Assembly (NCBI GenBank): GCA_963663275.1
Contig: OY760183.1
Span: 256,001-320,000, forward strand
Source of the DNA: Chloroflexota bacterium
GTDB taxonomy: Bacteria > Chloroflexota > UBA11872 > VXOZ01
Length of the DNA stretch: 64,000 nt
Reading direction: 5' to 3'
Positions 1 to 64,000 of the stretch are shown here, in pieces. Within the stretch, counting starts at the first letter, position 1. Each line of letters opens with the position of its first letter. Below the pieces are notes generated by a model. The model had not been told where the DNA came from. It made no database searches and saw nothing but the letters and a program-made list of their open reading frames with translations. Both the position numbers and the translations under genes were made by a program.

Positions 1-330
1 CAGCCGGTAGTGGGTCGGCAGCCGGTAGATCAGCACGTCGTCCAACACGCCGCCGTCCGGGCGGCATACCAGGCTATAGCGAATCTGGTTGACGGCGAGG
101 TCGGTAACTTTGTTGGTCAGGATGCCGTCCAGAAAGGCGGGAACGCCGGCGCCGGCGAAGTCCACGATGCCCATGTGGCTGATGTCGAACAGGCCGCACG
201 CGCCGCGCACCGCCTGGTGTTCCGCGATGACGCCCTCGTATTGCACGGGCATCTCCCAGCCCGCGAACGGCACGATCCGCGCGCCGGCCGCCGCGTGGGT
301 CGCATAGAGAGGGGTGCGCTTGAGTTGCAT
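1..330 (-). CDS. gcvT: Glycine cleavage system aminomethyltransferase T, 5' part (runs off the window start)
   Basis: Manual translation from ATG at 330 gives MQLKRTPLYATHAAAGARIVPFAGWEMPVQYEGVIAEHQAVRGACGLFDISHMG, the hallmark GcvT N-terminus. Absent from the ORF track because there is no stop codon in the window. Confidence 0.93.
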   Translation of the reverse strand, partial: MQLKRTPLYATHAAAGARIVPFAGWEMPVQYEGVIAEHQAVRGACGLFDISHMGIVDFAGAGVPAFLDGILTNKVTDLAVNQIRYSLVCRPDGGVLDDVLIYRLPTHYRL

Positions 331-489
331 CGGCTTCCTGCGCGGGTATAGAGGGACTAAACTGAATCCGGTTTTGCGTTCGGTACGCATATCTTACCCA
401 GTTCGCGGGTTGCGTTCAACGTACCCCGCGCGCAACGCGCCTCTGGCCGTCCCCGCGAGCCGCGCGCAGTCCTTCCATTGCCGCAGATT

Positions 490-1266
490 AACCCCCTCTC
501 CTCGGGGAGAGGGCCGGGGTGAGGGGGTGGCTAACTCCCTCTCCCTGGGCTGACAGGGGTATGTAAATGTCATTCCGAGCAGAGCGAGGAATCTAGGGAA
601 GACATTCTTGCAGGGTAAGCCTTAGATTCCTCTCTCCGCTGCGCTACGTTCGGAATGACACGTGAAGTCGATTCTATAGTACATACCAATGCCAGCTCCC
701 CGAGGGAGAGGGCTGGGGTGAGGGGGCCAACTAACTCCCTCTCCCTGGGGAGAGGGCTGGGGTGAGGGGGAAATGGTGTCGCATTAGGAATTGGAGCGAT
801 ACGAACAAGATGCCAACACACGGTCTGCCACGCCGGTGTAGGGGCACGACATGTCGTGCCCCTACACCGGCGCGCGCCGCGTTGCAAGAGGCGGGGGACA
901 AGCCCCCGCGCTACATTAACGCGACAGCATTGGGGGCGAGGCCCCGCGTTACGTGGCTTCACGTGTCATTCCGAACGTAGCGCAGCGGAGAGAGGAATCT
1001 AAGAACCTGTTTACTATCTGCTTATGAGGGAGTTAGCAAAGCCGATAAAGACCGTTCGTGCTGAGCCTGTCGAAGCATGAACGGCTATATGCAACCTTGC
1101 GGTGGTTCCGTTCACCCTTCGACGCGGCTCAGGGCGAACGTTCCTCGTGCAGACAGAAAGATCGTAAACAGGCTCTAAGGCGCTATCCTGTTATTTCAGC
1201 ATCTCTAGATTCCTCGCTCCGCTCGGAATGACATATTCATACCCTTGTCAGTTGGGGTGAGGGGGC
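490..1266. repeat. Mosaic of REP-like palindromes and nested MITEs
   Basis: Contains ccctcacccc..ctctccc..gggagaggg hairpins, gtcattccg..gaggaatct / agattcctc..cggaatgac inverted pairs, gtaggggcacgacatgtcgtgcccctac (~837-866) and ggcgggggacaagcccccgcgctac. All recur elsewhere in the window. Confidence 0.88.
1003..1175. mobile_element. MITE (~173 bp) with 17-bp imperfect terminal inverted repeats and a TAA target duplication
   Basis: Left end gaacctgtttactatct; right end reverse-complements to gagcctgtttacgatct (15/17 match). TAA at 1000-1002 and 1176-1178. Removing it restores gaggaatctaaggc, as seen in uninterrupted repeats near 22680 and 53840. Confidence 0.75.
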
Positions 1267-1297
1267 GATGGTGTCGCATTAGTCGCTCGAGGCGGCG

Positions 1298-1306
1298 TGA
1301 TACAAT
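1298..1306 (+). promoter_or_regulatory. Putative extended -10 promoter of the mazG-MFS-galE cluster
   Basis: TGATACAAT (TGn + TACAAT) about 30 nt upstream of ATG 1336. Confidence 0.45.
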
Positions 1307-1335
1307 GGGCGCGGAAAGGGAAAGGAACGTACCCA

Positions 1336-2727
1336 ATGCCTCGGCTGCTCCTGCTTGGCCTCGACCCCGGCGGCGCTTCCGCCGTGTCCGGCGCCGCCCG
1401 CGCGTCCGTGGAGCGTTCCACGCCGCTGGCCGGCAATCCCGGCCATCCCCTCATCCGGCGGCTGTGCGGTGAGCGCGTCCAGCAGGCCGGCGCCGCGCGC
1501 ATCCGCACCGCGCTTGAAAACCGGCAAGACATCACCCACGTCGCCGTCGGGCATCCGCTCCTGGACGACGGCAGCGCGCGCGCGTTGCATCAGCAGGCGC
1601 AGGCGGCCGGCTGGGAGGTGCGCCTGGAGGCCGCGCCCAGCCTGCTGGAGCGGGCATACGCCGCCTTCGGCCTGGACGGCGCGCCGCACACGGTCGTAAG
1701 CGGGGCCGCGCCGGAGGCAAGCGCATCGGATGCGGCGCTGCTCGTGTTGGCGGCAAACCTGCCCAGGCGCGCGTTGCAGACGCTCGCAGAGCAGTTTCCC
1801 GGCGGGCATAGCGTGAGCGCGCTGGTTGGCGGCGATTCGCGGCCGCCGGAAGCGCGCGCCCTGCCGCTGCGCGCGGCCTTGGCGGCTCACCCGGACGCGC
1901 TCTACGTGCCGCCGCTGCCGCCTCTGGAACGCCTGGGCGAACCGCAGACGCTCCGCTGGCTCATGGCCCGCCTGCGCGCGCCGGACGGCTGCCCGTGGGA
2001 CCAGGAACAAACCCTGCAAACGCTCAAGAAGCACCTGCTGGAGGAGACCGCCGAGGTCATCGACGCGCTGGACGAAGAGGACGTGGACGCGCTGCGCGAG
2101 GAGCTTGGCGACCTGCTCTTGCAGGTCTACTTCCAGGCGCAAGTGGCCGAGGAGCAGGGCGACTTCTCGTTCGACGACGTGGTGCGCGGCATCAGCGAAA
2201 AACTCGTGCGCCGCCATCCCCACGTCTTCGGCGACCGCGCCGCGGACAACGCGGCCCAGGCCCTGGCCAACTGGGAGTCGATCAAGCGGGAAGAACACGC
2301 CGCCCGGGGCAAGGAGCGCCGCTCGCTGCTGGAGCGCGTGCCCCGCTCGCTGTCCGGCCTGGCGACGGCGCAGGCAATCGGCAACACCGTGGCCAAAGTG
2401 GGGTTCGATTGGCCGGACGTGGACGGCGTGCTGGCAAAGCTGCGTGAAGAGATCGACGAGTTGGTGGAAGCCGAGACCGTCGAGCACCGTTTCGAGGAAC
2501 TCGGCGACGTGCTCTTCGTCCTGGCGCAGGTAGCCAAGTGGCTGGAGGTGGACGCGGAAGAGGCGTTGCGCGCCTCCAACGCCAAGTTCCGCCGCCGCTT
2601 CGGCTACATGGAAGAGGCCGCCCGCCGCGCCGGCGGCGAACTGGGCGACTATCCGTTCGAGAAACTCGACTCGCTCTGGGAAGAGGCCAAACTCGCCACC
2701 AGCAATCCCTGGGGATGCCCCCGCTAG
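1336..2727 (+). CDS. mazG: Nucleoside triphosphate pyrophosphohydrolase MazG with a degenerate N-terminal tetrapyrrole-methylase-like domain (YabN-like)
   Basis: Motifs LRAPDGCPWDQEQT, EELGDLLLQV, KLVRRHPHVF, GFDWPD, EELGDVLF and ANAKFRRRF-like segment. Start placed at ATG 1336. Confidence 0.9.
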   Translation: MPRLLLLGLDPGGASAVSGAARASVERSTPLAGNPGHPLIRRLCGERVQQAGAARIRTALENRQDITHVAVGHPLLDDGSARALHQQAQAAGWEVRLEAAPSLLERAYAAFGLDGAPHTVVSGAAPEASASDAALLVLAANLPRRALQTLAEQFPGGHSVSALVGGDSRPPEARALPLRAALAAHPDALYVPPLPPLERLGEPQTLRWLMARLRAPDGCPWDQEQTLQTLKKHLLEETAEVIDALDEEDVDALREELGDLLLQVYFQAQVAEEQGDFSFDDVVRGISEKLVRRHPHVFGDRAADNAAQALANWESIKREEHAARGKERRSLLERVPRSLSGLATAQAIGNTVAKVGFDWPDVDGVLAKLREEIDELVEAETVEHRFEELGDVLFVLAQVAKWLEVDAEEALRASNAKFRRRFGYMEEAARRAGGELGDYPFEKLDSLWEEAKLATSNPWGCPR

Positions 2728-3980
2728 TGACACCCTGGCAACGGCGTCTCTTTCCCATCCTGCTCGCGGCCTTCACCGCCCAGCTTGGCGTGCCGGCGTT
2801 CCTGCCGTTCATCCCGCTCTACATGACGGAGTTGGGCATCGACGACGTGGGCGCGGCAGCGCGCTGGAGCGGCGTGCTGGTGGCGATTACGCCGCTTACC
2901 TCCACGCTCTCCGTGCCCTACCTCGGTCTCGTTGGCGACCGCATCGGCCTGAAGCCAATGGCCTTGATCGGCCTGGGCCTCGGCGGCTTCACCATCGCCG
3001 CGCTGGCCTTGGCCGCCAGCCCCTGGCACCTGCTGGTCGGGCGCACCCTCTTTGGCTTTTGCGGCGTGTACTGGACGTTCTTCGCCGCCGCCATTGCCGA
3101 GCACGCGCCGCGCGAACACATGGTGCGCGCCTTTGGCTGGCTGCAGATCGCCAATTTCGGCGCGCTCATCGTCGCGCCGGTCATGGGCGGCGCGATCGCC
3201 TCCGCGCTGGGCCTGAAAGCGGCCTTCGTCCTGGGCGGCGTGATGTTCTGGATCGCCACCGGCATGGTGGCGTTCATGTATCCCGGCGGGAAGAGGCTCA
3301 AGCCGCAACGCTCTGAAACCGGCAACGGCTCGCCCTGGCAGATGATCTTCGCGCAGCCGCAGATGGCGATGCTCTCGCTGGTGCTGCTGGTCTCCTTCTA
3401 CGCCGAAGGCAGCACGCTGCCGATCATCCCGCTCTACGTGCAACTGCTGGGCGTCTCGCCGGGCCAGGTGGCGGCGACCGTCGGCCTGATCACGGCCTTG
3501 AGCGCGGTGACCTACGTGGCGGCCAACGCGCTGGTGGGGCGCGTGGTGCCGACGCGGCTGGCGCATCTGGCCGTGCTGCCGGGACTGATTGGCGCGGCCA
3601 TCGTCTGCGTGCCGCTCTTCTTTGCCGGCCAGTTGTGGCACCTGCTGGTCTTCCGGCCGCTGCTCTCGTTCTTCACCGGCACGATTCCGGCGCTGGTCTA
3701 TACGGCCGCCGAGCCGTTCGTGCCGCCGGAGCGGCGCGGCGCCGGGTTCGGCCTGCTAACCAGCGTGGGTTTGGGCGGCACCGCCGCCGGCCGCATCGCC
3801 AGCGGCATGGTGGCCTCGCTCTCGCTCTCCGGCGTCTTCGTCGTGGACGGCGCGCTGCTCCTGGGCGGCTTCGGACTCTACGCCGCCCTGCGCCGCCGGT
3901 TCCCCTATCCCCGCGTGGCTGAAGAGCCGCTTGCGGAAGACGCCGGCGCCGGTTTGAACAACGGCGGCAGTTCACGCTAG
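2715..3980 (+). CDS. MFS transporter (DHA1/MdtG-like)
   Basis: About 12 hydrophobic segments, PFIPLYMTELG, motif A-like GLVGDRIGLK. Start at ATG 2715 or GTG 2727, coupled to the mazG stop. Confidence 0.85.
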   Translation: MPPLVTPWQRRLFPILLAAFTAQLGVPAFLPFIPLYMTELGIDDVGAAARWSGVLVAITPLTSTLSVPYLGLVGDRIGLKPMALIGLGLGGFTIAALALAASPWHLLVGRTLFGFCGVYWTFFAAAIAEHAPREHMVRAFGWLQIANFGALIVAPVMGGAIASALGLKAAFVLGGVMFWIATGMVAFMYPGGKRLKPQRSETGNGSPWQMIFAQPQMAMLSLVLLVSFYAEGSTLPIIPLYVQLLGVSPGQVAATVGLITALSAVTYVAANALVGRVVPTRLAHLAVLPGLIGAAIVCVPLFFAGQLWHLLVFRPLLSFFTGTIPALVYTAAEPFVPPERRGAGFGLLTSVGLGGTAAGRIASGMVASLSLSGVFVVDGALLLGGFGLYAALRRRFPYPRVAEEPLAEDAGAGLNNGGSSR

Positions 3981-4055
3981 CATTGAATCAGGCGCATTGC
4001 CGGAGACGACGCGCGCGCATCGCGCCGCGCCGTGCCGGCGCTGGAGGGCACATCC

Positions 4056-5240
4056 TTGAAGATCTTCGTGACCGGCGGCGCGGGCTACATCGGCAGCGTG
4101 GTGACCGAGACGCTGCTGGACAGCGGCCACGACGTGGTGGTCTACGATAGCTTCGAGACCGGCCACCGGGCGGCGGTGGATCCCCGCGCCGCGCTGGTGG
4201 AGGGCGATACGGCGGACGCGGACGGCCTGCGCGCGGCCATGCGCGCCGCCGCGCCGGACGCCGTGGCGCACATGGCGGCCTACATCCAGATGGGCGAGTC
4301 CATGACCGCGCCGGGCAAGTACTTCCGCAACAATACCGCCCACACCCTCAACGTACTCGATGCCATGCTGGCGGCGGACGCGCGCCACGTGGTCTTTTCG
4401 TCCACCGCCGGGGTCTACGGCACACCTCAATCGCTGCCCATCGCCGAAGACCATCCCCTCGACCCGCTCAATCCTTACAGCGAGAGCAAACGCCAGGTGG
4501 AGAGCGTCATCCGCTGGTACGCCCAGGCGCACGGGCTGGCGGCCACGATCTTCCGCTTCTTCAACGCCGCGGGCGCGACGGCGCGGTTTGGCGAAGACCA
4601 CCGGCCGGAAAGCCACCTGATTCCGATCGTGCTCCAGGTGGCCCAGGGAACGCGGGAACGCCTGGACCTCTACGGCACGGACTACCCGACCCGCGACGGC
4701 ACCGCCAGCCGGGACTACATCCACGTGCGCGACCTGGCCCAGGCGCACCTGCTGGCGATTGAGGGGATTCACCCTCACCCTAACCCTCTCCCTCCAGGGA
4801 GAGGGGATGCCGCGCCCGGCGGTCACGGTGACCCGAGGGTTGCACGGCGCGGCAACGACGGGGAAGGCAACGAGGCAGGCGGCAGTGAGACAGACGGTAG
4901 TGTCGGCGGCGGCAGTGAGACAGGCGGTAGTGACGGCGGCGGCAGTGGGACAGGCGGTAGTGACGGCGGCGGCGTGGCGATCTACAACATCGGCAGCGAG
5001 AGCGGCGCGACCAATCGGGAAGTGATCGAGACCGCGCGCCGGGTGACCGGGCGGCCCATACCCGTGCGGGAGTGCCCGCGCCGGCCCGGCGACGCGCCCG
5101 CTTCCCTGGCCAGCGCCGCCACAATCCGCCGCGAACTGGGCTGGGAACCGGCATACTCCGACCTGGAAACAATCATGCGCACCGCCTGGGACTGGCTCCA
5201 ACGCCACCCCCGCGGCTACGACTCCGTTCCCCCTCCCTGA
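4056..5240 (+). CDS. galE: UDP-glucose 4-epimerase with a ~65-aa low-complexity insertion
   Basis: VTGGAGYIGS, FSSTAGVYG, YSESK (YxxxK), FRFFNAAGA, DGTASRDYIHVRDLA, RRPGD. TTG start at 4056 after GGAGGG. Confidence 0.9.
   Translation: MKIFVTGGAGYIGSVVTETLLDSGHDVVVYDSFETGHRAAVDPRAALVEGDTADADGLRAAMRAAAPDAVAHMAAYIQMGESMTAPGKYFRNNTAHTLNVLDAMLAADARHVVFSSTAGVYGTPQSLPIAEDHPLDPLNPYSESKRQVESVIRWYAQAHGLAATIFRFFNAAGATARFGEDHRPESHLIPIVLQVAQGTRERLDLYGTDYPTRDGTASRDYIHVRDLAQAHLLAIEGIHPHPNPLPPGRGDAAPGGHGDPRVARRGNDGEGNEAGGSETDGSVGGGSETGGSDGGGSGTGGSDGGGVAIYNIGSESGATNREVIETARRVTGRPIPVRECPRRPGDAPASLASAATIRRELGWEPAYSDLETIMRTAWDWLQRHPRGYDSVPPP
4878..4970 (+). repeat. Three copies of a 30-bp tandem repeat inside galE (GGSETxGSxG)
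   Basis: Unit ggcggcagtgagacaggcggtagtgacggc repeated with few changes. Confidence 0.9.
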
Positions 5241-5424
5241 GGTCGTTCCCCTCTTCCGGTGGAGACCCTCACATAACTGGAGAGAGAACGGACAGAGCCC
5301 AGCGCGCCACTCTAATCCTAGTGTTGTCGCACTAAACGCAATGAGAGTGAAATCTCCGCTCGACTCTCCGGTAGCACAGGTTTGTAACCTTCTCCGGTAG
5401 CACAGGTTTGTAACCTGTGTCTTC

Positions 5425-5796
5425 CGTAGGGTCAACAGATTCCGTTCTCACTTTTCGTGTTCAGGCGGGGGACAAGCCCCCGCGCTACGTTAACGCGACA
5501 ACGTTTCTCTCTTACCCCCTTCTTATCCCCTCTCCCGCTGGAGACCTTTGCATAAACCCTTCCCCATTGAGGGGGAAGGTTGGGATGGGGGTGCAAAGGA
5601 TTGAAAACAAGCTATTTTTAGTTGTAAATGCGGTCTGGATTCCGGCTTTCGCCGGAATGACAGAGTTATGCAAAGGTCTCCGTAGGGTCAACAGATTCCG
5701 TTCTCACTTTTCGTGTTCAGGCGGGGGACAAGCCCCCGCGCTACGTTAACGCGACAACGTTTCTCTCTTACCCCCTTCTTATCCCCTCTCCCGCTG
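5425..5796. repeat. 116-bp exact direct repeat (5425-5540 and 5681-5796) flanking a MITE
   Basis: cgtagggtcaacagattcc...cccctctcccgctg occurs on both sides of the element. Confidence 0.9.
5540..5681. mobile_element. MITE family 1, empty allele (TIR ggagacctttgcataa / ttatgcaaaggtctcc)
   Basis: Perfect 16-bp terminal inverted repeats and no coding capacity. Homologous copies at 22579, 49527, 53655 and ~60132. Confidence 0.85.
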
Positions 5797-5819
5797 GGAG
5801 AGGGTTAGGGTGAGGGTCT

Positions 5820-7010
5820 CTATCGCGGCTCGTATTGCGCCACCACCGCCTCATCCACGTCGATGCCCAGGCCCGGCGCTTGCGGTATCGTCACCGTCCC
5901 GTCCTCCTCCAGGGTGAACGGTTCGCGCAGCAGCGTATCCCGCAGCGGATTGGGATTGCGGTCGAACTCCAGCATCGGTTCATTCTGGGCCGGCAGCGGG
6001 TTCGCCGAGTGCGGGCTGGGCGGCAGGGACGCGATGAAGTGCAGCGCGGCGGCCAGGGCGATGCCGGAACCCCAGACGTGGGGAATGACTTGCACGCCGA
6101 ACGTGCGCGCCAGGGCGGCAATCTTCACCGCTTCCGAAATGCCGCCGGTGCCGCAGATGTCCGGCTGCGCGATGTCGATGCCGCCGTCCAGGATCAGGTC
6201 GCGGAAGCAGTAGCGCGTGTGCTCGCACTCGCCGGCCGCTATCGCCAGATCCAGCGTCTCCGCCACCTGGCGGTAGCCTTTGCGGTCCTCCGGAATCACC
6301 GGCTCCTCGAACCACAGCGCGTCCTCCTCTTCCAGCCCGCGCCCGACGGTGATGGCGATGTGGGGCGGATAGGCGTGGTTGGCGTCCACCATGTAGGGGA
6401 AGCGCGCGCCGGTGGGAGCGCAGGCGTCCAGCGCCTGCCGCGCCGCCTTAACGCGGGCCAGGTCCTCGGCCACCGAGAGCAGGCCGACCTTGATCTTGAG
6501 GGCGCGGAAGCCGTTAGCAACGTGTCTTTCCACCTCGGCCTTGAGCAGCCCGGTATCCGCCCACTTTTCCGGCCCACCTTTGTAGTAGCCGCCGGTGGCG
6601 TACGCCTGCACCCGGTCGCGGTACGCGCCGCCCAAGAGCGCGTGGATTGGCTGTTGCAGCGCCTGTCCGGCGATGTCCCAGCAGGCGATGTCCACGCCGC
6701 TGATGGCCTCCACCGCCGTGCCCTGCCGTCCCCAGTCGCGGATATGCGCGTAGAGCCGTTCCCAGATCACGTCCGTATGCAGGGGATTCTGCCCCAGGAT
6801 GCGGGGTGTCAGCACGTGATCGATCATGGCCGCCACCGGCTCCGGCGCGCCCCACAGCCCAGCCTCGCCCCAACCGACCAAGCCGCTATCCGTCCGGATG
6901 CGCACCAGGCAACTGCTGCGTTCGGAGAAAGACTCCTGCGAGGCGTAGAATCCCTCATCATCGCCCAGCGGAGACTTCAGCACGTAGCTTTGTACGTCAA
7001 CGATTTTCAT
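5820..7010 (-). CDS. Mandelate racemase/muconate lactonizing enzyme family (enolase superfamily), probable acid-sugar dehydratase
   Basis: GLVGWGEA, AISGVDIACWDIAG, KIKVG, MVDANH, WFEEP, AAGE, QPD and PHVW motifs. ATG 7010. Confidence 0.9.
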   Translation of the reverse strand: MKIVDVQSYVLKSPLGDDEGFYASQESFSERSSCLVRIRTDSGLVGWGEAGLWGAPEPVAAMIDHVLTPRILGQNPLHTDVIWERLYAHIRDWGRQGTAVEAISGVDIACWDIAGQALQQPIHALLGGAYRDRVQAYATGGYYKGGPEKWADTGLLKAEVERHVANGFRALKIKVGLLSVAEDLARVKAARQALDACAPTGARFPYMVDANHAYPPHIAITVGRGLEEEDALWFEEPVIPEDRKGYRQVAETLDLAIAAGECEHTRYCFRDLILDGGIDIAQPDICGTGGISEAVKIAALARTFGVQVIPHVWGSGIALAAALHFIASLPPSPHSANPLPAQNEPMLEFDRNPNPLRDTLLREPFTLEEDGTVTIPQAPGLGIDVDEAVVAQYEPR

Positions 7011-7270
7011 GCGTTTGCTTCCTTGAAGATTGTGTGAGTAACCAGGTTCATTATACCGGCAAACGGTCATTACCCCTCCTGGGCCGCGCACAAGAGTATT
7101 GTAGTGGGTATGAGGATTGTGGGGATCCGCAGTTTGCGCCGGATCTTGGAGCGGCCGCAGGGTTCTTCCTCAGTGAAACCTGCGCTACAATACGGAGTGC
7201 AAAGGGAAACGGAACGGCAAGAAAGCCGTGTGGTCGGCATCTGCCGGTGTGTAGCCTTTGCGCGGCAGAG

Positions 7271-7484
7271 CGGTATGTGCTTCGACACGCTCAGCACGAA
7301 CGGTACGTGCTTCGACAGGCTCAGCACGAACGGTATGGGCTTCGACAAGCTCAGCACGAACGGTACGGGCTTCGACAAGCTCAGCACGAACGGTGTGTGC
7401 TTCGACAAGCTCAGCACGAACGGTATGGGCTTCGACAAGCTCAGCACGAACGGTGTGTGCTTCGACGAGCTCACCACGAACGGT
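7271..7484 (+). repeat. Tandem array of seven 30-bp units of a REP-like repeat
   Basis: Unit cggtRYgKgcttcgacaagctcagcacgaa repeated seven times. The same motif occurs singly at ~24076, 49190, 58486 and inverted at ~1052. Confidence 0.95.
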
Positions 7485-7564
7485 ACGTAGGCCACGGTAC
7501 TTGGGCAATTGCAGTATCCTACACGCTTCGTAACATACATTTCTGGATTGGGAAGGTGACGTCT

Positions 7565-8791
7565 ATGCGCGACCCATTGACCATTGCGCGATCGATCGGC
7601 GACCGCTTTGCCGGCTGGCAGGGCACAATCGGGCGGCCCGACCCGCAGAAGTGTCCCTTCGTCACGACCGGCAGCAGTTTCGGTCCCACGCATGCGCACT
7701 CGCCGCCGTACCTCGCACAGGCGCTTTACCGGCTCTATGAGCGCACCAATGAACCGCGCTATAAAGAGGCGGCGGACCGCTACGCGGTCTTTTCATTCAG
7801 CTTCGTCCGCGACCCGGTCCCGCCGGTGGCCGACCGGCAGCGAAATCTGCGGCTGAGTGAGAGGATGGAGCGGGATCCAACGAGCGTCGGCGATCCGCGC
7901 ACCGTCAATAATCTCTTCAGCCGCTCGTGGATGCAAGGCGTCGGACTGTGGTGCTATGGCGAGTTCCGCATGCACAACCCGGACGAAACGTGCTTCGACG
8001 CCCGGGCCGATTCGCTCTTCGACTACTTGCAGCAGCATCGCACCGATCGGGGTCATGCCTACAACATCGGCTATCCGCCTTCGAACTGCCAAGACCCGGC
8101 CATTACCGACGGCGCCTTCACCGACGATCTGCGGTGGGTCGGCATGGGCCTGGTGCACTACTATGAGCAGTCGCGGCGGGATGACGTGTTGGCGTCAGCG
8201 GTGCGTTTGGCCGACTACTACCTTCGCCGCCATGAAGCGGGTTCGCCGGACGGCGCTTTCGTTGAGTCATTGGGCACGTGGTGCATAGGCCCGTGGCCCA
8301 CGGAGATTGCCGCCGAGCACTTTCCCAGCGTGCGCATGGATGAGACCGGCTGGGGTTTTACGGCACGCGGCGCGGTGGAGTTTCTCACGCGGTTACACGG
8401 GTGGTTGCCGGACGGGCATCCGCGCGCGGCGCTGATGCGCGACCGCTGCACGCGCTCGGTCGCCTGGCAGTTCTCTTGCCAGTTTCCGGATGGCGCGGTC
8501 GGCATGCACACCCAGGACGATCACTGGCTGGGCATGACCGCGGCGGCCCTCCTGGCCTATGATCACATACGCGCCGTCGGGTGGGTGAACGCCGCATTCG
8601 AGGATCTCGTGCGCTCGAAGGCGGCGCGGGCGACGGAGTGGTTGCTTACAAATGCCACGGAAGATTTCATTGATCAAGGCGGTTACCGTAAGGTTACGGG
8701 CAGAACCACGCCGCGCCCACCGGAAAACCTGGCCTGGCTGCTTGGTTGGACGCTTGAAGCGCTGCTGCGGATTGAGGCTGACGCACTGTGA
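7565..8791 (+). CDS. Hypothetical protein, possibly an (alpha/alpha)-barrel glycoside hydrolase/epimerase-like fold
   Basis: 408-aa ORF from ATG 7565 with helical repeats such as ALYRLYERTNEPRYKEAA and LVHYYEQSRRDDVLASAVRLADY. The ORF-track extension to 6806 runs through the repeat array and is rejected. Confidence 0.65.
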   Translation: MRDPLTIARSIGDRFAGWQGTIGRPDPQKCPFVTTGSSFGPTHAHSPPYLAQALYRLYERTNEPRYKEAADRYAVFSFSFVRDPVPPVADRQRNLRLSERMERDPTSVGDPRTVNNLFSRSWMQGVGLWCYGEFRMHNPDETCFDARADSLFDYLQQHRTDRGHAYNIGYPPSNCQDPAITDGAFTDDLRWVGMGLVHYYEQSRRDDVLASAVRLADYYLRRHEAGSPDGAFVESLGTWCIGPWPTEIAAEHFPSVRMDETGWGFTARGAVEFLTRLHGWLPDGHPRAALMRDRCTRSVAWQFSCQFPDGAVGMHTQDDHWLGMTAAALLAYDHIRAVGWVNAAFEDLVRSKAARATEWLLTNATEDFIDQGGYRKVTGRTTPRPPENLAWLLGWTLEALLRIEADAL

Positions 8792-8862
8792 GGCGGGGAC
8801 ACAAGATACAAGAGCGGGAGCCGGCGGCAATCACACTCGCCGGGACGGCGCCCTACGGCGTG

Positions 8863-9228
8863 CTACACTTCTCCTGCCGGCGCGCCCCAGATCAGGAGCA
8901 ACTTCAGCGTCTCGCCGCCGGTGTTGCGGAAACCGTGGTCAACCCCGGGAGGCGCCATGACGGCGTCTCCCGCCCGCACCGGCAGTTCCTTCCCGTTCAT
9001 CCACATGACGCCTTGGCCCTGGATGAAGTAGTAGAACTCCTCCAGCGCGTCGTCGCCGTCGTGGATATGGGAGCCCTCGCTCGCGCCCGGCGGCAGTTCC
9101 CATACCTCGACGCGAACGGGCAGCCGCGTGGCGTCCCGGAAGAACCGCCGGCGCGTGATCACACCGTCGCCTTCGTGGATGGCGGGCGTGTCAATCACGT
9201 CCGCCGCTTCGTTCTGCTTCCATGCCAT
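8863..9228 (-). CDS. Cupin domain protein
   Basis: PPGASEGSHIH..EEFYYFIQGQG and GDAVMAPPGVDHGFRN cupin motifs. Confidence 0.88.
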   Translation of the reverse strand: MAWKQNEAADVIDTPAIHEGDGVITRRRFFRDATRLPVRVEVWELPPGASEGSHIHDGDDALEEFYYFIQGQGVMWMNGKELPVRAGDAVMAPPGVDHGFRNTGGETLKLLLIWGAPAGEV

Positions 9229-9714
9229 CCCGCACCTCCGAGCCTACTGGTTTGGACTCCAGTATAACGCTCTCCACGCCTCAGATGTGGCGCTGCCGGC
9301 GTGCCAAACCTACTCATTGCGGTGACTCTGGTATTCTTGGATAGAATCTGTAGAGAAGCCCCGATGTTCGGCCTGGCGCGTCTCGCCCGCGTAGTGAAAC
9401 CGAATAAGTGGCGGGAATTAGTGGCGCTAGACTTGGTAGCTCTATGGGGCTGCGTTTCTGTCATTCCGAGCGCAGCGAGGAATCTAGAATGCCCGCACAC
9501 GAGATTCTTCGTCGCTGCGCTCCTCAGAATGACAGATCGGGAAGTCACATTGGGTGTGGCTGCGAGCGACAATCCGCTTGTCTCCACAAAGTAAGTCTGA
9601 ATCTACTAATTCCCTAAATGGCGGCGCTCGAGTCTTGCCCGGCCATTACGCGGCAACCCACGGAGCGCGCGTGGCAGTTAGGGAGGGCGCACGGAATATG
9701 GGAAGCAATGAGTA

Positions 9715-11037
9715 ATGAGTCGCGGTCGTAAGATCCGGCAACGTGAACCGGTAGAGATGACGCTCACCGGCATGGCGCATCGCGGGCCGGCGGTGGGGCG
9801 CGTGGACGGGCAGGTGGTCTTCGCCTTCTACGGCATACCGGGCGAGCGCGTGCGCGTGCAACTGGAGCGGCGGCGCAAGAAATTCCTGCACGGGCGCGTG
9901 GTAGAGACGCTGGAACCGTCGCCGGACCGCGTCGAGCCGTCGTGCCCCTACTACGGCGCGTGCGGCGGCTGCCAGTGGCAGCACGTGGACTACCCGGCCC
10001 AGGTGCGCCTGAAGCGGCAGGTGGTGGAAGAGCACTTTGCCCGCATCGGCAAGCAGCCGGTCGCCATCGACGCCGTGCACACGCCGCCAACGCCCTGGGA
10101 ATACCGCTACGGCTGCGAAATCGCCCTCTCGCGGGAGGCCGGCTTCCGGCAGCGCGGCAGCCGGCGCGTGGTGGAAGTCGAGCGGTGCGCCATCAGCCAT
10201 CCGCTCATTTCACAACTGCTGGCGACGTTGAACGGCATGATCAAAGACGGCCTCATGCCCGACCTCTGGGGACGCAACTGGGTGGAGACGCGGGTGATCC
10301 CCCAGGGCGATACCGCGAAACTGGCGCTGATACTGGAAGGCGTGCGCAACGTGGACCTGAAGGCGGAACCGGAACTGCGCGCCGCGCTGGAGGCGCTCGC
10401 CACGATTCCGGAGGCGGTGAGCGTCTGCTACCGCACGCCCAGCGGCGCGGTGGAACCCTATGCCGGTCCGGCAATGGTGGACGTGGAACTGATGGGCAAG
10501 ACGCTCCGGTTTCCGCCCGGCGCGTTCTTCCAGGCGAGCGTGGAGATGCTGCCGCTTGCGATCTCCCGTATGCGCGCCCTGGCGGCGGTGCAGTCCCATG
10601 AGACCGTGCTCGATCTCTACTGCGGCGTGGGCGTTTTCGGTCTCTTTTTGGCGGCGGACGCGGGCCGCGTGATCGGCGTGGAGGTGGACGCGCAGGCCAT
10701 CGACGCGGCGCGGCAGACGGCGGCGCAGTGGGGGCTGCGCAACGTCGAGTTTTGGGACGCGCCCGCCGAAAAGGCGACGGGAGACCTGCCAGCGGCGGAC
10801 GTGATCATCGTCGATCCGCCCCGCACCGGCCTGGACCCGCGCGTCCTGCGCGCCGCGGCCGCCAGCGCCCCCGGCCGCATCGTCTACCTCTCGTGCGAGC
10901 CGTCCACCCTGGCCCGCGACGCGGCGCTCCTGCGAGCCGAGGGCTATGGCGTGGAACGCTTGGAACTCTTCGATTTCTTTCCACAAACGTACCATATCGA
11001 AAACCTGGCGCTCTTCCGCCGCAACGAAGCGCGGTGA
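9715..11037 (+). CDS. rlmD: TRAM-domain RNA (uracil-C5)-methyltransferase, RlmD/TrmA family
   Basis: TRAM domain, CPYYGACGGCQWQH Fe-S motif, AFFQ, LDLYCGVG, VDPPRTG, YLSCEP, FFPQTYHIE. Confidence 0.88.
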   Translation: MSRGRKIRQREPVEMTLTGMAHRGPAVGRVDGQVVFAFYGIPGERVRVQLERRRKKFLHGRVVETLEPSPDRVEPSCPYYGACGGCQWQHVDYPAQVRLKRQVVEEHFARIGKQPVAIDAVHTPPTPWEYRYGCEIALSREAGFRQRGSRRVVEVERCAISHPLISQLLATLNGMIKDGLMPDLWGRNWVETRVIPQGDTAKLALILEGVRNVDLKAEPELRAALEALATIPEAVSVCYRTPSGAVEPYAGPAMVDVELMGKTLRFPPGAFFQASVEMLPLAISRMRALAAVQSHETVLDLYCGVGVFGLFLAADAGRVIGVEVDAQAIDAARQTAAQWGLRNVEFWDAPAEKATGDLPAADVIIVDPPRTGLDPRVLRAAAASAPGRIVYLSCEPSTLARDAALLRAEGYGVERLELFDFFPQTYHIENLALFRRNEAR

Positions 11038-11047
11038 GGTGCCTCCA

Positions 11048-11725
11048 ATGAATCCGCATCCTCGTAGCGCGGCGGCGCAACGGCGCGCGCCCGTGATCGG
11101 CATTACGGGCAACATCGGCGTTGGCAAGAGCACCGTAGCCGGCCTGCTGGCCGCCCGGGGCGTGCGCGTCATCGACGCCGATCGGGTCGTGCACGACCTC
11201 TACGCCGATCCGAACGGCGCGCTGGCGCCGGCGATCGCGGCGGCCTTTGGCGCGGGCGTCGTCGCGCCCGGCGGCGCGCTCGACCGGGCCGCCTTGGGCA
11301 GCATCGTCTTCAACGACGCCGGGGCGCTGGCCGCCTTGGAGCGGCTCGTGCATCCGGCGGTCGTGGCGGCCGTGGAGCGGGACGTGCGCGCCGCCGCGCC
11401 GCGCACGCCGGTGGCAATCGAGGCCGTCAAGCTCATCGAGAGCGACCTTGCCGCCTTGCTGGACGCGGTCTGGCTCGTAACGGCCGCGCCCGCAATACAG
11501 GCGGCGCGTCTGCGGGCGAAAGGCATGGCGGACGACGAAGCGCGGCGGCGCATCGAGGCGCAGACGCCGCCCGCGGAGAAGATCGCCCTGCTGCGGCGCA
11601 AGCGCGGCGCGTCGGCGCCGGTGATGAGGATTGACAATACAGGCACGCTGGCGCAATTGCGGCGCGCCGTGGACAACGCCTGGCAGTCTATGCAGGCCGC
11701 TTTGAGCAATACGGAGGAAAGGTAG
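11048..11725 (+). CDS. coaE: Dephospho-CoA kinase
   Basis: IGITGNIGVGKST, IDAD, LDRAALG, LERLVHP, RIEAQ, IDNTG. Confidence 0.92.
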   Translation: MNPHPRSAAAQRRAPVIGITGNIGVGKSTVAGLLAARGVRVIDADRVVHDLYADPNGALAPAIAAAFGAGVVAPGGALDRAALGSIVFNDAGALAALERLVHPAVVAAVERDVRAAAPRTPVAIEAVKLIESDLAALLDAVWLVTAAPAIQAARLRAKGMADDEARRRIEAQTPPAEKIALLRRKRGASAPVMRIDNTGTLAQLRRAVDNAWQSMQAALSNTEER

Positions 11726-11729
11726 CATC

Positions 11730-12341
11730 ATGCCCTGGACCGCCATCGGACTCGCCTGCGCCGCCGGGCAAAACCCCTATGCGGCCTTGTTCATCCTGGC
11801 AGTGCTGGCGCGCTCCGACGACGTGCCGCTGGCGCTGCAATCCCCGTTCACCTTCCTGACCCAGCCCGCGGTGATTGGCGCGCTCTTCGTGCTCACCGGG
11901 GCGCAGGTGTTCGTCGACAAGCATCCGCGCTGGTGGCGATTTGAAGCCGTGACCGGCGCGGCGGCCCGGCCCGTGTGCGCCGCCGTGAGCGTGCTCAGCC
12001 TGCTCGATACCGACGGCGGGGTGTGGCTGTGGGCGGCGGCGGCCGTGGCCGCCGCGCTGTGCAGTCACGCCGTCCGCCTGCGCCTGCGCCGCCAGCTCGC
12101 GCGCAGCCTGTCCGGCATGGGGTACTTTCCGGCCAGCCTGACGCTGGATAGCGCCGCCTTGATTACCGGACTGCTCGCGGTCCTCGCGCCGGTTGCCGGC
12201 GCCGCGGCGGGCATAGCCGCCCTCGGCGGCTCAGCGGGCCTCTCCCTGCGCCTGCCCTCCACGCCGGACGCCCCCAGCGAAGCGGAACCGTCCAGCGATG
12301 CGGAATCCCCCGGCGAAGCGGAACCGTCCAGCAAGGCATAA
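11730..12341 (+). CDS. Membrane protein, DUF4126-like
   Basis: GLACAAGQNPY N-terminus, multiple TM segments, FVDKHP motif. AGGAAAGG-type RBS region upstream. Confidence 0.6.
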   Translation: MPWTAIGLACAAGQNPYAALFILAVLARSDDVPLALQSPFTFLTQPAVIGALFVLTGAQVFVDKHPRWWRFEAVTGAAARPVCAAVSVLSLLDTDGGVWLWAAAAVAAALCSHAVRLRLRRQLARSLSGMGYFPASLTLDSAALITGLLAVLAPVAGAAAGIAALGGSAGLSLRLPSTPDAPSEAEPSSDAESPGEAEPSSKA

Positions 12342-12370
12342 TCCTCCGGCGAAGCGGAGTCCACCAAGCA
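12276..12370 (+). repeat. Degenerate 18-bp tandem repeat spanning the stop codon of the DUF4126-like gene
   Basis: Units such as ccagcgaagcggaaccgt and ccggcgaagcggaaccgt continue past TAA 12341. Confidence 0.7.
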
Positions 12371-12497
12371 TACGTAGCCGACGCTGCTCCGTTTCCCTCT
12401 CCCTGGCTGACAAGGGGAACGCAGGTGTCATTTGTATGTTGTAAAAGGCGGGGAGATAGGGGAAAGTGAGGAGGAAGCGCGAGGGGGCGCGTCGCTT

Positions 12498-12863
12498 GTC
12501 ATTCCGAGCGGAGCGAGGAATCTAGGGTCGATGCCCCAAAACTCGCATAGCTGGCTCGGCGTCCCAAATCGCATAGCTAGCTCAGCGCCCCCACAACCCG
12601 CATAGCTGGCTCGGCGCCCTAGATTCCTCTCTCCGCTGCGCTCCGTTCGGAATGACAGGGGAAGCCGTTTACCCCTGCTCCGGCGGGGGACAAGCCCCCG
12701 CGCTACGGTGACACGACTCCTCTATGCACAAATGCCCGCGCTGCGTTGACGCGACACCTCCAGGGTGAAGGGGAGGGGGATTCCTCCAGTTCCCTCTTCT
12801 TGGGGGGCGCAGCCGCCCCTCCGGTTCCCTCTCCCTGGGGGGAGAGGGTTAGGGTGAGGGGGA
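12498..12863. repeat. REP-like cluster, including an inverted pair whose spacer has three cgcatagct(g/a)gctc(g/a)gcg units
   Basis: gtcattccgagcggagcgaggaatctag...ctagattcctc..cggaatgac, plus ggcgggggacaagccccc and gggagagggttagggtgaggg. Confidence 0.85.
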
Positions 12864-12875
12864 TTCCGCTTGCGC

Positions 12876-14633
12876 CTAGAGCAGGTGCAGCAGGTCGTTC
12901 CGCACGAAGAAGTAGAAGTCCTGCGAGCCGATCGGTTGCGGCATCTTGCGACTCACCAGCCAGGACGTGAAGTTGCCGCGCGTCTGGGAATTGGTGATGA
13001 ATTCCAGCCAAAACGTCGGGCGCAAGTCCCGGTAGAGCGCCTCCGGGAACCACCAGCGCAGCTTGTAGCGGAACGGCACGTAGTTGCCCAGGTGTTCGCT
13101 GGCGTTCTCAAACTCGCTGGCGGTCACGATCACAAACGCCGCCTCGCCGGGATCGCCGATTTTCGATATGTAGGCTACCTTGGTGTAATCGCGCAGATAC
13201 CACGCGAACGGCCAGGAGTCTTCATTGTCGATGATGCCGATCACTTCCGTGCCGCCGGTGAGCATGCGGGACATCTGCTCGATTTGCGCGGCCACGTAGG
13301 GCACGTCCGGGCTGGTCTGCACGTAGACCAGCGTGTCGCGCGGCGTATCCGCGTGCGCGAACGTCAGCGGCAGCCCGGTGTGCAGCGCGTAGACGCCAAT
13401 CACGACGCAGAGGCCCAGCGCGATACGATGGCGGCGCAGGCCGTTTGGCTCCGAAAACTGCTGCCCCAGGAAGCGCGCCACCAGCAGGATGCCGGGCAAC
13501 GAGATGTGCAGCACCAGCCAGGGCATGCGCTCGCCCGCCAGCGAGTAGAGCACAACCGCCGCGACGAACCAGAAGCAGAGAAAGCGATCGGCCAGCGCGC
13601 CGCGCCGGCCCAGCCGCCACAGCGCCGGCAGCGCAAAGGCCGCCACCATCAACTCGTAGAGCGGCAGTTGCATGAAGTAGTACCAGACCGGCTGGTTGCC
13701 CCGGCTCACGTCCTGCTGCGCCAACCAGTACTCCAGCGCCTTGATGATGCCGCTGGCAAAGTCCTGGGGATGCGTGTAGAACGCGGTATAGAACGTGACG
13801 AAGATGAGCACGAACGTCACGATGCCGGCCAGGAGCAGCGAGCGTTCGTGCCAGAGGTCGGCAAGCGCGCTCCGCACCGACTCGTGGCTGGGCAGGCGGC
13901 CGCCGCGCGCGGGCATGAACATCTCCCGCAGATAGCGAAACACGATGAAGGCCACGATGATCGCCAGGGTGATGTAGGTATTCTCCTTGGAGGCCAGCGA
14001 AAGCGCCGCCGCCGCCGCGCCCAGGTAGACGTACCAGCGTTGCCTGGTGTGCAGCCAGCCAAAGAGCGCCAGCACGATGAGCATGGTCCAGGCCACCACG
14101 TAGATGTCGTTGCGCGCGAACCGGGAGAAGTAGAGCAGCGGCGGCGAAATGGCCATGAAAACGGCGGCCAGCACCATGCCGCCGCGCCCCAGATAGGGTT
14201 TCAGCGGAAAGACCAGCAGCACGGAGAGCACGCCGAACAAGGCCGGGCCAAAGCGCGCTACCGCGTCGCTGACGCCAAAGAGGAAGTACATGAAGGCGGT
14301 GAAGTAGAACTGGAACGGCCCGTGCAGCACCGGGTTGTAGCGGTAGTCGAACGAGCGGTAGATGTCCCACGCGAAGCGCGCGTGCATGCTCTCGTCGTGG
14401 TGCAGGGCGCGCGTGCCCAGGTCGTAGAACCGCGTAAAGCAGACGAACGCCATCACGCCCAGGATCACCAGCGCCTGCCAGCGGGTCAGCCCGAAGTGGG
14501 TTTCCACGCGCAGCCAGGCCGCAATCGCGGGCCAATCGGCGGCTTTCGCGTCCAGCGGAGACGACTCGTTGCGCTGCCGCTGCCTGCCCGGCTGCGGTTT
14601 CGTTCCCCGCGATGTCGCTTTCTTAGGAGGCAT
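12876..14633 (-). CDS. TIGR03663-like GT-C fold membrane glycosyltransferase (Agl23-like)
   Basis: RFYDLGTRALHHDESMHA, YRYNPVLHGP, YFSRFARND, ASKEN, LVYVQTS and WPFAWYLR motifs. Confidence 0.82.
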   Translation of the reverse strand: MPPKKATSRGTKPQPGRQRQRNESSPLDAKAADWPAIAAWLRVETHFGLTRWQALVILGVMAFVCFTRFYDLGTRALHHDESMHARFAWDIYRSFDYRYNPVLHGPFQFYFTAFMYFLFGVSDAVARFGPALFGVLSVLLVFPLKPYLGRGGMVLAAVFMAISPPLLYFSRFARNDIYVVAWTMLIVLALFGWLHTRQRWYVYLGAAAAALSLASKENTYITLAIIVAFIVFRYLREMFMPARGGRLPSHESVRSALADLWHERSLLLAGIVTFVLIFVTFYTAFYTHPQDFASGIIKALEYWLAQQDVSRGNQPVWYYFMQLPLYELMVAAFALPALWRLGRRGALADRFLCFWFVAAVVLYSLAGERMPWLVLHISLPGILLVARFLGQQFSEPNGLRRHRIALGLCVVIGVYALHTGLPLTFAHADTPRDTLVYVQTSPDVPYVAAQIEQMSRMLTGGTEVIGIIDNEDSWPFAWYLRDYTKVAYISKIGDPGEAAFVIVTASEFENASEHLGNYVPFRYKLRWWFPEALYRDLRPTFWLEFITNSQTRGNFTSWLVSRKMPQPIGSQDFYFFVRNDLLHLL

Positions 14634-17040
14634 CGGCTTTCAACACGTACACGTTGCCGCTCTGATACACCACCGGGAACCAATCCAGCAGGCGCTCCAC
14701 GTTCTCGCCGTAGAGTTGACGTTCCCAGTCACCTACAAAGATATAGTCGGCCTCGTACTTGCGCAAGAAGGCCAGGGCGCCTTCGCGCGGGGCGGCCGCG
14801 TAGAAGGCTTGCAGGTCGTTTTCGCGCTCGAACACCAGTTGGAAGTCGTCGCGCCACAGGTGCTCGTGCTGGCGCCAGCCCAGCACCGTTTGCAAGCCGG
14901 TGAAAGTGGAGACGCGGCTGTACTGGCTGTACTCCTGCCCCGAGGCCTCCACCACCACGCTATCCGATGCGGCGTTATTCTGCAACCAGGCGATGGCGGC
15001 CACCTCGTCGGCGTGGTCGCGGGCGTAGTACTTCGTGCCGTCCAGCGTCGGCGGCTCGCGTTGGAACGAGGCGAAGACGGGCGCGGTGAGCAGGCTGTAG
15101 TACAGTCCGCTCAACCCAAGCAACACCACGGCCACGCGAAAGACCCAGCTCAACGGACGCTGCCGCTCCCGCAGCCAGACGGTGGCGTAGTAGATGGCAA
15201 AGGCCACCACCGGCGCCAATAGCGTCCACACCTGGAAGTAGAGCTTGAACACGGTGTTCATGCGCATGTTCGGCGGGCCGTAGAAGTCCCGCACGTAGAA
15301 TAGCTCGCTGGCCAGGACCAGCAGCGCGGCAATGCCGACGACGACGCACACGAACGGCAGCGGCTCGCTGTACTCCCGCCGCCACAGCAGGATGCCCAGA
15401 CCGGCGATCAGGCTCAGCGCGAGGATGGCCAGCGCCGCGGAATCGATGAGCCGCGCCAGGAAGAGCGTCAACGCCACCCATCCAACCAGCGCCAGCGCGT
15501 AGGGCCGGTAGTACTCCCAGCGCGCCCCGGGTTCCGGCTGGGCAGCGGCGGCGGGGCCGCTCTGGCCGCCGTCCGCCCGCCGCCGCTGCCGGCGGGACTT
15601 GCGCCCCCGCGGCCGCGACTGCTGTTGCGGTGTGTCGGGCGCTACCCGCCGCCGCGCGGCCTGTATGCCGAGAATAACCAGAAGAACGCCCAACGGCACC
15701 AGAAAGATGCCGTACATGGTGAAGAACTGGCCGAGATTCGTGCGGAAGGGCACCAGGCCGATGCCCTGCGTGGGCGGATCGAACGTCAGGTAGAACGGCG
15801 CGAAGAACGCTAGCGCCAACGCGCCGGTGGCGGCCAGCCACGCCAGCGCGTCCTTCCACTCCCCCAGGCGACCGTGCACTTTCAGCGACACCAGCGCGCA
15901 GAGGCCCAGCAGCAGGAAGTAGGTGGGGAAGTCCCACGAGTTCAGAAAGTAGAGTCCGCCGAAGACGACGGCGCTCATCACCACCCGGCCAACGCGCGGG
16001 ATGGTGAGCAGCGCGCCGATGGCTGCCCGCGTTCGCGGGAAAGACGCGGTTATGGGCGGAAAGTCGGGATTGGCGTACCAGGTAAGCGCGGTGAATATCG
16101 CCAGCAGCGCAAAGGGCAGCGCCATGACGTGCGGGTGCAGGTCGCCCAGGATGTAGCTGAACGCCGGAAACTCGTTGATCGTATAGTCCAGCGCCGTGTC
16201 GCCCTCGATGCGGTTGACCACCCGGGTGGCGTTCCAGCCCACGCCGAACCAGAAGCCCTGGCTGAGATACTCCACCTCGGTCAACGCCTTCCAGATGGTG
16301 AAGAGGTTGCCGCTGAAGAGCAGCAGGAAGACGGCCAAGAGACCCGTGAGCGTGCCGGCGCGGGGTTTCTTGATCCCACCGCCGGCCTGGAAGCGCTTCA
16401 ACAGGCTGAAGCCGATGCCGTACGCCCCCAGGCCGCTGAGGGCGAAGAAGAGCGCCAACGCCAGATTGTAGGTGACTGCGGAGGAGATGCCCGTAAGGCG
16501 CGTGAAGAAGGCCACGATGAGGTAGCCAAAGTAGTAGTAGTTTACCGAGAGTCCCCCGGCCCAGGCGTCGTGGGGCGGCATGGACGAGGATTGCAGGATG
16601 CTGTTCACCAGCATGAGGTCCATGAACTTCTCGGTGCCCATCACCTCCGGCGCGTACTGGCGCAGCAGCGCGTAGCCGCCCAGCAGTATCAAGAAGAGGG
16701 CTTCCACCACGTAGACCTGATGCCCCAGCGGCTGCCGCAGCGTGTCCACGCGCACGCCGCAGCGCCAGACGACCAGCGCCGACAACGCGCCCAGCAGGAT
16801 GAACACCACGATGAGCGCCCACAGGGTGTTCGGCAGGATGCGCAACGACATCAGGAACCAGCCGAGGAAGCCAAACAGCAGGATGCCAAGGGTCTTGGCG
16901 AAGGGATAGCCGGCCAGCGGCATGGAACGGAAGAGCAGCCAGGTAAGCGGCAGCGTCACCAGGCTGACGGCCTGCGCCGCCAGCCACCACAGCAGGATGT
17001 ACCCGATGGTTGTCACCGTTACCGCTTCACTCTCGCCCAA
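14623..17040 (-). CDS. DUF2298 / Chlor_Arch_YYY membrane protein
   Basis: GTEKFMD, PPHDAW, NYYYFG, TINEFPAFS, GDLHPH, NSWDFP, RMNTVFKLY and LGWRQHE motifs. Confidence 0.85.
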   Translation of the reverse strand: MGESEAVTVTTIGYILLWWLAAQAVSLVTLPLTWLLFRSMPLAGYPFAKTLGILLFGFLGWFLMSLRILPNTLWALIVVFILLGALSALVVWRCGVRVDTLRQPLGHQVYVVEALFLILLGGYALLRQYAPEVMGTEKFMDLMLVNSILQSSSMPPHDAWAGGLSVNYYYFGYLIVAFFTRLTGISSAVTYNLALALFFALSGLGAYGIGFSLLKRFQAGGGIKKPRAGTLTGLLAVFLLLFSGNLFTIWKALTEVEYLSQGFWFGVGWNATRVVNRIEGDTALDYTINEFPAFSYILGDLHPHVMALPFALLAIFTALTWYANPDFPPITASFPRTRAAIGALLTIPRVGRVVMSAVVFGGLYFLNSWDFPTYFLLLGLCALVSLKVHGRLGEWKDALAWLAATGALALAFFAPFYLTFDPPTQGIGLVPFRTNLGQFFTMYGIFLVPLGVLLVILGIQAARRRVAPDTPQQQSRPRGRKSRRQRRRADGGQSGPAAAAQPEPGARWEYYRPYALALVGWVALTLFLARLIDSAALAILALSLIAGLGILLWRREYSEPLPFVCVVVGIAALLVLASELFYVRDFYGPPNMRMNTVFKLYFQVWTLLAPVVAFAIYYATVWLRERQRPLSWVFRVAVVLLGLSGLYYSLLTAPVFASFQREPPTLDGTKYYARDHADEVAAIAWLQNNAASDSVVVEASGQEYSQYSRVSTFTGLQTVLGWRQHEHLWRDDFQLVFERENDLQAFYAAAPREGALAFLRKYEADYIFVGDWERQLYGENVERLLDWFPVVYQSGNVYVLKADAS

Positions 17041-17228
17041 TTAAGTCGTTGCAAGAACCCACACCGGCATGAGCACACTTCTCCCGCTCCCTCCACATTT
17101 CCCCCTCTCCCTGGAGAGAGGGCCGGCGTAAGGGGATACGCCTCACCGCACCCTCCTCATGTCCCCCTCTCCCTGGGGAGAGGGCCGGGGTGAGGGGATC
17201 TTTCACCGGCAGGCGTGCCGCTCTCCGC

Positions 17229-17867
17229 TCACAGCGCCCCCGCCGCCCACGCCACGCCGCGCCGCAACAGTCTCGCCGCGCCCGGATACTGGAGCGCGGC
17301 CCGATCGTGGCCTAGGAGAAGCGTGCACACCCGCGACTGCGGGTGTTCCACCGTCCACAGCAGCGGCTGCGCCTCGCCGTGCAGCGGAGCGTGGGCCAGC
17401 AACCGCGCCTGGGGCGTCAGCCGCACGTTGGCGTAGAGTTCGTCGCGCACGGCAAAGTCCACCATGCGCGCCGTAATCGGGTGCGCGGCATCGTCGATGG
17501 TCACGCCAAAGGGGCCGTAGGGCGGATGGTAGAAGTCGGCCGCGGGCCAGCCGCCGATAAGTTCCGTGTAGGCGTCCCAGCCGCGAAAGCTCAGCACGCC
17601 CGCGTGCAGCACGAACAGCCCCGTGCCCCGCCCGACGGCATCCAGCAATGCCGCTTCCCTGCCGGCCGGCCAACGCTCCTCTTGCGTATTGAGATAGAGC
17701 AGAATGGCGTCGTACGCCTCGACGGCGCCGGATTCGAGAATGGCGGCGTCCTCGCTGATGGTCACCCGCGCGCCGCCCCGCGCCTCCAGGTGATCCGCCG
17801 CGTACGCCGCCACGTCCCGCGGCGAATGCGCCGGATTCGGGCCGCCAAGGAGCAGGATTTCTTTCAT
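17229..17867 (-). CDS. ThuA-like domain protein
   Basis: GTGLFVLHAG, HPP, HPIT, DELY and LGHD motifs. Confidence 0.8.
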   Translation of the reverse strand: MKEILLLGGPNPAHSPRDVAAYAADHLEARGGARVTISEDAAILESGAVEAYDAILLYLNTQEERWPAGREAALLDAVGRGTGLFVLHAGVLSFRGWDAYTELIGGWPAADFYHPPYGPFGVTIDDAAHPITARMVDFAVRDELYANVRLTPQARLLAHAPLHGEAQPLLWTVEHPQSRVCTLLLGHDRAALQYPGAARLLRRGVAWAAGAL

Positions 17868-17997
17868 CTGTGGCTTCCGCTTCCCACTACGAATCGCGCC
17901 TTAAGTCTTCTCTCTATCTTATACCGATTGTCGGCGCGCTGCGCGGCGGCGCGCGGGCGCGGCGCCAGAGTCCCTGCCGCCAGCGCGCGCCATTCGG

Positions 17998-19305
<1,308 letters not shown>

Positions 19306-19770
19306 AGGCCTCGTTCCCACGCTGCGCAAGAAACCGTATTGCCGTCAATGACAGGCGGCTATAGTCGCTAGTATAGCGCAAGCGCGGGATAGCGCATGAG
19401 GCAAGGGCGCGGCGCGCGGTAGGCAATGCGGCGTAGGGGCGCGGCGTGGTGGGCACAACGACGCAGGGACACGGCACGTGATGGGCGCAGCGACGTTGGG
19501 ACAGGGCGTTTGGTGGGCGAACGGTGTAGGGGCACGACATGTCGTGCCCCTACCACGTCGCGGTGGACCTTCAATTTACATAGCGGAAACGTAGCGCGGG
19601 GGCTTGTCCCCCGCCGGCGCACGCGCAATCTCCCCTCACCCTAACCCTCTCCCCGGGGAGAGGGAACCGGAGGAGCGCAGAGCGCCCTACTAAACCCATC
19701 GTGTCACTCCCCCTTCGCCTTACTCCCCCCTTCGCGTCACTTCACCCGTTGCGCTGCTCAACCCGTTGCG

Positions 19771-20901
19771 TCACTTGACCCGCTTGGAGTTCTCCTGCAC
19801 CGCCTTATAGACCAGGCGCGGCGTGAATTCCGGGTCCACCATGCGGAAGTAGTATTCGGACGCGGTGGGGGGGATGTCGCCCACTTGGCGCAGGTACCAG
19901 ATGCAGAAGACGCCGGCCCACGGCCAGTTGGCGCGCCCGTACTCCACGCCCTCGATAGTCCAGGCGGCCTGCTCTTCCTCTTTCACCCGCCGCCAGATCA
20001 GCTTTTCCGCGGCCATGTCGGGCGGCGATGCGTTCCAGCCGTACTCGTTGAACCAGACCGCCTTGTGGGCGTCGCCGTAGCGTTCCATGATCTCGCGCAG
20101 CAGTTCCACGCGGCGGAAGTTGAGGACGGCCGGGTCCGGCGGCGCGGTGGGCGGATATTCCAGGCCGTAGGCGTTCGCCGACATGATGTCGAAGGCGTCG
20201 TACGCGCCGTCCTGGTACATCTGCTCCAGGAAGTCTAGCTCCACCATGGCGCGCGGCGAGTGCTCCAGGGTGATTGCCAGCGGCGCGGTGAGCACTTTTA
20301 TCTCTGGATCGACCGCCTTGATGCGCCGGTAGCCGATGCGCAGCAGGTCCACGTAGCTTTGCGGGTTGGGCGGTTCGCCCCACTCGTGGGCCAGGTTCGG
20401 CTCGTTCCAGAGTTGGTAGTGCGCGATGCGGCCTTGGTAGCGTTCCGCCAGCACAGCCACGAAATCGCCAAAGTCCGCGTAGTTCGCCGGCGGCGCTTCC
20501 GGCGGCGCGCCCTCCCGGCGCGCCCAGAGGGGGCTGCGGTCCACGCGCACGATCAGCTTGATGCCGTACTGTTCGGCCAAATCCGCGATTTCGTCGAACT
20601 TCTGCCAGGTCGGCTTCTGCCACGTCTGGTCGTAGAAGTCGCCCTTCTGCGTCTTCTCGATCTCTTCCCAGGGGAATTGCTGTTTCAGCCACACGATGCC
20701 GGCGTCCCGCGCCATCTCGAAGGTCTTTTCCTTCTTCCAGAACTCGACCTCCTTGTGCAGGAAGGCGTTCGCGCCCCAGGGGTTCACGCGGGTATCCACG
20801 ATGGCGCGTTCCACTTCCGGTTCGGCGCTTTCAGCGAAGGGGCCGCAGGCCGCCGCGGCCAGAGAGGCGGCGGTGGCCGCCAGTATGTTTCTGCGTCGCA
20901 T
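19771..20901 (-). CDS. Secreted or lipoprotein clan-A glycoside hydrolase (GH5/GH39-like)
   Basis: MRRRNILA...LAAAAC signal, WNEPN acid/base motif, VWFNEYGW nucleophile motif. Confidence 0.78.
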   Translation of the reverse strand: MRRRNILAATAASLAAAACGPFAESAEPEVERAIVDTRVNPWGANAFLHKEVEFWKKEKTFEMARDAGIVWLKQQFPWEEIEKTQKGDFYDQTWQKPTWQKFDEIADLAEQYGIKLIVRVDRSPLWARREGAPPEAPPANYADFGDFVAVLAERYQGRIAHYQLWNEPNLAHEWGEPPNPQSYVDLLRIGYRRIKAVDPEIKVLTAPLAITLEHSPRAMVELDFLEQMYQDGAYDAFDIMSANAYGLEYPPTAPPDPAVLNFRRVELLREIMERYGDAHKAVWFNEYGWNASPPDMAAEKLIWRRVKEEEQAAWTIEGVEYGRANWPWAGVFCIWYLRQVGDIPPTASEYYFRMVDPEFTPRLVYKAVQENSKRVK

Positions 20902-21779
20902 CAGTCTTGCCCTGCCTCTTTCTCGTGCGCGGCGGCGGCCGCCACGTACTCATACGTCGCGTGCAGCGCCTCGGGCGCGTCCGCGGTATCCGGTTGCAGG
21001 TCGAGCGCGTACCATTGGCAGTTTCCGGCCCGGAGCAGCCGCCGCAGCGGTTGGCGCAGAGGCGCGTGGCCCTGCCCGGGCGGCACGAACAGGCCGGCCG
21101 GCGCCGCGCTCGCCAGGCCGCGCAGCCCCAGGTGCACGTGGTTCGTCAATTCCTCATCCAGATCCCGCACGTAGCAGTAGCGTATGCGCGCGCCGTGCCG
21201 CCGGATGATGGGCATAGGGTCGATCTGCATCAGCGCCAGGTGCCCCAGATCCAGGGCCAAGGCCACAAGTTCCGGCTCCGTCTCTTCCAGGAAGCGTTCC
21301 ATCTCGTCCTCGGTTTCCACGAACGAGGCGAGGCGGGGGCGAAACGCCGGCTGCACGCCAATGGAGCGGATCATGTCGGCCAGACTCTGCACCGTGTCCA
21401 CCAGCAGCGCGTGGTCGCTGAGCGAAAGGGAATCGAAGCGCGTCGGGTTCGGCCAGCCGGCGGTGGAGAGGCGCTCGTTGGAGCCCGGCACGGAGAGGAT
21501 GCAAAAATCGGGCTCCAGCGCCGCCAGACCGTCCAGCAATGGCGGCAGCGCCTGCTCGTGGGCGGCGGTGGCGGCGCGGTCATGCCAGGGTTCGTGCAGC
21601 GTGAGCGCGGAAAGCGCCAGTTCCGCGTCGGCCAGCGCCTCCCGCTGCGCCAGCAGCGCCGGCATGGCGGCGGCGCGTTGCTCCAGCCCGCTGAACCCGG
21701 CGTCGCGGCAGACCGCGGCGACCTCTTCCAGCGGCGCGTCCTTCCACAGCCCCGGCGCGCAGCTTAGCGGCGGCTCCAC
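20901..21779 (-). CDS. Sugar phosphate isomerase/epimerase TIM barrel (IolE-like), with degenerate metal ligands
   Basis: GFSGLE, VETEDEMERFL, LALDLGHL, FVPPGQG. The typical H/K ligands appear as FRPR and YVRD. Confidence 0.7.
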   Translation of the reverse strand: MEPPLSCAPGLWKDAPLEEVAAVCRDAGFSGLEQRAAAMPALLAQREALADAELALSALTLHEPWHDRAATAAHEQALPPLLDGLAALEPDFCILSVPGSNERLSTAGWPNPTRFDSLSLSDHALLVDTVQSLADMIRSIGVQPAFRPRLASFVETEDEMERFLEETEPELVALALDLGHLALMQIDPMPIIRRHGARIRYCYVRDLDEELTNHVHLGLRGLASAAPAGLFVPPGQGHAPLRQPLRRLLRAGNCQWYALDLQPDTADAPEALHATYEYVAAAAAHEKEAGQD

Positions 21780-21782
21780 CGC

Positions 21783-22502
21783 TCACTTCTCCTCGTCGTT
21801 CGTCCTGGGGTAGCCGCGGCTACCGGGGTATCGTTCCTGCGATGCGCCGTCCCCGCCGTCCCGCGCGCCCAGCGCCGTCAGGGAGGGGGACTCGGCCGGC
21901 GAGGACGGCGCGGACAGGCCGCTCTCCGCGGTCGCCTCGCGCCCGCCGTTGGGCGGCAGGGTCATCTGAATGGTCGGCGCCAGTTCCGAGAGTTCCGTAA
22001 ACGTATCCGCCACGTCGATCAGCGCCATCGCCGTCATCTCCGCCAGTCCCACCACCTCGACGCGCACCCCCTTGAACTGCACCGCTTCCACCAGCCGCAC
22101 GAAGTCGCCGTCGCCGGAAACCAGCACCGCCGTATCGATGTGCGGCGCGATCATGAGCATGTCTATGGCGAGTTCCACGTCCAGGTTGGCCTTGACCGTG
22201 CCGTCGGAGAAGCGGCGCAACTCTTTGGTGACCACGCGGAAGCCGTGGCGCTTCATCCACGTCAGGTAGCCGTGGGACTCCGGGCTGTGCGGGTCCACAC
22301 CGGCATAGGCAAACGAGCGCAGCAGGCGCCGGCCTTTGGTGAGCACCGCCACCATGCGCTTGTAGTCCACCCGGATGTTCAGCTTGCGCGCCGCAAAGTA
22401 GAGATTCCCCAGGTCGATGAAGAGCGCCACCTTCTCGAAATAGGGGGGAAACCCAAGCTGTTCCGACTCGACGCTGGGACGGTCAAGAGCGTTTGCACTC
22501 AT
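21783..22502 (-). CDS. NYN domain protein (LabA/DUF88)
   Basis: FIDLGNL, KANLDVELAIDM, LVSGDGDF, GVRVEV, ADTF. Confidence 0.92.
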   Translation of the reverse strand: MSANALDRPSVESEQLGFPPYFEKVALFIDLGNLYFAARKLNIRVDYKRMVAVLTKGRRLLRSFAYAGVDPHSPESHGYLTWMKRHGFRVVTKELRRFSDGTVKANLDVELAIDMLMIAPHIDTAVLVSGDGDFVRLVEAVQFKGVRVEVVGLAEMTAMALIDVADTFTELSELAPTIQMTLPPNGGREATAESGLSAPSSPAESPSLTALGARDGGDGASQERYPGSRGYPRTNDEEK

Positions 22503-22578
22503 GAAAAACACCTTACGCTACACGGAGGACTGACGGGAGTAGTTGTGCGAAGACGAAGCGGGCGCGAATGCCCTGTGA

Positions 22579-22875
22579 GGAGAACTTTTCCTAACCCCTT
22601 CCCCCTTGTGGGCTGACAGGGGTATGTGCTCCAAAGTCGACTTCACGTGTCATTCCGAACGGAGCGCAGCGGAGAGAGGAATCTAAGGCTTTCGCTGCAA
22701 AAACGTCGGTTCTAGATTCCTCGCTCCGCTCGGAATGACACTTGCCTACCCCTGTCAGCCCCTTGAGGGGGAAGGTTGGGATGGGGGTGGAGTGGATTGA
22801 AGTCATATTTTTTCATTGTACAAGCACTCTGGACTCCGGCTTTCGCCGGAATAGCGGAGTCTTGCAAGAGTCTCC
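22579..22875. mobile_element. MITE family 1 containing a nested family 2 element (22610-22761)
   Basis: Degenerate outer TIRs with TGA/TGA flanks. Inner gggctgacagggg..cccctgtcagccc with cttgt/cttga flanks. Confidence 0.8.
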
Positions 22876-23260
22876 TGAGGAGATTCAAGGCAGGCACTGA
22901 GGAAAAGCGGTCTCGAAGCGCGGGTTTGCGCAACCGCGAGACGCAATGCGACCGTCAAGAAAAACGAGAGCGAACGGGCGCTACCGGATACGTCGATACA
23001 GGGGGAGCGGTCAGCCTGGAACTGGATGTCATGTAGTGTAGCACAGCGCGCGCGCGGCTGGCAAGTGCGCCGCCTTTCGGATTGAGGAGCGCCGCGCGCG
23101 GCAGCCTTGCCCGCCAGCGCCTCCCGCGCCGCTCCCCGCGCGCCGCGCAACGACCGCTCTCGCGGCGCTACCGCGGCCCGGCTCTGCTATGCTCAGGATG
23201 CAGGCGGGGGATGTGCGAGCAAGAGCAGGCGGCGCGCCGCGCTAGTAAGGAGCACGAGCC

Positions 23261-24031
23261 ATGATTCGCTTTGGATACCGTACGCCGGGGTTGAAGGCGC
23301 TTTCGTTCCGGCAGAAGGCGCAGCTTGCGGCCGACCTGGGGTTGCCCGTGATCGAGGTGGCGCGCACCGAGTTCGACACGCTGGACGACTGCCGCGAAAT
23401 GCGGGAAGCGTGCGCGGACCTGGGCGTGGAGATCACCTCCATGGGCGGCGCTATGAACCTGTGCGACCCGGCGCTGGCGGCGGATACGCTGGGCCAGCTT
23501 GACTTTGCGCTGGACGCCTGCGCGGCGCTGGACGTGGACATCTTCTTCACCCGCGTCATGTGGCCCCCGCCGGGCGTGCCCCAGGCCGACACGTGGCGGG
23601 CCTGCGCGGACATCACGCGCGCGGTCTGCGAACGGACGGCGGCGCGCAACATTCGCTTTGCGCTGGAGGCCGACCCGCCGTGCTTCGTGCACACGCTGGA
23701 GCGCGTGGAGCGGCTCATGGAACTGGTGGATCATCCGAACTTCTGGCTGAACTACGATCCCACCAACTACTACGTGGTCGGCAGCGACCCGCTGCAGGTC
23801 ATCGAACGCCACGCCGGCCGCATCATCAACGGCCACGTCAAGGACGGCGTCTATCACGCCGATGAGAAGGGCGAGCGTCCGGTGGGCGCGGGCGAGGTGC
23901 CCTACGCGGCAATTTTCACGGCGCTGCTGGACCGCAACCTGGACGTGGCCATGCACGTGGAGCATTGCAACACCGTCGCGTGCGTTTCGGAGGCGGCGGC
24001 GCACGTACAAGGCGTGCTGGCGTCGCTGTAG
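23261..24031 (+). CDS. Sugar phosphate isomerase/epimerase (AP endonuclease 2 TIM barrel)
   Basis: FALE, NYDPTNY, GHVKD, GAGEV, HVEH. Confidence 0.85.
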   Translation: MIRFGYRTPGLKALSFRQKAQLAADLGLPVIEVARTEFDTLDDCREMREACADLGVEITSMGGAMNLCDPALAADTLGQLDFALDACAALDVDIFFTRVMWPPPGVPQADTWRACADITRAVCERTAARNIRFALEADPPCFVHTLERVERLMELVDHPNFWLNYDPTNYYVVGSDPLQVIERHAGRIINGHVKDGVYHADEKGERPVGAGEVPYAAIFTALLDRNLDVAMHVEHCNTVACVSEAAAHVQGVLASL

Positions 24032-24374
24032 GCGAGTCGCGGCAACCGGCGCTCTGTATGCTTCCCCCGCGTTCATGCTTCGACAGGCTCAGCACGAACG
24101 GTCATGGGCGCGGCCAGCACGAACGGTCATGTGCGCTCAGCGGGAACGATCAGGGGCGTTCAGCGGTTCAGCGGAATCGGCCAGGCGCCCGGCGGCTACG
24201 TACGTACGTTCTTCCTGTACGCTGCGATCACTCTCCACGAAGATCGCACACTGGCTCTGCGCGCGGGGTTGTTTCTGCCCCTGTTCCTGCCTAGACTAGT
24301 GGATACGCCCACGTCCGCCGGCTCTCTTGCCGCCGGCGGCTGAGCACGGGTACGCGAAGGCCACCCTTACTGGA

Positions 24375-25670
24375 ATGAGAACGGTCATGGCCGACCAGGC
24401 GGCGACCATTGCCGACGAGCAGAAGAAAACGCGAGCGGCGCCGGAGAGCGGGCCGCGCATGAGGCCCTGCGTGGTGGCGCACTACCACGAGGTGGGGTTG
24501 AAAGGCCGCAACCGCCCCTTCTTCCTGAGCACGCTGGAAGAGAACCTGCACCGCGCCACCGCCGGACTGGGCGTGAAAGAAGTCGAGCGCGCCAGCGGGC
24601 GCATCATCCTCTGGCTGGAGCCGGACGCGCCCTGGCCGCCGCTGCGGGAGCGCATCGCCAGTGTCTTTGGCATCGTAAACTTCGCGCGCGGCTACGCTGT
24701 GCACCCGTCGCTGGAGACGCTGCTGCGGGGCGTGCTGGCGCGGTTGCCGGAAGCCGGCGCGTTCGGCACCTTTGCCGTCCGCGCCCGGCGCGCGTTCAAG
24801 GACCTGCCGCTTTCCTCGCGGGAGATCGCGGTGAAACTGGGCGCGGCGGTGCAGGCGGCCAGCGGCGCCGGCGTGAACCTCAGCGCGCCGGAGATGACGG
24901 TCTACGTAGAGGTGCTGCCCCAGTTCGCGCTCTTCTTCTTTGGCAAGGAGCGCGGCCCCGGCGGCCTGCCGGTAGGGTGCAGCGCGCCCGTCACCGTGCT
25001 GCTCTCCGGCGGCATCGACTCTCCCGTGGCCGCCTGCCGCCTCTTGAAGCGCGGTTCACCGGCGGTGCTGGTGCACTTCCACTCGTTTCCCTACCTCGAC
25101 ACCGCCTCGCAGGAGAAGGCGCGGGAACTGGCGCATATCATCAGCCGCTACCAGGGAGACACCGTGCTCTACCTGGCGCCGCTGGGCGAAATCCAGCGCC
25201 AGATCGTGGTGGCCTGCCCCGCGCCCTACCGGGTGGTGCTCTACCGCCGCTTCATGGTGCGCATCGCGGAAGAACTGGGCCGCCGGCACGGCGCGCGGGC
25301 GCTGGTCACCGGCGATAGCCTGGGGCAGGTGGCGTCGCAGACCATCGAGAACCTAGCCGCGATCGAGGACGCCGCTACGGACATCATGCTGCGCCCGCTC
25401 ATCGGCATGGACAAGCAGGAAATCGCCGACGAAGCGGAGCGCATCGGCACCTACGCCGTCTCCATCCGTCCCGACCAGGACTGCTGCGCGCTCTTCGTGC
25501 CTTCCAATCCCTCGATCCACACCGATCTGCAAGGCATCCGCGCCGCCGAAGCGGTGCTGGACGTGGAGTCTCTCGTGAAGCAGGGTATCGCTGAAGCGGA
25601 GGTGGTGGCGTATCGACACAACGATGTGAGGACTCTTCCTGCGAAGGGTAAGAGTTCACTGCCTGTGTAG
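24375..25670 (+). CDS. thiI: tRNA 4-thiouridine sulfurtransferase ThiI (no rhodanese domain)
   Basis: HYHEVGLKGRNR, THUMP domain, GGLPVG, LLSGGIDSPVA, TGDSLGQVASQT, RPLIGMDK, DCC. Exact start uncertain. Confidence 0.92.
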   Translation: MRTVMADQAATIADEQKKTRAAPESGPRMRPCVVAHYHEVGLKGRNRPFFLSTLEENLHRATAGLGVKEVERASGRIILWLEPDAPWPPLRERIASVFGIVNFARGYAVHPSLETLLRGVLARLPEAGAFGTFAVRARRAFKDLPLSSREIAVKLGAAVQAASGAGVNLSAPEMTVYVEVLPQFALFFFGKERGPGGLPVGCSAPVTVLLSGGIDSPVAACRLLKRGSPAVLVHFHSFPYLDTASQEKARELAHIISRYQGDTVLYLAPLGEIQRQIVVACPAPYRVVLYRRFMVRIAEELGRRHGARALVTGDSLGQVASQTIENLAAIEDAATDIMLRPLIGMDKQEIADEAERIGTYAVSIRPDQDCCALFVPSNPSIHTDLQGIRAAEAVLDVESLVKQGIAEAEVVAYRHNDVRTLPAKGKSSLPV

Positions 25671-25680
25671 GGCGACAAGC

Positions 25681-25935
25681 ATGAAACCAATTCGATTGAC
25701 ACGACATGCTAAAGAGCAATGCGCAGAACGAGGAACGATGGAGAGTGAGGTCATTGAGGCAATCAATCATGGCATACGAGAACCGGCGAAGCTTGGACGG
25801 AAGATGTGCCGCATGGACATCCCGTTTGGCAGCACTTGGCACGGCTCGTTCTATTCCACAAAGCAGGTCGCTGCCATGATTGTGGAAGAACCTGAAGAAA
25901 CAGTCGTAGTCACCGTTTACACCTTCTATTTCTGA
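25681..25935 (+). CDS. DUF4258-like putative toxin
   Basis: IRLTRHAKEQCAERG N-terminus and VVVTVY C-terminus. Lower GC than the flanks. Confidence 0.7.
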   Translation: MKPIRLTRHAKEQCAERGTMESEVIEAINHGIREPAKLGRKMCRMDIPFGSTWHGSFYSTKQVAAMIVEEPEETVVVTVYTFYF

Positions 25936-26037
25936 GATTCTACAGCCACCCATTCGAGTATTAGGTAGATGGGCGCGCTTGTGGTTGAGATACGATTATA
26001 ATGAGGTATGTGGTTTAACGAAGGAGAGGGATAGAAG

Positions 26038-26283
26038 ATGAAACTTAGCTATGACTCGGAAGCGGATGCGCTGTACATACGCCTCATCAAGGAGAATCAG
26101 GAGTGCCGCACTTTGCGGCTCAACGAAGAGATAGCGCTCAATATGGGGCCTGGTGAAATGCTCGTGGGCATTGAGATCCTCAATGCCTCTCAGGTATTGG
26201 GGGACGGCCCGCTGCCCGTCATAGAGCTAGTGAATCTGAGCGCAACGACAAGCAGCGACCGGGAAGAACCGGCGGCCGTATAG
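26038..26283 (+). CDS. DUF2283 protein (putative antitoxin)
   Basis: MKLSYDSEADALYIRL...LVGIEILNAS. AAGGAG RBS. Confidence 0.85.
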   Translation: MKLSYDSEADALYIRLIKENQECRTLRLNEEIALNMGPGEMLVGIEILNASQVLGDGPLPVIELVNLSATTSSDREEPAAV

Positions 26284-26310
26284 CCGCTGCCCATTCCGAC
26301 TGTTTTACCT

Positions 26311-27006
26311 CTAGCCCCGAGACTTGGGCTCCAGGCTCTCGATCAGCGGCAGCAGGCGTTCGTAGAGTTCCGCCGTGGCGCGGGCGTCGGCCAGGCAGTA
26401 GCGGGCGATGTCGTCCCACGCGCCCGCGTCGTACGCCTGGGGCACGGCGCTGCCGCTGAGGCCCGCTTTGGGATCGCTGATGCCGAACTGCTGGCACCAG
26501 AATTGCAGCGTATAGGGCGCGATCGCGCGGTGGAAGGTCAGAACTTCCAGCAGGTCGCAGTGCTGCCGGAAGCTATAGCGGTAGGGCATCAGGTTGCGCG
26601 CCGGGGGGACGTCCAGCACGGCGGAGCGCAGCATCAGAACGGGGCAGTCGAACGTTCGGCCGTTGTAGGTGACGATGGTATCGAACTGCTGGACGCGCCG
26701 CCAGAACTCGGCCAGTATCTCTTCCTCGCCGCCGTGGAAGACCCGCGCGCCGTCGTGGAAATCCTCCCATTGGCGCGCGCCGGCGCTGTTGTTCACCAGC
26801 ACCCCGCCGCGCTGCTCGCCGGGCATCCACATGCCGATGGCCACGATCCGCGCCGTGCCGGGATTGAGCGCCAGCCGCTCCGGCATGGCCGCGCGCGCCT
26901 CATCGTCCCGCTCCCGCGCCAGCAGATATTCCTGCATAGCGGGCACGAAACCGTCCCACGGCAGGCCGACCGTCTCCACGTCGATAGCCAACGGCTGTGC
27001 CGCCAT
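26311..27006 (-). CDS. Stand-alone DEDD 3'-5' exonuclease (PolB exonuclease-like, RNase H fold)
   Basis: IDVET, TYNGRTFD, HCDL and YCLAD exonuclease I-III motifs. Confidence 0.85.
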   Translation of the reverse strand: MAAQPLAIDVETVGLPWDGFVPAMQEYLLARERDDEARAAMPERLALNPGTARIVAIGMWMPGEQRGGVLVNNSAGARQWEDFHDGARVFHGGEEEILAEFWRRVQQFDTIVTYNGRTFDCPVLMLRSAVLDVPPARNLMPYRYSFRQHCDLLEVLTFHRAIAPYTLQFWCQQFGISDPKAGLSGSAVPQAYDAGAWDDIARYCLADARATAELYERLLPLIESLEPKSRG

Positions 27007-27080
27007 AGAATCCTCTCTCCCGCACTGCGCGGCGCCGGCGCGTCACCCCCGCCCCACGCCGCAGAGAACGCGCTCGCTTC

Positions 27081-29558
27081 CTACGCCGGGCCTTCTTGCC
27101 GCTCGCGGCGGCGGAAAGTTTCCTCGATCTCCGCGTCGAGTTCCTGCGCCCAATTCCGCACCCGGGAGCGCAGGCGCATGTTCTGGTACGCGCCCCAGAC
27201 CGTCATCGCCGGCGGCACCACCAGCACGGACACCACCAGCGAGTAGAGGATCGTAATCGCCGCCGTGAAGGCGAACTGCTGGAACATGATCTGGGTGGAG
27301 ACCAGCAGCGCGCCGATGCCCAGGGCCGTGGTCAGCGCCGAACCCAGCAGCGCCGAGCCGGTAGTGCGCAGCGTCCGGATGGCCGCCTGCTCCGGGTCGC
27401 GCCGGCGGGCGTACTCCTCGCGGTAGCGATGGATGATGTGGATGGTGTAGTCCACCCCGATGCCGATCGAGAGCGCCGCGATGATCGACGTGATCAGCGA
27501 ATAGGGAATGCCCAGCAGCGCCATCGTGCCGATCACCGAGACGAGCGCGATGACGATCGGCGCCACCGCGATCAGCGCCAGCGCCGGTTGGCGCGCCGTC
27601 ACCCAGAAGAAGAACGCCAGCACGCTGAGGGCGGCCGCGATGATGGTTATCACCGCCTCCGTCTGCCCGTCGGTAATCGCGTCGGTAATCGTAATCGTGA
27701 TGATGCTGTCCGACGTTGCCGTAATGTCAGTGTCTTCGCCGCGCCAGCGCGTCTCTATCTCCTCCTGGATTGCCTTCGTTTGCGCGGCATTGCCGGTATA
27801 TGCCGGAAACTGGAGCAGTATTGAGTCTCTGCCATTGGGATCGTTGGAGAGAAGATACGCCAAGGTGGGGTCTTGCGCCTGGAGCCTGACGAGCGCCTCC
27901 TGCATCAGCCCGGTATCGAGTTGCACGCCGGCGGAGGCTTCCCCGAAGAGCGCGGCCAGTTCCGGGTCGTACTTGTCGCCGGGCTCCCCGCTGTCGTGGA
28001 TCCAGTCGCGCAGGAGCGATTCGTACGAGGCGATGATGGGGCTTGCCGCCGCGCTCGGGCGCAGCCCTTCATCCTCGAAGGCGGTCATGAGGTCCCGCAG
28101 GTTCAGCAGCGTGCGCGTCTCCGCGGCCTCGGCCGTTACAAGCACGTTGACCATCTCCGTGGAGCCGCCAAACGCCGCGTCCAGCGTATCCATGTCCGCC
28201 ATGGTGGGCCCGCCTCTGGGCACCACGTCGCGGAGTTGGAACTCCGAGCCGACTCCCCTGGCCGCAATCCCAAGTCCGACGACAATCACGAACACGACGA
28301 TGAGATAGGGCGCGGGCCTGCGCGTGACTCCCCGCCCCAGCATCTCCGCCAGCCGCTCGACGCCGGGCAGCGCGTGCGCCACCAAACGAGGCTGTTTCAA
28401 CGTGCCGCGCGCTTCGCGCCGCCGGTCGATGAGCGTCCGGCCGGCCGGCACCAGGGTCAACATCACGATGAGGGTCATGCCCACGCCCAAGCCGGCGATC
28501 ACGCCGAAATCGCCCACGATTTCGATGGGAGAGAACAGGCTCACCAGGAAACTGACAATCGTGGTGACGCCGGCCAGCGTCAGCGGCACGGTGACGTTGT
28601 TCAGCCCCACGCGCGCGGCCTCGGCCACCGGCTCGCCCAGGTGGCGTTGCTCGCGGTAGTGCGAGACGATCTGAATCGCGTAGTCCACCGTGAGACTCAT
28701 CATGACGACGGGCACCACCGCCGTCAGCGCGTTGGGCGGGCCGATCAGGCCCAAACCGTACGGGCCGAGCCAGCCCTCCACGCCGATGATCCAGACGAGG
28801 GCCAGGGTCAACCCTCCCAGCGTGAGCAGCAAATCGGTGAACGTGCGCATGAAGAGCAGCGTAAGCCCCGCGATGAGCAGGAGCGTCAGCCCGGACAAGG
28901 GCAGCCTCCCTTCCCGCGTGGCCTGCCGGAAGGCGTCGTCGACCACCACGGTCGAGAGGCTGCTGGCGCGCAGCGGGCCTTCGCTGGCGAGCGCGGCCTC
29001 GTAGATCCGGCGTTCGGCGTCCACCACGCGCTCGTCACCCGTTCTGCGCAGGCGGATGCTGGCAACCGCGACCGGCGTGTCGTCCGCGTCCACGCCGGTC
29101 AGCGCGGCGAGCGCCGGCTGTATCTCCGGGCGGGCGCCGGCCGCGTCGATCTGCTCCTGGGTGACCGCCTCGAAACTCTGCACGCGCAGCAGCGCCTTGA
29201 TCAGCAGCGAGGGCGCGACCACCGGGTCCACCGGCGCCAGAATTCCCCCCACCGTTGGATCGGTGACGACCTCGCCAATCAGGGCGTCCATCTGCGCCAA
29301 TCCCGCCGGAGTGAGCCCGTTGCCCCGGAAGATGAGCGTTACGACGGTGGCGTTGCCGGTTTCACCGAAGCGCTCTTCGATCTCTGCGAGCGCCATGGCG
29401 ACGGCGCTCTCCTCGGGCAGAGACGCAATTGAAGGCGGCAGCGGCGCCCGCCGCGCCGCCCCCGCGGCGAGAAAGATCGTCACGTTCAAGAGCATGAACA
29501 GCGTGAGCCACGGACGCTCGACGACCAGCCGGCTCAACTCGCCGAGAACGTTGCTCAT
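27081..29558 (-). CDS. MMPL/RND-family transporter, copy 1
   Basis: Two-repeat topology with SLTVDYAIQIVSHYRE and GIGVDYTIHIIHRYREE, plus GSALLGSALTT. ATG 29558. Confidence 0.9.
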   Translation of the reverse strand: MSNVLGELSRLVVERPWLTLFMLLNVTIFLAAGAARRAPLPPSIASLPEESAVAMALAEIEERFGETGNATVVTLIFRGNGLTPAGLAQMDALIGEVVTDPTVGGILAPVDPVVAPSLLIKALLRVQSFEAVTQEQIDAAGARPEIQPALAALTGVDADDTPVAVASIRLRRTGDERVVDAERRIYEAALASEGPLRASSLSTVVVDDAFRQATREGRLPLSGLTLLLIAGLTLLFMRTFTDLLLTLGGLTLALVWIIGVEGWLGPYGLGLIGPPNALTAVVPVVMMSLTVDYAIQIVSHYREQRHLGEPVAEAARVGLNNVTVPLTLAGVTTIVSFLVSLFSPIEIVGDFGVIAGLGVGMTLIVMLTLVPAGRTLIDRRREARGTLKQPRLVAHALPGVERLAEMLGRGVTRRPAPYLIVVFVIVVGLGIAARGVGSEFQLRDVVPRGGPTMADMDTLDAAFGGSTEMVNVLVTAEAAETRTLLNLRDLMTAFEDEGLRPSAAASPIIASYESLLRDWIHDSGEPGDKYDPELAALFGEASAGVQLDTGLMQEALVRLQAQDPTLAYLLSNDPNGRDSILLQFPAYTGNAAQTKAIQEEIETRWRGEDTDITATSDSIITITITDAITDGQTEAVITIIAAALSVLAFFFWVTARQPALALIAVAPIVIALVSVIGTMALLGIPYSLITSIIAALSIGIGVDYTIHIIHRYREEYARRRDPEQAAIRTLRTTGSALLGSALTTALGIGALLVSTQIMFQQFAFTAAITILYSLVVSVLVVPPAMTVWGAYQNMRLRSRVRNWAQELDAEIEETFRRRERQEGPA

Positions 29559-29817
29559 GTCCCCACTTCCTGTATGCGGACGCTCCCACACGCGGCGTGG
29601 GCAACCTCGCGGCCGCGGCGGGCGCGCCGCCCAGGCCCACAGTCGTCTCGAAGGTCCGTTCGTGCCGTCCTCTCACCACTTGAGCACTTAGCACTATACA
29701 CGAAAGCGAGCCGAGCGGCATACCCGACTTGACGTGTGCGCCCACAAGCTCGCCCTCCGGCCGGAGAAGCAACGGCACAACCCGGCCGCTAGGCAGAATG
29801 AACTCCCTCTCCCTGGG

Positions 29818-29896
29818 GCGCCCAGGTGCGGGCAATAGGCCTCGGCCACGCAGACGCGCCCGTTCTCATCACAGTACGCAATGATATTCTCACCCA
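29818..29896 (-). pseudogene. Short remnant of a Rieske [2Fe-2S] oxygenase gene
   Basis: Encodes GENIIAYCDENGRVCVAEAYCPHLGA, nearly identical to 32434-32508. Confidence 0.75.
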
Positions 29897-29904
29897 GTCT
29901 CAAA

Positions 29905-29968
29905 TTGACAGCGTATACCATTTTCAAGTACAATATAGTCGAATAGACCGAATAGTCGAACAGACCGA
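29905..29968 (+). promoter_or_regulatory. Sigma70-type promoter with an adjacent 17-bp direct repeat (candidate operator)
   Basis: TTGACA 29905-29910, 18-nt spacer, TACAAT 29929-29934, then atagtcgaatagaccga / atagtcgaacagaccga. Confidence 0.65.
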
Positions 29969-30193
29969 AATGAACTGCCTGTACGCCCCGGGAACGCGCG
30001 CTCAAAGGTGAGTCCGTGCTCCGTTGTCGGTTAGCCTCTCCTTTTTCCTGCCCAGTGGTCGAGTCTGCCCGTAGCGCGCCATGCTCCGGATGGTGTGCCG
30101 GCAGGTCGATCCGCGCGCGGATACTGTGGCTGGGAGGTTCTCATTCACTCTTCCACCAGTCAAGGTTATCACGAGTCCTTGGAGGAAAGACGT

Positions 30194-32227
30194 ATGTCTC
30201 TCGAAGTAGACCGGATCGCGACTCACGAGTTAACGCTGCCGCAAGAACTCGTCCTGATGCTGCTCAATGAGGAAACCGGCTACTTTCGCCAAGTGGTCGG
30301 CTGGGACTTGAACTGCGCAATTGTGGGCGCAATACTCGCTGAGCTATCGCTCCGTTCCCGCATTGACACGGACATGGAATCCCTGAAGCTTCTCGATCCG
30401 ACGGAGACCGGCAACCCGGTCTTAGATACCGTACTCGAGAAGATCGTCAATGAACCCGTTGAACATAATGCCACCTACTGGATCGAGCGGCTTGTCTTTC
30501 GCGCGCCCCAGATCATCGACCGGATTTTGGACCGCTTGGTTGAACTGAAGGTGCTTGACTACCACGACGGCGAATTCTGGACGCTGTCTCGCACTGCGTG
30601 GCAGACGGAAGTGCACAGTGACGTTGGCGAAGGCACCGCGGTTGAGTTCGTCAAGTCGCGCGTGAGCAGGGTGATCTTCAACAATGAGATTCCCGCACCC
30701 AGAGATGTCATCATGGTCTGTCTTCTCAATACGTGCGATGTCCTGCGCTTCATCTTTCACCTCGAAGAAGAGACCGAGGAGCGTGTCCGGCTGATCAGCA
30801 GGATGAACCTGATTGGCCGCTCCGTGGCCGAGGGGGTCGCCGACAACTTCGTCGGGCCGCTGCTCCAGCGGTCCGCGCTTTCCAAACCAATCCCAACAGT
30901 AAAGCTGCAAGACCTGCTGCTCAATCCACACCTGCGCACCGGCAACATTCCCGCGATCTTTGCGGAACTTCAAAAGAAGTACGGCCCAGTGTTTACCATA
31001 CGCCCGCCTCTCTCAGAGCCTCTGTATTTTCTGGCCGGGCCCCGGGTCAACCAGTGGGTGCAACGGAACGGCCGCCATTTCCTGAGAGCCAAGGACTATT
31101 TCACCGACTTCGAGAAAGTCTTCGGCGCATCCGGCTTGATACCGGCCGCGGACGGCGCCGATCACTTCCGGCTGCGCAAGGCCATGTCGCCAGGGTATTC
31201 ACGCGAGAGGCTGGAAGGGCAACTGGACGAAGTGTACCGCAATGCCCGGACGTACATGGCGGACTGGAAGGTTGGCGACTCCTACGCTGCCAATCGCCTC
31301 TGCCGGCGGATGATAAACGCGCAACTTTCGCCGTTCACGGTGAACATTGACTCGCAAGACATCGTCGACGATCTCATGGCGTACAAGGAACGCGCGCTCA
31401 GCACGCACGTCGCGCGGGTCCTGCCCAAATTCATGCTGCATACCCCCGGCATGAAACGCCGGGCGAAAGTCGTCAACGAGGTGCTGGATCGCGTCCTGAG
31501 CGAGCATACGCCCGCCCAGCGCGCCGGCAGTCCGCGGGATCATGCCGACGACCTGCTGAGCCTGCACGCAAGCGACCCGCAATTCCTGCCGGAATCTAAT
31601 ATGGGGTTTATGCTATCGGCCCCGCTGCTTGCCAGCATGTACCTGGGCGATGCGCTGAGCTTCGCGGTCTACGCCATGGCCGCGCAGCCTGAACTCTACG
31701 ATCGGATCAAAGTCGAAGCGGATGCGCTCTTTGGCAACGGCGATCCGGCGGGCGCCGACTTCACGCTGGAGGCAATCGACGTCACGCACCGCTTCCTCAT
31801 GGAATGCATGCGCATGTACCCGGTCGTGCCCGTGTCTATTCGCAACGTCATGAATGCGTGCGTGGTGGAAGGCTTCGAATTGCCGGTCGGGGCGCGGCTC
31901 CACATTGCCACGACCGCCACGCATTATTTGGACGATATCTTCCCTGATCCCTTCACGTTCGATATCGACCGCTATCAGGCGCCGCGCAATGAGCATCGCA
32001 CGCGGGCATACGCCCCGTACGGGCTGGGCACGCATACCTGCCTGGGCACCCGGTTGATGGAACGGCTACTGTCGATCAACGTGCTGCTGATCGCGCATTA
32101 CTTCACACTGGAGGTAGCGCCCGAGAAATTCAAGCGCAAGCTCCGGTTCAGCCCGCTGCCGTCGAATAAACCGAGCAAGAAGCTGAAGTTCGTCATCGCC
32201 GAGCAGAGACGCGCGTTGCTGCCCTAG
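30194..32227 (+). CDS. GPP34 (GOLPH3/Vps74)-like domain fused to cytochrome P450, copy 1
   Basis: N-terminal LTLPQELVLMLLNEETG..GAILAELSLRSRI..GNPVLD..LDRLVE. C-terminal ECMRMYP (ExxR), FPDPFTFDIDRY and YGLGTHTCLG heme motif. GGAGG RBS before ATG 30194. Confidence 0.85.
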   Translation: MSLEVDRIATHELTLPQELVLMLLNEETGYFRQVVGWDLNCAIVGAILAELSLRSRIDTDMESLKLLDPTETGNPVLDTVLEKIVNEPVEHNATYWIERLVFRAPQIIDRILDRLVELKVLDYHDGEFWTLSRTAWQTEVHSDVGEGTAVEFVKSRVSRVIFNNEIPAPRDVIMVCLLNTCDVLRFIFHLEEETEERVRLISRMNLIGRSVAEGVADNFVGPLLQRSALSKPIPTVKLQDLLLNPHLRTGNIPAIFAELQKKYGPVFTIRPPLSEPLYFLAGPRVNQWVQRNGRHFLRAKDYFTDFEKVFGASGLIPAADGADHFRLRKAMSPGYSRERLEGQLDEVYRNARTYMADWKVGDSYAANRLCRRMINAQLSPFTVNIDSQDIVDDLMAYKERALSTHVARVLPKFMLHTPGMKRRAKVVNEVLDRVLSEHTPAQRAGSPRDHADDLLSLHASDPQFLPESNMGFMLSAPLLASMYLGDALSFAVYAMAAQPELYDRIKVEADALFGNGDPAGADFTLEAIDVTHRFLMECMRMYPVVPVSIRNVMNACVVEGFELPVGARLHIATTATHYLDDIFPDPFTFDIDRYQAPRNEHRTRAYAPYGLGTHTCLGTRLMERLLSINVLLIAHYFTLEVAPEKFKRKLRFSPLPSNKPSKKLKFVIAEQRRALLP

Positions 32228-32600
32228 CGCCACTTCAGCGCCGCTCCAGCCGTCTTGGTCGAGCGAATCCGCCGGCAGACTCCACTGCGGCGCCCGCTCT
32301 TCCCGCCCCCCACCAGGCGAAGATCATCCCTGCCATTTCCTGCGTCTCGAGTACCCGCAGCCCCGTGAACCGGGGCGGCGGGGCATAGGGCGCGGCGACG
32401 CACGCGCCCGCCGGCGGCGGGCCCCAGGTCGGAGCCCAGGTGCGGGCAATAGGCCGCGGCCACGCAGACGCGCCCGTTCTCATCACAGTACGCAACGATG
32501 TTCTCACTCATCCAGGTCTGCCGGATGAGTCGCTCCCGCTCGATGGCCTCACGGCTTGCGGCGAAGTACCGGCCCGCGGACACGGGCGCAACTCCGGCAT
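32224..32600 (-). pseudogene. Frameshifted, internally deleted Rieske oxygenase pseudogene
   Basis: Fragments in shifting frames: MPELRP / GRYFAASREAIERERLIRQTWMSENIVAYCDENGRVCVAAAYCPHLGSDLGPAAGGRV / CVAAPYAPPP..LRVLETQEMAGMIFAWWG. The second CxxH ligand pair is missing. Confidence 0.8.
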
Positions 32601-32667
32601 GTTCTCAGGCTGCCGCCGCTGAGTTGACATTGTTCGGTACATCCACAATGTCGAGAGAAAGAAACAC

Positions 32668-32696
32668 TTTACATGTTGAGGAATATCGGCGATAAT
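32668..32696 (+). promoter_or_regulatory. Putative sigma70 promoter for P450 copy 2
   Basis: TTTACA, 17-nt spacer, GATAAT in an AT-rich patch. A second TTGACA lies at 32624. Confidence 0.45.
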
Positions 32697-32909
32697 AGTA
32701 CCAGAGGGTTTGTAGTGTATTCCAGACTGCTTCTCTCTTCTACTGAGAGTGCGGTTCCTGTGCGCCTCAGCAGGTGTGCGACCACTAACATCCCGCGGCC
32801 TTTCTGGATTACCCTACTCCGTTTGCCTTCCCCTACTAGCGAGACTTTGGAGAGAAGTGGGCGCCAATGCAAGGCCCGGGCGCGTAACGACTCACGGAGA
32901 CAAGAGTCT

Positions 32910-34943
32910 ATGAGCCTCATAGAAGCAAGCAAAGCGGTTCACACGCTCAGTATGCATGAAGAATTCGTCCTGATGCTCCTCAATGAGGAGACCGGGTACT
33001 TTCACCAGGTGCCCGGCTGGGATCTGAACTGCGCCGTCATCGGCTCCGTACTCGGCGAACTCTCGCTCATGTCCCGTATTGACACAGATATGGATTCCTT
33101 GAAGGTTCTGGACCAGACGGCAACCGGCGACCCCATCATGGATTCCACTTTGGAGAAGATCGCAACCGAACCCGGGCAACACGACGCGCAGTACTGGATC
33201 GAACGGCTCATCTTTCGCGCGGGGTCGATCATCGAGGAAACATTGGGGCACTTGGTCGAGCGGAAGGCCCTGGACTACCACGACGGCGAATTCTGGACGC
33301 TGGCGCGCACGGCTTGGGAGACGGGATTGCTCACCGAATCCGGCGAAACGACCGTGGCTGAGTTCGTCAAGACGCGCGTTGGCAGGGCTATTTTCAATAA
33401 CGAGATTCCCAGCCCACGCGATGTCGTCATCATCTGCCTTCTCGATACGTGCGATGTCTTGCGCTTCATATACCAACTGGATGAACAGGCGGAAAGACGT
33501 ATCGAGACCATCTGCAAGATGGATTTGATCGGCCGGTCCGTCGCGGATGCGGTCTCCCAGAACCTCGCCGTCCCTTTGCTGCAACGTTCCGCGTTTACAA
33601 AAGAGATTCCGGCGGTGCGTTTGCGTGACCTGCTGTTCAGTCCGCATCTGCGCAGCGGCAACATTCCGGCGGTCTTTGCGGAACTTGCGGAGAAATATGG
33701 GCCGGTATTCGAGTTGCGCCCGCCGTTTTCCGAGCCCATGCTCTTCTTGGCCGGGCCCCGGACAAATCAATGGGTGCAGCGGAACGGGCGCCTCCACCTG
33801 AGAGCCCGGGACTACTTTACCGATTTCGAGAAGGTCTATGGCGCATCCGGCCTGATACCGGCCGTGGACGGCGCTGAACACTTCCGCATGCGCAAGGCCA
33901 TGTCCACCGGATACTCCCGCGAGACGATGGAACAGCAACTGGATGAGATCTATCGTAATGCGCGCGCATTCATGGCGGACTGGAAGGTTGGGGACTCCTA
34001 TACCGCGAAGTCCATGTGCCGGCACTTGATCAACGCGCAAGTTTCGCCGCTTACCGTCAGCATTGAATCGCAAGACGTCATCGACGATCTGATGGCGTAC
34101 AAGGAACGCGGGCTGAACACCCACGTCGCGCGGGTCCTGCCCAAATTCATGCTGCATACCCCCGGCATGAAACGCCGGGCGAAAGCCATCGATACGATAG
34201 TTGAACGAATCGAGAACGTCCATACGCCCGCCCAGCGCGCCGGCCGCACGCGGGACCTTGCGGATGACTTGCTGAGCCTGCACGCCAGCGACCCGCAGTT
34301 CATGCCGGAATCGAATCTGCGGTTCATCTTGTCGGCGCCGCTGCTTGCCAGCATGTACCTCGGCGACGCGCTCAGTTTCGCGGTCTACGCCATGGCCGCG
34401 CAGCCGGAAATCTACGAGAGGCTCCAGGGTGAAGCCGATGCCATCTTCGGCAATGGCGACCCCAAGGCCGAGGACTTTACGCTTGAAGCGCTGGACGTCA
34501 CGCACCGCTTCCTCATGGAGTGCATGCGCATGTACCCGGTTGTGCCTGTGTCTATTCGCAACGTCATGAACGCATGTGTGGTGGAGGGCTTCGAACTGCC
34601 GGTGGGTAAGCGCATCCACATTGCGACGACGGCTTCCCACTACATGAAGAAGGTCTTCCCTGAACCCTTCACCTTCGACATCGACCGGTACAAGGAGCCG
34701 CGCTTCGAGCATCGCAGCCCGGGCTACGCCCCGTACGGGCTGGGCACGCACACGTGTCTGGGCACGCGCTTGATGGAGCGGCTACTCGCGATCAACGTGC
34801 TCATGATTGCGCATTACTTCACGCTCGAGGTAACTCCCGAGAAATTCAAGCGCGCGCTCCGGTTCAGTCCGTTACCGTCGATGAAACCGACCACGAAGCT
34901 GAAGTTCGTCATCGCCGAGCAACGGCATACGCTACCCGCCTGA
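32910..34943 (+). CDS. GPP34-like domain fused to cytochrome P450, copy 2
   Basis: Collinear paralog of 30194-32227 with the same length (677 aa) and the same ExxR and YGLGTHTCLG motifs. GGAG RBS before ATG 32910. Confidence 0.85.
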   Translation: MSLIEASKAVHTLSMHEEFVLMLLNEETGYFHQVPGWDLNCAVIGSVLGELSLMSRIDTDMDSLKVLDQTATGDPIMDSTLEKIATEPGQHDAQYWIERLIFRAGSIIEETLGHLVERKALDYHDGEFWTLARTAWETGLLTESGETTVAEFVKTRVGRAIFNNEIPSPRDVVIICLLDTCDVLRFIYQLDEQAERRIETICKMDLIGRSVADAVSQNLAVPLLQRSAFTKEIPAVRLRDLLFSPHLRSGNIPAVFAELAEKYGPVFELRPPFSEPMLFLAGPRTNQWVQRNGRLHLRARDYFTDFEKVYGASGLIPAVDGAEHFRMRKAMSTGYSRETMEQQLDEIYRNARAFMADWKVGDSYTAKSMCRHLINAQVSPLTVSIESQDVIDDLMAYKERGLNTHVARVLPKFMLHTPGMKRRAKAIDTIVERIENVHTPAQRAGRTRDLADDLLSLHASDPQFMPESNLRFILSAPLLASMYLGDALSFAVYAMAAQPEIYERLQGEADAIFGNGDPKAEDFTLEALDVTHRFLMECMRMYPVVPVSIRNVMNACVVEGFELPVGKRIHIATTASHYMKKVFPEPFTFDIDRYKEPRFEHRSPGYAPYGLGTHTCLGTRLMERLLAINVLMIAHYFTLEVTPEKFKRALRFSPLPSMKPTTKLKFVIAEQRHTLPA

Positions 34944-35121
34944 CGCGCCGGCGCTTCCGCAATTCCGCCGCCCCGCCGGTGAGGGCGCTGCTCCCACTTT
35001 CCACCGCCAAGACAGCCGCAACGCCAATTGGGGCAAGCGGCGGGAACGCCAACACCACGCAGCGAACCGGCCGGCCCCCTCATTGGCCGGCCGTCTTCCG
35101 CTCTGACACTTTCGCCGACCC

Positions 35122-37587
35122 CTATTCCTCCGTGTAGCGCCGCTGCACGGCCTCGATTTCCAGGTCGAGTTCGTCCGCCCATTCCTTCACCTTCGAGCGC
35201 AGCCGCACGTTCTGGTACGCGCCCCAGACCGTCATCGCGGGTGGGACCAGCAGGATGGATACGATCAGCGAGTAGAGAATCGTGATCGACGCCGTGATAG
35301 CGAACTGCTGGGACGCCAGCAGCGGCGAGAACACCAACACGCCCAGCCCGAGCGCCGTCGTCAGCGCGGAACCCAAGAGCGCCGACCCGGTGGTGGCGAG
35401 CGTCCGCACCGCCGCCTGCTCCGGATCGCGCCGGCGGGCGTACTCCTCACGATACCGGTGAATCACGTGGATGGTGTAGTCTACCCCGATACCTACCGAG
35501 AGCGCCGTGATGATCGACGTGACGAGCGAGTAGGGAATGCCCAGCAGCGCCATGGTGCCCAACACCGAGATGAGCACGAGCACAATCGGCCCCACCGCGA
35601 TGACCGCCAGCGCCGGCTGGCGCGCCGTCACCCAGAAGAAGACCGCCAGCACGGTCAGCGCCATGGCGATGGTGGTGCTGATCGCCTCCGTCTGCCGCTC
35701 GGTGATCGAGTCCGTGACCGTGATCGAGATGATCGTCTCTGACGCCGCGGTAATAGCGTCGTCATCGCCGAACCAAAGGGCTTCGATGTCCTCCTGGAGG
35801 GTCTTGGTTGCCCCGGGATCGCCCGCATAGGCCGGGAACTGGAACAGGATGGCGTCGATACCGTTCGGATCGTTGACCAGAATGTGGGCCAGAGTGGGGT
35901 CCTTCGCCTGGATTCTATCGAGCAATTCCTGCATGAGCTGCGGATCAAGCTGCACTCCCGCTGAGGCTTCCCGGAAAAGCGCGGCGAGTTCCGGGTCGTA
36001 TTTATCGCCGGGCTGTCCGCTGTCGGTGGTCCAGTCGCGTATGAGCGACTCGTACGTTGCCTGTATCGGCCCCGCCGCCGCGTTCGGCCGGCGCGCCTCG
36101 TCCGCGAAGGCTTCCGTGAGCGCGCGCAGGTTCAGCAGCGTGCTGGTCTCCGCGGCCTCGGCCCGCACGAGTACCGTGACCATCTCCGTTGAGCCGCCGA
36201 TGGCCGCGTCGATGGTGTCCATGTCCGTCAGCAGGCTACCGCCTCTGGGCAGGATATCGCGAATCTTGAATTCCGACGTGAGCCCCGTGGCGGCGAATCC
36301 AAGCCCAATCGTCACCGCGAGCACCACCGCGAGATAGGGCGCGGGCCTGCGGCTAATGCTCCTACCCAATAACCCCGCCAACCCTTCGATGCCGGGCAGG
36401 GCGGCCGAAATGGGGCGCGGCGGTTTCAACGTGCCGCGCGCTTCGCGCCGCCGGTCGATGATTACGCGGCCGGCCGGCACCAACGTGAGCATCACGATGA
36501 GGGTCAGGCCCACCCCCAGCCCCGCAACAACGCCGAAGTCGCCAACTATGCCAATCGGTGAGAACAGATTCACCAACAGGCTCACAATCGTCGTGACGGC
36601 GGCCAGCACCAGCGGGATGGTGACGTTGCGCAGTCCCGCGCGGGCGGCCTCCACCACCGCCTGGCCCTCGTGCCGCTGCTCGCGGTAGTGCGAGACGATC
36701 TGAATGGCGTAGTCCACGGTGAGGCTGATTACGATGATCGGCACCATTGCCGTGAGTTGGTTTGGCGGGCCGGTGATGCCCAGCGCCTGCGGGCCGAGCC
36801 AGCCCTCCACGCCAATAATCCACACCAGCGAAATGACCAGCCCGCCAAGCGTGAGCAGCAGATCCGCAATCGTCCGCATGAAGAGCAGGATCAGCCCGGC
36901 GATCAACAGCAGCGCCAGCCCGATCAGCGGCCCCATGCCCTCCTCCGTGGCTCTCAGGTACTCATCCTCGATCACCACGGGCGAGAGGCTGCTCACCCGC
37001 AGCGGGCCTTCTTCTTCGCTCACGCGTTCATAGATCGTGCGTTCGGCGTTCCCGATCCGCTCGTCGCCCGTATCGCGCAGCCGGATGACGGCGACTGCAA
37101 CCTGCGTGCCGTCCTCATCGGTACCGGTCAGCGCCTCGAGCGCCTGTTCTATCTCCGGCGGCCCTCTGACGGAGTCTATTTGGTCCTGCGTGAGCGACGC
37201 GGCGCTTTCTACCTGGAGCACGGCCTTGATCAACAACACCGGCGCGATGATGGGATCGACCGGCGCCAGGAGCGCTCCCACCGCCGGATCGCTGACGATC
37301 TCATCGATGAGGGCGTCCATCTGCGCCAGGCCCGCGGGCGTGAGCGCATTGCCGCGGAAGAGAAGCGTGACGACGTTGGCATCGCCGGATTCACCAAAAA
37401 GCTCATCGATCTCAACGATCACGGCGGCGACGGCACTTCCTGGGGGAAGGATCGCCTCGGTATCCAACGGCTGCGCGCGCCGCACCGCACCGGCGGACAG
37501 GAATATCGTAATGTTGATGATCACGAAGATCGTGAGCCAGGGGCGGGTCGTGACCAACCGGCTGAGCCTACCGAGTAAATTGTCCAT
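35122..37587 (-). CDS. MMPL/RND-family transporter, copy 2
   Basis: Paralog of 27081-29558 with the same VDYAIQ and GVDYTIH motifs. GAGAGGAG RBS before ATG 37587. Candidate TATAAT at 37758-37763 (minus strand). Confidence 0.9.
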   Translation of the reverse strand: MDNLLGRLSRLVTTRPWLTIFVIINITIFLSAGAVRRAQPLDTEAILPPGSAVAAVIVEIDELFGESGDANVVTLLFRGNALTPAGLAQMDALIDEIVSDPAVGALLAPVDPIIAPVLLIKAVLQVESAASLTQDQIDSVRGPPEIEQALEALTGTDEDGTQVAVAVIRLRDTGDERIGNAERTIYERVSEEEGPLRVSSLSPVVIEDEYLRATEEGMGPLIGLALLLIAGLILLFMRTIADLLLTLGGLVISLVWIIGVEGWLGPQALGITGPPNQLTAMVPIIVISLTVDYAIQIVSHYREQRHEGQAVVEAARAGLRNVTIPLVLAAVTTIVSLLVNLFSPIGIVGDFGVVAGLGVGLTLIVMLTLVPAGRVIIDRRREARGTLKPPRPISAALPGIEGLAGLLGRSISRRPAPYLAVVLAVTIGLGFAATGLTSEFKIRDILPRGGSLLTDMDTIDAAIGGSTEMVTVLVRAEAAETSTLLNLRALTEAFADEARRPNAAAGPIQATYESLIRDWTTDSGQPGDKYDPELAALFREASAGVQLDPQLMQELLDRIQAKDPTLAHILVNDPNGIDAILFQFPAYAGDPGATKTLQEDIEALWFGDDDAITAASETIISITVTDSITERQTEAISTTIAMALTVLAVFFWVTARQPALAVIAVGPIVLVLISVLGTMALLGIPYSLVTSIITALSVGIGVDYTIHVIHRYREEYARRRDPEQAAVRTLATTGSALLGSALTTALGLGVLVFSPLLASQQFAITASITILYSLIVSILLVPPAMTVWGAYQNVRLRSKVKEWADELDLEIEAVQRRYTEE

Positions 37588-38116
37588 TGCTCTCCTCTCG
37601 AACCTGAGAAAGCCCCGATGCGCGACGGGAACCGCCTCGCGCATCCGGCCGCATGAGCGGCCGCTGCCGCGCGGCAGGCGCTATGCCGCGCTGCCTTGAA
37701 GCCTCGCGGCGGTCTGGCCGTAACCTGCCGGTATCCTGCGTTGCGGCGTGTGCGCCCATTATAGCGTACTGTCGCCAGGCAGCCACACTGGGGGTATGGA
37801 GAGCCTCGCAAACCGCTCGCGCTGCGATAGGCTCAGCGCGAACGACGGCTGCTCGCTCCCGTCATGCTACGCGCGGGCAAGGCCGCGTGTGAACGGCGGC
37901 TTTCCCAAAGATGGTACCGCCACCCCCACACGGCTGAGCCTGCCTTATCTTCAGAAGGGCAAGTGCGGCTTGCGGCCTGGGTCCGGTTTACTGCCTGAGA
38001 CGAGGGAGTCCGGCGGACAGCCCGCGCGCGTGGACGCAAATACAGTAGTAGGATACGCAAAGAACGTGTCATCCCACGGTCTCATGGAGCGGGAGCATGA
38101 CGGCCGGGGTGTGGCA

Positions 38117-38125
38117 TGGTATAAT
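38117..38125 (+). promoter_or_regulatory. Extended -10 promoter upstream of the thioredoxin-like gene pair
   Basis: TGGTATAAT, 32 nt before ATG 38158. Confidence 0.6.
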
Positions 38126-38157
38126 CGCGCGTGGAACCTGAGATTGGATCTGGGGTA

Positions 38158-38643
38158 ATGCAATTCGTCAACCAATACTCCTACGTCCTCCTTTCGCTGT
38201 TTGTCGCGTCTGTCAGCGCGGTAGCCGTCTATTTTTGGCTGCCGGATCCGGGCGGCGTTCTGCTCTTGATCCTACTGGGCGTTACTCTCTTTGCCGTGGG
38301 CGTAGCGCTGCGCTATCCGGCGGCGGACACTGTCGACAGTGAGGGGTTGGCGGCACAACTCAAGAGAGGCGTGCCGGTTTTCATCATGGTATACTCCAAC
38401 TTCTGAGCGGGCTGCCTTTCGGCCCGCCCCATCGTCGATGGGATCGAACGCGAATTTGGCGAGACAGCGCACGTCATCCGGCTGAACCGCCACACGCCCG
38501 TTGGCCGCGCCTTCGCCGACCGCGAGGGCCTGAGCCTTGTGCCCGGCGCCATTCTCTACGATGGCAAGGGCGAGCCCAGGCTGCGGTTGAATGGCAAATT
38601 CCCCACGAAGCGGAAGTTCCTTGACGCGCTGGAGGAAGAGTAA
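38158..38643 (+). CDS. Membrane-anchored thioredoxin-fold putative selenoprotein 1 (UxxC; TGA at 38404-38406)
   Basis: Two TM helices, then PVFIMVYSNF-TGA-AGCLSARPIVDGIEREF...LVPGAILYDGKG. The frame stays open for 78 codons after the TGA until TAA 38641. Confidence 0.82.
38428..38442 (+). promoter_or_regulatory. Candidate SECIS hairpin 1
   Basis: cccatc-gtc-gatggg, with the loop G 28 nt after the TGA. Identical in the paralog. Confidence 0.55.
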
Positions 38644-38730
38644 GGCGCGCCCAGCCCGGGTGCGCATTCGCGGCGCGCCTCCGGCGGCGGGATGGTAGCG
38701 TATGCCGTGTACTCTTCGGGGAGACTTGAC

Positions 38731-39219
38731 GTGCTTGGGCTAGTAAACCGCTACTCATTCATCGCACTCGTACTCGGCCTGCTGCTGGCGAGCGCCGCGG
38801 CCGCCTACTACTGGCTGCCGCTGCCCGGCGGCTGGCTGCTCGTGCCGGCGGTCGGGATCAGTCTGGCGTCGTTGCATTTCGTGCTCCGCTACCAGGCGGC
38901 GCAACGCGCGGACGAAGGCGACATGGCGGCCCTCGTGGGCAAAGGGCGGCCGGCGCTGGTACTGGTGTATTCCAACTACTGAACGGTCAGCCTCGCGGCT
39001 TCTCCCATCGTCGATGGGATCGAACGCGACGTGGGCGCGGCGGCGCGCGTCATCCGCATCAACCGGCACACGCCGGACGGACGGCAAGCCGCCCAGACCC
39101 TTGGCGTAGAAGCGGTGCCGGGTTTCGTGGTCTACGACGGCGCCGGTGCGGAGCGGCTGCGGCTGGAGGGCCGCTTGCCGGACCGCACGGCGCTGGTAGC
39201 CGCCCTGCGCCAGGAGTAA
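38731..39219 (+). CDS. Membrane-anchored thioredoxin-fold putative selenoprotein 2 (UxxS; TGA at 38980-38982)
   Basis: Two TM helices, then PALVLVYSNY-TGA-TVSLAASPIVDGIERDV...AVPGFVVYDGAG. The TGA is at the same position as in paralog 1. GGGAG RBS before GTG 38731. Confidence 0.8.
39003..39019 (+). promoter_or_regulatory. Candidate SECIS hairpin 2
   Basis: tcccatc-gtc-gatggga, with the loop G 28 nt after the TGA. Confidence 0.55.
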
Positions 39220-39325
39220 GGCGCGGCCGCGGGCGTGAACTGGCGTCCGCCAGGCCCGCGCCGCTGCCGTTTACCCCATGCGCTATACTGGACGAAAATT
39301 GCCCACCGCCGTAGAGGAGTGCCTC

Positions 39326-40351
39326 GTGAACCAACAGTCCTTGCCGCCGCTGCGCAGTGAAGCGGAACTGATGGCGCAGATGACCGCGCCCACGCCGGCC
39401 GTGTGTGAAGCGGTCCAGGCGCTGGACGGCCCGATCATGGTGCTGGGCGTGGCCGGCAAGATGGGCCCCACACTGGCCGAACTCCTGGTGCGCGCCGGCG
39501 CGCAGCGCGTGATCGGCGTCTCGCGCTTCTCTTCGCCGGAGTCGCGCCGCTACCTGGACGACGCCGGCGTGGAAACCGTGGCCTGCGACCTGCTGGACGA
39601 CGCCAGCGTGGCCGCGCTGCCGGACGCCCCCTACCTCTACCTGCTGGCGGGCTTCAAGTTCGGCTCCAGCGGCGCGCCCTCCCTCAACTGGGCCATGAAC
39701 ACGCTCGTGCCCGCCAAGCTGATGGAACGCTTTCCCGATTCCCGCATGGTCTACGTCTCTTCCGGCAACGTCTACCGCTTCATGCCGGTGGACGGCAGCG
39801 GCGCGGCGGAGGACGCCCCCCTGGGGCCGGTGGGCGAGTACGCCGAATCGCGCCTGGGCGGCGAACGCCTGGTGGAATACTACGCCGAACGGCAGGGCAC
39901 GCCCACGCTCATCGTGCGCCTCTTCTACGCCACGGAACTACGCTACGGCATCATCCTGGACATCGCCGCCAAGGTGAAAGAGCAGACTCCGATCGACCTG
40001 GCCATGGGCTACGCCAACCAGATCTGGCAGGGCGACGCCTGCGACATGCTTGCCCGCTCGTTTCCGCTCTGCGCCAGCCCCGCCGGCGTGATCAACCTGA
40101 CCGGCACGGACACGCTCTCCGTGCGCGCGGTGGCCGAAACCCTGGGCGAACGCCTGGGCGTGGCGCCAATCTTCACCGGCGAGCCGGAAGCCACCGCCCT
40201 GCTCGGCGACGCTTCTCGCTATGTGGAAACCTTCGGGCCGCCCCGCGTAACGTCAGAGCAAATCATCGACTGGGTCGCCTGGTGGGTGAAACACGAAGGC
40301 GCGACGCTGGGCAAACCGACGAAGTACGAGAGCAGGACAGGGAACTTCTAA
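39326..40351 (+). CDS. NAD-dependent epimerase/dehydratase (extended SDR)
   Basis: LGVAGKMG, VSSGNVY, EYAESRLG, RLFYA. GAGGAG RBS before GTG 39326. Confidence 0.82.
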   Translation: MNQQSLPPLRSEAELMAQMTAPTPAVCEAVQALDGPIMVLGVAGKMGPTLAELLVRAGAQRVIGVSRFSSPESRRYLDDAGVETVACDLLDDASVAALPDAPYLYLLAGFKFGSSGAPSLNWAMNTLVPAKLMERFPDSRMVYVSSGNVYRFMPVDGSGAAEDAPLGPVGEYAESRLGGERLVEYYAERQGTPTLIVRLFYATELRYGIILDIAAKVKEQTPIDLAMGYANQIWQGDACDMLARSFPLCASPAGVINLTGTDTLSVRAVAETLGERLGVAPIFTGEPEATALLGDASRYVETFGPPRVTSEQIIDWVAWWVKHEGATLGKPTKYESRTGNF

Positions 40352-40465
40352 CGGTTGTCCTCTTCTCAAGCGGCGCACTGTCTGTGTGCTGCTGGGCGTC
40401 AAAAGGTGTAGGGGCACGACATGTCGTGCCCCTACACCTTTTGACGCCCAGCCGGGCCAAGCCGG

Positions 40466-41575
40466 TCAACTATCCTCCAGGACTGCCCGCAGGCGGTCGG
40501 CGACGATGGCCGCTTCGCCCGGTTGCAGGGTCATGGGGCTGATGAGGATGCCCTCCTCATCGAGCCGCACGTCGATCGAGGGCTCGCCTTCCCGCAGGGC
40601 GCGGGCAACGTCTTCAGCACGTTCCAGTCCCGCCTCCGGGAAGCTGATCTGCGCGTGGGGCACGATGTCCCAACTCGCGCCTTCATCCTGCCGCCGCACG
40701 GCGCCGCTTACCCCGTCTATGCCGTCCGCGGCCGCCGCCACGAGGCGCATCTGCGCTTCCCAGCCGTCCAGTTCCGCCGCCTCGTCCTGCGCCAGGTAGA
40801 GTTCCACCGCCGCCAGCAGCCCCATGATCTCTTCCTTGCCGACCTTCATGCCGCGCCCAATCGCGCTTTGCGGACTGCCGTTCAGCCGCGCCGCCTCCAC
40901 AAGATCCGGTCTGCCCAGCACCAGGCCGGTGGCCTGCGGACCGCGAATGCCTTTGCCGCCGCTGAAGATAACCAGGTCGGCGCCCAGCCCCACGACCTCC
41001 GCTAAGTTGGATCGGGGCGGCAGTTGGGCCGCGGCATCGACGATCACGGGCACGCCGCGTTGATGCGCTCCGGCGATCACCTCGATCAACTGTTGCTTGG
41101 TCTGCTTGCCCAGGAAATGCACCACCGCTGCCGTACGTTCCGTAATCGCTCCGATGAGGTCTGCCGATGTAACGCACGTCTCGGTGCCGGCAGCCACCAG
41201 CACGCCGCCGGCGACCCGAAAGCCTTGGTGAACGTAGGTGTGCTCGTCCACGTAGCTGATGACGAACTCATTCTTGCCGCTGGGCACGTCCGGCAGCGCC
41301 CGGATCAGGTCGGTGTCCGTGCCGGTCAGGCAGGCCGCGGCCGCCACAAGCATGCCGCTGGCCGCGCCGCAAGGAATAAATGCCGCCGGCACGCCGAGCA
41401 TCGCCGCCAGCCGCTCGCCCGCCTTTTCGTGCAGTTCGTCAAGTCCGACAAAGCTGCGGGAAGCGCGTTCCATGGCCGCCACCACCGCGTCCGGCATCAG
41501 GCTGCCGCCCAGGGTCGTCACCGTGCCGCTGGCGTTGATGAACGTGCCGACGTTCAGGTCGTCGTAGGTAATCAC
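40466..41575 (-). CDS. SelA-related PLP-dependent enzyme (DgaE-like ammonia-lyase family)
   Basis: INASGTVTTLGGS, VIVDAAAQ, FSGGKGIRGPQATG, IGRGMKVGKEEI. 369 aa, shorter than true SelA. Confidence 0.8.
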   Translation of the reverse strand: MITYDDLNVGTFINASGTVTTLGGSLMPDAVVAAMERASRSFVGLDELHEKAGERLAAMLGVPAAFIPCGAASGMLVAAAACLTGTDTDLIRALPDVPSGKNEFVISYVDEHTYVHQGFRVAGGVLVAAGTETCVTSADLIGAITERTAAVVHFLGKQTKQQLIEVIAGAHQRGVPVIVDAAAQLPPRSNLAEVVGLGADLVIFSGGKGIRGPQATGLVLGRPDLVEAARLNGSPQSAIGRGMKVGKEEIMGLLAAVELYLAQDEAAELDGWEAQMRLVAAAADGIDGVSGAVRRQDEGASWDIVPHAQISFPEAGLERAEDVARALREGEPSIDVRLDEEGILISPMTLQPGEAAIVADRLRAVLEDS

Positions 41576-42066
41576 GTGCTGCTCCTTTACTCTGTTTTGG
41601 ACGTTTCTGTCAGTCTGGAACGGTCATTGGCATTTGGCGGCAGCGCCCACCGGACGCCGCGTAGCGTGTTGACCAAGATCCTGTTTGGCTCTTGGCGTCA
41701 AGCCTGCCCCTTGCCCGACGGGGAAGCGGGGGACAAGCCCCCGCGCTACAGCGGACGGGCGACCAGCCACTGCGCTGCGGCGGAGGGACGGGCGACTAGC
41801 CCTTGCGCTGATTGCTTCTGTCATTCCGAGCGGAGCGAGGAATCTAGGATGCATGTGCCGCACGTCGTATCTTTACTCCAGCACTCTAGATTCCTCACTA
41901 CGCTGCGCTCCGTTCGGAATGACAGGCAACGCGCGCCTCGTGCTTTCTGCTGACCTTCCCCAATTTTTCCGCCCCTTACAACATACAAATGACACGTATA
42001 CAACCCATACTCGGCTCTGCGTCTCCATGCCCTTTTCACCAAATCTGTCAGCGTATTACGAAATAC

Positions 42067-42987
42067 TTACAAGAATGACTGAGACTTGAACACCGCCTGG
42101 CCGCGTTCAGGCTCTTCGATGCGGTACAGCTTCTCGGCGTTCTTTGAGAAGAGCGCGACTTGCTCGTCCCGGCTGAATCCGGCGATGATTGCCGTGTAGG
42201 CGTCGATCAGCCGGTCGTAGTCGCTCCACAGCCAGTCCACCGGCCAGTTGGTGCCGAAGATGCAGCGGCCGACGCCGAACGTCTCGATGGACGCCAGCAC
42301 CCACCGCCGGATGCTGTCCACCGTCCAGTTCTGGTCGCTCATGCACAGGCCGGAGATCTTCCAGCGGACGTTGTCACACGCGGCCGCAATCTCCATACCG
42401 CCCTTCCAACTGGCAAAATACTCGTCCGTGCGCTCCTCCGGCAAACCCGTGTGATCGACGACGATCATGACGTTGGGGAACGTGTTTGCCAGGTCCCGCA
42501 GCTTTTCCATCTCCCGCCACGTCACGGCGATGCTGGACACGAGGTTGTACTTTTCCATCAGGGCGAAACCCCGCTGGAAGTCCGGCGCGACGAGGTAGTC
42601 GCCGTAGGAGAAATCGCGTATGCCGCGCATGTTGGGCGATTGGCAATGCCGCTCCAGCACGGCTTCCACATCGGGAGCGCGCAGGTCGGCGTGGGCCACG
42701 ATGGCGTGGGGAAAGCCCGTGCGATCGGCGGCTTCCTGGAGCCACTCGGTCTCCGTGACCGGGTCCGGGCTGCCGATGGCGGCCTGCACGTGAATCGCCT
42801 TGGTGACGTTGGCATTGCGGGTCTCGGCGATGTAGTCCTCGGCGAGATAGTTGCGCTCGGCGAGCCGCTGGATCTGCTCCCCCAGGGTCGGATGCGGCAC
42901 GCCGGGCTGCCAGTGGCCGTAGACAAGTTCCGGGTGCTGCATGTCGTAGTAATGGACGTGGCTATCGACGAACTCCAGCTTGTCCAT
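42067..42987 (-). CDS. Amidohydrolase_2 family, sugar lactonase-like
   Basis: VDSHVH, HVQA, VDHTGLP, KISGL, FGTNWPVD. Confidence 0.85.
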   Translation of the reverse strand: MDKLEFVDSHVHYYDMQHPELVYGHWQPGVPHPTLGEQIQRLAERNYLAEDYIAETRNANVTKAIHVQAAIGSPDPVTETEWLQEAADRTGFPHAIVAHADLRAPDVEAVLERHCQSPNMRGIRDFSYGDYLVAPDFQRGFALMEKYNLVSSIAVTWREMEKLRDLANTFPNVMIVVDHTGLPEERTDEYFASWKGGMEIAAACDNVRWKISGLCMSDQNWTVDSIRRWVLASIETFGVGRCIFGTNWPVDWLWSDYDRLIDAYTAIIAGFSRDEQVALFSKNAEKLYRIEEPERGQAVFKSQSFL

Positions 42988-43146
42988 GAGCAACTCTCCT
43001 CCCTGGCTGGGACTCTCCGCGCCGCCGTTTCCCCCTCACCCTAACCCTCTCCCCCAGGAGAGGGAATGGATTCGGAGCGTAATCTATGGGCAAGCCCCTG
43101 GTCAAATCCGTGGGCAAATCCATAGGCAAGTCCGTTTGGCAACGGA

Positions 43147-44208
43147 CTAGCGCAGAGAATCCACCCTGACGGCCCGGCCCGACGCCGCCGAGCGGTAGCC
43201 GGCCTCCAGGAACTCGACCACCCGCGCGCCCACCTCGCCCGGGGCGCGGTTCTCACTTTCGCCTAAGATGACTTCCACCAGTCCGCGCGCGGGCAGGTGC
43301 GCCGGGTACCGTTCTTCCTCAGACAGATCCGCGAACGCATCGGCGGTTCCGTCGTTGTACTGGGCTTCCAGGCGGCCGCCGGCCATGTCCTGGCGCAGGA
43401 CGCCCTCAGTGCCGGTGTACACAAAACCTTGGTCGAGCCGTTGGTGCGGCCGCATCGCGCCGGTGGAGGCCATCGTGCCCGCCGCGCCGTTATCCAGCCG
43501 GAAGCTGAGGGCGTTGACCAGGTCCACCGCCAGGTCGTAATTCTCCATGAAGGCAAAGACCTCCACCGCCCGCCGGCCGGTCACCCAGAGCGCCATGCCC
43601 ATGGGGTGCGTCACTTGCAGGTGGCCCTGGCCGCCCCCGGCCAGTTTGGGGTCCGCGTAGCTATCGGCCTCGGGGCCGGTGACCGGAAAGCCGAACGCCG
43701 CGGCGTAGTCCTGGGGCCGGCCGCGCAGATAAGATTCGACCCAGGAGGTGAAGATGCCGGAGACCATCTGCAATTCGCCAATCTTGCCCGCTTGCACGAT
43801 CTCGCGCGCCGCCTGGGCGTGGCGGGTGAACTGGCTGGTGTAGCCGACCATCAGGTGCAGGCCGTTCCGCTGGGCGCGCTCTACCAAATCCCAGGCGTCG
43901 GCGGCGGTGAGGGTCATCGGCTTTTCCACCAGCGCGTGGACGCCGGCGTCCAGCGCGTCACGGGCGGCCGCGTAGTGGTAGGCGTGTTGAACGGCGATGA
44001 CCACGCCGTCAACACCCGCCGCCAGCAGGTCGTGATGGTTGTCGTAGGTGGCGCCGATGTCGTAGTATTCGGCGGCGGCCTTGGCCTTCTCCGGTTTAAC
44101 GTCGGCAATGCCGACCAGGTCCGCCTTTTCGTACGCTTTCAAGCTGGGGATGTGGTGCTGCGTCGCCCACCAACCGGCGCCGATCACGCCCATTCTCGCC
44201 TTCGCCAT
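43147..44208 (-). CDS. Gfo/Idh/MocA family oxidoreductase
   Basis: GVIGAGWWA, HALVEKPM, GGGQGHLQVTH. ATG 44208. Confidence 0.9.
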   Translation of the reverse strand: MAKARMGVIGAGWWATQHHIPSLKAYEKADLVGIADVKPEKAKAAAEYYDIGATYDNHHDLLAAGVDGVVIAVQHAYHYAAARDALDAGVHALVEKPMTLTAADAWDLVERAQRNGLHLMVGYTSQFTRHAQAAREIVQAGKIGELQMVSGIFTSWVESYLRGRPQDYAAAFGFPVTGPEADSYADPKLAGGGQGHLQVTHPMGMALWVTGRRAVEVFAFMENYDLAVDLVNALSFRLDNGAAGTMASTGAMRPHQRLDQGFVYTGTEGVLRQDMAGGRLEAQYNDGTADAFADLSEEERYPAHLPARGLVEVILGESENRAPGEVGARVVEFLEAGYRSAASGRAVRVDSLR

Positions 44209-44537
44209 GGCCTTGCCTCGCTCAACGTGCTTGAGAAATGAGGCGGATTGCGCGTTTGACAGCGCCGCTTGTTGTTCCAGGAACCGCCCCGCGCCTAAAC
44301 GCCGTTGCAGGTATCTTACCACGTCAGGCGCGCCGTACTCTCGACAGCCCGTTTGCCGCGCTTTCGGGAAACGCGCGCATGACGCCGCAAGCATACTGCG
44401 GGCTTCCGGCAGAGGCGATGCGCGCAAGCAGCGATAGATGGCGTGCTATACTTGGCCTTGCGGCAACCGTGTGCATCTGGGCACCGCTCCTCAGCGATTG
44501 CGCCGGAATAGACGGAAATGCGAAAGCGTGGCAGGCC

Positions 44538-45383
44538 ATGGCAAACGTGAGCGCGGACCCATTTCTGAGCAAGTTCGACCCGCTGGGGCGCATCCTGTTC
44601 GCCGACGACTTCGACAACGGCCTGTGCGGCTGGAGCGAACTGATCGGCAACTACGAGGGCAGCCTGGACACCATCCTGCCGCCCTTCCGCGACCTGCGCC
44701 CGCCCATGCTCAGCAGCGCCACCATGTGGGACACCGGCACGGCGGGATCGCTTGCCGGCGCGTATTCGCTGAAACTCGCCACCCGCGCCCGCGCCGGGCA
44801 TCTGGCGGTTGCCATCAAGCGCGCCACCTGGCGCAAGCGGGGACGCATCCAGGTGGAGTGCTACTTTGCGGTCAAACCGGAACCAAGCGCGCTCACGCTG
44901 GGCGACCACGACGTGAGCGCTTTTGGCGTGTTCTTCGACCTGCAAGACGACGAACAGCGCGCCATGCCCCACCTGCGCTACTGCAACACCGCGGACGGCG
45001 CGCCGCGCTACCTGTGGCAGTACCGGGACGAGTTGCCCTCGCGCCACGTGGTCGGCGACAGCGGGGAAATCAAATCCTTCTTTCACCTGGACCCGCGCGG
45101 CTGGAAGGACATTCCAAACGCCCGGCAGCGGCTCTGCTACAACGAACTGCCGACCAAGCTCAACTGGCACTACCTGCGCTTTGCGTGCGACCTGCGTACC
45201 ATGAACTACGCCGAACTCCAGTGCAACGACCAAACGTTCGATTTGACGGGTCTGTCGCCCATCCGCGCGCCCACCGACGCCGATTTGTGGTGCATGTTGA
45301 ATACCGCTTTCTTCGTGGAAACCGCCACCAACCGGCGGGCGTTCCTGTATCTGGATTCCGTCGTGGTTTCCCTGGCCCCGTAG
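44538..45383 (+). CDS. Conserved hypothetical protein (DUF6772-like)
   Basis: ILFADDFDNGLCGW, PPMLSSATMWD, YSLKLAT, CYNELPTKLNWHY. Family assignment from memory. Confidence 0.6.
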   Translation: MANVSADPFLSKFDPLGRILFADDFDNGLCGWSELIGNYEGSLDTILPPFRDLRPPMLSSATMWDTGTAGSLAGAYSLKLATRARAGHLAVAIKRATWRKRGRIQVECYFAVKPEPSALTLGDHDVSAFGVFFDLQDDEQRAMPHLRYCNTADGAPRYLWQYRDELPSRHVVGDSGEIKSFFHLDPRGWKDIPNARQRLCYNELPTKLNWHYLRFACDLRTMNYAELQCNDQTFDLTGLSPIRAPTDADLWCMLNTAFFVETATNRRAFLYLDSVVVSLAP

Positions 45384-45803
45384 GGGCACGACATGTCGTG
45401 CCCCTACGGGGCCGGTAACGCAATAATGGGGTTAACAAGAACGTAGCGCCGGGGGGCGGAGCGTAGGTTTCGCATCAACGTAGCGCGGGGGCTTGTCCCC
45501 CGCCTCTGCGGAATCGGCGGACAAAGCGTCGCCCGGGCCGCCGGGCGTAGAGGCACGACATGTCGTGCCCTACGGCGCCTGTAACGCAATAATGGGGTTA
45601 ACAAGAACGTAGCGCGAGGGGGCGGAGCGTAGGTTTCGCATCAACGTAGCGCGGGGGCTTGTCCCCCGCCTCTGCGGAATCGGCGGACAAAGCGCCGCCC
45701 GGGCCGCTGGGCGTAGGGGCACGACATGTCGTGCCCCTACGGGGTTGTCCTATGGTAACGGGAATGGAGCCGCATCAACGTAGCGCGGGGGCTTGTCCCC
45801 CGC
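45379..45803. repeat. Tandem duplication with a ~166-bp period, built from REP-like palindromes
   Basis: The gtaggggcacgacatgtcgtgccc palindrome starts at ~45380, 45547 and 45713, with near-identical sequence between the first three copies. Confidence 0.85.
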
Positions 45804-45924
45804 CGCCGCACCTGCTCCCGCAATATCGGATACGGCACAGGCGCTACGGCCACGGACGTAGGTTGCAAACCTGCGCTACCGGGACAGCGGCGTTTCGCTT
45901 TCATGGATGAGAGGCAATAAACGG

Positions 45925-46257
45925 ATGCCGCGACAGGTCTATACCGCCGTTGTGGAACGCAACGTTACCTGGGAAGGCGCGTTTGCCACCGAGCCCTACG
46001 AGGCCGGCTGGGCCGCCGAGGCGCTCATCTTCATCCGCGTCCTCAAAGGGGCAATTGCCGGGCACAGCGCGGCGGTGCAGGTCTCGCCCGACGGCATCCG
46101 CTGGTTGGACGAAGGCACGCGCATTTCTCTTCCCCACACAGCGGATGGGTTAACGCTGGCAAGGGTAACGCACTTCGGCAACTGGCTCCGGCTCGCCGGC
46201 GAACTCCCGCCGGGCCAAGTGTGCACGGTGATGGTCTACTTTGTGCTCAAAGACTGA
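45925..46257 (+). CDS. Conserved small protein (DUF6385-like)
   Basis: TEPYEAGWAAEA, VQVSPDGIRW, HFGNWLRL. Family assignment from memory. Confidence 0.6.
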   Translation: MPRQVYTAVVERNVTWEGAFATEPYEAGWAAEALIFIRVLKGAIAGHSAAVQVSPDGIRWLDEGTRISLPHTADGLTLARVTHFGNWLRLAGELPPGQVCTVMVYFVLKD

Positions 46258-46298
46258 GATTGGAGCGCCGGGCGCCCAGCCACGCGCAACATGAAACT

Positions 46299-47645
46299 CT
46301 ACGCGCCGTCATACTCCTCGGTATTCGCCAGGCTGCGGAGTTGGGTGAGGTAGTCGTCCTTGGTCATAGGCGGTGTAGTTTCCTCCAGCACGCGGTCGGC
46401 CGTTTCCGCGTCGTTCGCCAGCAGGTCCACCGCCGTCTGGGCCATCAGCTTGGCCGGGGCGATGATAGCGTGGTCGGCGTCGTCGAGCAGGAAGTCGTTG
46501 CCGTGGCCGGTGCCCGTCGCGCCGCCCGCGGCCGGCTGGATTGCCCGCACCACGTGCATTACGTCGCCCATGTCGGTGGAGCCGGTGCTGTGGGGGCGCA
46601 CCGAGATATTCTCCTCGCCCACCAGCGCGGCCGCGTTCTCGCGGTAGAGGTCCGCCAGCGGCGGATGGGGAATCATGGGGAAGTAGCCGGGAAACGTCTC
46701 AATGTGCACGGTCGCGCCCGTCGCCAGCGCCCCAGCCTTCAGCGCGCGCTGCACCTTCTCGTTCGCCTCCAGCATGACCTCCATGGTCTTGCCGCGCACC
46801 TTGCCCTCCATTTGCGCAATGGCCGGGATCACGTTATTCACCTCGCCGCCGCGCTTGATGATGAAGTGCGCGCGCACCGTGTCCTCATCGCGGAAGGTCT
46901 CGCGCTGGTACTGAAGGGCCGTGAAGGCCAGGGTCGCGGCGTTCAGCGCGTTGATGCCCTTGTGCGGCGCGCCCGCGGCGTGCGCCGCGCGGCCGTGGTA
47001 GGTGACGTGCTTGGCCACCGTGCCGTTGCTGGTCTCCGTCATGCAGACAATCCCGTCATCGGCGTTGCTGCTGGTGTGCACCAGCATGGCGAAGTCCACG
47101 TCGTCGAACGCGCCCCGGCGAATGAACTCCGGCTTGCCGCCCAGAAACTCGATCGCGCCCTGATCGCGCAACGACTGCCGGAAACCGACCTCCACGTACT
47201 CCTCCGCCGGCACCGCAATGAAGACCAGTTTGCCGCACAGATTGCCGAGCACGCCGGAGCGGGTCAGGCCCATGGCCGCGCCCAGCATGGAGGCAATCTG
47301 GTTGTTGTGGCCGCAGGCGTGGGCCGCGCCGGTCTCCGGATGCGCGTGGGGGTGGTCCGGCACCGGCAGGGCGTCCAACTCGCCCATGATCGCCACGCTT
47401 GGCCCGGGCCGTCCGGTGTCGAGCACAGCCTTCACGCCCGTCACGGCGATGCCGGACTCATGGGGAATGTCAAGCTGTGTGAACCACTCGTCCACCACCC
47501 CGGCGGTCTCGAACTCCTTGTACCCCGTCTCAGGATGACGCAAGATGCGGTCGGCAATGCCGGTAATCGCATCGGACTGCGCGTCGATCGACTCGCTGAG
47601 GGTCTGCTTGAGTTGCGCCGGGGTCTTGCCGTTGGTCGCCGCCAT
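46299..47645 (-). CDS. M20 family amidohydrolase/peptidase
   Basis: HPETGYKEF, GELDAL, HACGHN, PAEE, GRAAHA, GSTDMGDV. Confidence 0.9.
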   Translation of the reverse strand: MAATNGKTPAQLKQTLSESIDAQSDAITGIADRILRHPETGYKEFETAGVVDEWFTQLDIPHESGIAVTGVKAVLDTGRPGPSVAIMGELDALPVPDHPHAHPETGAAHACGHNNQIASMLGAAMGLTRSGVLGNLCGKLVFIAVPAEEYVEVGFRQSLRDQGAIEFLGGKPEFIRRGAFDDVDFAMLVHTSSNADDGIVCMTETSNGTVAKHVTYHGRAAHAAGAPHKGINALNAATLAFTALQYQRETFRDEDTVRAHFIIKRGGEVNNVIPAIAQMEGKVRGKTMEVMLEANEKVQRALKAGALATGATVHIETFPGYFPMIPHPPLADLYRENAAALVGEENISVRPHSTGSTDMGDVMHVVRAIQPAAGGATGTGHGNDFLLDDADHAIIAPAKLMAQTAVDLLANDAETADRVLEETTPPMTKDDYLTQLRSLANTEEYDGA

Positions 47646-47830
47646 GGTGTAACTCCTTGAATCGTTGGACTATGGGCGAATCAGATGATGCGTATGCTTG
47701 GGAATCCATCCGGCCGGATCTGCCATGCCGTGCTTACACCCGGCCGCTTCCTACCATACCACCTTCGCCCCCGCGGCGGCGCATCCGTACCCAATGCGGG
47801 CGCTTGCGCGGGGGAGCGCGCGGCGTGTGT

Positions 47831-49108
47831 CTATCCCACCGAGACCGGCGCCTCAATGCGCGGGATGGTGGACGACGCCCGCGGCATGATACCGATGCGC
47901 GGGCGGCCGGCGACACCCTCTAGCGCCGCTGTCAGCGCGTCCTCGATCGTCAGCGCGGGGATCAGGTGCAGTGTGCGCGCCTGCTCCGGCGCGACGCCGC
48001 CGGACACAAGATACGTCCGCGCTTTCACCAGGCTGCGGGCAAAGAGAAACGCCTTGTGCGCGCCCATGCGGAAGCCCTCCTCCTCGAAGCGCGCAATCAC
48101 GTCGTGGGGCGTCCTGGCGGCGGCCATCCACGCCTCGTAGAGCGCGTCGCCGGCCCCTTCCCGGCACTCCGCCGCCAGAATGACGCTGCCGCCGGGCCGC
48201 GCCACTTCGCAGGCGTGCGCCAGCGCCTTCTGCGCCTGGTAGAGATTGATGTCCTTGGGATAACCGCCGGGGGACGCGATCACCACGTCCATTGGGTGGG
48301 GAACCGCCGTCTCGCAGACCTCACGCACCAGCGGAATCGCCGCCGCCAGCACCTCATGCGGCGCGCCGGCGAAGACGCGCACGATCTCATTCGCGGTATT
48401 CAGGACGACGTTGATCACCAGGTCTATCGCGAGGAAATCGGTGAGTTCGTCGATGTCGGCGCGCACCGGATTGCCGTCGTAGACGCCCAGCTTTGCCGCC
48501 GGATCGCTGAGCATTGAGTGGTTCGCGGTAATCGTCTCGCCGCCGCCCAGGCCGATGAACGCGCCCTTGCAGCCGCCGGTGTAGCCGACGAACTGGTGCG
48601 GATCGATCATGCCCACGATGATGCGCGTGTCCGCCTGGGCAAAGGTCCGGTTGACGACCACCGGCGTGCCCCGGCTCGTTGTGCCCAGACGCGCAAGTTG
48701 CGCCGGGTCGTCGTAGACGTGGGAAGACACCCGATAACGCCGGGCGATCTCCGCGCCAACCAGCCGCGGAAACTCGCCGGGCGCCGCCGGCCGGTGATTG
48801 CCAACGCCGACGATGATGTCAATTTGCTCCGCGCGCACGCCGCGCGCGCGCAAGTGGGCGAGCAGCGGCGGCAGAATGAGGTGATTTGGCACGGGCCGGG
48901 TCGCGTCGCTGACGGTGATGGCGGTCGCGCCGGGGCGTTGCAGCGCGCCGCGCGCCAACGCCGCGTCCAGCGCCCGCTCCACTGCCGCTTTGGGCTCAGG
49001 CGCGCCGGCAACCGCGCGCGGCTCGATCAGCGTCACGTCCGCCGTCTCCGGCACGGCAAACGTCACGCTGCCTGCGCCATACTTCACCGCATACTCGGCT
49101 GTAGCCAC
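47831..49108 (-). CDS. larA: Nickel-pincer (NPN)-dependent LarA-family racemase/epimerase
   Basis: SDATRP, GNHR, PHQFVGYTGGCK, GGYPKDINLYQAQK. GTG 49108 after GGGAG; start uncertain. Confidence 0.85.
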   Translation of the reverse strand: MATAEYAVKYGAGSVTFAVPETADVTLIEPRAVAGAPEPKAAVERALDAALARGALQRPGATAITVSDATRPVPNHLILPPLLAHLRARGVRAEQIDIIVGVGNHRPAAPGEFPRLVGAEIARRYRVSSHVYDDPAQLARLGTTSRGTPVVVNRTFAQADTRIIVGMIDPHQFVGYTGGCKGAFIGLGGGETITANHSMLSDPAAKLGVYDGNPVRADIDELTDFLAIDLVINVVLNTANEIVRVFAGAPHEVLAAAIPLVREVCETAVPHPMDVVIASPGGYPKDINLYQAQKALAHACEVARPGGSVILAAECREGAGDALYEAWMAAARTPHDVIARFEEEGFRMGAHKAFLFARSLVKARTYLVSGGVAPEQARTLHLIPALTIEDALTAALEGVAGRPRIGIMPRASSTIPRIEAPVSVG

Positions 49109-49526
49109 GTACCCAATACTCCCCACAAGCGCCGCCAGGCCTCGCCCATGCTGTCGCACAGAACTCATGAGCATCGTACCACCTGTTCATGCTTCGACAG
49201 GCTCAGCACGAACGGACGCCCTCAAGCCGCCATTCCCGGGCAAGCGGGAATCCATCTTCTCATTCCGTGGGTGTAGGGGCACGACATGTCGTGCCCCTAC
49301 ACCCACGCGCGGCGCGGCAGGCGGGGGACGAGCCCCCGAGACAGTTGTCCACGTATCCACGCCAGCCGTCATTGCGCGCAGGCGGGGGACAAGCCCCCGC
49401 GCTACGTGGCTCCGGTTCCCTCTCCCACTGGGAGAGGGTTAGGGTGAGGGTGAATCCTCCTCGGTGCGCTCGCCCATAGTATTCCGCTGTATCGTGCTAC
49501 ATTCGACGCGACCGCGCAAACCCTTG

Positions 49527-49854
49527 CGAGTCTTTGCAGAACGCCGTCACTCCGGCGAAAGCCCGCCCCCGTGCGTGGGCGCAGAATCCAGATCGCTTTT
49601 ACAACCAAAGATAGCATGAAGTCAATTCCTTTCACCCCCATCCCAGCCTTCCCCCTCAATGGGCTGACAGGGGTATGTATTCTATAATCGACTTCACGTG
49701 TCATTCCGAACGGAGCGCAGCGGAGTGAGGAATCTATAGTGCTGAGCCAATCAGACTTCCCGTAGCATGGATTCTAGATTCCTCGCTCCGCTCGGAATGA
49801 CATTTACATACCCTTGTCAGCCCTCAATGGGGAAGGGGTTGTGCAGAGGTCTCC
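49527..49854. mobile_element. MITE family 1 with nested family 2 element (49661-49823)
   Basis: Outer ends flanked by TTG/TTG. Inner element flanked by TCAAT/TCAAT. Confidence 0.82.
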
Positions 49855-49955
49855 TTGGGCAGCGGGTCGGGGAAGCGGCCGGGCCTTGCGCCGGTGATAC
49901 GCCTGAACGAGTGTAGCGGCTTCTGGTAGGAGAACTCCGGTTCTCGCCGGTCGCG

Positions 49956-51761
49956 CTAGCGATAAGCGGCCGCTTGGAGCCGGTAGAGCGCGGCGTATTC
50001 GCCATTGGCGGACAGCAGCGCATCGTGCGACCCCTGTTCCACCAGGCGGCCTTCCCGCAGCGCCAGGATGCGGTCCGCGATCCGGCACGACGCCAGCCGG
50101 TGCGATATGAGAATAGCGGTGCGCTCTTGCGCCAGGTCGGCAAAGTGGGCGTAGACCGCCGCTTCGGCCTTGGCGTCCAGGGCCGCGGCCGGTTCGTCCA
50201 GGATGAGAATCTCGGCGGGGCGGAAGTACGCCCGCGCAATCGCCAGTTTCTGCCACTGTCCCACCGAAAGTTCCACGCCGGCGTGAAACTCCTTGCCCAG
50301 CGGCGTCTCCAGGCCGCACGGCAACTCCGCCGCCACCTCGCTTGCGCCGCTGCGCCTGAGCACCGCTTCCAGGCGCTCTTTGTCACCGGCCGCTTCCAGC
50401 CAGCCAAAAGTGACGTTCTCCTCTACCGTCGTTTGGTACCGCAGGAAGGACTGAAACACCGCGCCAAACTTCGCGTGCCAGTCGGCGGGCGCAATTTCAT
50501 TCAGATCAACGCCGTCTATCAGAATGCGGCCGGCCGTGGGCCGGTAGAGGCCCATCAGGAGCTTGACGAGCGTGGTCTTGCCCGCGCCGTTCTCGCCCAC
50601 CAGGGCAACCCGCTCGCCGGGCCGGAGCGAAAGGCTCAAGTCGGCAAGCGCCGGCCGTTCCGCGCCCGGATAGGTAAAGGAAACATTCTCGAAGACGATC
50701 GGCTTGGCCAGCGGCCCATCCAGTCTCCGTCCGGCTTTGAGATCGACACGCGGGCTATCGATCAGCGTGAAGTAGTCCCGCAAGTAGCGCAGATGGTTAT
50801 AGAGTATGGACGCGCCCCACGTGAAGTCCGCGTAGCTTATCTGGAAAGTCTCAATCGCCGCGAAGAGTGCCGCCGCCGCGCCGATGCTGATGTGGCCGTT
50901 CACCAGCAGGCCGACGCTCACGCCGAGCGCCGCAACGTGCACCAGGCCGTTCATGCCGTCCGAGACCACCGTGCGCCTGGCTTCCTGGGCCGACAGCCGC
51001 AGGCGCTCCTGGTGGAGGCGGCGGCGGAGTTGCCCGGCCTGAGCGAGCAGCCACCGTCCCAGGCTGAAGAGCCGCACCTCGGCGGCCGCCGCGCGACCGG
51101 TCAGCAGGTCGGTATACACCCCAAAGCGGCGTTCGCCCGGGGTTTGCGCGCGCTCCATCAGATACTGCCGGCGCAGTTGCCGCTCGCGCAGCACCATGCC
51201 CGGCGTCGTGCCGGCGGCCAGCAACAGCGGCAGCGCCCAGTGGAATTGCGCCAGGTAGATGAGGAGCGACCCCAGCGTTACCAGGTCGGACAAAGCGTCC
51301 GCTATGAAACCCGTGGTAGCGCCCAGTCGGCCCACGGTCCTGCGCCGCACCTGGTGCAGGAGGTCGTGGTTGCCGTCATGCTCGAACCACTCCAGCGGCA
51401 TGGCCTGCGCCTGCCACAGGCAGCGCTCCTCCACGTAGTTGCCCAATACCTCCTGATGACGGCGGTTGATGATCTCCCGGACGTGCATCACGGCGGCGTG
51501 CAGGATTGCGAGGCAGGCCAGGGCGAGCCCCCACGCGAGGCCGGCCGCCGCGGACGCATTGCCCGCCACCACCTGCTCCGCCGTTTCTATGAGCCGGCGC
51601 AAGACGTGCACCTCGGCCAGGGGAAACAACCCGATGCATAAACTCACAACGGCCAGCAGGATCGTGCCTCCGGCGTCGGCGGCCAAGAGCAATCCCACCG
51701 TGCGCGGCGCATCGGCCAAGCGCCGCCGCGACCGTGCCGCGTTGTCGTGTGCGGCGCTCAT
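49956..51761 (-). CDS. ABC exporter, fused permease/ATPase
   Basis: GENGAGKT, LSVGQWQK, LILDEP, ISHR, N-terminal TM domain. Confidence 0.92.
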   Translation of the reverse strand: MSAAHDNAARSRRRLADAPRTVGLLLAADAGGTILLAVVSLCIGLFPLAEVHVLRRLIETAEQVVAGNASAAAGLAWGLALACLAILHAAVMHVREIINRRHQEVLGNYVEERCLWQAQAMPLEWFEHDGNHDLLHQVRRRTVGRLGATTGFIADALSDLVTLGSLLIYLAQFHWALPLLLAAGTTPGMVLRERQLRRQYLMERAQTPGERRFGVYTDLLTGRAAAAEVRLFSLGRWLLAQAGQLRRRLHQERLRLSAQEARRTVVSDGMNGLVHVAALGVSVGLLVNGHISIGAAAALFAAIETFQISYADFTWGASILYNHLRYLRDYFTLIDSPRVDLKAGRRLDGPLAKPIVFENVSFTYPGAERPALADLSLSLRPGERVALVGENGAGKTTLVKLLMGLYRPTAGRILIDGVDLNEIAPADWHAKFGAVFQSFLRYQTTVEENVTFGWLEAAGDKERLEAVLRRSGASEVAAELPCGLETPLGKEFHAGVELSVGQWQKLAIARAYFRPAEILILDEPAAALDAKAEAAVYAHFADLAQERTAILISHRLASCRIADRILALREGRLVEQGSHDALLSANGEYAALYRLQAAAYR

Positions 51762-53641
51762 GAGTCACGCTCCGAATCCGGCGGCGCGGCGTACCAGCGC
51801 GCTTGCAGGCGAAACATCCGGGCGTACACGCCGCCTCGTTTCAGCAGAGCGTCGTGGCCGCCTGCCTCCACGATGCGCCCATGCGCCAGCACGATAATCC
51901 GGTCCGCCAGCCGGGCCGCCCCAAGGCGATGCGAGACCAGGATTGCGGTGCGCCCGGCCGCCACCCGCGTGAACTGGCGGTAGAACGCCACTTCCGCCCG
52001 CGGATCCAAGGCGGCGGTGGGTTCATCCAGGGCCACGATCTGCGCGTCGCGCAGGTAGGCCCGCGCCAGGGCCAGCCGCTGCCACTGGCCGGCGGAAAGC
52101 TCCATGCCGTCCGGCCACTCTTTGCCGAGCAGGGTCCCGTAGCCATTTGGCAGACCGGCGATAAAGCCGTCCGCCCCGCTTTGGGCCGCGGCGGCGGCGA
52201 CGCGCGGGTGCGCTGTTTCAGACGAGAGGCCACCGCGCGCCAGCAAGGCCGCATCGCCGTAGGCGACGTTCTCGAACACCGTCGTGGGATAACGGACGAA
52301 GTCCTGGAAGACCGCCGTGGCTTCGCGCCGCCAGGTTTCCGGGTCAATCGCGGCGAGGTCTTGCCCGTCCGCCGTGATGACCCCGTGGGTAGGCCGGTAG
52401 AGGCCCAGCAGCAAACGCACCAGCGTCGTCTTGCCGGCGCCGTTTTCCCCCACCAGCGCGATGCGCTCGCCGGGCCTGATAGTCAGGTCGATACCGGCAA
52501 GCGCCGGCCGTTTAGTGCCCGGATAGGTGAAGCCGACGTCCTTGAACCGGATGCCCTCGCGCAGGGGCCGCCGCGGCGCCTGTCCGCCTGCCGGCGCGGC
52601 GGCAGTTTCCGCTTCCAGCGCCAGGAAGTCCCGCACGTACTCCGCATACTGGAGGTCGTCGTACAACTGCTGCAGCGCATTGGCCACGCCGTCGGCCAGG
52701 TCGCGGAACCGGGTCAGGCCGTAGAGCAGCGCCACCAAAGCCCCCAGGCTAAGGTTGCCGGCGAGCGCGAGCAGCAAGACGAAGACGATGAGCAACGCGA
52801 CCGCTTCTTGCGCGGCCACGCTTGCCAGCCCCGGCAGCGCCAGCCGGCGCTGGGCCGACACGATGTCCGCCAGAAAGCGCGTGAAGGCCGCGCGGCGGCG
52901 GCGAATCAGGAAGTCGCTGAGACCGGACAACCGCAGTTCGGGCAGAGCCTCGCGGTCGCTGAGCAGGCGCGACCAATAGCCCATCTCGCGCCGCCGGGGC
53001 GAGTTCTGGTACTGCACGTCCAGCAAATTGTGCCAGGCGTAGGACTGCACGACGCCCCGCGCGCCCATTACCGCTACCAACGCCACGCCAATCAGCCAGT
53101 GAGCGCGGAAGTAGAGCGCCATCAGCCCGGCCGCGCCGATCAGCGACGTGACCAGCCACGAGACGTTCTCCAGGAAGTAGCTGAGGTCGCTCCCGTCCTC
53201 TTTGCCGGCCACCTCCAGCTTGGTGTAGTACTCCTCTTGTTCGAAGGCGCTCAGCGGCAGCGCGACGGCTTTTGCGCAGACCATGTGCTGCACGGCGGCG
53301 CCGAGACGCAATCCCGTCAACTTACTCAGATAGTCCCCCAGCGCGCCGTCCAGGCTGCGAACGAGAAAGGCGGCAAGCAGCACGCAGAGCCACGGCAGTA
53401 TCGCCGGCCAGACGTCAGCCGGCTCGCCCAGCGAGCGCTGCCGCAGCGTGTCTATGAGTCCGCTGATCGCCCACACCACCAGCGGCGTGGTGACGCCGGC
53501 GGCAAAGCTCTGCAGCGCCAGCAGCGTCCCGGCCACGGGAACTTCCTTGAAGAGCAGGCCGGTGACGTAGCCGATGGCGCTGGTTGTGGCCCACAGGCGA
53601 GCGGCGGGGCCGCGCAGCCAGGTGAGGTATGCGAGATTCAT
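51758..53641 (-). CDS. ABC exporter, fused permease/ATPase (heterodimer partner)
   Basis: GENGAGKT, LSAGQWQR, ALDEP, VSHR. 4-bp overlap with the next gene. ATG 53641. Confidence 0.92.
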   Translation of the reverse strand: MNLAYLTWLRGPAARLWATTSAIGYVTGLLFKEVPVAGTLLALQSFAAGVTTPLVVWAISGLIDTLRQRSLGEPADVWPAILPWLCVLLAAFLVRSLDGALGDYLSKLTGLRLGAAVQHMVCAKAVALPLSAFEQEEYYTKLEVAGKEDGSDLSYFLENVSWLVTSLIGAAGLMALYFRAHWLIGVALVAVMGARGVVQSYAWHNLLDVQYQNSPRRREMGYWSRLLSDREALPELRLSGLSDFLIRRRRAAFTRFLADIVSAQRRLALPGLASVAAQEAVALLIVFVLLLALAGNLSLGALVALLYGLTRFRDLADGVANALQQLYDDLQYAEYVRDFLALEAETAAAPAGGQAPRRPLREGIRFKDVGFTYPGTKRPALAGIDLTIRPGERIALVGENGAGKTTLVRLLLGLYRPTHGVITADGQDLAAIDPETWRREATAVFQDFVRYPTTVFENVAYGDAALLARGGLSSETAHPRVAAAAAQSGADGFIAGLPNGYGTLLGKEWPDGMELSAGQWQRLALARAYLRDAQIVALDEPTAALDPRAEVAFYRQFTRVAAGRTAILVSHRLGAARLADRIIVLAHGRIVEAGGHDALLKRGGVYARMFRLQARWYAAPPDSERDS

Positions 53642-53654
53642 GAGCGTTCCCGTA

Positions 53655-53967
53655 GGAGACCTTTGCATAACTCTGTCATTCCGGCGAAAGCCGGAATCCA
53701 GAGTGCTTTTACAACTAAAGATAGCATAAAGTCAATCCATTTCACCCCCATCCCAACCTTCCCCCTCAATGGGCTGGCAGGGGTAGGCATTCTACATCCG
53801 ACTTCACGTGTCATTCCGAGCGGAGCGCAGCGGAGAGAGGAATCTAAGGCTTTCGCTGCAAAAACGTCGGTTCTAGATTCCGCGAACCCTGTTCGACGCT
53901 CCGCTCGGAATGACACGTGCCTACCCCTGTCAGCCCTCAATGGGGAAGGGGTTATGCAAAGGTCTGC
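53655..53967. mobile_element. MITE family 1 with nested family 2 element (53771-53936)
   Basis: ggagacctttgcataa / ttatgcaaaggtctgc flanked by GTA/GTA. Inner element flanked by TCAAT/TCAAT. Confidence 0.88.
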
Positions 53968-54243
53968 GTAGGGTTGGTCGTCGTTTGGCAATTGCCGGGC
54001 ACGGACGGGTTGTGTGGCCGCCGGTCGTCTGCCGCCGCCTGTTGCCCGGTTAGCGCCTAGCGATAGCTCTCCTGCCGTGGAGATCTGAATCGCCTACAGG
54101 CCGCACCGGGTGTGCGCGCCTGGCTGAAGAGGAGAACAAGCAGACGTGCCGCGCCGTGCCGCGCGCGGCAGCGGCGATCAGGCAGCGTCAGGGGAGCCTG
54201 CCGCCGGGCTCGCCGCGGATGGAAAGACCGTGAAGAGGCCGTA

Positions 54244-55734
54244 TTACTTGGGGATGATCACGTTGATGCCAATCGTGTGGGAAACCACGCCGTGGGCGTC
54301 CTCGTCGGTGGTCAGCGTGAACTCGCGCGTCTCGCCGGGGAGGAGATTGCTGACCAGGCCGGTGGCCATGCCTTGCACGCCGCCGGCCGCATCCAGCAGA
54401 GCGCCGGCGAGGTCCAGGCTGTAGGGCCGCGCGCCGTTGTTCGTCACCGCCCCGTGCACCACGTGGAGATTGCCTTCCCGTTCGTAGTGGACGCCGCTAA
54501 AGCTGATGGCGCTTTCGTCGCCGGCGTTCACCGCCAGCGTGCCGGTAAAGCGCAATTCCAGGGCCGCGGGCGCGTCGGACGCCGCGCCTGTGTCCGGAAA
54601 CGGATCGTTGGAAAGCAGGCGCACCGCGCGGATAACACCCGGCGGCAGCGCGGCCGTGTTGCCGGTCGCCTGGCCGATTTCAGCGCCGTCCGCGGCGAAC
54701 GCCAGCGTCACCACGCCGGTCGAAAGCGCCGTGTTGCCGTCGTTGCGCAGGCGCAGGTAGACGCGGAGATTGCCGTGGGGCGAGGCGACGACGGTGGCCG
54801 GCCCCACGATAGCCAACCGATCGGCAAGGCCGCCGGCGCTGATGCGCGTGACGTCAATGCCCGACGGCGCGTCCGGCAGGGTCTGCGGCGGCGGTTGTTC
54901 ACCGTCGGCGGGCAGTGTCGCGTGGGGCGGGTCCAGCGCGCTCAAGATGGCGTCGGCGGCGTCCAGCGGGGTCGCGGCCGCCCGTGGAATCAGCCCGGCC
55001 TCCTTGGCAATGTCGCCGCCCAGCACCAGCGTCACGTCGCCGGCGTTCGCCCACGGCACCTTGACGTTCCAGTATTGCAAGGCCACGCGCTGGGCGCGCA
55101 TGACCACCATCGGCCCGAAGTCCTGAATGGCCAGCGGCAGGCCGGCGTGTTGCAGCCAGTTGGGATCGGCCAGGAAGCGCGCTTTCAGGGCGGCCCGCGC
55201 CGCGCCCAGTTCCGGCGTATCGCCGGGCTGCGGCTCGAAGACGCGCCTGAGGTGGTTCCGCACCGTGCCTTCCCAGTCGTTGATCGGATCGTCGTCCGAC
55301 CAATCGAAACTATGGGGAATCTGGCGATAGGCGGCCAGCCAGTCGTCATAGCCGGCGGCGGAGAGCATGTCGAACGTGTTGGCGATGTTCACGCTCTGCG
55401 AGCCCGGGTTCCACTGCAAGAGGGCTTTCTGCGTGGCCTGGTAGACGAAACCGTCCAGGATGAAGCGGCTGGAAACCGGATACCCCAGCGCCGAGACGCC
55501 GCCCAGCCGCAGGAAGCCCTGCCAGAAGCCGATGCCGTCATAGTCCGTAATGGCGTAGCCCCGGCCGGTGCCGCCGCCGGTCTGGGTATAGTACCAGCCG
55601 CCGGGCACCACGTAGTCGTCCGCGGTGTCTTCGTGGTCCAGGTGCGCCAGCGCCGGGGCGGCCGCGGCCAGCCACACCAGCATGGCGAGGATAAGGCTGC
55701 TAACCAGGCGCGTTGGCCGTGAATGCGTCACCAT
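54244..55734 (-). CDS. Secreted or surface protein with C-terminal beta-rich (FxLYD-like) domains
   Basis: Signal peptide (..AAAPALA), GGVSALGYPVSSRF segment, Pro-rich linker, GAVTNNG..LLDAAG..LLPGETREF. Confidence 0.6.
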   Translation of the reverse strand: MVTHSRPTRLVSSLILAMLVWLAAAAPALAHLDHEDTADDYVVPGGWYYTQTGGGTGRGYAITDYDGIGFWQGFLRLGGVSALGYPVSSRFILDGFVYQATQKALLQWNPGSQSVNIANTFDMLSAAGYDDWLAAYRQIPHSFDWSDDDPINDWEGTVRNHLRRVFEPQPGDTPELGAARAALKARFLADPNWLQHAGLPLAIQDFGPMVVMRAQRVALQYWNVKVPWANAGDVTLVLGGDIAKEAGLIPRAAATPLDAADAILSALDPPHATLPADGEQPPPQTLPDAPSGIDVTRISAGGLADRLAIVGPATVVASPHGNLRVYLRLRNDGNTALSTGVVTLAFAADGAEIGQATGNTAALPPGVIRAVRLLSNDPFPDTGAASDAPAALELRFTGTLAVNAGDESAISFSGVHYEREGNLHVVHGAVTNNGARPYSLDLAGALLDAAGGVQGMATGLVSNLLPGETREFTLTTDEDAHGVVSHTIGINVIIPK

Positions 55735-55916
55735 GTTTCATCGCCCTGAATTTGGTACATTGGTTAATGGTCGTATGCTCTATGCTAGCGAAAACTGTGC
55801 GCGGCGGCAATGAAGTGTGCTACGCTCAGTGGGTTGAACGGCGGCACGCCCGTGACCGTAGAGGCCGCCTTATCCCCAAGACCGCATAGCCTGAAACACC
55901 CACCGACGGAGGATAC

Positions 55917-56633
55917 ATGAGCCGCGTACCGCGAGCGTGGCTGAAACCGCTCGACGACGACTACAAAGCCAAGCCGCTGCCCGAGCGCAAGCGCCGTCCC
56001 TGGCGCGAGACCGCCTGGGGCCGCGCCGCGATGGTCCCCATTCGCCGCCTCGACCCCTACGTGCGCTGGGAGGAACTGCTGGAGCGCATGGTGCACGGCG
56101 TGATGCTGAACACCGACGTCTTCAAAGACGTGCACGAGGACGAGTCGGGAAACCTGCAAGCGATGGCTGTGGTGCTGATCGTCGCCGTCGTGCAGAACAT
56201 CAGCCTGTTCCTGATCGGCCTCTTCTGGTTCGGCTTCTTTGGCTCCGTGGGCTACGTGGCCCGGGCCATGAGCGACGCCTTGATTTCGTGGGTAATCTGG
56301 CTGGTGGTGGCCTACGCGCTCTGCAAGGTGCTCTTCCGCAGCCGCGCGGGCTTCATGCAACTCTTTCGCACCCTGGCCTTTGCCTACGCGCCCGCGATCT
56401 TCCTCTTCTTCCAGGTAATCCCGCTGTACGGCGTGACGCTGGCCGCGCTCACGTATTTGGCCTTGATCGAATACGGCGTGCTGGCGCTGCGCCCGGCGCT
56501 GAACGGCTCCATCGCCAAGGCGCTGCTGGCCAGTTTCGTCGGCTGGACCGGCCTGCTGGTCGTGAGCTTGATCCTGAGCGAGAGCCAACTCTTCAGCCTG
56601 ATCCAGGAGTGGCTGGCCGAACAACTGGCGTGA
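55917..56633 (+). CDS. YIP1-like membrane protein
   Basis: About 5 TM segments, FMQLFRTLAFAYAP. GGAGG RBS. Confidence 0.65.
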   Translation: MSRVPRAWLKPLDDDYKAKPLPERKRRPWRETAWGRAAMVPIRRLDPYVRWEELLERMVHGVMLNTDVFKDVHEDESGNLQAMAVVLIVAVVQNISLFLIGLFWFGFFGSVGYVARAMSDALISWVIWLVVAYALCKVLFRSRAGFMQLFRTLAFAYAPAIFLFFQVIPLYGVTLAALTYLALIEYGVLALRPALNGSIAKALLASFVGWTGLLVVSLILSESQLFSLIQEWLAEQLA

Positions 56634-56818
56634 ACTGAATGACAGGATGAACGGAGATCCGTCATTCCGGCGGAAGCCGGAATCCAGGGTGTGCGCGGGT
56701 AAGATGGATTCCGGCTTCCGCCGGAATGACGGTTGGAAAAGTCCGCCGCCGCACCTATGCAAAGGCGCCGAAATGACGGTCAAGCAACCTGCCGCCACAC
56801 CTATGAAAGGCCGCCGCC

Positions 56819-57223
56819 ATGAGCCGTGAAGACAGCGAGACTCACGTGAACATCGTGGCCTGGCTGCACATTGGCCTGAGCATTGTGGGTTTCTGCGTCG
56901 CGGCGCTGGTCTTCCTGTTCTTCGTGGTCGTCGGGTTCGGGTTGCTCCTGGCCGCCGGGGACGAACCGGCGTCCCTGGGCATCATAGCGGTAATTGGCAC
57001 GGTGGTCGGCGGGTTTCTCTTTCTGCTGTCGGTCCCGGGGCTGGCGGACGGCATCGGCTTGCTGAAGCGGCAGGACTGGGCGCGCCTGCTGGTGATCATC
57101 ATCAGCGTGCTCCACCTCTTCAACGTGCCCGTCGGCACCGCCGTGGGCGTCTACTCGCTTTGGGCGCTTACCCGCCAGGAAACCGCGGCCCTCTTCAGCA
57201 AGCGCAGCGACCGGCAGGCGTAG
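56819..57223 (+). CDS. Small membrane protein of unknown function
   Basis: Hydrophobic, with GIGLLKRQDWAR and NVPVGTAVGVYSLWAL. Confidence 0.7.
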   Translation: MSREDSETHVNIVAWLHIGLSIVGFCVAALVFLFFVVVGFGLLLAAGDEPASLGIIAVIGTVVGGFLFLLSVPGLADGIGLLKRQDWARLLVIIISVLHLFNVPVGTAVGVYSLWALTRQETAALFSKRSDRQA

Positions 57224-57282
57224 CGCGCCGCGTCCCGGCAACGCCCGCCACAGTCAGACCACAGCCGACCAAGGAGGCAACC

Positions 57283-58341
57283 ATGAGCGTCAGTTCCCGT
57301 CCGTACGTCGATCCCGTAGAAGGACTCATCGCCCGCGCCCAGGCGACCGCCGCGCCCCCGAACCTGCCGTCCGACGCCGCCGGCTGGCCCGCCTGGCGCG
57401 AGCGCACGCTGATACAGGTGCGGGAGATGCTCGGCCCGTATCCCGCTCCCGTTCCGCTCAACGTGGAGGTGGTCGAACGCCACGACGAGGGCACGTACGT
57501 CCGCGAGAAGATACTCTACGACAGCGAGGCCTTTGCCACCGTGCCCGCCTGGCTGCTCACGCCCAAGGACATCGCCGCCGGCGAGCGGCGTCCCGCCATT
57601 CTCTGCGCCCACGGCCACGGCCGCGGCAAGGACGACGCCGCGGGCGTGCTGCCGCCTGAAGACGATCCCAGCTATGAAGCGCAGGCGGCGCGAAAGTCCG
57701 GCGTCGATTACGCCCATCAGCTTGCCGAGCGCGGCTACGTCTGCCTGGCCCCGGACTGGCGCGGCTTCGGCGAGCGCATGGGCCCTGAGGAGTGGCGGCG
57801 CAGTTCGCGCGACGGCTGCAACGCGCTCTACCTGGGCTACGGCTACCTGGGATTCCAGTTGCTCGCCCTGGACGTATGGGACGGCATGAGGGGCATCGAC
57901 CTGCTCCAGGACCTGCCGTGCGTGGATCCGGACCGCATCGGCATGATCGGCCTCTCGTTCGGCGGCACGATGACCACGTATCTCTCGGCCCTGGACGAGC
58001 GCGTCCGCTGCGCCGACATCGTCTGCTACCTCAGCACAATCGAGGACGCCATCGGCCACCGGGGACGGGGCAACACCTGCGGCTCGCAGTTCGCCCGGGG
58101 CCTGTTGACCTTCGGCGACGTCGCGTCCGTGGCCGGGCTGATCGCGCCGCGCCCGTGCCTGGTGGAAGTGGGCGAACTGGACGATTGCTTCGTGAAGGAC
58201 GACGCGCTGCGCTGCTACGCCGGCGTGGAACGCATCTACGCCGCGGCCGGCGCTCCCGACAGGCTCGACCTGGACCTGCACCCGGGCGGCCACGCCTTCA
58301 GCGGCGCGAAAGCGTTCGATTGGTTCGCCCGCTGGCTGTAA
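57283..58341 (+). CDS. Alpha/beta hydrolase (dienelactone hydrolase / Abhydrolase_7-like)
   Basis: HGHG, APDWRGFGER, GLSFGG nucleophile elbow, IAPRP, GGHAF. AAGGAGG RBS. Confidence 0.88.
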   Translation: MSVSSRPYVDPVEGLIARAQATAAPPNLPSDAAGWPAWRERTLIQVREMLGPYPAPVPLNVEVVERHDEGTYVREKILYDSEAFATVPAWLLTPKDIAAGERRPAILCAHGHGRGKDDAAGVLPPEDDPSYEAQAARKSGVDYAHQLAERGYVCLAPDWRGFGERMGPEEWRRSSRDGCNALYLGYGYLGFQLLALDVWDGMRGIDLLQDLPCVDPDRIGMIGLSFGGTMTTYLSALDERVRCADIVCYLSTIEDAIGHRGRGNTCGSQFARGLLTFGDVASVAGLIAPRPCLVEVGELDDCFVKDDALRCYAGVERIYAAAGAPDRLDLDLHPGGHAFSGAKAFDWFARWL

Positions 58342-58519
58342 AGGCCTGTGTGCGCTCGTTGTGTCTGCACCCGGGGACGTTCGCCCTGAGCCTGCGTACG
58401 CTCGTTGCGTCTGCACCCGGGACGTTCGCCCTGAGCCTGTCGAAGGGTGAACGGAAGCGCCGCGCGTTGGCGCGTAGCCGTTCATGCTTCGACAGGCTCA
58501 GCACGAACGGTATTGCAAA

Positions 58520-58610
58520 ACCCCCTACGTAAGCAAATACCCCTACGTAGGCAGACTCCCCCACGCAGGCAGGCCCTCCAAAGGAGGCAGACTCCCCAAA
58601 GCAGATCGTA
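58520..58610. repeat. Degenerate 18-bp tandem repeat between convergent genes
   Basis: cccctacgtaagcaaata / cccctacgtaggcagact / cccccacgcaggcaggcc and further degenerate units. Confidence 0.6.
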
Positions 58611-58683
58611 GACAGATACCAAGCGGGGAGCGCATTGCCGCGCAAGCGCAGGCGGAACTCAGGAATGCTGCTCCGCCGCGTGG

Positions 58684-59982
58684 TCAAGGGCCGGCCGCGC
58701 CGTTGCGGTGGACCGGCGCTTGCGTTTCCGCCAGCCGTTCCAGCAGCGCCGCGCCGCTGGCGCCGGCGTCGTACCCTTGCAGTTCTTGCCCCAGGGCCGC
58801 GGCCCGCGCGCGCAACTCCGTGGAAGCGAGCGCCGCCTCGATTGCCGCGCGCAACTCCGCGGCGGTGGCTTTCCACGGGTCAACATCCGTGCCGGCGCCG
58901 AGCCAGCGAATGCGCTGCGCGTTGGCCGGCTGGTCGTCCGTGAAGGGCACGACCAGCGCGGGCTTGCCGTTCAGCAGCGTGCCCAGCGCGGTGCCCAGGC
59001 CGCCGTGATGCACGACTAGCTGCGCTTTGGGGATGATGAGGCTGTTCGGCACGTAGCGTTCTACCCGCACGTTGTCCGGCGGCGTGGGCAAAGCGGTAAC
59101 TTCGTCGCCCGTGGTCACCACCACGTCGGCGTCCAGGCCCCGCGCTGCCTCGAAGAGCGTGCCGAAGAATGACGTTTGATAGATGCTCTGCACGGTGCCG
59201 ATGGTGGCGTAGACGAGCGGACGAGCGCCCGGCAGGTCGTCCAGCCAGTCCGGCGCCTCGTAATCGTGGGGCACGTCCCACAGCGCGGGGCCGACGAAGT
59301 GCACCGTCGGCTCCCAGGATTCCCGGGGATACTCGAACTCCCACGGCGCCAGCGCCAGCACCAGGTACGGCGAAATGGTGCTATTGCGGTAGCTGTCGCG
59401 TATCGGCGGCAGGTCGAATTCGGCGCGAATCGCGTTGAACCGGTCGTCGTGCCGCCGGCCTGCCCAGCGGACTACCCGGTGCAACAGCGGCAAGGCCATG
59501 CGCACCAACGGATTGGGAGGATAGGCCAGCGGCAACCCCATGGGATACGCATCCTTGCCTTCCAGGAACCCGGGTAGCACGGTCGTGGTAGCCCAGGGCA
59601 GTCCGCTCATCTCCGCCACAATGCTCGCGGGATACGTGTACGAGTCGAAGACGAGCGCGTCCGGTTTGAAAGACTCGATGGCGTCCAGCACTTTGCGGCT
59701 GGAGTCCGCCACAAACGGATACAGGATCTCGTTGACCATGAAGTCCATGCGGCGCAAACCGCGCAACCGGCCCAACTCCGGCCACCACTCGTAGGCTACC
59801 TCAGCCGTCACGCGCGGCCCTACCGGAAAGAACCGCGAAACGAGCGGCGCAATCACGTCACTCATGGCCGGACCGGAAGCGTAGCCCACGGTGTGCCCGC
59901 GCGCCGTCAGCGCCTGCACGATGGGGAGCGTGGGGTGGACGTGTCCGGCAGCGGGGAGCGCGGCGAAGAGGAAGCGCGGCAT
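58684..59982 (-). CDS. GT1 family glycosyltransferase (MGT/UGT-like, small-molecule acceptor)
   Basis: GHVHPTL, YATIGT, YVPNSLII, HHGGLGT, DQPANA. Confidence 0.9.
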   Translation of the reverse strand: MPRFLFAALPAAGHVHPTLPIVQALTARGHTVGYASGPAMSDVIAPLVSRFFPVGPRVTAEVAYEWWPELGRLRGLRRMDFMVNEILYPFVADSSRKVLDAIESFKPDALVFDSYTYPASIVAEMSGLPWATTTVLPGFLEGKDAYPMGLPLAYPPNPLVRMALPLLHRVVRWAGRRHDDRFNAIRAEFDLPPIRDSYRNSTISPYLVLALAPWEFEYPRESWEPTVHFVGPALWDVPHDYEAPDWLDDLPGARPLVYATIGTVQSIYQTSFFGTLFEAARGLDADVVVTTGDEVTALPTPPDNVRVERYVPNSLIIPKAQLVVHHGGLGTALGTLLNGKPALVVPFTDDQPANAQRIRWLGAGTDVDPWKATAAELRAAIEAALASTELRARAAALGQELQGYDAGASGAALLERLAETQAPVHRNGAAGP

Positions 59983-60131
59983 ATGCTATCATTCCCAGCA
60001 CGGGTTAGGGTGATCTGCGCTCTCCGTTGCGCGATGAGTCCGCCACGGCCACGGGGCAAGACAGTCATAGTTCTCATAGTAGCAGAGGAGAGGCGGCAGG
60101 AGTCGCCGGTTTCCCCATTTCCACGCCGCCG

Positions 60132-60440
60132 GCGGCCTTCGCATTGCTCCGTCATTCCGGCTCTCGCCGGAATCCAGACCGCGCTTACAACTAAACATAG
60201 CATGAAGTCAAGCCATTTCACGCCCATCCCAACCTTCCCACTCGATGGGCTGACAGGGGTATGTATGTGTCATTCCGAGTGGAGCGGAGCGCAGCGAGGA
60301 ATCTAGAGATGCTGGATTTGCGGTACCCTGCCCTAGATTCCTCACTCCGCTGCGCTCCGTTCGGAATGACACGTGAGGTCGATCATAGAATACATACCCC
60401 TGTCAGCCCTCGATAGGGAAAGGGTTCTGCAAAGGTCTCA
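60132..60440. mobile_element. MITE family 1 (left end degenerate) with nested family 2 element (60247-60409)
   Basis: Right end tgcaaaggtctc. Inner element flanked by TCGAT/TCGAT and inverted relative to the copies at 49661 and 53771. Confidence 0.8.
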
Positions 60441-60512
60441 ACCGGTAGTTTCTGTGTCTGGCCGCGGGTGCCGGTATTGCGCCAACGAACGCCCGCGGCC
60501 GCGGTGGATGAT

Positions 60513-61865
60513 GTGAAACGCACACCTCTTGAAGACAGCGCCGGCCGCGGGCAAGAGCGGCTTGCCGGCTGCCGGGCCGTGGTGATGGGACTGGGCCTGC
60601 ACGGCGGCGGCGTGGGCGTTGTCCAATACCTGGCGGCGCGGGGCGCGGCGGTGACCGTGACCGACCTGCGGGACCCGGCTACCCTGGCCCCGTCCCTGGC
60701 CGCGCTGGAGGGCCTGCCGTTGCGCTACGTGCTGGGCCGCCACGAGGAGCGGGATTTCCAAAGCGCCGATCTGGTGGTGCGCAATCCCGCCGTGCCGCTG
60801 GATTCGCCCTACCTGGCCCTGGCTCAAGAATCCGGCGCCCGCGTCGAGATGGAGAGCAGCCTCTTCATAGAGGCGTGTCCCAGTGCGTTTGTGGCGGGTG
60901 TAACCGGCACCAAGGGCAAGACCACCACCACGGTGCTGCTCTCCCAAATGCTGGCCGCCGCCGGCCACCACGTCATCACCGCCGGCAACCTGCGCGTCTC
61001 CATGCTGAGCCAACTTGGTGACATAACGGCGGAAACCCGCGTGGCGCTGGAGCTCTCCAGTTGGCAGTTGGAAGCCTTCGCCCCCCACGAATACAGTCCG
61101 CCGCTGGCCGTGGTGACCAACGTGCTGCCCGACCACCTGAACCGCTACGCCGGCATGGACGACTACGCCGCCGCCAAAGAGATCAACGTGCGCTACCAAC
61201 GCGCCGATGGCGTGGCGGTGCTGAACGAGGGCAACGCCTACACCCGCGCCATGGGCGGGCGCGCGCCGGGCCGGGTGGTGTGGTTCGGCGCGCGAGACGC
61301 GCTGCCGGGAGAAGCGGACGCTCCGCCGCGCGGCGTCCACCAGCGGGAGAATCTGGCCGCCGCGGCCGCGGCGGCGCGCGTGTGGGGCGCGGACGACGCG
61401 GCGATCGCCTCGGTGATGCGGGACTTTCGCGGCGTTCCCCACCGGCAGGAACTGGTGCGGACGTGGCGCGGCATCCGCTTCGTCAACGACACTACCGCCA
61501 CCATGCCCACGGCCACGATAGCGTGCCTGGAAACCATCCCCGGCCCCCACGTGCTCCTGCTGGGCGGCGCGGACAAACGCCTGGACTTTACCGCTCTGGC
61601 CCACGCGCTGCGCGACCGCCAGGACGACATTCGCGGCATCGTGCTCTTGGAAGGCAGCGCCACGGACCGCCTGGCGGCGGCGTTGCCCCGGCCCGCCGCC
61701 GACCGTTATGACAATCTGGAACGCGCCCTGGAACAGGCCGCCGCCCTGGCCCGCCCCGGCGACGCGGTCATCCTCTCCCCCGGCTGCGCCTCCTTCGGCA
61801 TGTTCCAACACGAGTTCGAACGCGGCGACGCCTTCCGCAAGTGGGTCGAGGCATTGCCTGAGTGA
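60513..61865 (+). CDS. murD: UDP-N-acetylmuramoyl-L-alanine--D-glutamate ligase
   Basis: GLGLHGGG, VTGTKGKTTT, AGNL, LELSSWQL, PDHLNRY, HRQE, NDTTAT, LSPGCASF..FERGDAF. Start uncertain. Confidence 0.9.
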   Translation: MKRTPLEDSAGRGQERLAGCRAVVMGLGLHGGGVGVVQYLAARGAAVTVTDLRDPATLAPSLAALEGLPLRYVLGRHEERDFQSADLVVRNPAVPLDSPYLALAQESGARVEMESSLFIEACPSAFVAGVTGTKGKTTTTVLLSQMLAAAGHHVITAGNLRVSMLSQLGDITAETRVALELSSWQLEAFAPHEYSPPLAVVTNVLPDHLNRYAGMDDYAAAKEINVRYQRADGVAVLNEGNAYTRAMGGRAPGRVVWFGARDALPGEADAPPRGVHQRENLAAAAAAARVWGADDAAIASVMRDFRGVPHRQELVRTWRGIRFVNDTTATMPTATIACLETIPGPHVLLLGGADKRLDFTALAHALRDRQDDIRGIVLLEGSATDRLAAALPRPAADRYDNLERALEQAAALARPGDAVILSPGCASFGMFQHEFERGDAFRKWVEALPE

Positions 61866-61934
61866 CTGCTTGCATCCGAACTTTCAGTTAGGTCATAGTG
61901 AATTCAAGAGAGCGCATTTAGGAGGGCTAACACT

Positions 61935-62876
61935 ATTACTACGCAGAACGACTGTGATTCCTCGACTGAAGACGCAGGCTGTCCATCATTTGCTCTTGCC
62001 ACGACAGCACAATCCACCGGCGCCACGTTATACGTGGATACTGAGAATCTCCAAGACAGCGCTCGAGCGCTCATTGAGGCGGTCGTCGAAGCATGGCCGG
62101 AAGAGACGCACTCTCTTACGCGGCTAAACCTCTACGTCCAAGCAGACCAAGCGCAACTATGGGAAATGTGGGCGGAAAACCGATTTGCGCAATTGATAAT
62201 ATCGGTGCGCGGTATACAGCACTTTAGCAAACAACCATCCAAGAACGCAGCGGACATCACGTTGGCAATCGACGCGGCAACGGACTTTGCATCAGGCGCC
62301 ACACAGTTCGTAGCCGTGATGAGCGACGACAGCGACTTCATGGCGCTTTATGCAAAGTTGAAAGAACTAAACCAGGGAGAGATTCCGTTTCTCTGGGTGA
62401 TGACGGATCGTGACAAGACGCGATCGGCTACGATCAGAGACTACTTTCCTAACGACCACATTCATGTCTTGCGTTTCCCAGCCAAGGCTAGCAGGACCAA
62501 GACTCCATCCGCATCTCCGACGCCAAAGACCAAGGCTAGCAAGACTAAGGATCCAGCCGAGCCTCCCAAGCCAAAGACCAAGGGGAGTGGGAAAGATTCT
62601 GAACGGTTGGCTAAGATGGCCGAACTGATTATCGAAAAGATGCCCATCGGCGTCTTCAGGAGCACACAGTGTCAGACGATAATTGAGGAGGGTTGGCCAA
62701 AGGATCCCATGGTGAAAATGCCAGGACCCAGTTTTGGCACGGAATTCGCCAAGAAACTGTGGCCCATGTTAGAACAGCGAGGAGCTAAGCTAAAGAAAGA
62801 GAAACCTCGAAAGTATGAAATGACTGAGGAAGCCAAGCGTAGGTTGAAGAGCGGTAAGGCAGGCAAGTCGGCGTAG
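61935..62876 (+). CDS. NYN domain protein with a Lys/Pro-rich linker and C-terminal domain; probable ATT start
   Basis: TLYVDTENL, KNAADITLAIDA, SDDSDF. AGGAGG at 61920-61925 precedes an in-frame ATT at 61935. The ORF track starts at GTG 62034, inside the first motif. Confidence 0.75.
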   Translation: MTTQNDCDSSTEDAGCPSFALATTAQSTGATLYVDTENLQDSARALIEAVVEAWPEETHSLTRLNLYVQADQAQLWEMWAENRFAQLIISVRGIQHFSKQPSKNAADITLAIDAATDFASGATQFVAVMSDDSDFMALYAKLKELNQGEIPFLWVMTDRDKTRSATIRDYFPNDHIHVLRFPAKASRTKTPSASPTPKTKASKTKDPAEPPKPKTKGSGKDSERLAKMAELIIEKMPIGVFRSTQCQTIIEEGWPKDPMVKMPGPSFGTEFAKKLWPMLEQRGAKLKKEKPRKYEMTEEAKRRLKSGKAGKSA

Positions 62877-63015
62877 GCCGTTGCCGCAAATTGGCAGATA
62901 CTACACGAGCTGGATTCCGGCTTTCGCCGGAATGACGGTACCGAGCGCAGACTGCAAACCTGTTACCATGAGTGCTTAGTAAACAAAATCCATAGTGAGT
63001 AGATAGAGGCTGCAC

Positions 63016-63258
63016 ATGAAGAGAGAAGAAAGTGGCACGCCGCTCAAGCTCTACGCCGACGGCAACGGCGGCATCTATCTCGACCGGCAAGAGGTGCTCA
63101 ATGACCCCGAAATCCAGCGAAAGGCAGAGGAGTTTTCTGCCTATTTGCGGAAGATGGCTCGCAGGGAAACTGCCGCAAAGGAAACTGGAAGCTCAAGAAC
63201 GTTTAGGTCAGACTCTTTAACCTACTGCAATTGGGACCTTCATTCTCACGATGGGTGA
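63016..63258 (+). CDS. Small hypothetical protein
   Basis: 80-aa ORF with a GAGG RBS in a lower-GC patch. No motif recognised. Confidence 0.4.
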   Translation: MKREESGTPLKLYADGNGGIYLDRQEVLNDPEIQRKAEEFSAYLRKMARRETAAKETGSSRTFRSDSLTYCNWDLHSHDG

Positions 63259-63342
63259 GCCTCACTCGTAGCGCGCTTCCCAGTAAGATGGGGGCTGCGC
63301 GCGTTCTCCGCCCATCATGGGCATTGTGAAAGACATAGAATC

Positions 63343-64000
63343 ATGACGCTACTCCCCGGCTACGACCACTTTGGCGGCATTCATCCGGAGACCGCCACCA
63401 TTGCCAACTACCTGCGCTTTCTGGGCGTGGAAAGTCCCGCCACCGGCGCGCCGTTCAGCGAGGCCATGCTCTTTGGCATTGGCGGCGGGTTGGGCGCGTG
63501 CTACATCCTGTGGGAGTTCAAGGAGCACAACCGTCCGGCGATCGTGTTCGGTTTCCAGAACCAGTTCAACTATCCCGTGCGCTACGTCACCGCGCTGTGC
63601 GAGCGCATCGGCGTCGCCCCGTCGTTTCACGAGACCGGCGGCGTGAAGAAGGCGGGCAAGACGCTGCACGACGCGCTGGACGCGGGCCGGCCCGCCATTC
63701 TCTGGCTGGAACGCGAATTGCTGGACTACTACAACCGCGACCCGGACGACACGGGCTGGTTCAGTTGGCTCGTGACCGCCTGCGGCTATGACGCCGCGTC
63801 CGACGCGTACACCATCGACGATACGGGCGCGCGGCCGTTCACCGTGCCGGGCGCTTCCCTCGTTGCCGCCCGGCGGCGCGTTCCGTCGTTCAAGAACCGC
63901 CTGCTGCTGCTCGCGCCGCCGGAGACGATTGACCTGCCGGCGGCCATCACCGCGGGCATTCGCGCCAACGTCGACTATCTGGGTTCTAAGTCCACCTCGT
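63343..64000 (+). CDS. BtrH-like N-terminal / DUF4872 protein, 5' part (runs off the window end)
   Basis: Manual translation MTLLPGYDHFGGIHPETATIANYLRFLG...FSEAMLFGIGGGLG. The frame appears open to the window end. Confidence 0.7.
   Translation, partial: MTLLPGYDHFGGIHPETATIANYLRFLGVESPATGAPFSEAMLFGIGGGLGACYILWEFKEHNRPAIVFGFQNQFNYPVRYVTALCERIGVAPSFHETGGVKKAGKTLHDALDAGRPAILWLERELLDYYNRDPDDTGWFSWLVTACGYDAASDAYTIDDTGARPFTVPGASLVAARRRVPSFKNRLLLLAPPETIDLPAAITAGIRANVDYLGSKSTS

Follow-up and report, generated by a model that had tools for sequence, protein, structure and literature searches.

Two signatures of sponge symbionts are closest to the locus described here. The first is GPP34_L, a GPP34 domain joined to a cytochrome P450, which Ferreira et al. 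(Microbiome 2025, PMC11706023) propose to be a secreted PI4P-binding effector. The second are ERG6-type sterol methyltransferases (SMTs), which Brown et al. (Nat Commun 2023, PMC10070321) reported from uncultured sponge symbionts; some of them are active in vitro, and the same paper considers that sterols acquired from the host might be methylated by symbionts. The main text of PMC11706023 does not contain the words "sterol", "MMPL" or "methyltransferase", and one of its supplements, other than the PDF with the flanking-gene figure, does not contain "sterol", "MMPL", "RND" or "efflux". Likewise, "P450", "Rieske" and "transporter" are absent from the main text of PMC10070321, as are "P450", "Rieske", "GPP34", "MMPL", "RND" and "Golgi" from three of its supplements. 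A literature search found no paper which ties the GPP34-P450 fusion to sterols. An earlier note on this DNA knew of no characterised pathway with this architecture; this holds insofar as none in the literature matches, but the fusion family itself was already published (PMC11706023).

The locus lies in a window of 64,000 nucleotides from a Chloroflexota bacterium (the whole stretch of DNA that was analysed), and its features are listed in Table 1.

Table 1. Features of the GPP34-P450 locus (positions within the window).
Feature	Position	Strand	Description
MMPL-A	27081..29591	-	836 aa ORF; Pfam MMPL 4e-44, Sterol-sensing 1.6e-15; intact
Rieske remnant 1	29817..29897	-	80 bases left of a KshA-like oxygenase gene (aa 50-76)
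Sigma-70-like promoter match (TTGACA-18-TACAAT)	29905..29934	+	11/12 consensus matches; upstream of fusion 1; putative
Fusion 1	30194..32227	+	677 aa; Pfam GPP34 4e-28, p450 2e-32
Rieske remnant 2	32231..32598	-	N-terminal Rieske domain, KshA-like; catalytic domain deleted
Fusion 2	32910..34943	+	677 aa; Pfam GPP34 5e-28, p450 4e-35
MMPL-B	35122..37644	-	840 aa; Pfam MMPL 1.7e-43; convergent with fusion 2

The gene order given in the earlier note, MMPL(-), Rieske fragment(-), fusion(+), Rieske pseudogene(-), fusion(+), MMPL(-), agrees with the ORFs and with the Pfam matches, and its description of the fusions and transporters as intact but diverged paralogues is borne out by their open frames. 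Fusion 1 and fusion 2 share 73% amino acid identity (dN/dS 0.23), MMPL-A and MMPL-B 70% (dN/dS 0.33), while comparisons of orthologues give dN/dS values of 0.14-0.29. Both the fusions and the MMPLs are thus under purifying selection. All dS values are between 0.5 and 1.0 and near saturation, therefore the duplications are not datable by dS. The lower GC content of the P450 region was also recovered (fusions 0.595 and 0.592, MMPLs 0.673 and 0.650, whole window 0.654). The junctions 28403-29872, 31778-32440 and 34348-35238 are each bridged with 0 mismatches by contigs of run X1, which are called independent though X1 may be the source sample. The fusion ORFs open further upstream (30095 for fusion 1, 32673 for fusion 2), and the ATGs at 30194 and 32910 (MSL...) are the real starts, the resulting 677 aa matching the 675-677 aa of homologues. 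For MMPL-A the true start is likely the ATG near 29558 (MSNV...). The previously described interval, ending at 37587, stops about 57 bases short of the start of the MMPL-B ORF.

Both fusions carry an N-terminal PF05719 domain followed by PF00067 in one protein of 620-700 aa, which is the definition of GPP34_L. In fusion 1 the GPP34 domain covers approximately aa 15-213 and the cytochrome P450 domain approximately aa 247-652. The window fusions are 58-81% identical to those of 79 loci in MAG records, fusion 1 reaching 81% with the related loci L001 and L002. In the tree all three fusion copies of the genome fall inside one Chloroflexota clade, where fusion 1 groups with its orthologues and fusion 2 branches off outside that group. 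The haem-thiolate loop (P608..C616..G618) and the ExxR motif (E537/R540) do not vary among the 53 fusions compared. The acid-alcohol pair of the I-helix ([A/G]-G-x-[D/E]-T-[T/S]) is absent: A-S-M-(gap)-Y-L is aligned to A-G-H-E-T-T of CYP184A1, and the tyrosine (Y483) is found in all 53 fusions, the leucine (L484) in 50. A search of the ESM Atlas with the P450 domain, GPP34 clusters excluded, returned only generic bacterial P450 clusters.

Among the transporters, MMPL-B shows 78-81% amino acid identity to the MMPL of the related loci L001-L005 and L010 and, judged by its sequence, is orthologous to the only MMPL that related species have in their canonical module. Its convergent position recurs in 26 of the 79 fusion loci. 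MMPL-A is 76% identical to the second MMPL of the related locus L007. The scores of the two proteins are below the NCBIfam cut-offs for HAE3 (205/187 versus 352), HpnN (95/93 versus 752), BstA (33 versus 1400) and MmpL3 (37/50 versus 1400). The MMPLs therefore form a separate RND subfamily, nearest to HAE3, with a sterol-sensing-like membrane domain.

The Rieske pieces were located by tblastn with the genome's intact 355-aa copy (2080818-2081870) as query. Remnant 1 is 89% identical to this copy over 27 aa (aa 50-76), includes the first cluster Cys-x-His, and shows 93.75% DNA identity to 32431-32510, which is part of remnant 2. Remnant 2 consists of three pieces in three frames, aa 21-94 (32598-32380), aa 104-137 (32408-32307) and aa 137-162 (32308-32231); it has two frameshifts and no C-terminal catalytic domain, and 4 bases separate its end from the fusion 1 stop. 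Its 119-aa ORF matches the Pfam Rieske profile at 5e-4. Neither remnant combines a Rieske and a non-haem-iron catalytic domain in one frame as KshA-type enzymes do. An interpretation of these ORFs as intact small ferredoxins was rejected, because what remains of the 355-aa oxygenase is truncated and frameshifted. Neither an SMT nor an FAD oxidase accompanies the window copy in cis.

The closed genome (99.57% complete) harbours three fusion-MMPL pairs, two in the window and one elsewhere. The latter belongs to a complete module at approximately 2.08 Mb comprising an FAD oxidase, the intact Rieske gene, the third fusion and the third MMPL. The only sterol methyltransferase of the genome is encoded at 2.55 Mb (L101:9752-10828); its activity is predicted from matches to Sterol_MT_C (2e-15, 57 bits versus a cut-off of 21.7) and Methyltransf_11 (5e-14), and it carries ERG6-like motifs. 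For the window pairs, any contribution of Rieske, FAD oxidase and SMT partners would have to come from other parts of the genome.

The earlier note had named recurrent linkage of GPP34-P450, MMPL and Rieske genes across genomes as a test of its proposal. We surveyed 79 fusion-encoding loci for neighbours within 10 kb and counted by tblastn, since ORF-based counts (Rieske 57, SMT 41 of 79) were too low because spurious long ORFs masked genes, e.g. in L007. The linkage recurs: a KshA-like Rieske oxygenase is found near the fusion in 64/79 loci and an RND-type transporter also in 64/79 (26 MMPLs of the window type, 9 of a second MMPL type, 29 of AcrB type). Of the 15 loci without RND, ten are truncated and five have full flanks. 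An ERG6-type SMT is encoded in 49/79 loci, which favours a sterol over lipids in general, and an FAD oxidase in 34/79. The full module is a GPP34-P450 fusion with an RND lipid transporter, usually accompanied by a KshA-like Rieske oxygenase, an ERG6-type SMT and an FAD oxidase, and it seems to be horizontally spread among sponge (and coral) symbionts of many phyla. In the labelled diderm phyla the pump is of AcrB type (29 loci) and comes with a membrane-fusion protein in 26 loci and an outer-membrane factor in 18, which implies export. RND relatives such as NPC1 carry sterol inward, therefore export is uncertain in single-membrane cells.

The closed genome has no match to PF13243 or PF13249 (SQHop_cyclase_C/_N), the profiles for squalene/oxidosqualene cyclases, and none of the 12 congeners searched has a cyclase, while 11 of them carry the fusion. 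The substrate is therefore likely a host sterol, and the suggestion of the earlier note that it is possibly host-derived gains support. Among ten fusion-bearing genomes of other phyla seven are without a cyclase match; two have a full cyclase, so that these bacteria could use a substrate of their own making. Four runs labelled "sponge metagenome" contain 28-40% of the window's sampled words, and the contigs from these runs are all at least 90% alike, a third to just under half of them at least 95%. The titles of the relatives' records also point to sponges, though most name no host.

Taken together, we consider it probable that the window carries a copy, duplicated in this lineage and partly decayed, of a sterol-editing and transport module of sponge symbionts; the substrate, the transport direction and the role of GPP34 in capture we infer. 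Of the module for capture, modification and transport of a lipid or sterol proposed in the earlier note, the recurrent linkage and the sterol-related partners stand, but the window holds a derived duplicate and not the full module. A host-derived sterol would partition into the bacterial membrane, where the GPP34 domain may hold the cytoplasmic P450 at the membrane or feed it with lipid, and the P450 would oxidise the sterol. The Rieske, FAD and methyltransferase enzymes could then modify it further in trans, and the adjacent MMPL would carry the product outward.

The best surviving alternative, which we nevertheless regard as unlikely, is that the module tailors and exports a non-sterol lipid of the sponge holobiont, such as unusual long-chain fatty acids, a terpenoid or something polyketide-like. 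Among solved P450s the nearest are indeed fatty-acid enzymes, namely P450 BM3 and CYP184A1, whose structure was determined with oleic acid. CYP51 is no closer, but all of these are only 16-22% identical to the fusion. The FAD oxidase partner is nearest to LkcE and to the "putative aminooxidase" 2b9w, and many lipids are carried by MMPL/HAE3 pumps. The module SMT also scores on cyclopropane-fatty-acid-synthase models; however, its Sterol_MT_C domain scores well above the cut-off and it has the ERG6-like motifs. Also the Rieske partner, which has a KshA_C steroid-hydroxylase domain besides its Rieske domain and finds its best solved match in KshA (3e-24), argues for a sterol.

In the effector reading, the fusion would be secreted, bind PI4P of the host through its GPP34 domain and block the maturation of phagosomes, and its gene neighbours would be incidental; this seems very improbable to us. 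It would fit the GPP34 homology, as the family profile of the fusion GPP34 domain matches GOLPH3 (3kn1/9qpq) at 1e-5 to 2e-5 over approximately 195 positions. In PMC11706023 the family is also reported only from sponge symbionts and as expressed in metatranscriptomes of Aplysina aerophoba. However, the PI4P pocket of GOLPH3 consists of W81, R90, R171 and R174 (GOLPH3 numbering; PMC2806290), and in a profile alignment of modest score only the tryptophan is kept (53/53 fusions). The equivalents of R90 (V/I/A/M/L/T), R171 (E/P/D/G/S) and R174 (I/V/F/N) are basic in none of the 53, which counts against a PI4P role of this domain. Furthermore, the N-terminus, as read from the sequence, runs straight into the GPP34 domain without a hydrophobic leader, the domain is fused to a haem enzyme with intact Cys ligand, and the neighbouring genes are conserved across phyla.

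KshA acts in bacterial steroid catabolism, and the KshA-like Rieske partner could thus indicate that sterols or steroids are degraded or detoxified as a carbon source by KshA-type ring opening, with the pump clearing toxic intermediates. We hardly believe this, because the Rieske gene is dispensable and decayed twice in the window, the companion called commonest is a biosynthetic-type methyltransferase (49/79 loci), and within annotated clusters no further catabolic genes recur. Least credible of all is that the 2.08 Mb module alone works and the locus in the window is a duplicate in decay, without function. In its favour are the two Rieske pseudogene pieces and the presence of the third-type fusion as truncated open frames of 241-335 aa in 4/12 congeners. 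Against it, the four large genes are open-framed, the catalytic motifs of the fusions are invariant, the dN/dS values are similar to those of orthologues, and related species have a single canonical pair to which fusion 1 and MMPL-B are orthologous.

Returning to the sterol-editing module, we tentatively suggest, as a possibility well short of a conclusion, that symbionts without a cyclase take up, oxidise, methylate and return host sterols by GPP34-P450/RND modules, with GPP34 as a membrane or lipid-presenting adaptor without PI4P binding, the Tyr-Leu P450 performing a non-standard reaction, and the three pairs handling different sterols. If true, part of the "sponge-specific" sterols, including side-chain-alkylated animal biomarkers, would be a product of bacterial editing. 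The GPP34-P450 "symbiosis factor" and the bacterial SMTs, discussed separately in print, are neighbours in one mobile module with a lipid pump, and both signatures occur in a closed genome without any route to the sterol skeleton. This recasts the GPP34-P450 protein, so far presumed to act as an effector in host cells, as a probable sterol enzyme. The module offers a testable route for bacteria to reshape host sterols and bears on the sterane biomarkers of early sponges. Three diverged fusion-pump pairs, two of them without a Rieske partner, represent a natural experiment: as two pairs lost the Rieske gene, fusion and pump are the core kept by selection.

Compared with known sterol P450s, the fusion resembles CYP51, including the CYP51-ferredoxin fusion of Methylococcus capsulatus, in being a "microsomal-like" class P450 (full-length alignment E 5e-17). 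The AF2 model of fusion 1, of moderate quality (pLDDT 71.8, pTM 0.60), compared by Foldseek with lanosterol-bound CYP51 (7snm), gives TM-scores of 0.53 normalised by query and 0.78 by target. The fusion differs by A-S-[V/M]-Y-L-G in the I-helix, where CYP51 has A-G-x-H-T-S, and by GPP34, not a redox protein, as the fused partner. P450 families are set at approximately 40% identity; orthology to CYP51 was rejected on 19-20% identity and the different I-helix.

The module Rieske protein is similar to KshA, the oxygenase of 3-ketosteroid 9-alpha-hydroxylase, while the window gene is reduced to two broken fragments. Equivalence to SdmA, the bacterial sterol C-4 methyl oxidase, was rejected on the curated cut-off (37 bits versus 600). 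Like HpnN (hopanoids), BstA (sterols, Methylococcus) and MmpL3, the MMPLs have the common MMPL/RND fold with a sterol-sensing-like membrane domain and adjoin enzymes making or modifying a lipid. Unlike these, they score far below the curated equivalog cut-offs, on which equivalence to HpnN or BstA was rejected.

The clusters of PMC10070321 are defined by homologues of sterol synthesis (OSC, sdmA/B, erg), whereas the genome studied here has no oxidosqualene cyclase, the mark of a bacterial de novo sterol cluster. With the PI4P effectors GOLPH3/Vps74 the fusions share the GPP34 fold, but three of the four pocket residues are non-basic. The window fusions are members of the GPP34_L family of PMC11706023, with the same two-domain architecture, length and kind of source in a single clade. 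In contrast to the effector proposal made there, the loss of basic residues from the pocket and the conservation of the neighbouring genes speak for lipid chemistry at the membrane of the bacterium.

The locus is a derived, duplicated copy of a recurrent, uncharacterised sterol-type tailoring-and-transport module of sponge symbionts, whose complete form combines a GPP34-P450 fusion and an RND transporter, usually with a KshA-like Rieske oxygenase, an ERG6-type sterol methyltransferase (SMT) and a FAD oxidase. Six-frame ORFs and Pfam matches reproduce exactly the gene order claimed by the earlier note, with one Rieske-like piece on the minus strand upstream of either fusion. Each fusion starts with a conserved MSL... 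ATG and comprises 677 aa, compared to 675-677 aa in homologues. The paralogues share 73% (fusions) and 70% (MMPLs) identity, and the sterol-sensing and Patched SSD models of Pfam match both MMPLs. With a GC content of 0.595 and 0.592 the fusions lie below the MMPLs (0.673 and 0.650) and the window (0.654), therefore the remark that the P450 region is less GC-biased than its flanks holds. The flanking genes (ThiI, PolB-like exonuclease, epimerase and others; 37 ORFs searched) appear unrelated to the module. This seems also true for a pair of large membrane proteins on the minus strand (window 12876-17040), in which a PMT_2 glycosyltransferase-like protein (585 aa) adjoins a DUF2298 protein (805 aa, 3e-109).

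Features of the fusion-transporter locus (window positions)
Feature	Position	Strand	Basis or extent
MMPL-A	27081-29591	-	six-frame ORFs + Pfam
Rieske remnant 1	29897-29817	-	aa 50-76 of intact copy only
Fusion 1, GPP34 + P450	30194-32227	+	six-frame ORFs + Pfam
Rieske remnant 2	32598-32231	-	aa 21-94, 104-137 and 137-162 of intact copy, three different frames
Fusion 2, GPP34 + P450	32910-34943	+	six-frame ORFs + Pfam
MMPL-B	35122-37644	-	six-frame ORFs + Pfam

Mapping against the intact 355-aa KshA-like oxygenase of the same genome reveals that both Rieske pieces are pseudogene fragments. Remnant 2 lacks the catalytic domain entirely and ends 4 bases away from the fusion 1 stop codon. An 80-base piece common to both remnants (29817-29896 and 32431-32510) is 93.75% identical, compared to 78.6% for the neighbouring fusion genes at the DNA level; this may reflect gene conversion, slow decay where the gene is most conserved, or regulatory reuse. 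Contigs of one sequencing run, which may represent the source sample, span 28403-29872, 31778-32440 and 34348-35238 with 0 mismatches, therefore the junctions are no artefact of this assembly. A strong sigma-70-like match (TTGACA-18-TACAAT, 29905-29934) begins 9 bases past the first Rieske fragment.

The four large genes are intact. The haem-thiolate loop (P608...C616...G618) is invariant across 53 aligned fusions, as are the ExxR residues E537 and R540. The dN/dS ratio is 0.23 between the two fusions, 0.33 between the two MMPLs and 0.14-0.29 in orthologue comparisons; because dS is 0.5-1.0 throughout, the duplications were left undated. In a quick IQ-TREE phylogeny (LG+G4) of 79 fusion sequences, from which one survey locus with an internal stop (L016) was left out, the three fusions of the genome share one well-supported Chloroflexota clade, in which the third copy is basal and fusion 2 branches outside the group that fusion 1 forms with its orthologues. 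The three copies are old, retained paralogues. MMPL-B and fusion 1 are orthologous to the single pair of related species (78-81% identity). Duplicate fusion genes arose independently in other surveyed loci (L053:10001-14154, L058:10001-14084, L061:10001-12996 and L012): the pairs of the Aldehydirespirator records are in tandem, the second copy of L058 being split over two frames, and in the Latescibacteria record an efflux pump lies between the two copies (L012:1562-3544 and 10001-12028).

With 2331 proteins at E <= 0.001 among 8000 candidates the fusion family is large, and all of the best 120 of these 2331 matches contain both domains. Taking one genome per species, we obtained 79 loci with 58-81% identity, every one from MAG records, whose titles name Chloroflexota, Dehalococcoidia, Latescibacterota, Gemmatimonadota (incl. 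Palauibacter), Nitrospira, Acidimicrobiales, Aldehydirespirator, Alpha- and Gammaproteobacteria (incl. Poriferihabitaceae), Binatia and Rhodothermales. Neighbouring ORFs were clustered, the clusters named by Pfam and then recounted by tblastn (>=30% identity, >=50% of query, E <= 1e-15, flank <=10 kb). The linkage of GPP34-P450, MMPL and Rieske genes, named by the earlier note as the test of its lipid/sterol modification and transport reading, was indeed found and supports this reading: a KshA-like Rieske oxygenase (Rieske + KshA_C) and an RND-type transporter of any kind each occur in 64 of the 79 loci, an SMT (Methyltransf_11 + Sterol_MT_C) in 49 and a FAD amine-oxidase-like protein in 34. 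By type, these transporters are a window-type MMPL in 26 of the 79 loci, a second MMPL type in 9 and an AcrB type in 29. Membrane-fusion proteins were counted in 26 loci and outer-membrane factors in 18. Ten of the 15 loci without transporter are truncated, and five are full-flanked (L023, L030, L061, L072, L073). The window-type MMPL is invariably convergent with the fusion, immediately 3' of it, and 60-81% identical between loci labelled as different phyla. Phylum labels change 15 times on the fusion tree (minimum 8; mean of shuffled labels 44), which is compatible with spread by transfer and subsequent vertical descent. Three unnamed proteins also recur, one of ~260 aa between SMT and Rieske gene in 11 loci (e.g. 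L006:16988-17773; 0 Pfam/NCBIfam matches) and two of ~446 and ~301 aa (L006:3284-4624, L006:5149-6054) which in 7 loci accompany the MMPL of the second type.

The contig is closed (3,531,182 bases, 99.57% complete) and harbours a complete module at ~2.075-2.083 Mb, arranged canonically as FAD> Rieske< fusion> MMPL<, comprising a FAD oxidase, the intact Rieske oxygenase, a third fusion (61-63% identity to fusions 1 and 2) and, convergent with this fusion, a third MMPL. The counterparts of those Rieske and FAD genes which in relatives flank the canonical pair (80-93% identical) adjoin this third fusion; therefore the locus was reshuffled, the partners of the fusion 1-type pair now lying beside the third fusion. 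L007, a surveyed locus with flanks in common with the window, reads FAD> Rieske(intact)< fusion> MMPL> MMPL<. Four of 12 congeners (G003, G004, G005, G007) possess only a truncated third-type fusion, whose open frames measure 241-335 aa and share 81-83% identity across the C-terminus of the P450, with no full-length fusion at E <= 1e-50. Within the genus, fusion lineages appear to have been gained and lost quickly. The genome also contains a single, short stand-alone GPP34 gene (G000:C1:1669512-1670120; 35% identity to the GPP34 domain of the fusion).

The only SMT of the genome (2,548,787-2,549,818) carries a Sterol_MT_C domain and ERG6-like motifs. It lies between two GFO/IDH/MocA oxidoreductases (L101:8384-9439 and L101:10972-12360; ~2.547-2.551 Mb), possibly sterol dehydrogenases acting in this pathway; at 9 of the 79 loci, members of the same Pfam family (cluster c8) lie on either side of the module. 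Cyclase domains (PF13243, PF13249) are absent from the closed genome, the same search giving matches in control genomes. None of 12 further species of the genus has a cyclase, although 11 of them have a fusion. In three of eight more distant relatives a cyclase was matched, twice at full length and once weakly and in part, and none of these three has a fusion. Ten fusion-bearing genomes of other labelled phyla gave a full cyclase in two, a weak partial match (34 bits) in one and none in seven. An ERG6-type methyltransferase without cyclase argues for a substrate from outside. Because parts of the window are present in runs labelled 'sponge metagenome' (contigs all >=90% alike, a third to just under half >=95%), the host would be its obvious source.

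The fusion family itself has been published as GPP34_L (656 proteins, reported as monophyletic and exclusive to sponge symbionts; PMC11706023). Its main text does not mention sterol, MMPL or methyltransferase, nor does the one supplement searched mention sterol, MMPL, RND or efflux. Active SMTs of sponge symbionts, and clusters with sterol-synthesis genes, were shown by Brown et al. 2023 (PMC10070321); P450, Rieske and transporter are absent from the main text, and P450, Rieske, GPP34, MMPL, RND and Golgi from the three supplements searched. A 2025 preprint of this group does not mention P450, Rieske, GPP34, transporter, gene cluster or symbiont, and nowhere in the literature searched were GPP34_L and sterols connected. 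The observation of the earlier note is confirmed; the window adds a closed genome without cyclase, three diverged fusion-pump pairs and Rieske partners which decayed twice. Fusion and pump are the parts kept by selection. Substrate, reaction and transport direction are putative.

An AF2 model (pLDDT 71.8) predicts a helical GPP34 domain, which includes a beta-hairpin (residues 121-131), and then a P450 fold. The best solved matches of the P450 are CYP184A1 (5e-24; oleic acid-bound), taxadiene hydroxylase, CYP51 (5e-17) and P450 BM3, but at 16-22% identity these do not fix the substrate. In the I-helix the fusions have A-S-[V/M]-Y-L-G (Tyr483 in 53/53, Leu484 in 50/53), whereas CYP184A1 has A-G-H-E-T-T and CYP51 A-G-H-H-T-S. 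Because the acid-alcohol pair of usual P450 oxygen activation is missing, a non-standard P450 chemistry is possible.

GPP34_L proteins were proposed as secreted PI4P effectors, and rare GPP34-Rieske and GPP34-ABC-ATPase fusions are also reported (Ferreira et al., PMC11706023). The fusion protein sequence lacks an N-terminal leader. Because P450, Rieske and ABC-ATPase partners all act on the cytoplasmic side of the membrane, GPP34 would fit a role as membrane tether or lipid presenter. A profile built from 30 GPP34 domains of fusions aligns with human GOLPH3 (1e-5 to 2e-5), whose PI4P pocket is formed, according to Wood et al. 2009 (PMC2806290), by W81, R90, R171 and R174. Of these residues Trp alone is retained, in all 53 fusions. 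The equivalents of the three Arg residues in the profile alignment are V/I/A..., E/P/D/G/S and I/V/F/N, with 0 of 53 fusions basic at any of them.

Follow-up and report, generated by a model that had tools for sequence, protein, structure and literature searches.

Two paralogous genes in the window, the 64,000-nucleotide stretch of a Chloroflexota bacterium contig that was analysed, each encode a GPP34 (GOLPH3/Vps74-fold) domain and a cytochrome P450 in a single frame. They are members of a known family, the "GPP34_L" proteins of sponge symbionts, for which this architecture has been published in 656 of 663 long forms (Ferreira 2025, Microbiome 13:4, PMC11706023). At the level of sequence, the PI4P pocket of GOLPH3 is lost in the GPP34 domains of both paralogs, and the gene neighbourhood of the fusion is conserved across phyla. 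We lean towards the fusion being a cytoplasmic oxygenase within a horizontally spread cassette that would act on host-derived sterol-like lipids, with GPP34 as an adaptor. Judging by its gene neighbours, sterol-like lipids would be a likelier target than host phagosomes.

Two fusion genes and their locus

The first-pass annotation of this DNA had proposed a one-frame GPP34-P450 fusion in both paralogs, and this is borne out by two 677-aa frames that carry both Pfam domains (Table 1). GPP34 (PF05719, cut-off 29.1 bits) is matched at E 3.5e-28 (99.5 bits) in paralog A and E 4.2e-28 (99.2 bits) in paralog B, and p450 (PF00067) at E 1.6e-32 over residues 247-652 and E 2.8e-35 over residues 248-648, respectively. 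The motifs in paralog A are LTLPQELVLMLLNEETG (residues 13-29), GAILAELSLRSRI (45-57), GNPVLD (73-78) and LDRLVE (112-117). The proteins align without gaps with 495 identities in 675 positions (73%), and the DNA of paralog B is 78.6% identical to that of A over 1964 bp. Nor is the fusion a read-through, since both Pfam domains are present at about 675 aa in all 120 matches listed of 2676. Four runs labelled sponge metagenome contain pieces of the window locus; one contig (X4 record 28, 32033-32384 plus 32449-32994) reaches from the last part of gene A into the first part of gene B, and another (X2 record 11) covers 32047-32276.

Related genes at 80 loci, with 58-81% identity, are found in MAGs of Chloroflexota, Latescibacterota, Gemmatimonadota, Nitrospirota, Acidimicrobiales, Binatia and Proteobacteria. 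The annotation had treated the fusion as unreported, yet it was already in print in 2025 with those 656 examples (PMC11706023). Its statement that bacterial GPP34 proteins mostly stand alone is only roughly right, as short forms make up 52% of those in sponge symbionts and P450 fusions 47.5% (Ferreira 2025, PMC11706023).

Table 1. Features of the fusion locus, in window coordinates
Feature	Position	Strand	Basis
Paralog A, GPP34-P450 fusion protein, 677 aa (P0001)	30194..32227	+	translation; Pfam; ATG with GGAGG (RBS-like) upstream
GPP34 (GOLPH3/Vps74-fold) domain of paralog A, residues 15-213	30236..30832	+	Pfam, AlphaFold2 model, Foldseek
Cytochrome P450 domain of paralog A, residues 247-652	30932..32149	+	Pfam
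Paralog B, GPP34-P450 fusion protein, 677 aa (P0002)	32910..34943	+	translation; Pfam; ATG with GGAG upstream
GPP34 domain of paralog B, residues 17-216	32958..33557	+	Pfam
Cytochrome P450 domain of paralog B, residues 248-648	33651..34853	+	Pfam
MMPL/HAE3-type RND transporter A, 836 aa, sterol-sensing-domain class	27081..29591	-	NCBIfam, PDB matches
MMPL/HAE3-type RND transporter B, 840 aa, paralog of transporter A (75.7% DNA identity)	35122..37644	-	
KshA-like Rieske oxygenase gene remnant, residues ~15-154 of ~358, three frames	32228..32589	-	tblastn
Second, shorter Rieske gene remnant, ~27-74 residues align	29694..30005	-	sequence comparison

Transporter A matches the NCBIfam models for HAE3 (E 1.5e-60), HpnN-like (E 3.3e-27) and Patched (E 1.9e-12) proteins; its best PDB matches are Patched-1, MmpL3/4/5, NPC1-related proteins and HpnN, and a homologue at another locus (L010:12532-15006) carries Pfam MMPL plus Sterol-sensing. 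The larger Rieske remnant ends abruptly where gene A ends and was recovered by tblastn in three pieces (genome 288589-288380, 288408-288295 and 288308-288228). Within the shorter one, a stretch of 80 bp (29817-29896) matches 32431-32510 at 93.75% identity. Rieske homologues in 63 of the 80 loci are 310-440 aa long, plus three longer frames. The window locus has no sterol methyltransferase and, of the Rieske gene, only these broken remnants. An intact copy of the cassette is present at 2.075-2.083 Mb in the same genome, which is 99.57% complete.

The P450 and GPP34 domains

The C-terminal part of the fusion is a complete heme-thiolate P450 of the eukaryote-like class. Paralog A has the heme cysteine (Cys616) and the ExxR residues (E537/R540). 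Its I-helix reads ASMYLGD where AGx(D/E)T is expected; the acid-alcohol pair of O2-activating P450s is absent, and the enzyme may therefore catalyse something other than ordinary hydroxylation. The closest solved structure is CYP184A1 (7wzl), crystallised with oleic acid, and BM3, CYP51 and CYP3A have similar scores, the nearest solved P450s being generic. A proline-rich hinge directly follows the GPP34 domain (PGLPxxGN in a distant fusion subfamily, with P234 invariant). In eukaryotic P450s of the same class, an N-terminal membrane anchor lies just before the proline-rich hinge.

The assignment of the N-terminal 225 or so residues to the GPP34/GOLPH3 fold, first made from the letters alone, agrees with Pfam, profile and structure searches. 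A profile of 56 relatives matches GOLPH3 (3kn1, E 1.7e-18) and Vps74 (E 1.3e-16). The AlphaFold2 model of residues 1-240 of paralog A (pLDDT 86.4, pTM 0.82) has GOLPH3/Vps74 chains as its best eight Foldseek matches in the PDB (E 9.1e-9 to 1.7e-6, TM 0.53-0.68), and the ninth is at E 0.5. The full-length model has a pTM of 0.72, with linker residues 222-228 below pLDDT 50.

Eukaryotic GOLPH3 and Vps74 are PI4P binders, and in GOLPH3 the double mutations W81A/R90A and R171A/R174A abolish binding. None of the four PI4P-pocket residues of GOLPH3 is kept in the GPP34 domains of the window. R90 aligns with Val44, at a position that is K or R in none of 56 plus 36 aligned relatives, and R171 aligns with Pro105, where relatives mostly have D or E. 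R174 aligns with Ile108; this position is often basic in short forms and the distant fusion subfamily (R in 29 and K in 4 of 56). The 10-residue loop before GOLPH3 helix alpha6, the N-terminus of which forms the pocket, is missing, with one continuous helix at 93-117 in the model. A beta-hairpin is modelled at residues 121-131, and its tip, HDGE, is polar. Both domains are acidic (pI 4.65 in paralog A, 4.55 in paralog B). The V, P and I at the three arginine positions, the pI of 4.6 and the polar hairpin tip all argue against the PI4P mechanism of GOLPH3. The bacterial family has invariant polar residues of its own: R56, D58, D60, D78, W96, R156 and R197.

No signal peptide, N-terminal hydrophobic signal, twin-arginine signal or membrane helix was found in paralogs A or B, and no twin-arginine motif in 141 full-length relatives. 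Both fusion proteins are predicted from their sequences to be cytoplasmic. Other partners fused to GPP34 are also cytoplasmic, namely STAS (3 of 150 representatives), Rieske (1 of 150) and an ABC ATPase (Ferreira 2025, PMC11706023); tandem GPP34 occurs as well.

Conserved gene neighbourhood across phyla

Neighbours were counted by tblastn over 62 related loci with full 10-kb flanks, genes being called by ORF and tblastn rather than by an annotation pipeline. Near the fusion lie a KshA-like Rieske oxygenase (Rieske plus KshA_C) in 53 of the 62 loci, a sterol methyltransferase in 39, an FAD oxidoreductase in 30, AcrB in 27 and an MMPL transporter with a sterol-sensing domain in 22. At least one of the Rieske, methyltransferase, FAD and MMPL genes is present in 61 of 62; since related MAGs contribute many of the 80 loci, the counts do not represent independent events. 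The commonest order (10 loci) is OEP, HlyD, AcrB, P450 and SMT, followed by Rieske and FAD on the opposite strand. Tripartite OEP-HlyD-AcrB efflux genes are directly upstream in 18-27 of 62 loci, and the methyltransferase is 21-62 bp downstream on the same strand in 26 of 49. As a genome-wide control, 22 of 37 Sterol_MT_C matches in 35 chromosome-level genomes have a long GPP34 frame no more than 10 kb away, where 0.31 would be expected by chance.

The neighbouring methyltransferase scores 56.7 bits for Sterol_MT_C against a cut-off of 21.7, and none of 14 control genomes has a match to this domain; a further match of the methyltransferase is to PF02353 (E 2.3e-17), the cyclopropane/mycolic-acid synthase family. 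The best solved relatives of the Rieske neighbour are KshA proteins, steroid 9-alpha-hydroxylases (E 3.5e-23). The FAD neighbour resembles LkcE and, more weakly, the 'putative aminooxidase' 2b9w, rather than a sterol enzyme. Neither a ferredoxin nor a reductase turned up in the cassette. Neither SQHop_cyclase_C (triterpene cyclase) nor squalene epoxidase was found in the genome of the window, and a strong triterpene cyclase match is present in only 6 of 35 other carrier genomes.

Proposed function and known systems

On the favoured reading, the cassette would import or export a sterol or sterol-like lipid and remodel it chemically. The lipid would come from the host; a triterpene cyclase is missing from this genome and from most other carriers. 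Oxidation of the candidate lipid by the P450 would take place on the cytoplasmic side of the membrane, with the enzyme held at its site of action by a non-catalytic GPP34 domain, much as GOLPH3 holds Golgi enzymes but without the phosphoinositide pocket. The domain might bind there to a membrane protein partner (the co-encoded transporter, for example) or to some lipid that is not PI4P. GPP34 is most likely an adaptor, though this step is the weakest link of the explanation. A lipid-related role, which the first-pass annotation had put forward as membrane or lipid targeting or substrate delivery, may be ascribed to it given the lipid/sterol enzymes and RND/MMPL lipid transporters conserved alongside and its place at the eukaryotic anchor position.

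Might these proteins instead act outside the cell? Ferreira 2025 (PMC11706023) proposed that GPP34 proteins of sponge symbionts are secreted and act as effectors, binding PI4P of the host and halting the maturation of phagosomes; in the long form the P450 would then be a passenger or accessory. PI4P binding by the eukaryotic homologues and the basic R174 position of many short and distant forms favour this, as does restriction of the family to sponge (and coral) symbionts, with absence from 85 free-living relatives (PMC11706023). Against it, for the long form, stand the pocket replacements at residues where GOLPH3 alanine double mutants lose binding, the missing loop, the acidic domain and the lack of any export signal. 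The main text of that paper contains no occurrence of signal peptide, nor of sterol, methyltransferase, MMPL or KshA. A heme enzyme that needs reducing partners, and whose gene lies among those for SAM- and Rieske-dependent enzymes and for inner-membrane transporters, is also an unlikely secreted effector, and we regard the proposal as very improbable.

The substrate could also be other sponge hydrophobics (fatty acids, terpenoids, toxic secondary metabolites), oxidised and exported by the cassette, with the fusion as a detoxifying or fatty-acid-modifying oxygenase. The proximity of the P450 to CYP184A1 and then BM3, the LkcE-like neighbour, the upstream efflux genes and the PF02353 match are consistent with this. 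It is rather unlikely, in view of the Sterol_MT_C match, the steroid hydroxylase relatives of the Rieske protein, the sterol-sensing-domain signatures of the MMPLs and the reported in vitro methylation of sterols by sponge-symbiont enzymes of this methyltransferase family (Brown 2023, PMC10070321). Distinctly unlikely is a ligand-binding or regulatory GPP34 module that hands a lipid substrate to the P450, or gates or inhibits it. Stand-alone GPP34 lies within five genes of a P450 in 8/13 and 17/19 Actinobacteriota genomes (PMC11706023), the pTM of the full-length model may mean a defined domain arrangement, and the invariant polar residues could line a site. However, the sole known lipid cavity of the fold is the headgroup pocket lost here, the linker is modelled with low confidence, and unrelated partners (STAS, ABC ATPase) and tandem copies fit a general adaptor better than a substrate-specific carrier.

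Among known systems, P450-redox partner fusions (P450 BM3, the CYP51-ferredoxin of Methylococcus capsulatus) likewise join a bacterial P450 of the eukaryote-like class to a second domain, and the structures nearest to the window P450 include Methylococcus CYP51 and the heme domain of BM3. Here, however, the additional domain lies at the N-terminus and, lacking any signature of a cofactor-binding family, cannot be a source of electrons. Microsomal P450s share a non-catalytic N-terminal module directly ahead of the proline-rich hinge, but theirs is a transmembrane helix rather than a 200-residue soluble acidic domain. In actinobacterial steroid catabolism (KshA/KshB, P450s such as CYP125) a KshA-like Rieske protein is also encoded beside a P450, whereas the recurrent neighbours here include a methyltransferase and transporters in place of a KshB-type reductase or side-chain degradation genes.

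Sponge-symbiont sterol clusters have been described as ERG24-CYP51-LSS 'CSGs' (Kelly 2022, PMC9531527) and as sterol methyltransferases clustered with sdmA/sdmB (Brown 2023, PMC10070321); GPP34 is not mentioned in the main text of either. Hosts and phyla are the same, and a sterol methyltransferase is a frequent member. The fusion loci differ in having no cyclase (the cyclases of carriers are far from the fusion), the fusion P450 is not CYP51, and the cassette Rieske protein scores 27 bits against an SdmA model cut-off of 600. With GOLPH3/Vps74 the window domain shares the fold, including the beta-hairpin, at about 18-20% identity; it differs in its lost pocket residues and alpha6 loop, in being acidic and enzyme-fused, and in belonging to a cell without a Golgi. 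GPP34_L (PMC11706023) agrees with the window genes in the identity and order of its two Pfam domains, in the lineages that carry it, in its several copies per genome and in its occurrence in sponges, the window locus being present in sponge-metagenome runs. It differs from the window genes only in the functional reading, and to this published family the lost PI4P pocket and the sterol-gene neighbourhood are added here.

A tandem pair of GPP34-P450 fusion genes

The window contains two GPP34-P450 fusion genes, paralogs A and B, lying side by side between two RND transporters. The first-pass annotation had described a GPP34 domain and a complete P450 joined in one frame in both paralogs, and this is confirmed by Pfam and by translation; the four peptide motifs on which it drew are all found in paralog A. 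The GPP34 domain (PF05719, residues ~15-215) is matched at E 3.5e-28 in A and 4.2e-28 in B, with scores of 99.5 and 99.2 bits against a curated cut-off of 29.1, and covers positions 1-196 and 3-199, respectively, of the 201 in the profile. The P450 domain (PF00067, residues ~247-650) follows at E 1.6e-32 (A) and 2.8e-35 (B). The two proteins align gap-free at 73% identity; for the DNA, identity over 1964 bp is 78.6%. Because contigs of sponge-metagenome runs bridge the A/B junction, the tandem pair is not an artefact of assembly. The G+C content over window 30001-34000 is 0.59-0.60, compared with 0.63-0.67 in the flanks and 0.63-0.70 in most of the window, and the lower G+C of the P450 pair agrees with horizontal acquisition.

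Features of the fusion locus (window coordinates)
Feature	Position	Strand	Description
MMPL/HAE3 RND transporter	27081-29591	-	flanks the fusion pair
Broken Rieske remnant	29694-30005	-	upstream of paralog A
Paralog A	30194-32227	+	677 residues; Shine-Dalgarno-like GGAG(G) upstream
I-helix motif ASMYLGD	31619-31639		paralog A residues 476-482; same place in B
Broken KshA-like Rieske remnant	32228-32589	-	residues ~15-154, in three frames; upstream of B, ends exactly at the end of gene A
Paralog B	32910-34943	+	677 residues; Shine-Dalgarno-like GGAG(G) upstream
MMPL/HAE3 RND transporter	35122-37644	-	flanks the fusion pair

The two transporters are themselves paralogs (DNA 75.7% identical) and resemble HpnN, Patched, NPC1 and MmpL. 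An 80-bp piece at 29817-29896 is 93.75% identical to one at 32431-32510, compared with 76-79% for the flanking genes. Of 80 related loci, 63 have an intact KshA-like Rieske gene (310-440 aa in most cases) next to the fusion. The remaining flanks of the window locus consist of unrelated housekeeping genes.

The GPP34-P450 architecture has already been published, and the window genes fit the long form, GPP34_L. According to the available text of Ferreira et al. (2025, Microbiome 13:4, PMC11706023), GPP34_L makes up 656 of the 663 long GPP34 proteins of sponge symbionts, is monophyletic and present in most of 16 phyla, with 1-6 GPP34 copies per genome, and is absent from 85 free-living relatives; both GPP34 architectures, the long form and the short stand-alone one, are expressed in another sponge. 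Both domains were present, at a length of ~675 aa, in all 120 of the matches listed, out of 2676. From a species-representative genome collection, 80 of the 84 relatives found were retained, all from MAGs. The nearest are Chloroflexota (75-81%), and those at 58-69% are Latescibacterota, Gemmatimonadota, Nitrospira, Acidimicrobiales, Dehalococcoidia, Binatia and Proteobacteria. Four runs labelled as sponge metagenomes contained 28-40% of the sampled words of the locus, with contigs that match it with few differences, the best-matching run (X1) being possibly the source sample and so not independent. None of the matching runs listed was an RNA run. The sponge-metagenome runs and the Chloroflexota MAG relatives place the carrier among sponge-associated bacteria, as is the case for GPP34_L.

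The genome to which the window belongs is a single contig of 3.53 Mb, 99.57% complete, with GPP34 in three long copies and a single short one; all but one of its four P450s are fusions. Its only short stand-alone GPP34 (219 aa, Pfam E 6.7e-46), at C1:1667983-1670168 (L085:4984-7169), is transcribed divergently from a gene whose product begins with a neutral/alkaline ceramidase domain (the N-terminal one, PF04734, at E 1.3e-10), another eukaryote-like lipid enzyme, and an integrase-like gene adjoins this pair.

The GPP34 domain and the PI4P pocket

A search with the single sequence led to Vps74 only weakly (E 0.0035); with a profile built from 56 relatives, E was 1.7e-18 for GOLPH3 and 1.3e-16 for Vps74. 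When the AlphaFold2 model of residues 1-240 (pLDDT 86.4, pTM 0.82) was submitted to Foldseek, the best eight PDB matches were GOLPH3 (9qpq_B, 3kn1) and Vps74 (2zii, 2zih, 4tu3), with E values of 9.1e-9 to 1.7e-6 and TM scores of 0.53-0.68, after which E rises to 0.5 for the ninth. The N-terminal domain is GOLPH3-like, as had been proposed, by Pfam, by profile search and by AlphaFold2 with Foldseek. Given the profile and structural matches to GOLPH3 and Vps74, the lack of any such similarity, which was to count against the proposal, was not found.

Does the long form also bind PI4P as GOLPH3 does? The only function proposed in print is that of an effector which is secreted, binds PI4P and keeps phagosomes from maturing, a proposal that rests on the eukaryotic domain annotation; in the available text of Ferreira et al. 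(2025, PMC11706023) the ligand is PI4P of the host. The PI4P pocket of GOLPH3, in the portion of Wood et al. (2009, PMC2806290) that describes it, comprises W81, R90, R171 and R174 and lies at the N-terminus of helix alpha6, and phosphoinositide binding is abolished by W81A/R90A and likewise by R171A/R174A. The Vps74 counterparts of the four residues are W88, R97, K178 and R181.

These pocket residues are not kept in the long form, as judged by profile alignment and the secondary structure of the model rather than by superposed coordinates. R90 corresponds to Val44, in a column that is Ala in 47 of the 56 relatives and Lys or Arg in neither this set (0/56) nor a set of 36 (0/36). R171 corresponds to Pro105, where 32 of the 56 relatives have Asp or Glu, and R174 to Ile108, a position taken by I, V or L in the window's subfamily; Arg occupies this last column in 29 of the 56, often in short forms and in the distant subfamily. 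W81 falls at Val35/Gly36, with Trp37 one or two positions off. Nothing corresponds to the loop of 10 residues that precedes alpha6 in GOLPH3, the model having one continuous helix at 93-117. A beta-hairpin is needed in GOLPH3 and Vps74 for PI4P binding and oligomerisation; the hairpin modelled here, at residues 121-124/128-131, has a polar tip, HDGE. The GPP34 domain is acidic, with a pI of 4.65 in A (21 K+R against 38 D+E) and 4.55 in B, and the P450 part has a pI of ~9. Paralogs A and B have no N-terminal hydrophobic or twin-arginine signal, a twin-arginine motif was found in 0 of 141 full-length relatives, and the sole hydrophobic 19-mer is a buried core helix.

As far as alignment and model can tell, the canonical PI4P mechanism fails this direct test in the long form, since the pocket residues and the alpha6 loop are lost, the domain is acidic and no export signal was seen. 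The first-pass annotation had suggested that the domain targets the P450 to a membrane or lipid, or delivers its substrate. A role related to lipids is still plausible, but GOLPH3-style targeting through PI4P is unsupported.

The P450 domain

The heme-thiolate loop (FxxGxxxCxG) reads YGLGTHTCLG, and the loop is present in 75 of 78 related loci. In 36 diverse fusions C616 (the Cys ligand), R540 of the ExxR motif, H324, R328 and R593 are invariant, and E537 of ExxR is nearly so (at least 90% of the sequences). Among solved structures, those nearest to it are CYP184A1 (7wzl; sequence E 2.8e-24), taxadiene hydroxylase, CYP51, BM3 and CYP3A. Foldseek with the full-length model returned generic P450 matches that point to no substrate. 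The overall picture is a generic one, that of a P450 of the eukaryote-like class.

The I-helix is atypical. The acid-alcohol pair (A/G)Gx(D/E)T of O2-activating P450s is absent and ASMYLGD is found instead; A[SA][MV]Y[LV]GD is present in 71 of the 78 related loci, none of which has AGx(D/E)T. A second, distant fusion subfamily retains AGxDT together with a PGLPxxGN hinge. The ASMYLGD I-helix is a caution against assuming plain hydroxylation.

Assignment to CYP51, whose I-helix signature is His-Thr, was considered and rejected. The best CYP51 match, at E 3.5e-17, ranks behind CYP184A1 and taxadiene hydroxylase; the AGHHTS of CYP51 aligns with ASMYLG, and no NCBIfam equivalog was matched at cut-off. 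The only P450 of this genome that lacks GPP34, at C1:3366345-3367586, matches the Pfam profile at E 1.1e-93, compared with 1e-31 to 1e-35 for the fused ones.

A putative sterol-gene cassette and the proposed role of the fusion

Neighbours of the fusion were counted by tblastn (a single representative of each family as query, cover of 50% or more, E no higher than 1e-10) at 62 loci with full 10-kb flanks. A Rieske oxygenase with a KshA_C domain is present at 53 of these loci, a methyltransferase with a Sterol_MT_C domain at 39, an FAD amine-oxidase-fold protein at 30 and an MMPL with a sterol-sensing domain at 22; at least one of these four occurs at 61 of the 62, counts that are inflated by kinship among the MAGs, but the linkage nonetheless spans several phyla. 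AcrB is found at 27/62 loci, HlyD at 25/62 and OEP at 18/62. The commonest order (10 loci) is OEP, HlyD, AcrB, P450 and sterol methyltransferase on one strand, then Rieske and FAD genes on the opposite strand, and in 26 of the 49 loci with both genes the methyltransferase lies 21-62 bp downstream of the P450 on the same strand. As a control, 35 chromosome-level carriers contain 37 Sterol_MT_C matches in 30 genomes; 22 of the 37 are no more than 10 kb from a long GPP34 frame, against an expectation of 0.31 under uniform placement. The window's own genome has intact MMPL, P450, Rieske and FAD genes in that order at 2.075-2.083 Mb (C1:2075666-2083319); its methyltransferase stands alone, at 2.549 Mb (C1:2548787-2549818). 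The nearest solved relatives of the Rieske neighbour are KshA. The sterol C-4 demethylase SdmA was rejected as its identity, with an NCBIfam score of 27.3 bits against a cut-off of 600.

Where would a sterol come from? No match to SQHop_cyclase_C or squalene epoxidase was found in the window's genome. Among 35 other carriers there is no cyclase match in 25 and a strong match in only 6, and in the three genomes checked (G017, G018, G028) the strong match is far from the fusion locus. With so few cyclases among the carriers, the cassette would need a lipid made elsewhere, and the sterol-like lipids remodelled in the cytoplasm would most simply be derived from the host. Frames of 1137-1184 aa with an SQHop_cyclase_C match at E 1e-53 to 1e-57 occur in four carriers, G017 (C1:751914-752888), G031 (C1:4178645-4179619), G026 and G027, and may represent an unusual large cyclase-like protein. 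These large frames adjoin the sterol methyltransferase in G017 and G031, and the one in G017, of 1143 aa and weaker than the strong match there, also adjoins the GPP34-P450.

Loss of the PI4P pocket, the acidic domain, the failure to see an export signal and the linkage to sterol genes across phyla together suggest a cytoplasmic role with sterol-like lipids. We consider it somewhat more probable than the alternatives combined that the fusion is a cytoplasmic oxygenase in a conserved cassette that remodels and transports such lipids. What, then, would the GPP34 domain contribute? It precedes the P450 hinge, with linker residues 222-228 at pLDDT <50. In eukaryotic P450s of this class, the place just before the hinge is taken by a membrane anchor. 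Of the best 150 domain representatives 140 match GPP34, and among them 25 also match P450, 3 STAS and 1 Rieske; GPP34-GPP34 (444 aa), GPP34-GPP34-P450 (872 aa) and STAS-GPP34 (355-369 aa) arrangements are also found (proteins P0135, P0137, P0245, P0248, P0267). An ABC ATPase is a further fusion partner in the available text of PMC11706023. All of these listed partners are cytoplasmic. Since they are, and since several of them act at the inner face of the membrane, we favour the reading that GPP34 would be a general positioning adaptor, by analogy with the retention of Golgi enzymes by GOLPH3. Alternatively, the domain may serve substrate delivery or regulation of the P450; the complex prediction for GPP34 (1-225) and P450 (232-677) scored 0.00 and was counted neither way. 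A more specific form of the adaptor reading, in which GPP34 would be a prokaryotic positioning adaptor for lipid enzymes that docks the P450 on the co-encoded sterol-sensing-domain transporter or the membrane, and the cassette would import host sterols and convert them to unusual sponge sterols, is speculative and in our view rather unlikely.

If the cytoplasmic role with sterol-like lipids were true, one of the most widespread marker genes of sponge symbiosis would concern lipid metabolism. This would bear on the debated origin of the unusual sterols of sponges, which serve as the oldest biomarkers of animals, and there would be a bacterial system for asking what the GOLPH3 fold did before a Golgi existed. 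Under the more specific reading, GPP34 as a 'symbiosis marker' would stand for the remodelling of sterols instead of escape from phagosomes. Even symbionts that lack genes for sterol synthesis could then influence the sterol record of sponges, side-chain-alkylated biomarkers included, and the atypical I-helix would suggest that the P450 carries out unusual chemistry on the sterol. The analysis thus offers an alternative to the published effector model that can be put to the test.

Among the papers searched, none links GPP34 to sterol genes; the supplements of Ferreira 2025 and Brown 2023 may already show some of the neighbours. In the available text of Brown 2023 (PMC10070321), sterol methyltransferases of sponge symbionts alkylate sterol side chains in vitro, and none of five loci found in metagenome contigs bears the contig name of a methyltransferase tested there. 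Sponge symbionts also possess ERG24-CYP51-LSS clusters, as described in the accessible part of Kelly 2022 (PMC9531527). Because most carriers lack a cyclase match and the three strong matches checked lie far off, the fusion cassette is distinct from these clusters.

What the first reader, a model, noticed from the sequence alone, without database searches (positions are those of the whole stretch)
38158..39219. Hidden tandem pair of membrane-anchored thioredoxin-like selenoproteins (UxxC and UxxS)
Seen: two paralogous genes each stop at TGA in the same aligned position (VYSNF*AGC and VYSNY*TVS). Both continue in frame for 78 codons of thioredoxin-fold sequence, including the cis-Pro segment VPG followed by a beta hairpin (ILYDGKG, VVYDGAG). 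The TGA is where the attacking Cys of CxxC/CxxS belongs. Established: Sec is encoded by UGA and typically occupies that position in thioredoxin-fold proteins. Inference: Sec recoding. Two independent nonsense mutations at the same codon are unlikely. Standard gene callers would split these genes. A two-TM-anchored UxxC + UxxS pair may be an undescribed membrane redox relay.
Basis: partly seen in the sequence, partly recalled or inferred. Interest (0 to 1): 0.86.

Follow-up and report, generated by a model that had tools for sequence, protein, structure and literature searches.

The report
Tandem membrane-anchored selenocysteine thioredoxin genes
Two neighbouring small genes that seem to stop early at TGA almost certainly encode membrane-anchored thioredoxin-like proteins with selenocysteine at the active site, a well-known kind of protein that gene finders routinely cut in two.

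Summary
Gene A (38158-38643) and gene B (38731 or 38692 to 39219) are 47% identical paralogues. Each has one in-frame TGA at the first position of a thioredoxin CxxC motif (U-A-G-C and U-T-V-S) and 78 further codons.

Selenocysteine decoding is strongly supported:
- The TGA sits in the same column in 27 of 27 full-length relatives (44-64% identical) and in 15 more distant Chloroflexota genes.
- Most homologues carry Cys there.
- A 6-bp hairpin with a GUN loop lies 21 nt after the UGA in Sec forms. It shows A-U/G-C covariation through a synonymous Asp codon position, and 11 of 12 Cys forms lack it.
- The genome has selA, selB, selD and tRNA-Sec, and it uses TGA as an ordinary stop.

A confident AlphaFold model shows two transmembrane helices plus a thioredoxin fold with Sec at the active-site helix cap.

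The family is widespread in Chloroflexota in both Sec and Cys forms, and earlier notes of this scan describe such genes in other genomes. It is a new member of a known kind.

The distinctive feature is the UxxS paralogue. All 13 such proteins contain no cysteine at all. The pair is not obligatory: 8 of 17 genus genomes have UxxC plus UxxS. A redox relay remains speculation.

The parts
38097..38125 (+). Promoter-like site (ATGACG, 17 nt, TATAAT with TG) about 30 nt upstream of gene A
   Evidence: 10 of 12 matches; 2 sites found in 37600-39400 against 0.3 expected from shuffles. This is a consensus match only. Function is inferred.
38158..38643 (+). Gene A: 161-residue membrane-anchored thioredoxin-like selenoprotein, active site U83-A-G-C86
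   Evidence: The AlphaFold model (mean pLDDT 93.2) has helices at residues 8-27 and 31-51 and a thioredoxin fold at residues 61-159.
38404..38406 (+). TGA read as selenocysteine (codon 83 of gene A)
   Evidence: same column as TGA in 42 genes and as Cys in the Cys-form homologues.
38428..38442 (+). SECIS-like hairpin of gene A: CCCAUC / GUC loop / GAUGGG, starting 21 nt after the UGA
38731..39219 (+). Gene B: paralogue with active site U-T-V-S and no cysteine. Probable start GTG 38731; the ORF opens at ATG 38692.
38980..38982 (+). TGA read as selenocysteine in gene B
39004..39018 (+). SECIS-like hairpin of gene B, with the same sequence and the same spacing from the UGA as in gene A

Best explanation
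Both genes are real, intact selenoprotein genes. SelB with Sec-tRNA(Sec) is recruited by a short hairpin 21 nt downstream of each UGA, so the ribosome inserts selenocysteine and goes on for 78 codons. Each product is a protein of about 17.5 kDa. It has an N-terminal hairpin of two transmembrane helices and a thioredoxin domain, and the selenol sits at the N-cap of the active-site helix, where thioredoxins carry the attacking cysteine. Protein A (UxxC) should work as a thiol-disulfide oxidoreductase through a selenenylsulfide with Cys86. Protein B (UxxS, no cysteine at all) cannot close an internal bond, so it must be resolved by an outside thiol or partner. By the positive-inside rule applied to distant homologues, the thioredoxin domain probably faces outside the cytoplasmic membrane. 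Shown here: the recoding signature, the hairpin, the decoding machinery and the fold. Inferred: actual Sec insertion, topology, substrates and electron source.
For: (1) The TGA is in the same column in 27 of 27 full-length members from 17 genus genomes plus G017, and in 15 further genes from other Chloroflexota families.
(2) Sec/Cys pairing: the top 150 of 7809 HMM hits show CxxC 109, CxxS 4, WxxC 13, SxxC 4, ExxC 1, SxxS 1, and 18 fragments that do not cover the site. Many fragments are 82-residue N-terminal pieces that end exactly before the site.
(3) The part after the TGA is under coding constraint. Pairwise differences at codon positions 1/2/3 are 0.278/0.251/0.459 downstream against 0.373/0.313/0.491 upstream.
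(4) Hairpin at positions 25-30/34-39 counted from the U of UGA. Among Sec forms (n=42), 6 of 6 pairs form in 20, 5 in 14, 4 in 7 and 2 in 1. Among Cys forms (n=12), 5 pairs form in 1 and 3 or fewer in 11.
(5) Covariation: 83.5% of cells are paired against 75.1% when shuffled and 33-57.5% when slid. The covariation score is 0.219 against 0.090, reached by 0 of 500 shuffles. Pair 28-36 is A-U in 25 rows and G-C in 12, and the 3' side of that pair is the synonymous third base of an Asp codon.
(6) Machinery: selA 558 bits, selB 367 bits, selD 352 bits with its own TGA, tRNA-Sec 67 bits with anticodon tca. selA was found in 18 of 19 other genomes with TGA forms.
(7) TGA is a normal stop here: it ends 11 of 31 long ORFs in the window and 7 of the 27 family genes.
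(8) Fold: pLDDT 93.2, U83 just before helix 84-100, invariant P129 before strand 130-134. The best PDB matches are thioredoxins, TM-score about 0.8 on the target.
Against: There is no direct evidence that selenium is inserted. No RNA run holds the locus, and neither proteomic data nor 75Se labelling data are available. The hairpin overlaps the conserved peptide P-x-V-D-G, so part of its conservation is protein-level. Rfam finds no SECIS family here. One distant TGA form (G414) forms only 2 of the 6 pairs in the fixed register, and its genome gave no selA match. Pfam and NCBIfam scores of the two window proteins are below the curated cut-offs. The topology call is weak for this genus, because the loop between the helices has lost its positive charges.
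Confidence: 0.9

Rival explanations
1. The TGA codons are real stops. Each locus makes an 82-96 residue two-helix membrane peptide, and the thioredoxin half is either untranslated or made separately.
For: This is how gene callers read it: the database holds 82-residue N-terminal and 55-75 residue C-terminal pieces. TGA is a normal stop in this genome.
Against: The downstream 78 codons stay in frame with coding-type substitution patterns in 27 genes. Cys-form homologues are continuous proteins of about 160 residues. A thioredoxin domain that lacks its first active-site residue and strand 74-79 of the model would not fold as modelled.
Confidence: 0.03
2. The UGA is read through, but by a standard amino acid (Trp, Cys or Arg by near-cognate suppression, or a lineage-wide TGA reassignment), not by selenocysteine.
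For: 13 of the top 150 database homologues show W at this position.
Against: The W forms are found only on contigs of at most 3.6 kb. Their exact N-terminal pieces, ending before the W, are on contigs up to 216 kb and 324 kb, which fits code-4 gene calling of a TGA. TGA ends 11 of 31 long ORFs in the window and 7 of 27 family genes. A TGA-specific hairpin and a full Sec machinery are present.
Confidence: 0.04
3. Both are selenoproteins, and A (UxxC) and B (UxxS) form an obligate two-component membrane redox relay.
For: The genes are tandem and on the same strand, 87 nt apart (taking GTG 38731 as gene B's start). A UxxC plus UxxS pair recurs in 8 of 17 genus genomes. B has no cysteine, so it needs an outside resolving thiol.
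Against: 8 of 17 genus genomes keep a single intact copy: 5 with UxxC only and 3 with UxxS only, some with decayed second copies. G011 has two UxxS genes and no UxxC. Outside the genus the family occurred as single UxxC or CxxC genes in the 30 loci examined. No interaction test was run.
Confidence: 0.12
4. They are decaying pseudogenes that happen to share a nonsense mutation.
For: Decayed extra copies do exist in relatives: G003 has a copy with 2 TGA plus a TAG, G002 has a frameshifted copy, and G007 and G005 have fragments.
Against: The codon is the same in 42 genes down to about 26% protein identity, there are no other stops, and constraint is stronger downstream than upstream.
Confidence: 0.01

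Closest known systems
Sec-containing thioredoxin / 'Trx-like' UxxC selenoproteins of bacteria. These are Trx, PF00085, UxxC in Table 1 of the 2026 review PMC13188914, and 'Trx-like 1' (COG0526) and 'Trx-like 3' (weak cd02950) of the GOS selenoproteome, PMC2398784. I read passages of both papers.
   Same: Thioredoxin fold, Sec in the first position of the CxxC motif, many Cys homologues, and a bacterial SECIS directly after the UGA. Of 57 aligned sequences (55 database homologues, mostly Cys forms, plus the two window proteins), 53 match PF00085 at E <= 0.001.
   Different: This family has an N-terminal hairpin of two transmembrane helices preceded by a nearly invariant N-x-x-S motif. The window proteins score below Pfam and NCBIfam cut-offs. 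UxxS forms without any cysteine occur.
TlpA / ResA / CcmG (DsbE) membrane-anchored extracytoplasmic thioredoxin-like reductases
   Same: A thioredoxin-fold CxxC domain tethered to the membrane, probably facing outward. The Atlas's automatic name for the nearest Cys-form cluster is 'TlpA family protein disulfide reductase'. The genome has two CcdA/DsbD-type electron transporters that could feed such a protein.
   Different: Those families have one N-terminal anchor and match Redoxin/AhpC-TSA profiles. Here only 2 of 57 homologues touch PF08534 or PF00578, and 4 of 57 touch dsbE. No cytochrome-maturation or ccdA gene lies next to the gene in the 13 loci examined.
[quoted passage not shown]
   Same: Weak profile matches: 11 of 57 homologues to each. 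The DsbD C-terminal domain is among the structural matches.
   Different: These are domain-level likenesses only. There is no DsbD membrane core and no rhodanese domain. The TsoB motif is UxxxxU.
Single-Sec or single-Cys thioredoxin-fold proteins (UxxS arsenate reductase and UxxS Prx-like selenoproteins in Table 1 of PMC13188914; monothiol glutaredoxins, recalled)
   Same: Gene B has a UxxS motif with no resolving cysteine.
   Different: The subfamilies differ. None of those listed is a two-helix-anchored thioredoxin, and B and its 12 UxxS relatives lack cysteine entirely.

Membership tests
Bacterial selenoprotein gene (UGA decoded as Sec) | In-frame UGA conserved at one position among diverged orthologues | tested here: met
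   27 of 27 full-length members, plus 15 genes from other Chloroflexota families.
Bacterial selenoprotein gene (UGA decoded as Sec) | Homologues with Cys aligned to the UGA | tested here: met
   CxxC in 109 and CxxS in 4 of the top 150 representatives. 12 Cys-form genes in genomes; one of these, L100, is from the unpublished genome G132.
Bacterial selenoprotein gene (UGA decoded as Sec) | SECIS stem-loop immediately downstream of the UGA, with G/U in the apical loop | tested here: met
   A 6-bp stem with a GUN loop, whose loop starts 27 nt after the UGA. It is present in Sec forms and absent from 11 of 12 Cys forms, and it shows covariation. That the spacing and loop fit the published bacterial model is recalled, not computed. 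No Rfam family matched.
Bacterial selenoprotein gene (UGA decoded as Sec) | selA, selB, selD and tRNA-Sec in the genome | tested here: met
   All four score above the curated cut-offs. ARAGORN calls tRNA-SeC with anticodon tca.
Bacterial selenoprotein gene (UGA decoded as Sec) | Selenium shown in the protein (75Se labelling or mass spectrometry) | not testable with these tools
   No RNA holder was listed, and no proteomic data were available.
Thioredoxin family (PF00085) | Score above Pfam's gathering threshold | tested here: not met
   For P0002, PF00085 scores 14.2 bits against 23.5. PF13098 scores 16.3 and 16.7 bits against 27. Of the 57 aligned sequences, 53 match PF00085 at E <= 0.001.
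Thioredoxin family (PF00085) | Thioredoxin fold with the redox motif at the N-cap of the first long helix and a cis-Pro loop | tested here: met
   AlphaFold pLDDT 93.2; U83 precedes helix 84-100; invariant P129 precedes strand 130-134. The top Foldseek matches are thioredoxins. The cis conformation itself was not examined.
TlpA/ResA/CcmG-type reductases | Redoxin/AhpC-TSA type domain, single anchor, cytochrome-maturation context | tested here: not met
   2 of 57 match PF08534 and 2 of 57 match PF00578. There are two helices, not one. No such neighbours were found in 13 loci.
GOS 'Trx-like 3' marine selenoprotein family | Sequence membership in that published set | not testable with these tools
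   I saw only the table rows of PMC2398784. I did not ask for its supplementary files, so I did not see its sequences.

The most novel reading that the evidence does not exclude
The UxxS paralogue (gene B and its 12 relatives) is a cysteine-free membrane thioredoxin whose single selenol is its only redox-active residue. It would act through intermolecular Se-S or Se-Se bonds. One possibility is a relay partner or regulator of the UxxC paralogue. Another is a selenol-based peroxide or disulfide sensor at the outer face of the membrane of sponge-associated Chloroflexota. The unusually fast divergence of this locus would then reflect adaptation to the host's oxidative environment.
Probability: 0.15. 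Interest if true: 0.6.

Novelty: new member of a known kind. Interest (0 to 1): 0.33.

Why it matters
The practical value is for annotation. In every public gene call that I saw for the TGA forms, the gene was either cut in two (82-residue and 55-75 residue pieces) or read through with Trp on short contigs. Selenoproteome counts for Chloroflexota therefore miss it or mislabel it. Biologically, it shows a membrane-tethered thioredoxin family that has switched between Cys and Sec many times within one phylum. By my count of the rows listed at E <= 5e-30, 28 genomes outside the genus have TGA forms and 13 have Cys forms. The hairpin's demands are visible in the protein sequence: the Gly after V-D is kept in Sec forms. 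The cysteine-free UxxS paralogue is a natural single-selenol thioredoxin fold, which could be a clean model for selenol chemistry. None of this changes how selenoproteins are understood.

Tried and rejected
- **Rfam:** nothing above threshold on 38000-39400. The only SECIS hit (SECIS_2, 16.8 bits against a gathering score of 70) is on the wrong strand.
- **NCBIfam and Pfam:** no curated selenoprotein family matches the two proteins.
- **Metagenome scan for the 'W' homologues:** the pattern spelled W as TGG. It found 20 stretches and only one weak match (L082), whose reading frame is broken by many stops. The codon behind the W was therefore not seen directly.
- **Conserved neighbours as a clue to function:** within the genus the flanking genes are an NAD-epimerase, a SelA-like PLP enzyme and an MMPL transporter. 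In 13 loci of other lineages the neighbours differ (methyltransferase, glycoside hydrolase, cyclophilin and others). No ccdA, dsbD or vkor gene is adjacent.
- **Sequencing runs:** no RNA holder was listed, so I make no statement on expression.
- **Protein Atlas:** A natural Cys homologue, P0015, was accepted and gave only generic thioredoxin or TlpA-like cluster names, mostly from Chloroflexota.
- **Complex prediction:** I did not run it for A with B. The tool takes table-11 proteins only, and I do not claim that the two proteins bind.
- **MFE folding:** folding of single 60-100 nt windows gave unremarkable z-scores (-0.3 to -2.2). The comparative analysis, not single-sequence folding, carries the hairpin claim.

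Full report
**Observation.** The window holds two same-strand paralogous genes. Gene A runs from 38158 to 38643. Gene B ends at 39219. Its ORF opens at ATG 38692, but the family N-terminus aligns with GTG 38731, which follows a GGGGAG motif. Read with TGA as U, A is 161 residues with U83 in VYSNF-U-AGC, and B has VYSNY-U-TVS. Each continues for 78 codons to a TAA. The two are 47% identical over 161 residues, E 2e-49. Contigs from three further public runs, labelled sponge metagenomes or coded organisms, cover both TGA codons at 95-99% likeness. No difference is listed at those positions, although the tool left 9 differences unshown.

**Is the UGA decoded?** I searched the window's own genome and 40 relatives in six frames with stops read through. 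All 16 of 16 same-genus genomes have relatives at 44-64% identity, each with exactly one TGA. One genome of another family in the same class (G017, 32% identity) has one too.

- I extracted every hit covering at least 140 residues: 27 genes. Four shorter, broken rows were left out. The TGA falls in one alignment column in 27 of 27.
- Seven of these 27 genes also end in TGA, and TGA ends 11 of 31 long non-overlapping ORFs in the window. TGA is therefore an ordinary stop in this organism, not a reassigned codon.
- The 78 codons after the TGA are more constrained than those before it. Pairwise differences at codon positions 1/2/3 are 0.278/0.251/0.459 downstream and 0.373/0.313/0.491 upstream.

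**Cys homologues.** A profile of 21 members was searched against 1.84 billion representative proteins. It gave 7809 hits at E <= 0.001 and 294 at E <= 1e-10. I aligned the best 150 to the profile.

| Residues at the site | Count |
|---|---|
| CxxC | 109 |
| WxxC | 13 |
| CxxS | 4 |
| SxxC | 4 |
| ExxC | 1 |
| SxxS | 1 |
| Fragments not covering the first position | 18 |

Many of the fragments are 82-residue N-terminal pieces that end just before the site, or 55-75 residue C-terminal pieces. These are split gene calls of TGA forms.

The cluster look-ups say otherwise. P0039 (183 aa, W84) occurs only on contigs of at most 1.8 kb. P0167, which is exactly its first 83 residues, occurs on 15 contigs of up to 216 kb. 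P0078 and P0189 show the same pattern. This is what code-4 gene calling of a TGA on short contigs would produce. I infer that the W forms are further TGA forms, but I did not see their DNA. A metagenome scan that spelled W as TGG did not recover them.

**Spread in the phylum.** A profile of 57 sequences (55 database homologues plus the two window proteins) was searched in 401 Chloroflexota genomes.

- By my count of the listed rows at E <= 5e-30, 28 genomes outside the genus have full-length or near full-length matches with one TGA, and 13 have matches without a stop (one of these is the unpublished G132).
- In the 30 loci fetched, 20 rows have TGA and 12 have Cys at the same column, for example FQSPY-U-IGC beside FQSPY-C-LAC.
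- selA was found in 18 of 19 other genomes with TGA forms; the miss is G414, a 1.3-Mb genome. It was also found in 11 of 12 genomes with Cys forms, so the trait is common in these lineages.

**SECIS.** Both window genes carry CCCAUC-GUC-GAUGGG starting 21 nt after the UGA (38428-38442 and 39004-39018). I counted pairs in a fixed register, positions 25-30 with 39-34 counted from the U of UGA.

| Pairs formed (of 6) | Sec forms (n=42) | Cys forms (n=12) |
|---|---|---|
| 6 | 20 | 0 |
| 5 | 14 | 1 |
| 4 | 7 | 0 |
| 3 | 0 | 4 |
| 2 | 1 | 3 |
| 1 | 0 | 4 |

On the 42-sequence alignment (38 distinct rows), 83.5% of cells pair. The figure is 75.1% in shuffles (0 of 500 reach the observed value) and 33-57.5% when the partner is slid. 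The covariation score is 0.219 against 0.090, reached by 0 of 500 shuffles.

The telling pair is 28-36: A-U in 25 rows and G-C in 12. Its 5' base is the first base of an Ile or Val codon. Its 3' base is the synonymous third base of the Asp codon, so the constraint acts on the RNA and not only on the protein. The Gly codon that closes the stem is kept in Sec forms and is free in Cys forms.

A caveat is that the hairpin overlaps the conserved peptide P-x-V-D-G, so cells paired in unvarying columns say little. This genome's selD also carries a TGA at the canonical G-U-x-G-K site. By my reading of the printed sequence, a GCGCAG-GUG-CUGCGC hairpin can form a few bases further downstream there. The MFE fold chose a neighbouring pairing. 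Rfam holds no matching family.

**Machinery.** All four components are present in the 3.53-Mb single-contig genome:
- selA, 558 bits
- selB, 367 bits
- selD, 352 bits
- tRNA-Sec, 67 bits, called by ARAGORN as tRNA-SeC with anticodon tca

**What the proteins are.**
- Pfam and NCBIfam give only sub-threshold thioredoxin matches for A and B. Of the 57 aligned sequences (55 homologues, mostly Cys forms, plus A and B), 53 match PF00085 at E <= 0.001. None matches a curated selenoprotein family other than domain-level hits to TsoB/DsbD.
- AlphaFold with the 57-row alignment gives mean pLDDT 93.2. The model has helices 8-27 and 31-51, then a thioredoxin fold (helix 61-68, strand 74-79, helix 84-100, strand 105-110, helix 114-123, strands 130-134 and 140-145, helix 151-159). 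U83 sits at the cap of helix 84-100, and invariant P129 precedes strand 130-134.
- Foldseek's best PDB matches are thioredoxins (TM-score about 0.8 on the target), followed by the DsbD C-terminal domain.
- A short N-terminal motif (N5, S8 in gene A's numbering) is nearly invariant across the family. Its role is unknown.

**Topology (inference).** In 55 distant homologues the loop between the two helices carries 2.6 Lys+Arg on average. The N-terminus carries 0.49. The 15 residues after helix 2 carry 1.18 and are net acidic. By the positive-inside rule, the loop is cytoplasmic and the thioredoxin domain faces outward. In the window's genus the loop has lost these charges (0.19), so the call rests on homology. 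The genome has two CcdA/DsbD-type membrane electron carriers and no VKOR. That fits an outward-facing reductase but does not link the two.

**The pair.** Within the genus the genes fall into a UAGC clade, a UxxS clade (UGGS, UAKS, UASS, UARS) and deeper branches that hold the window's A and B and the two genes of G011.

| State of the locus | Genus genomes (of 17) |
|---|---|
| Two intact copies, UxxC plus UxxS | 8 |
| Two intact copies, UxxS plus UxxS (G011) | 1 |
| One intact copy, UxxC only | 5 |
| One intact copy, UxxS only | 3 |

Some single-copy genomes have decayed remnants of a second copy: G003 has 2 TGA plus a TAG, G002 has a frameshift, and G007 and G005 have fragments. All 13 UxxS proteins contain no cysteine at all, whereas the UxxC proteins keep the resolving Cys. 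The 15 Sec forms examined from other lineages are all UxxC. The pair is therefore common but dispensable, and the relay idea remains untested.

The locus also evolves fast. The flanking epimerase and SelA-like genes are 86-91% identical across the genus, while these genes are 44-64% identical.

**Comparison with what is known.** Thioredoxin-fold UxxC selenoproteins are among the oldest and most abundant predicted bacterial selenoproteins.
- The 2026 review lists Trx (PF00085, UxxC) among experimentally verified families, and several Trx-like families (passages of PMC13188914).
- The GOS survey lists 'Trx-like 1' with 321 sequences and 'Trx-like 3' with 212 sequences (weak cd02950), the latter mainly marine (passages of PMC2398784). 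The Sargasso Sea paper lists similar families (passages of PMC1088965).
- In the passages of these papers, of BSepDB (PMC13326102) and of deep-Sep (PMC12013277) that the find tool showed me, I saw no description of a two-helix-anchored thioredoxin selenoprotein or of a cysteine-free UxxS thioredoxin. 'Transmembrane' occurs 0 times in the four main texts where I searched for it; I did not search for it in BSepDB. I did not see their supplementary tables, which may list such genes.
- This scan's own earlier notes describe membrane-anchored UxxC thioredoxin-like genes in other Chloroflexota genomes and reach the same verdict.

**Verdict.** Both genes are real, mis-split selenoprotein genes, with confidence about 0.9. 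They are a new member of a known kind. The cysteine-free UxxS paralogue and the tandem arrangement are the only unusual points. Function beyond 'membrane-tethered selenol oxidoreductase' is inferred.

Noticed in passing
window 40466-41575 (-): A SelA-like PLP enzyme (PF03841, E 2.5e-9; also Aminotran_5) lies two genes downstream of the selenoprotein pair and is kept there across the genus at 79-88% identity. The genome has four such paralogues besides the true selA. It sits beside an NAD-epimerase, so a sugar-acid role seems more likely than a selenium role.
   Followed up: partly
G000:C1:3051010-3051993 (-), locus L014: The genome's selD is itself a selenoprotein gene, with a TGA at the G-U-x-G-K site and a possible GUG-loop hairpin downstream.
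   Followed up: partly
window 38158-39219 compared with 39278-41575; loci L048-L061: The two thioredoxin-like genes are only 44-64% identical among species of the genus, while the adjacent epimerase and SelA-like genes are 86-91% identical. The locus also shows duplication, loss and decay of copies.
   Followed up: partly
Database proteins P0012, P0029, P0031, P0039, P0042, P0051, P0078 and others: Public protein collections hold full-length 'WxxC' versions of this family only on very short contigs. The same genes on long contigs are cut before the W. This is probably code-4 gene calling of a Sec codon in AT-rich lineages.
   Followed up: partly
G414:C4:25380-25847 (locus L111): A 1.3-Mb Chloroflexota genome (96% complete) has a TGA form of the gene (U-I-L-C) that forms only 2 of the 6 pairs in the fixed register, and it gave no selA match at E <= 1e-40. 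It may be a decaying gene, a gap in the assembly or a different decoding arrangement.
   Followed up: no
window 38646-38682: The spacer between genes A and B holds two copies of the self-complementary octamer GGCGCGCC, 21 nt apart. These could form a stem. Rfam gives only a sub-threshold malK-III match over 38646-38733 (19.2 bits against 50).
   Followed up: no
window 35122-37644 (-): An 840-residue MMPL/RND-type transporter gene (PF03176, E 1.7e-43) is divergently oriented upstream of gene A. It is kept upstream in some relatives: 3 of the 17 loci searched.
   Followed up: no
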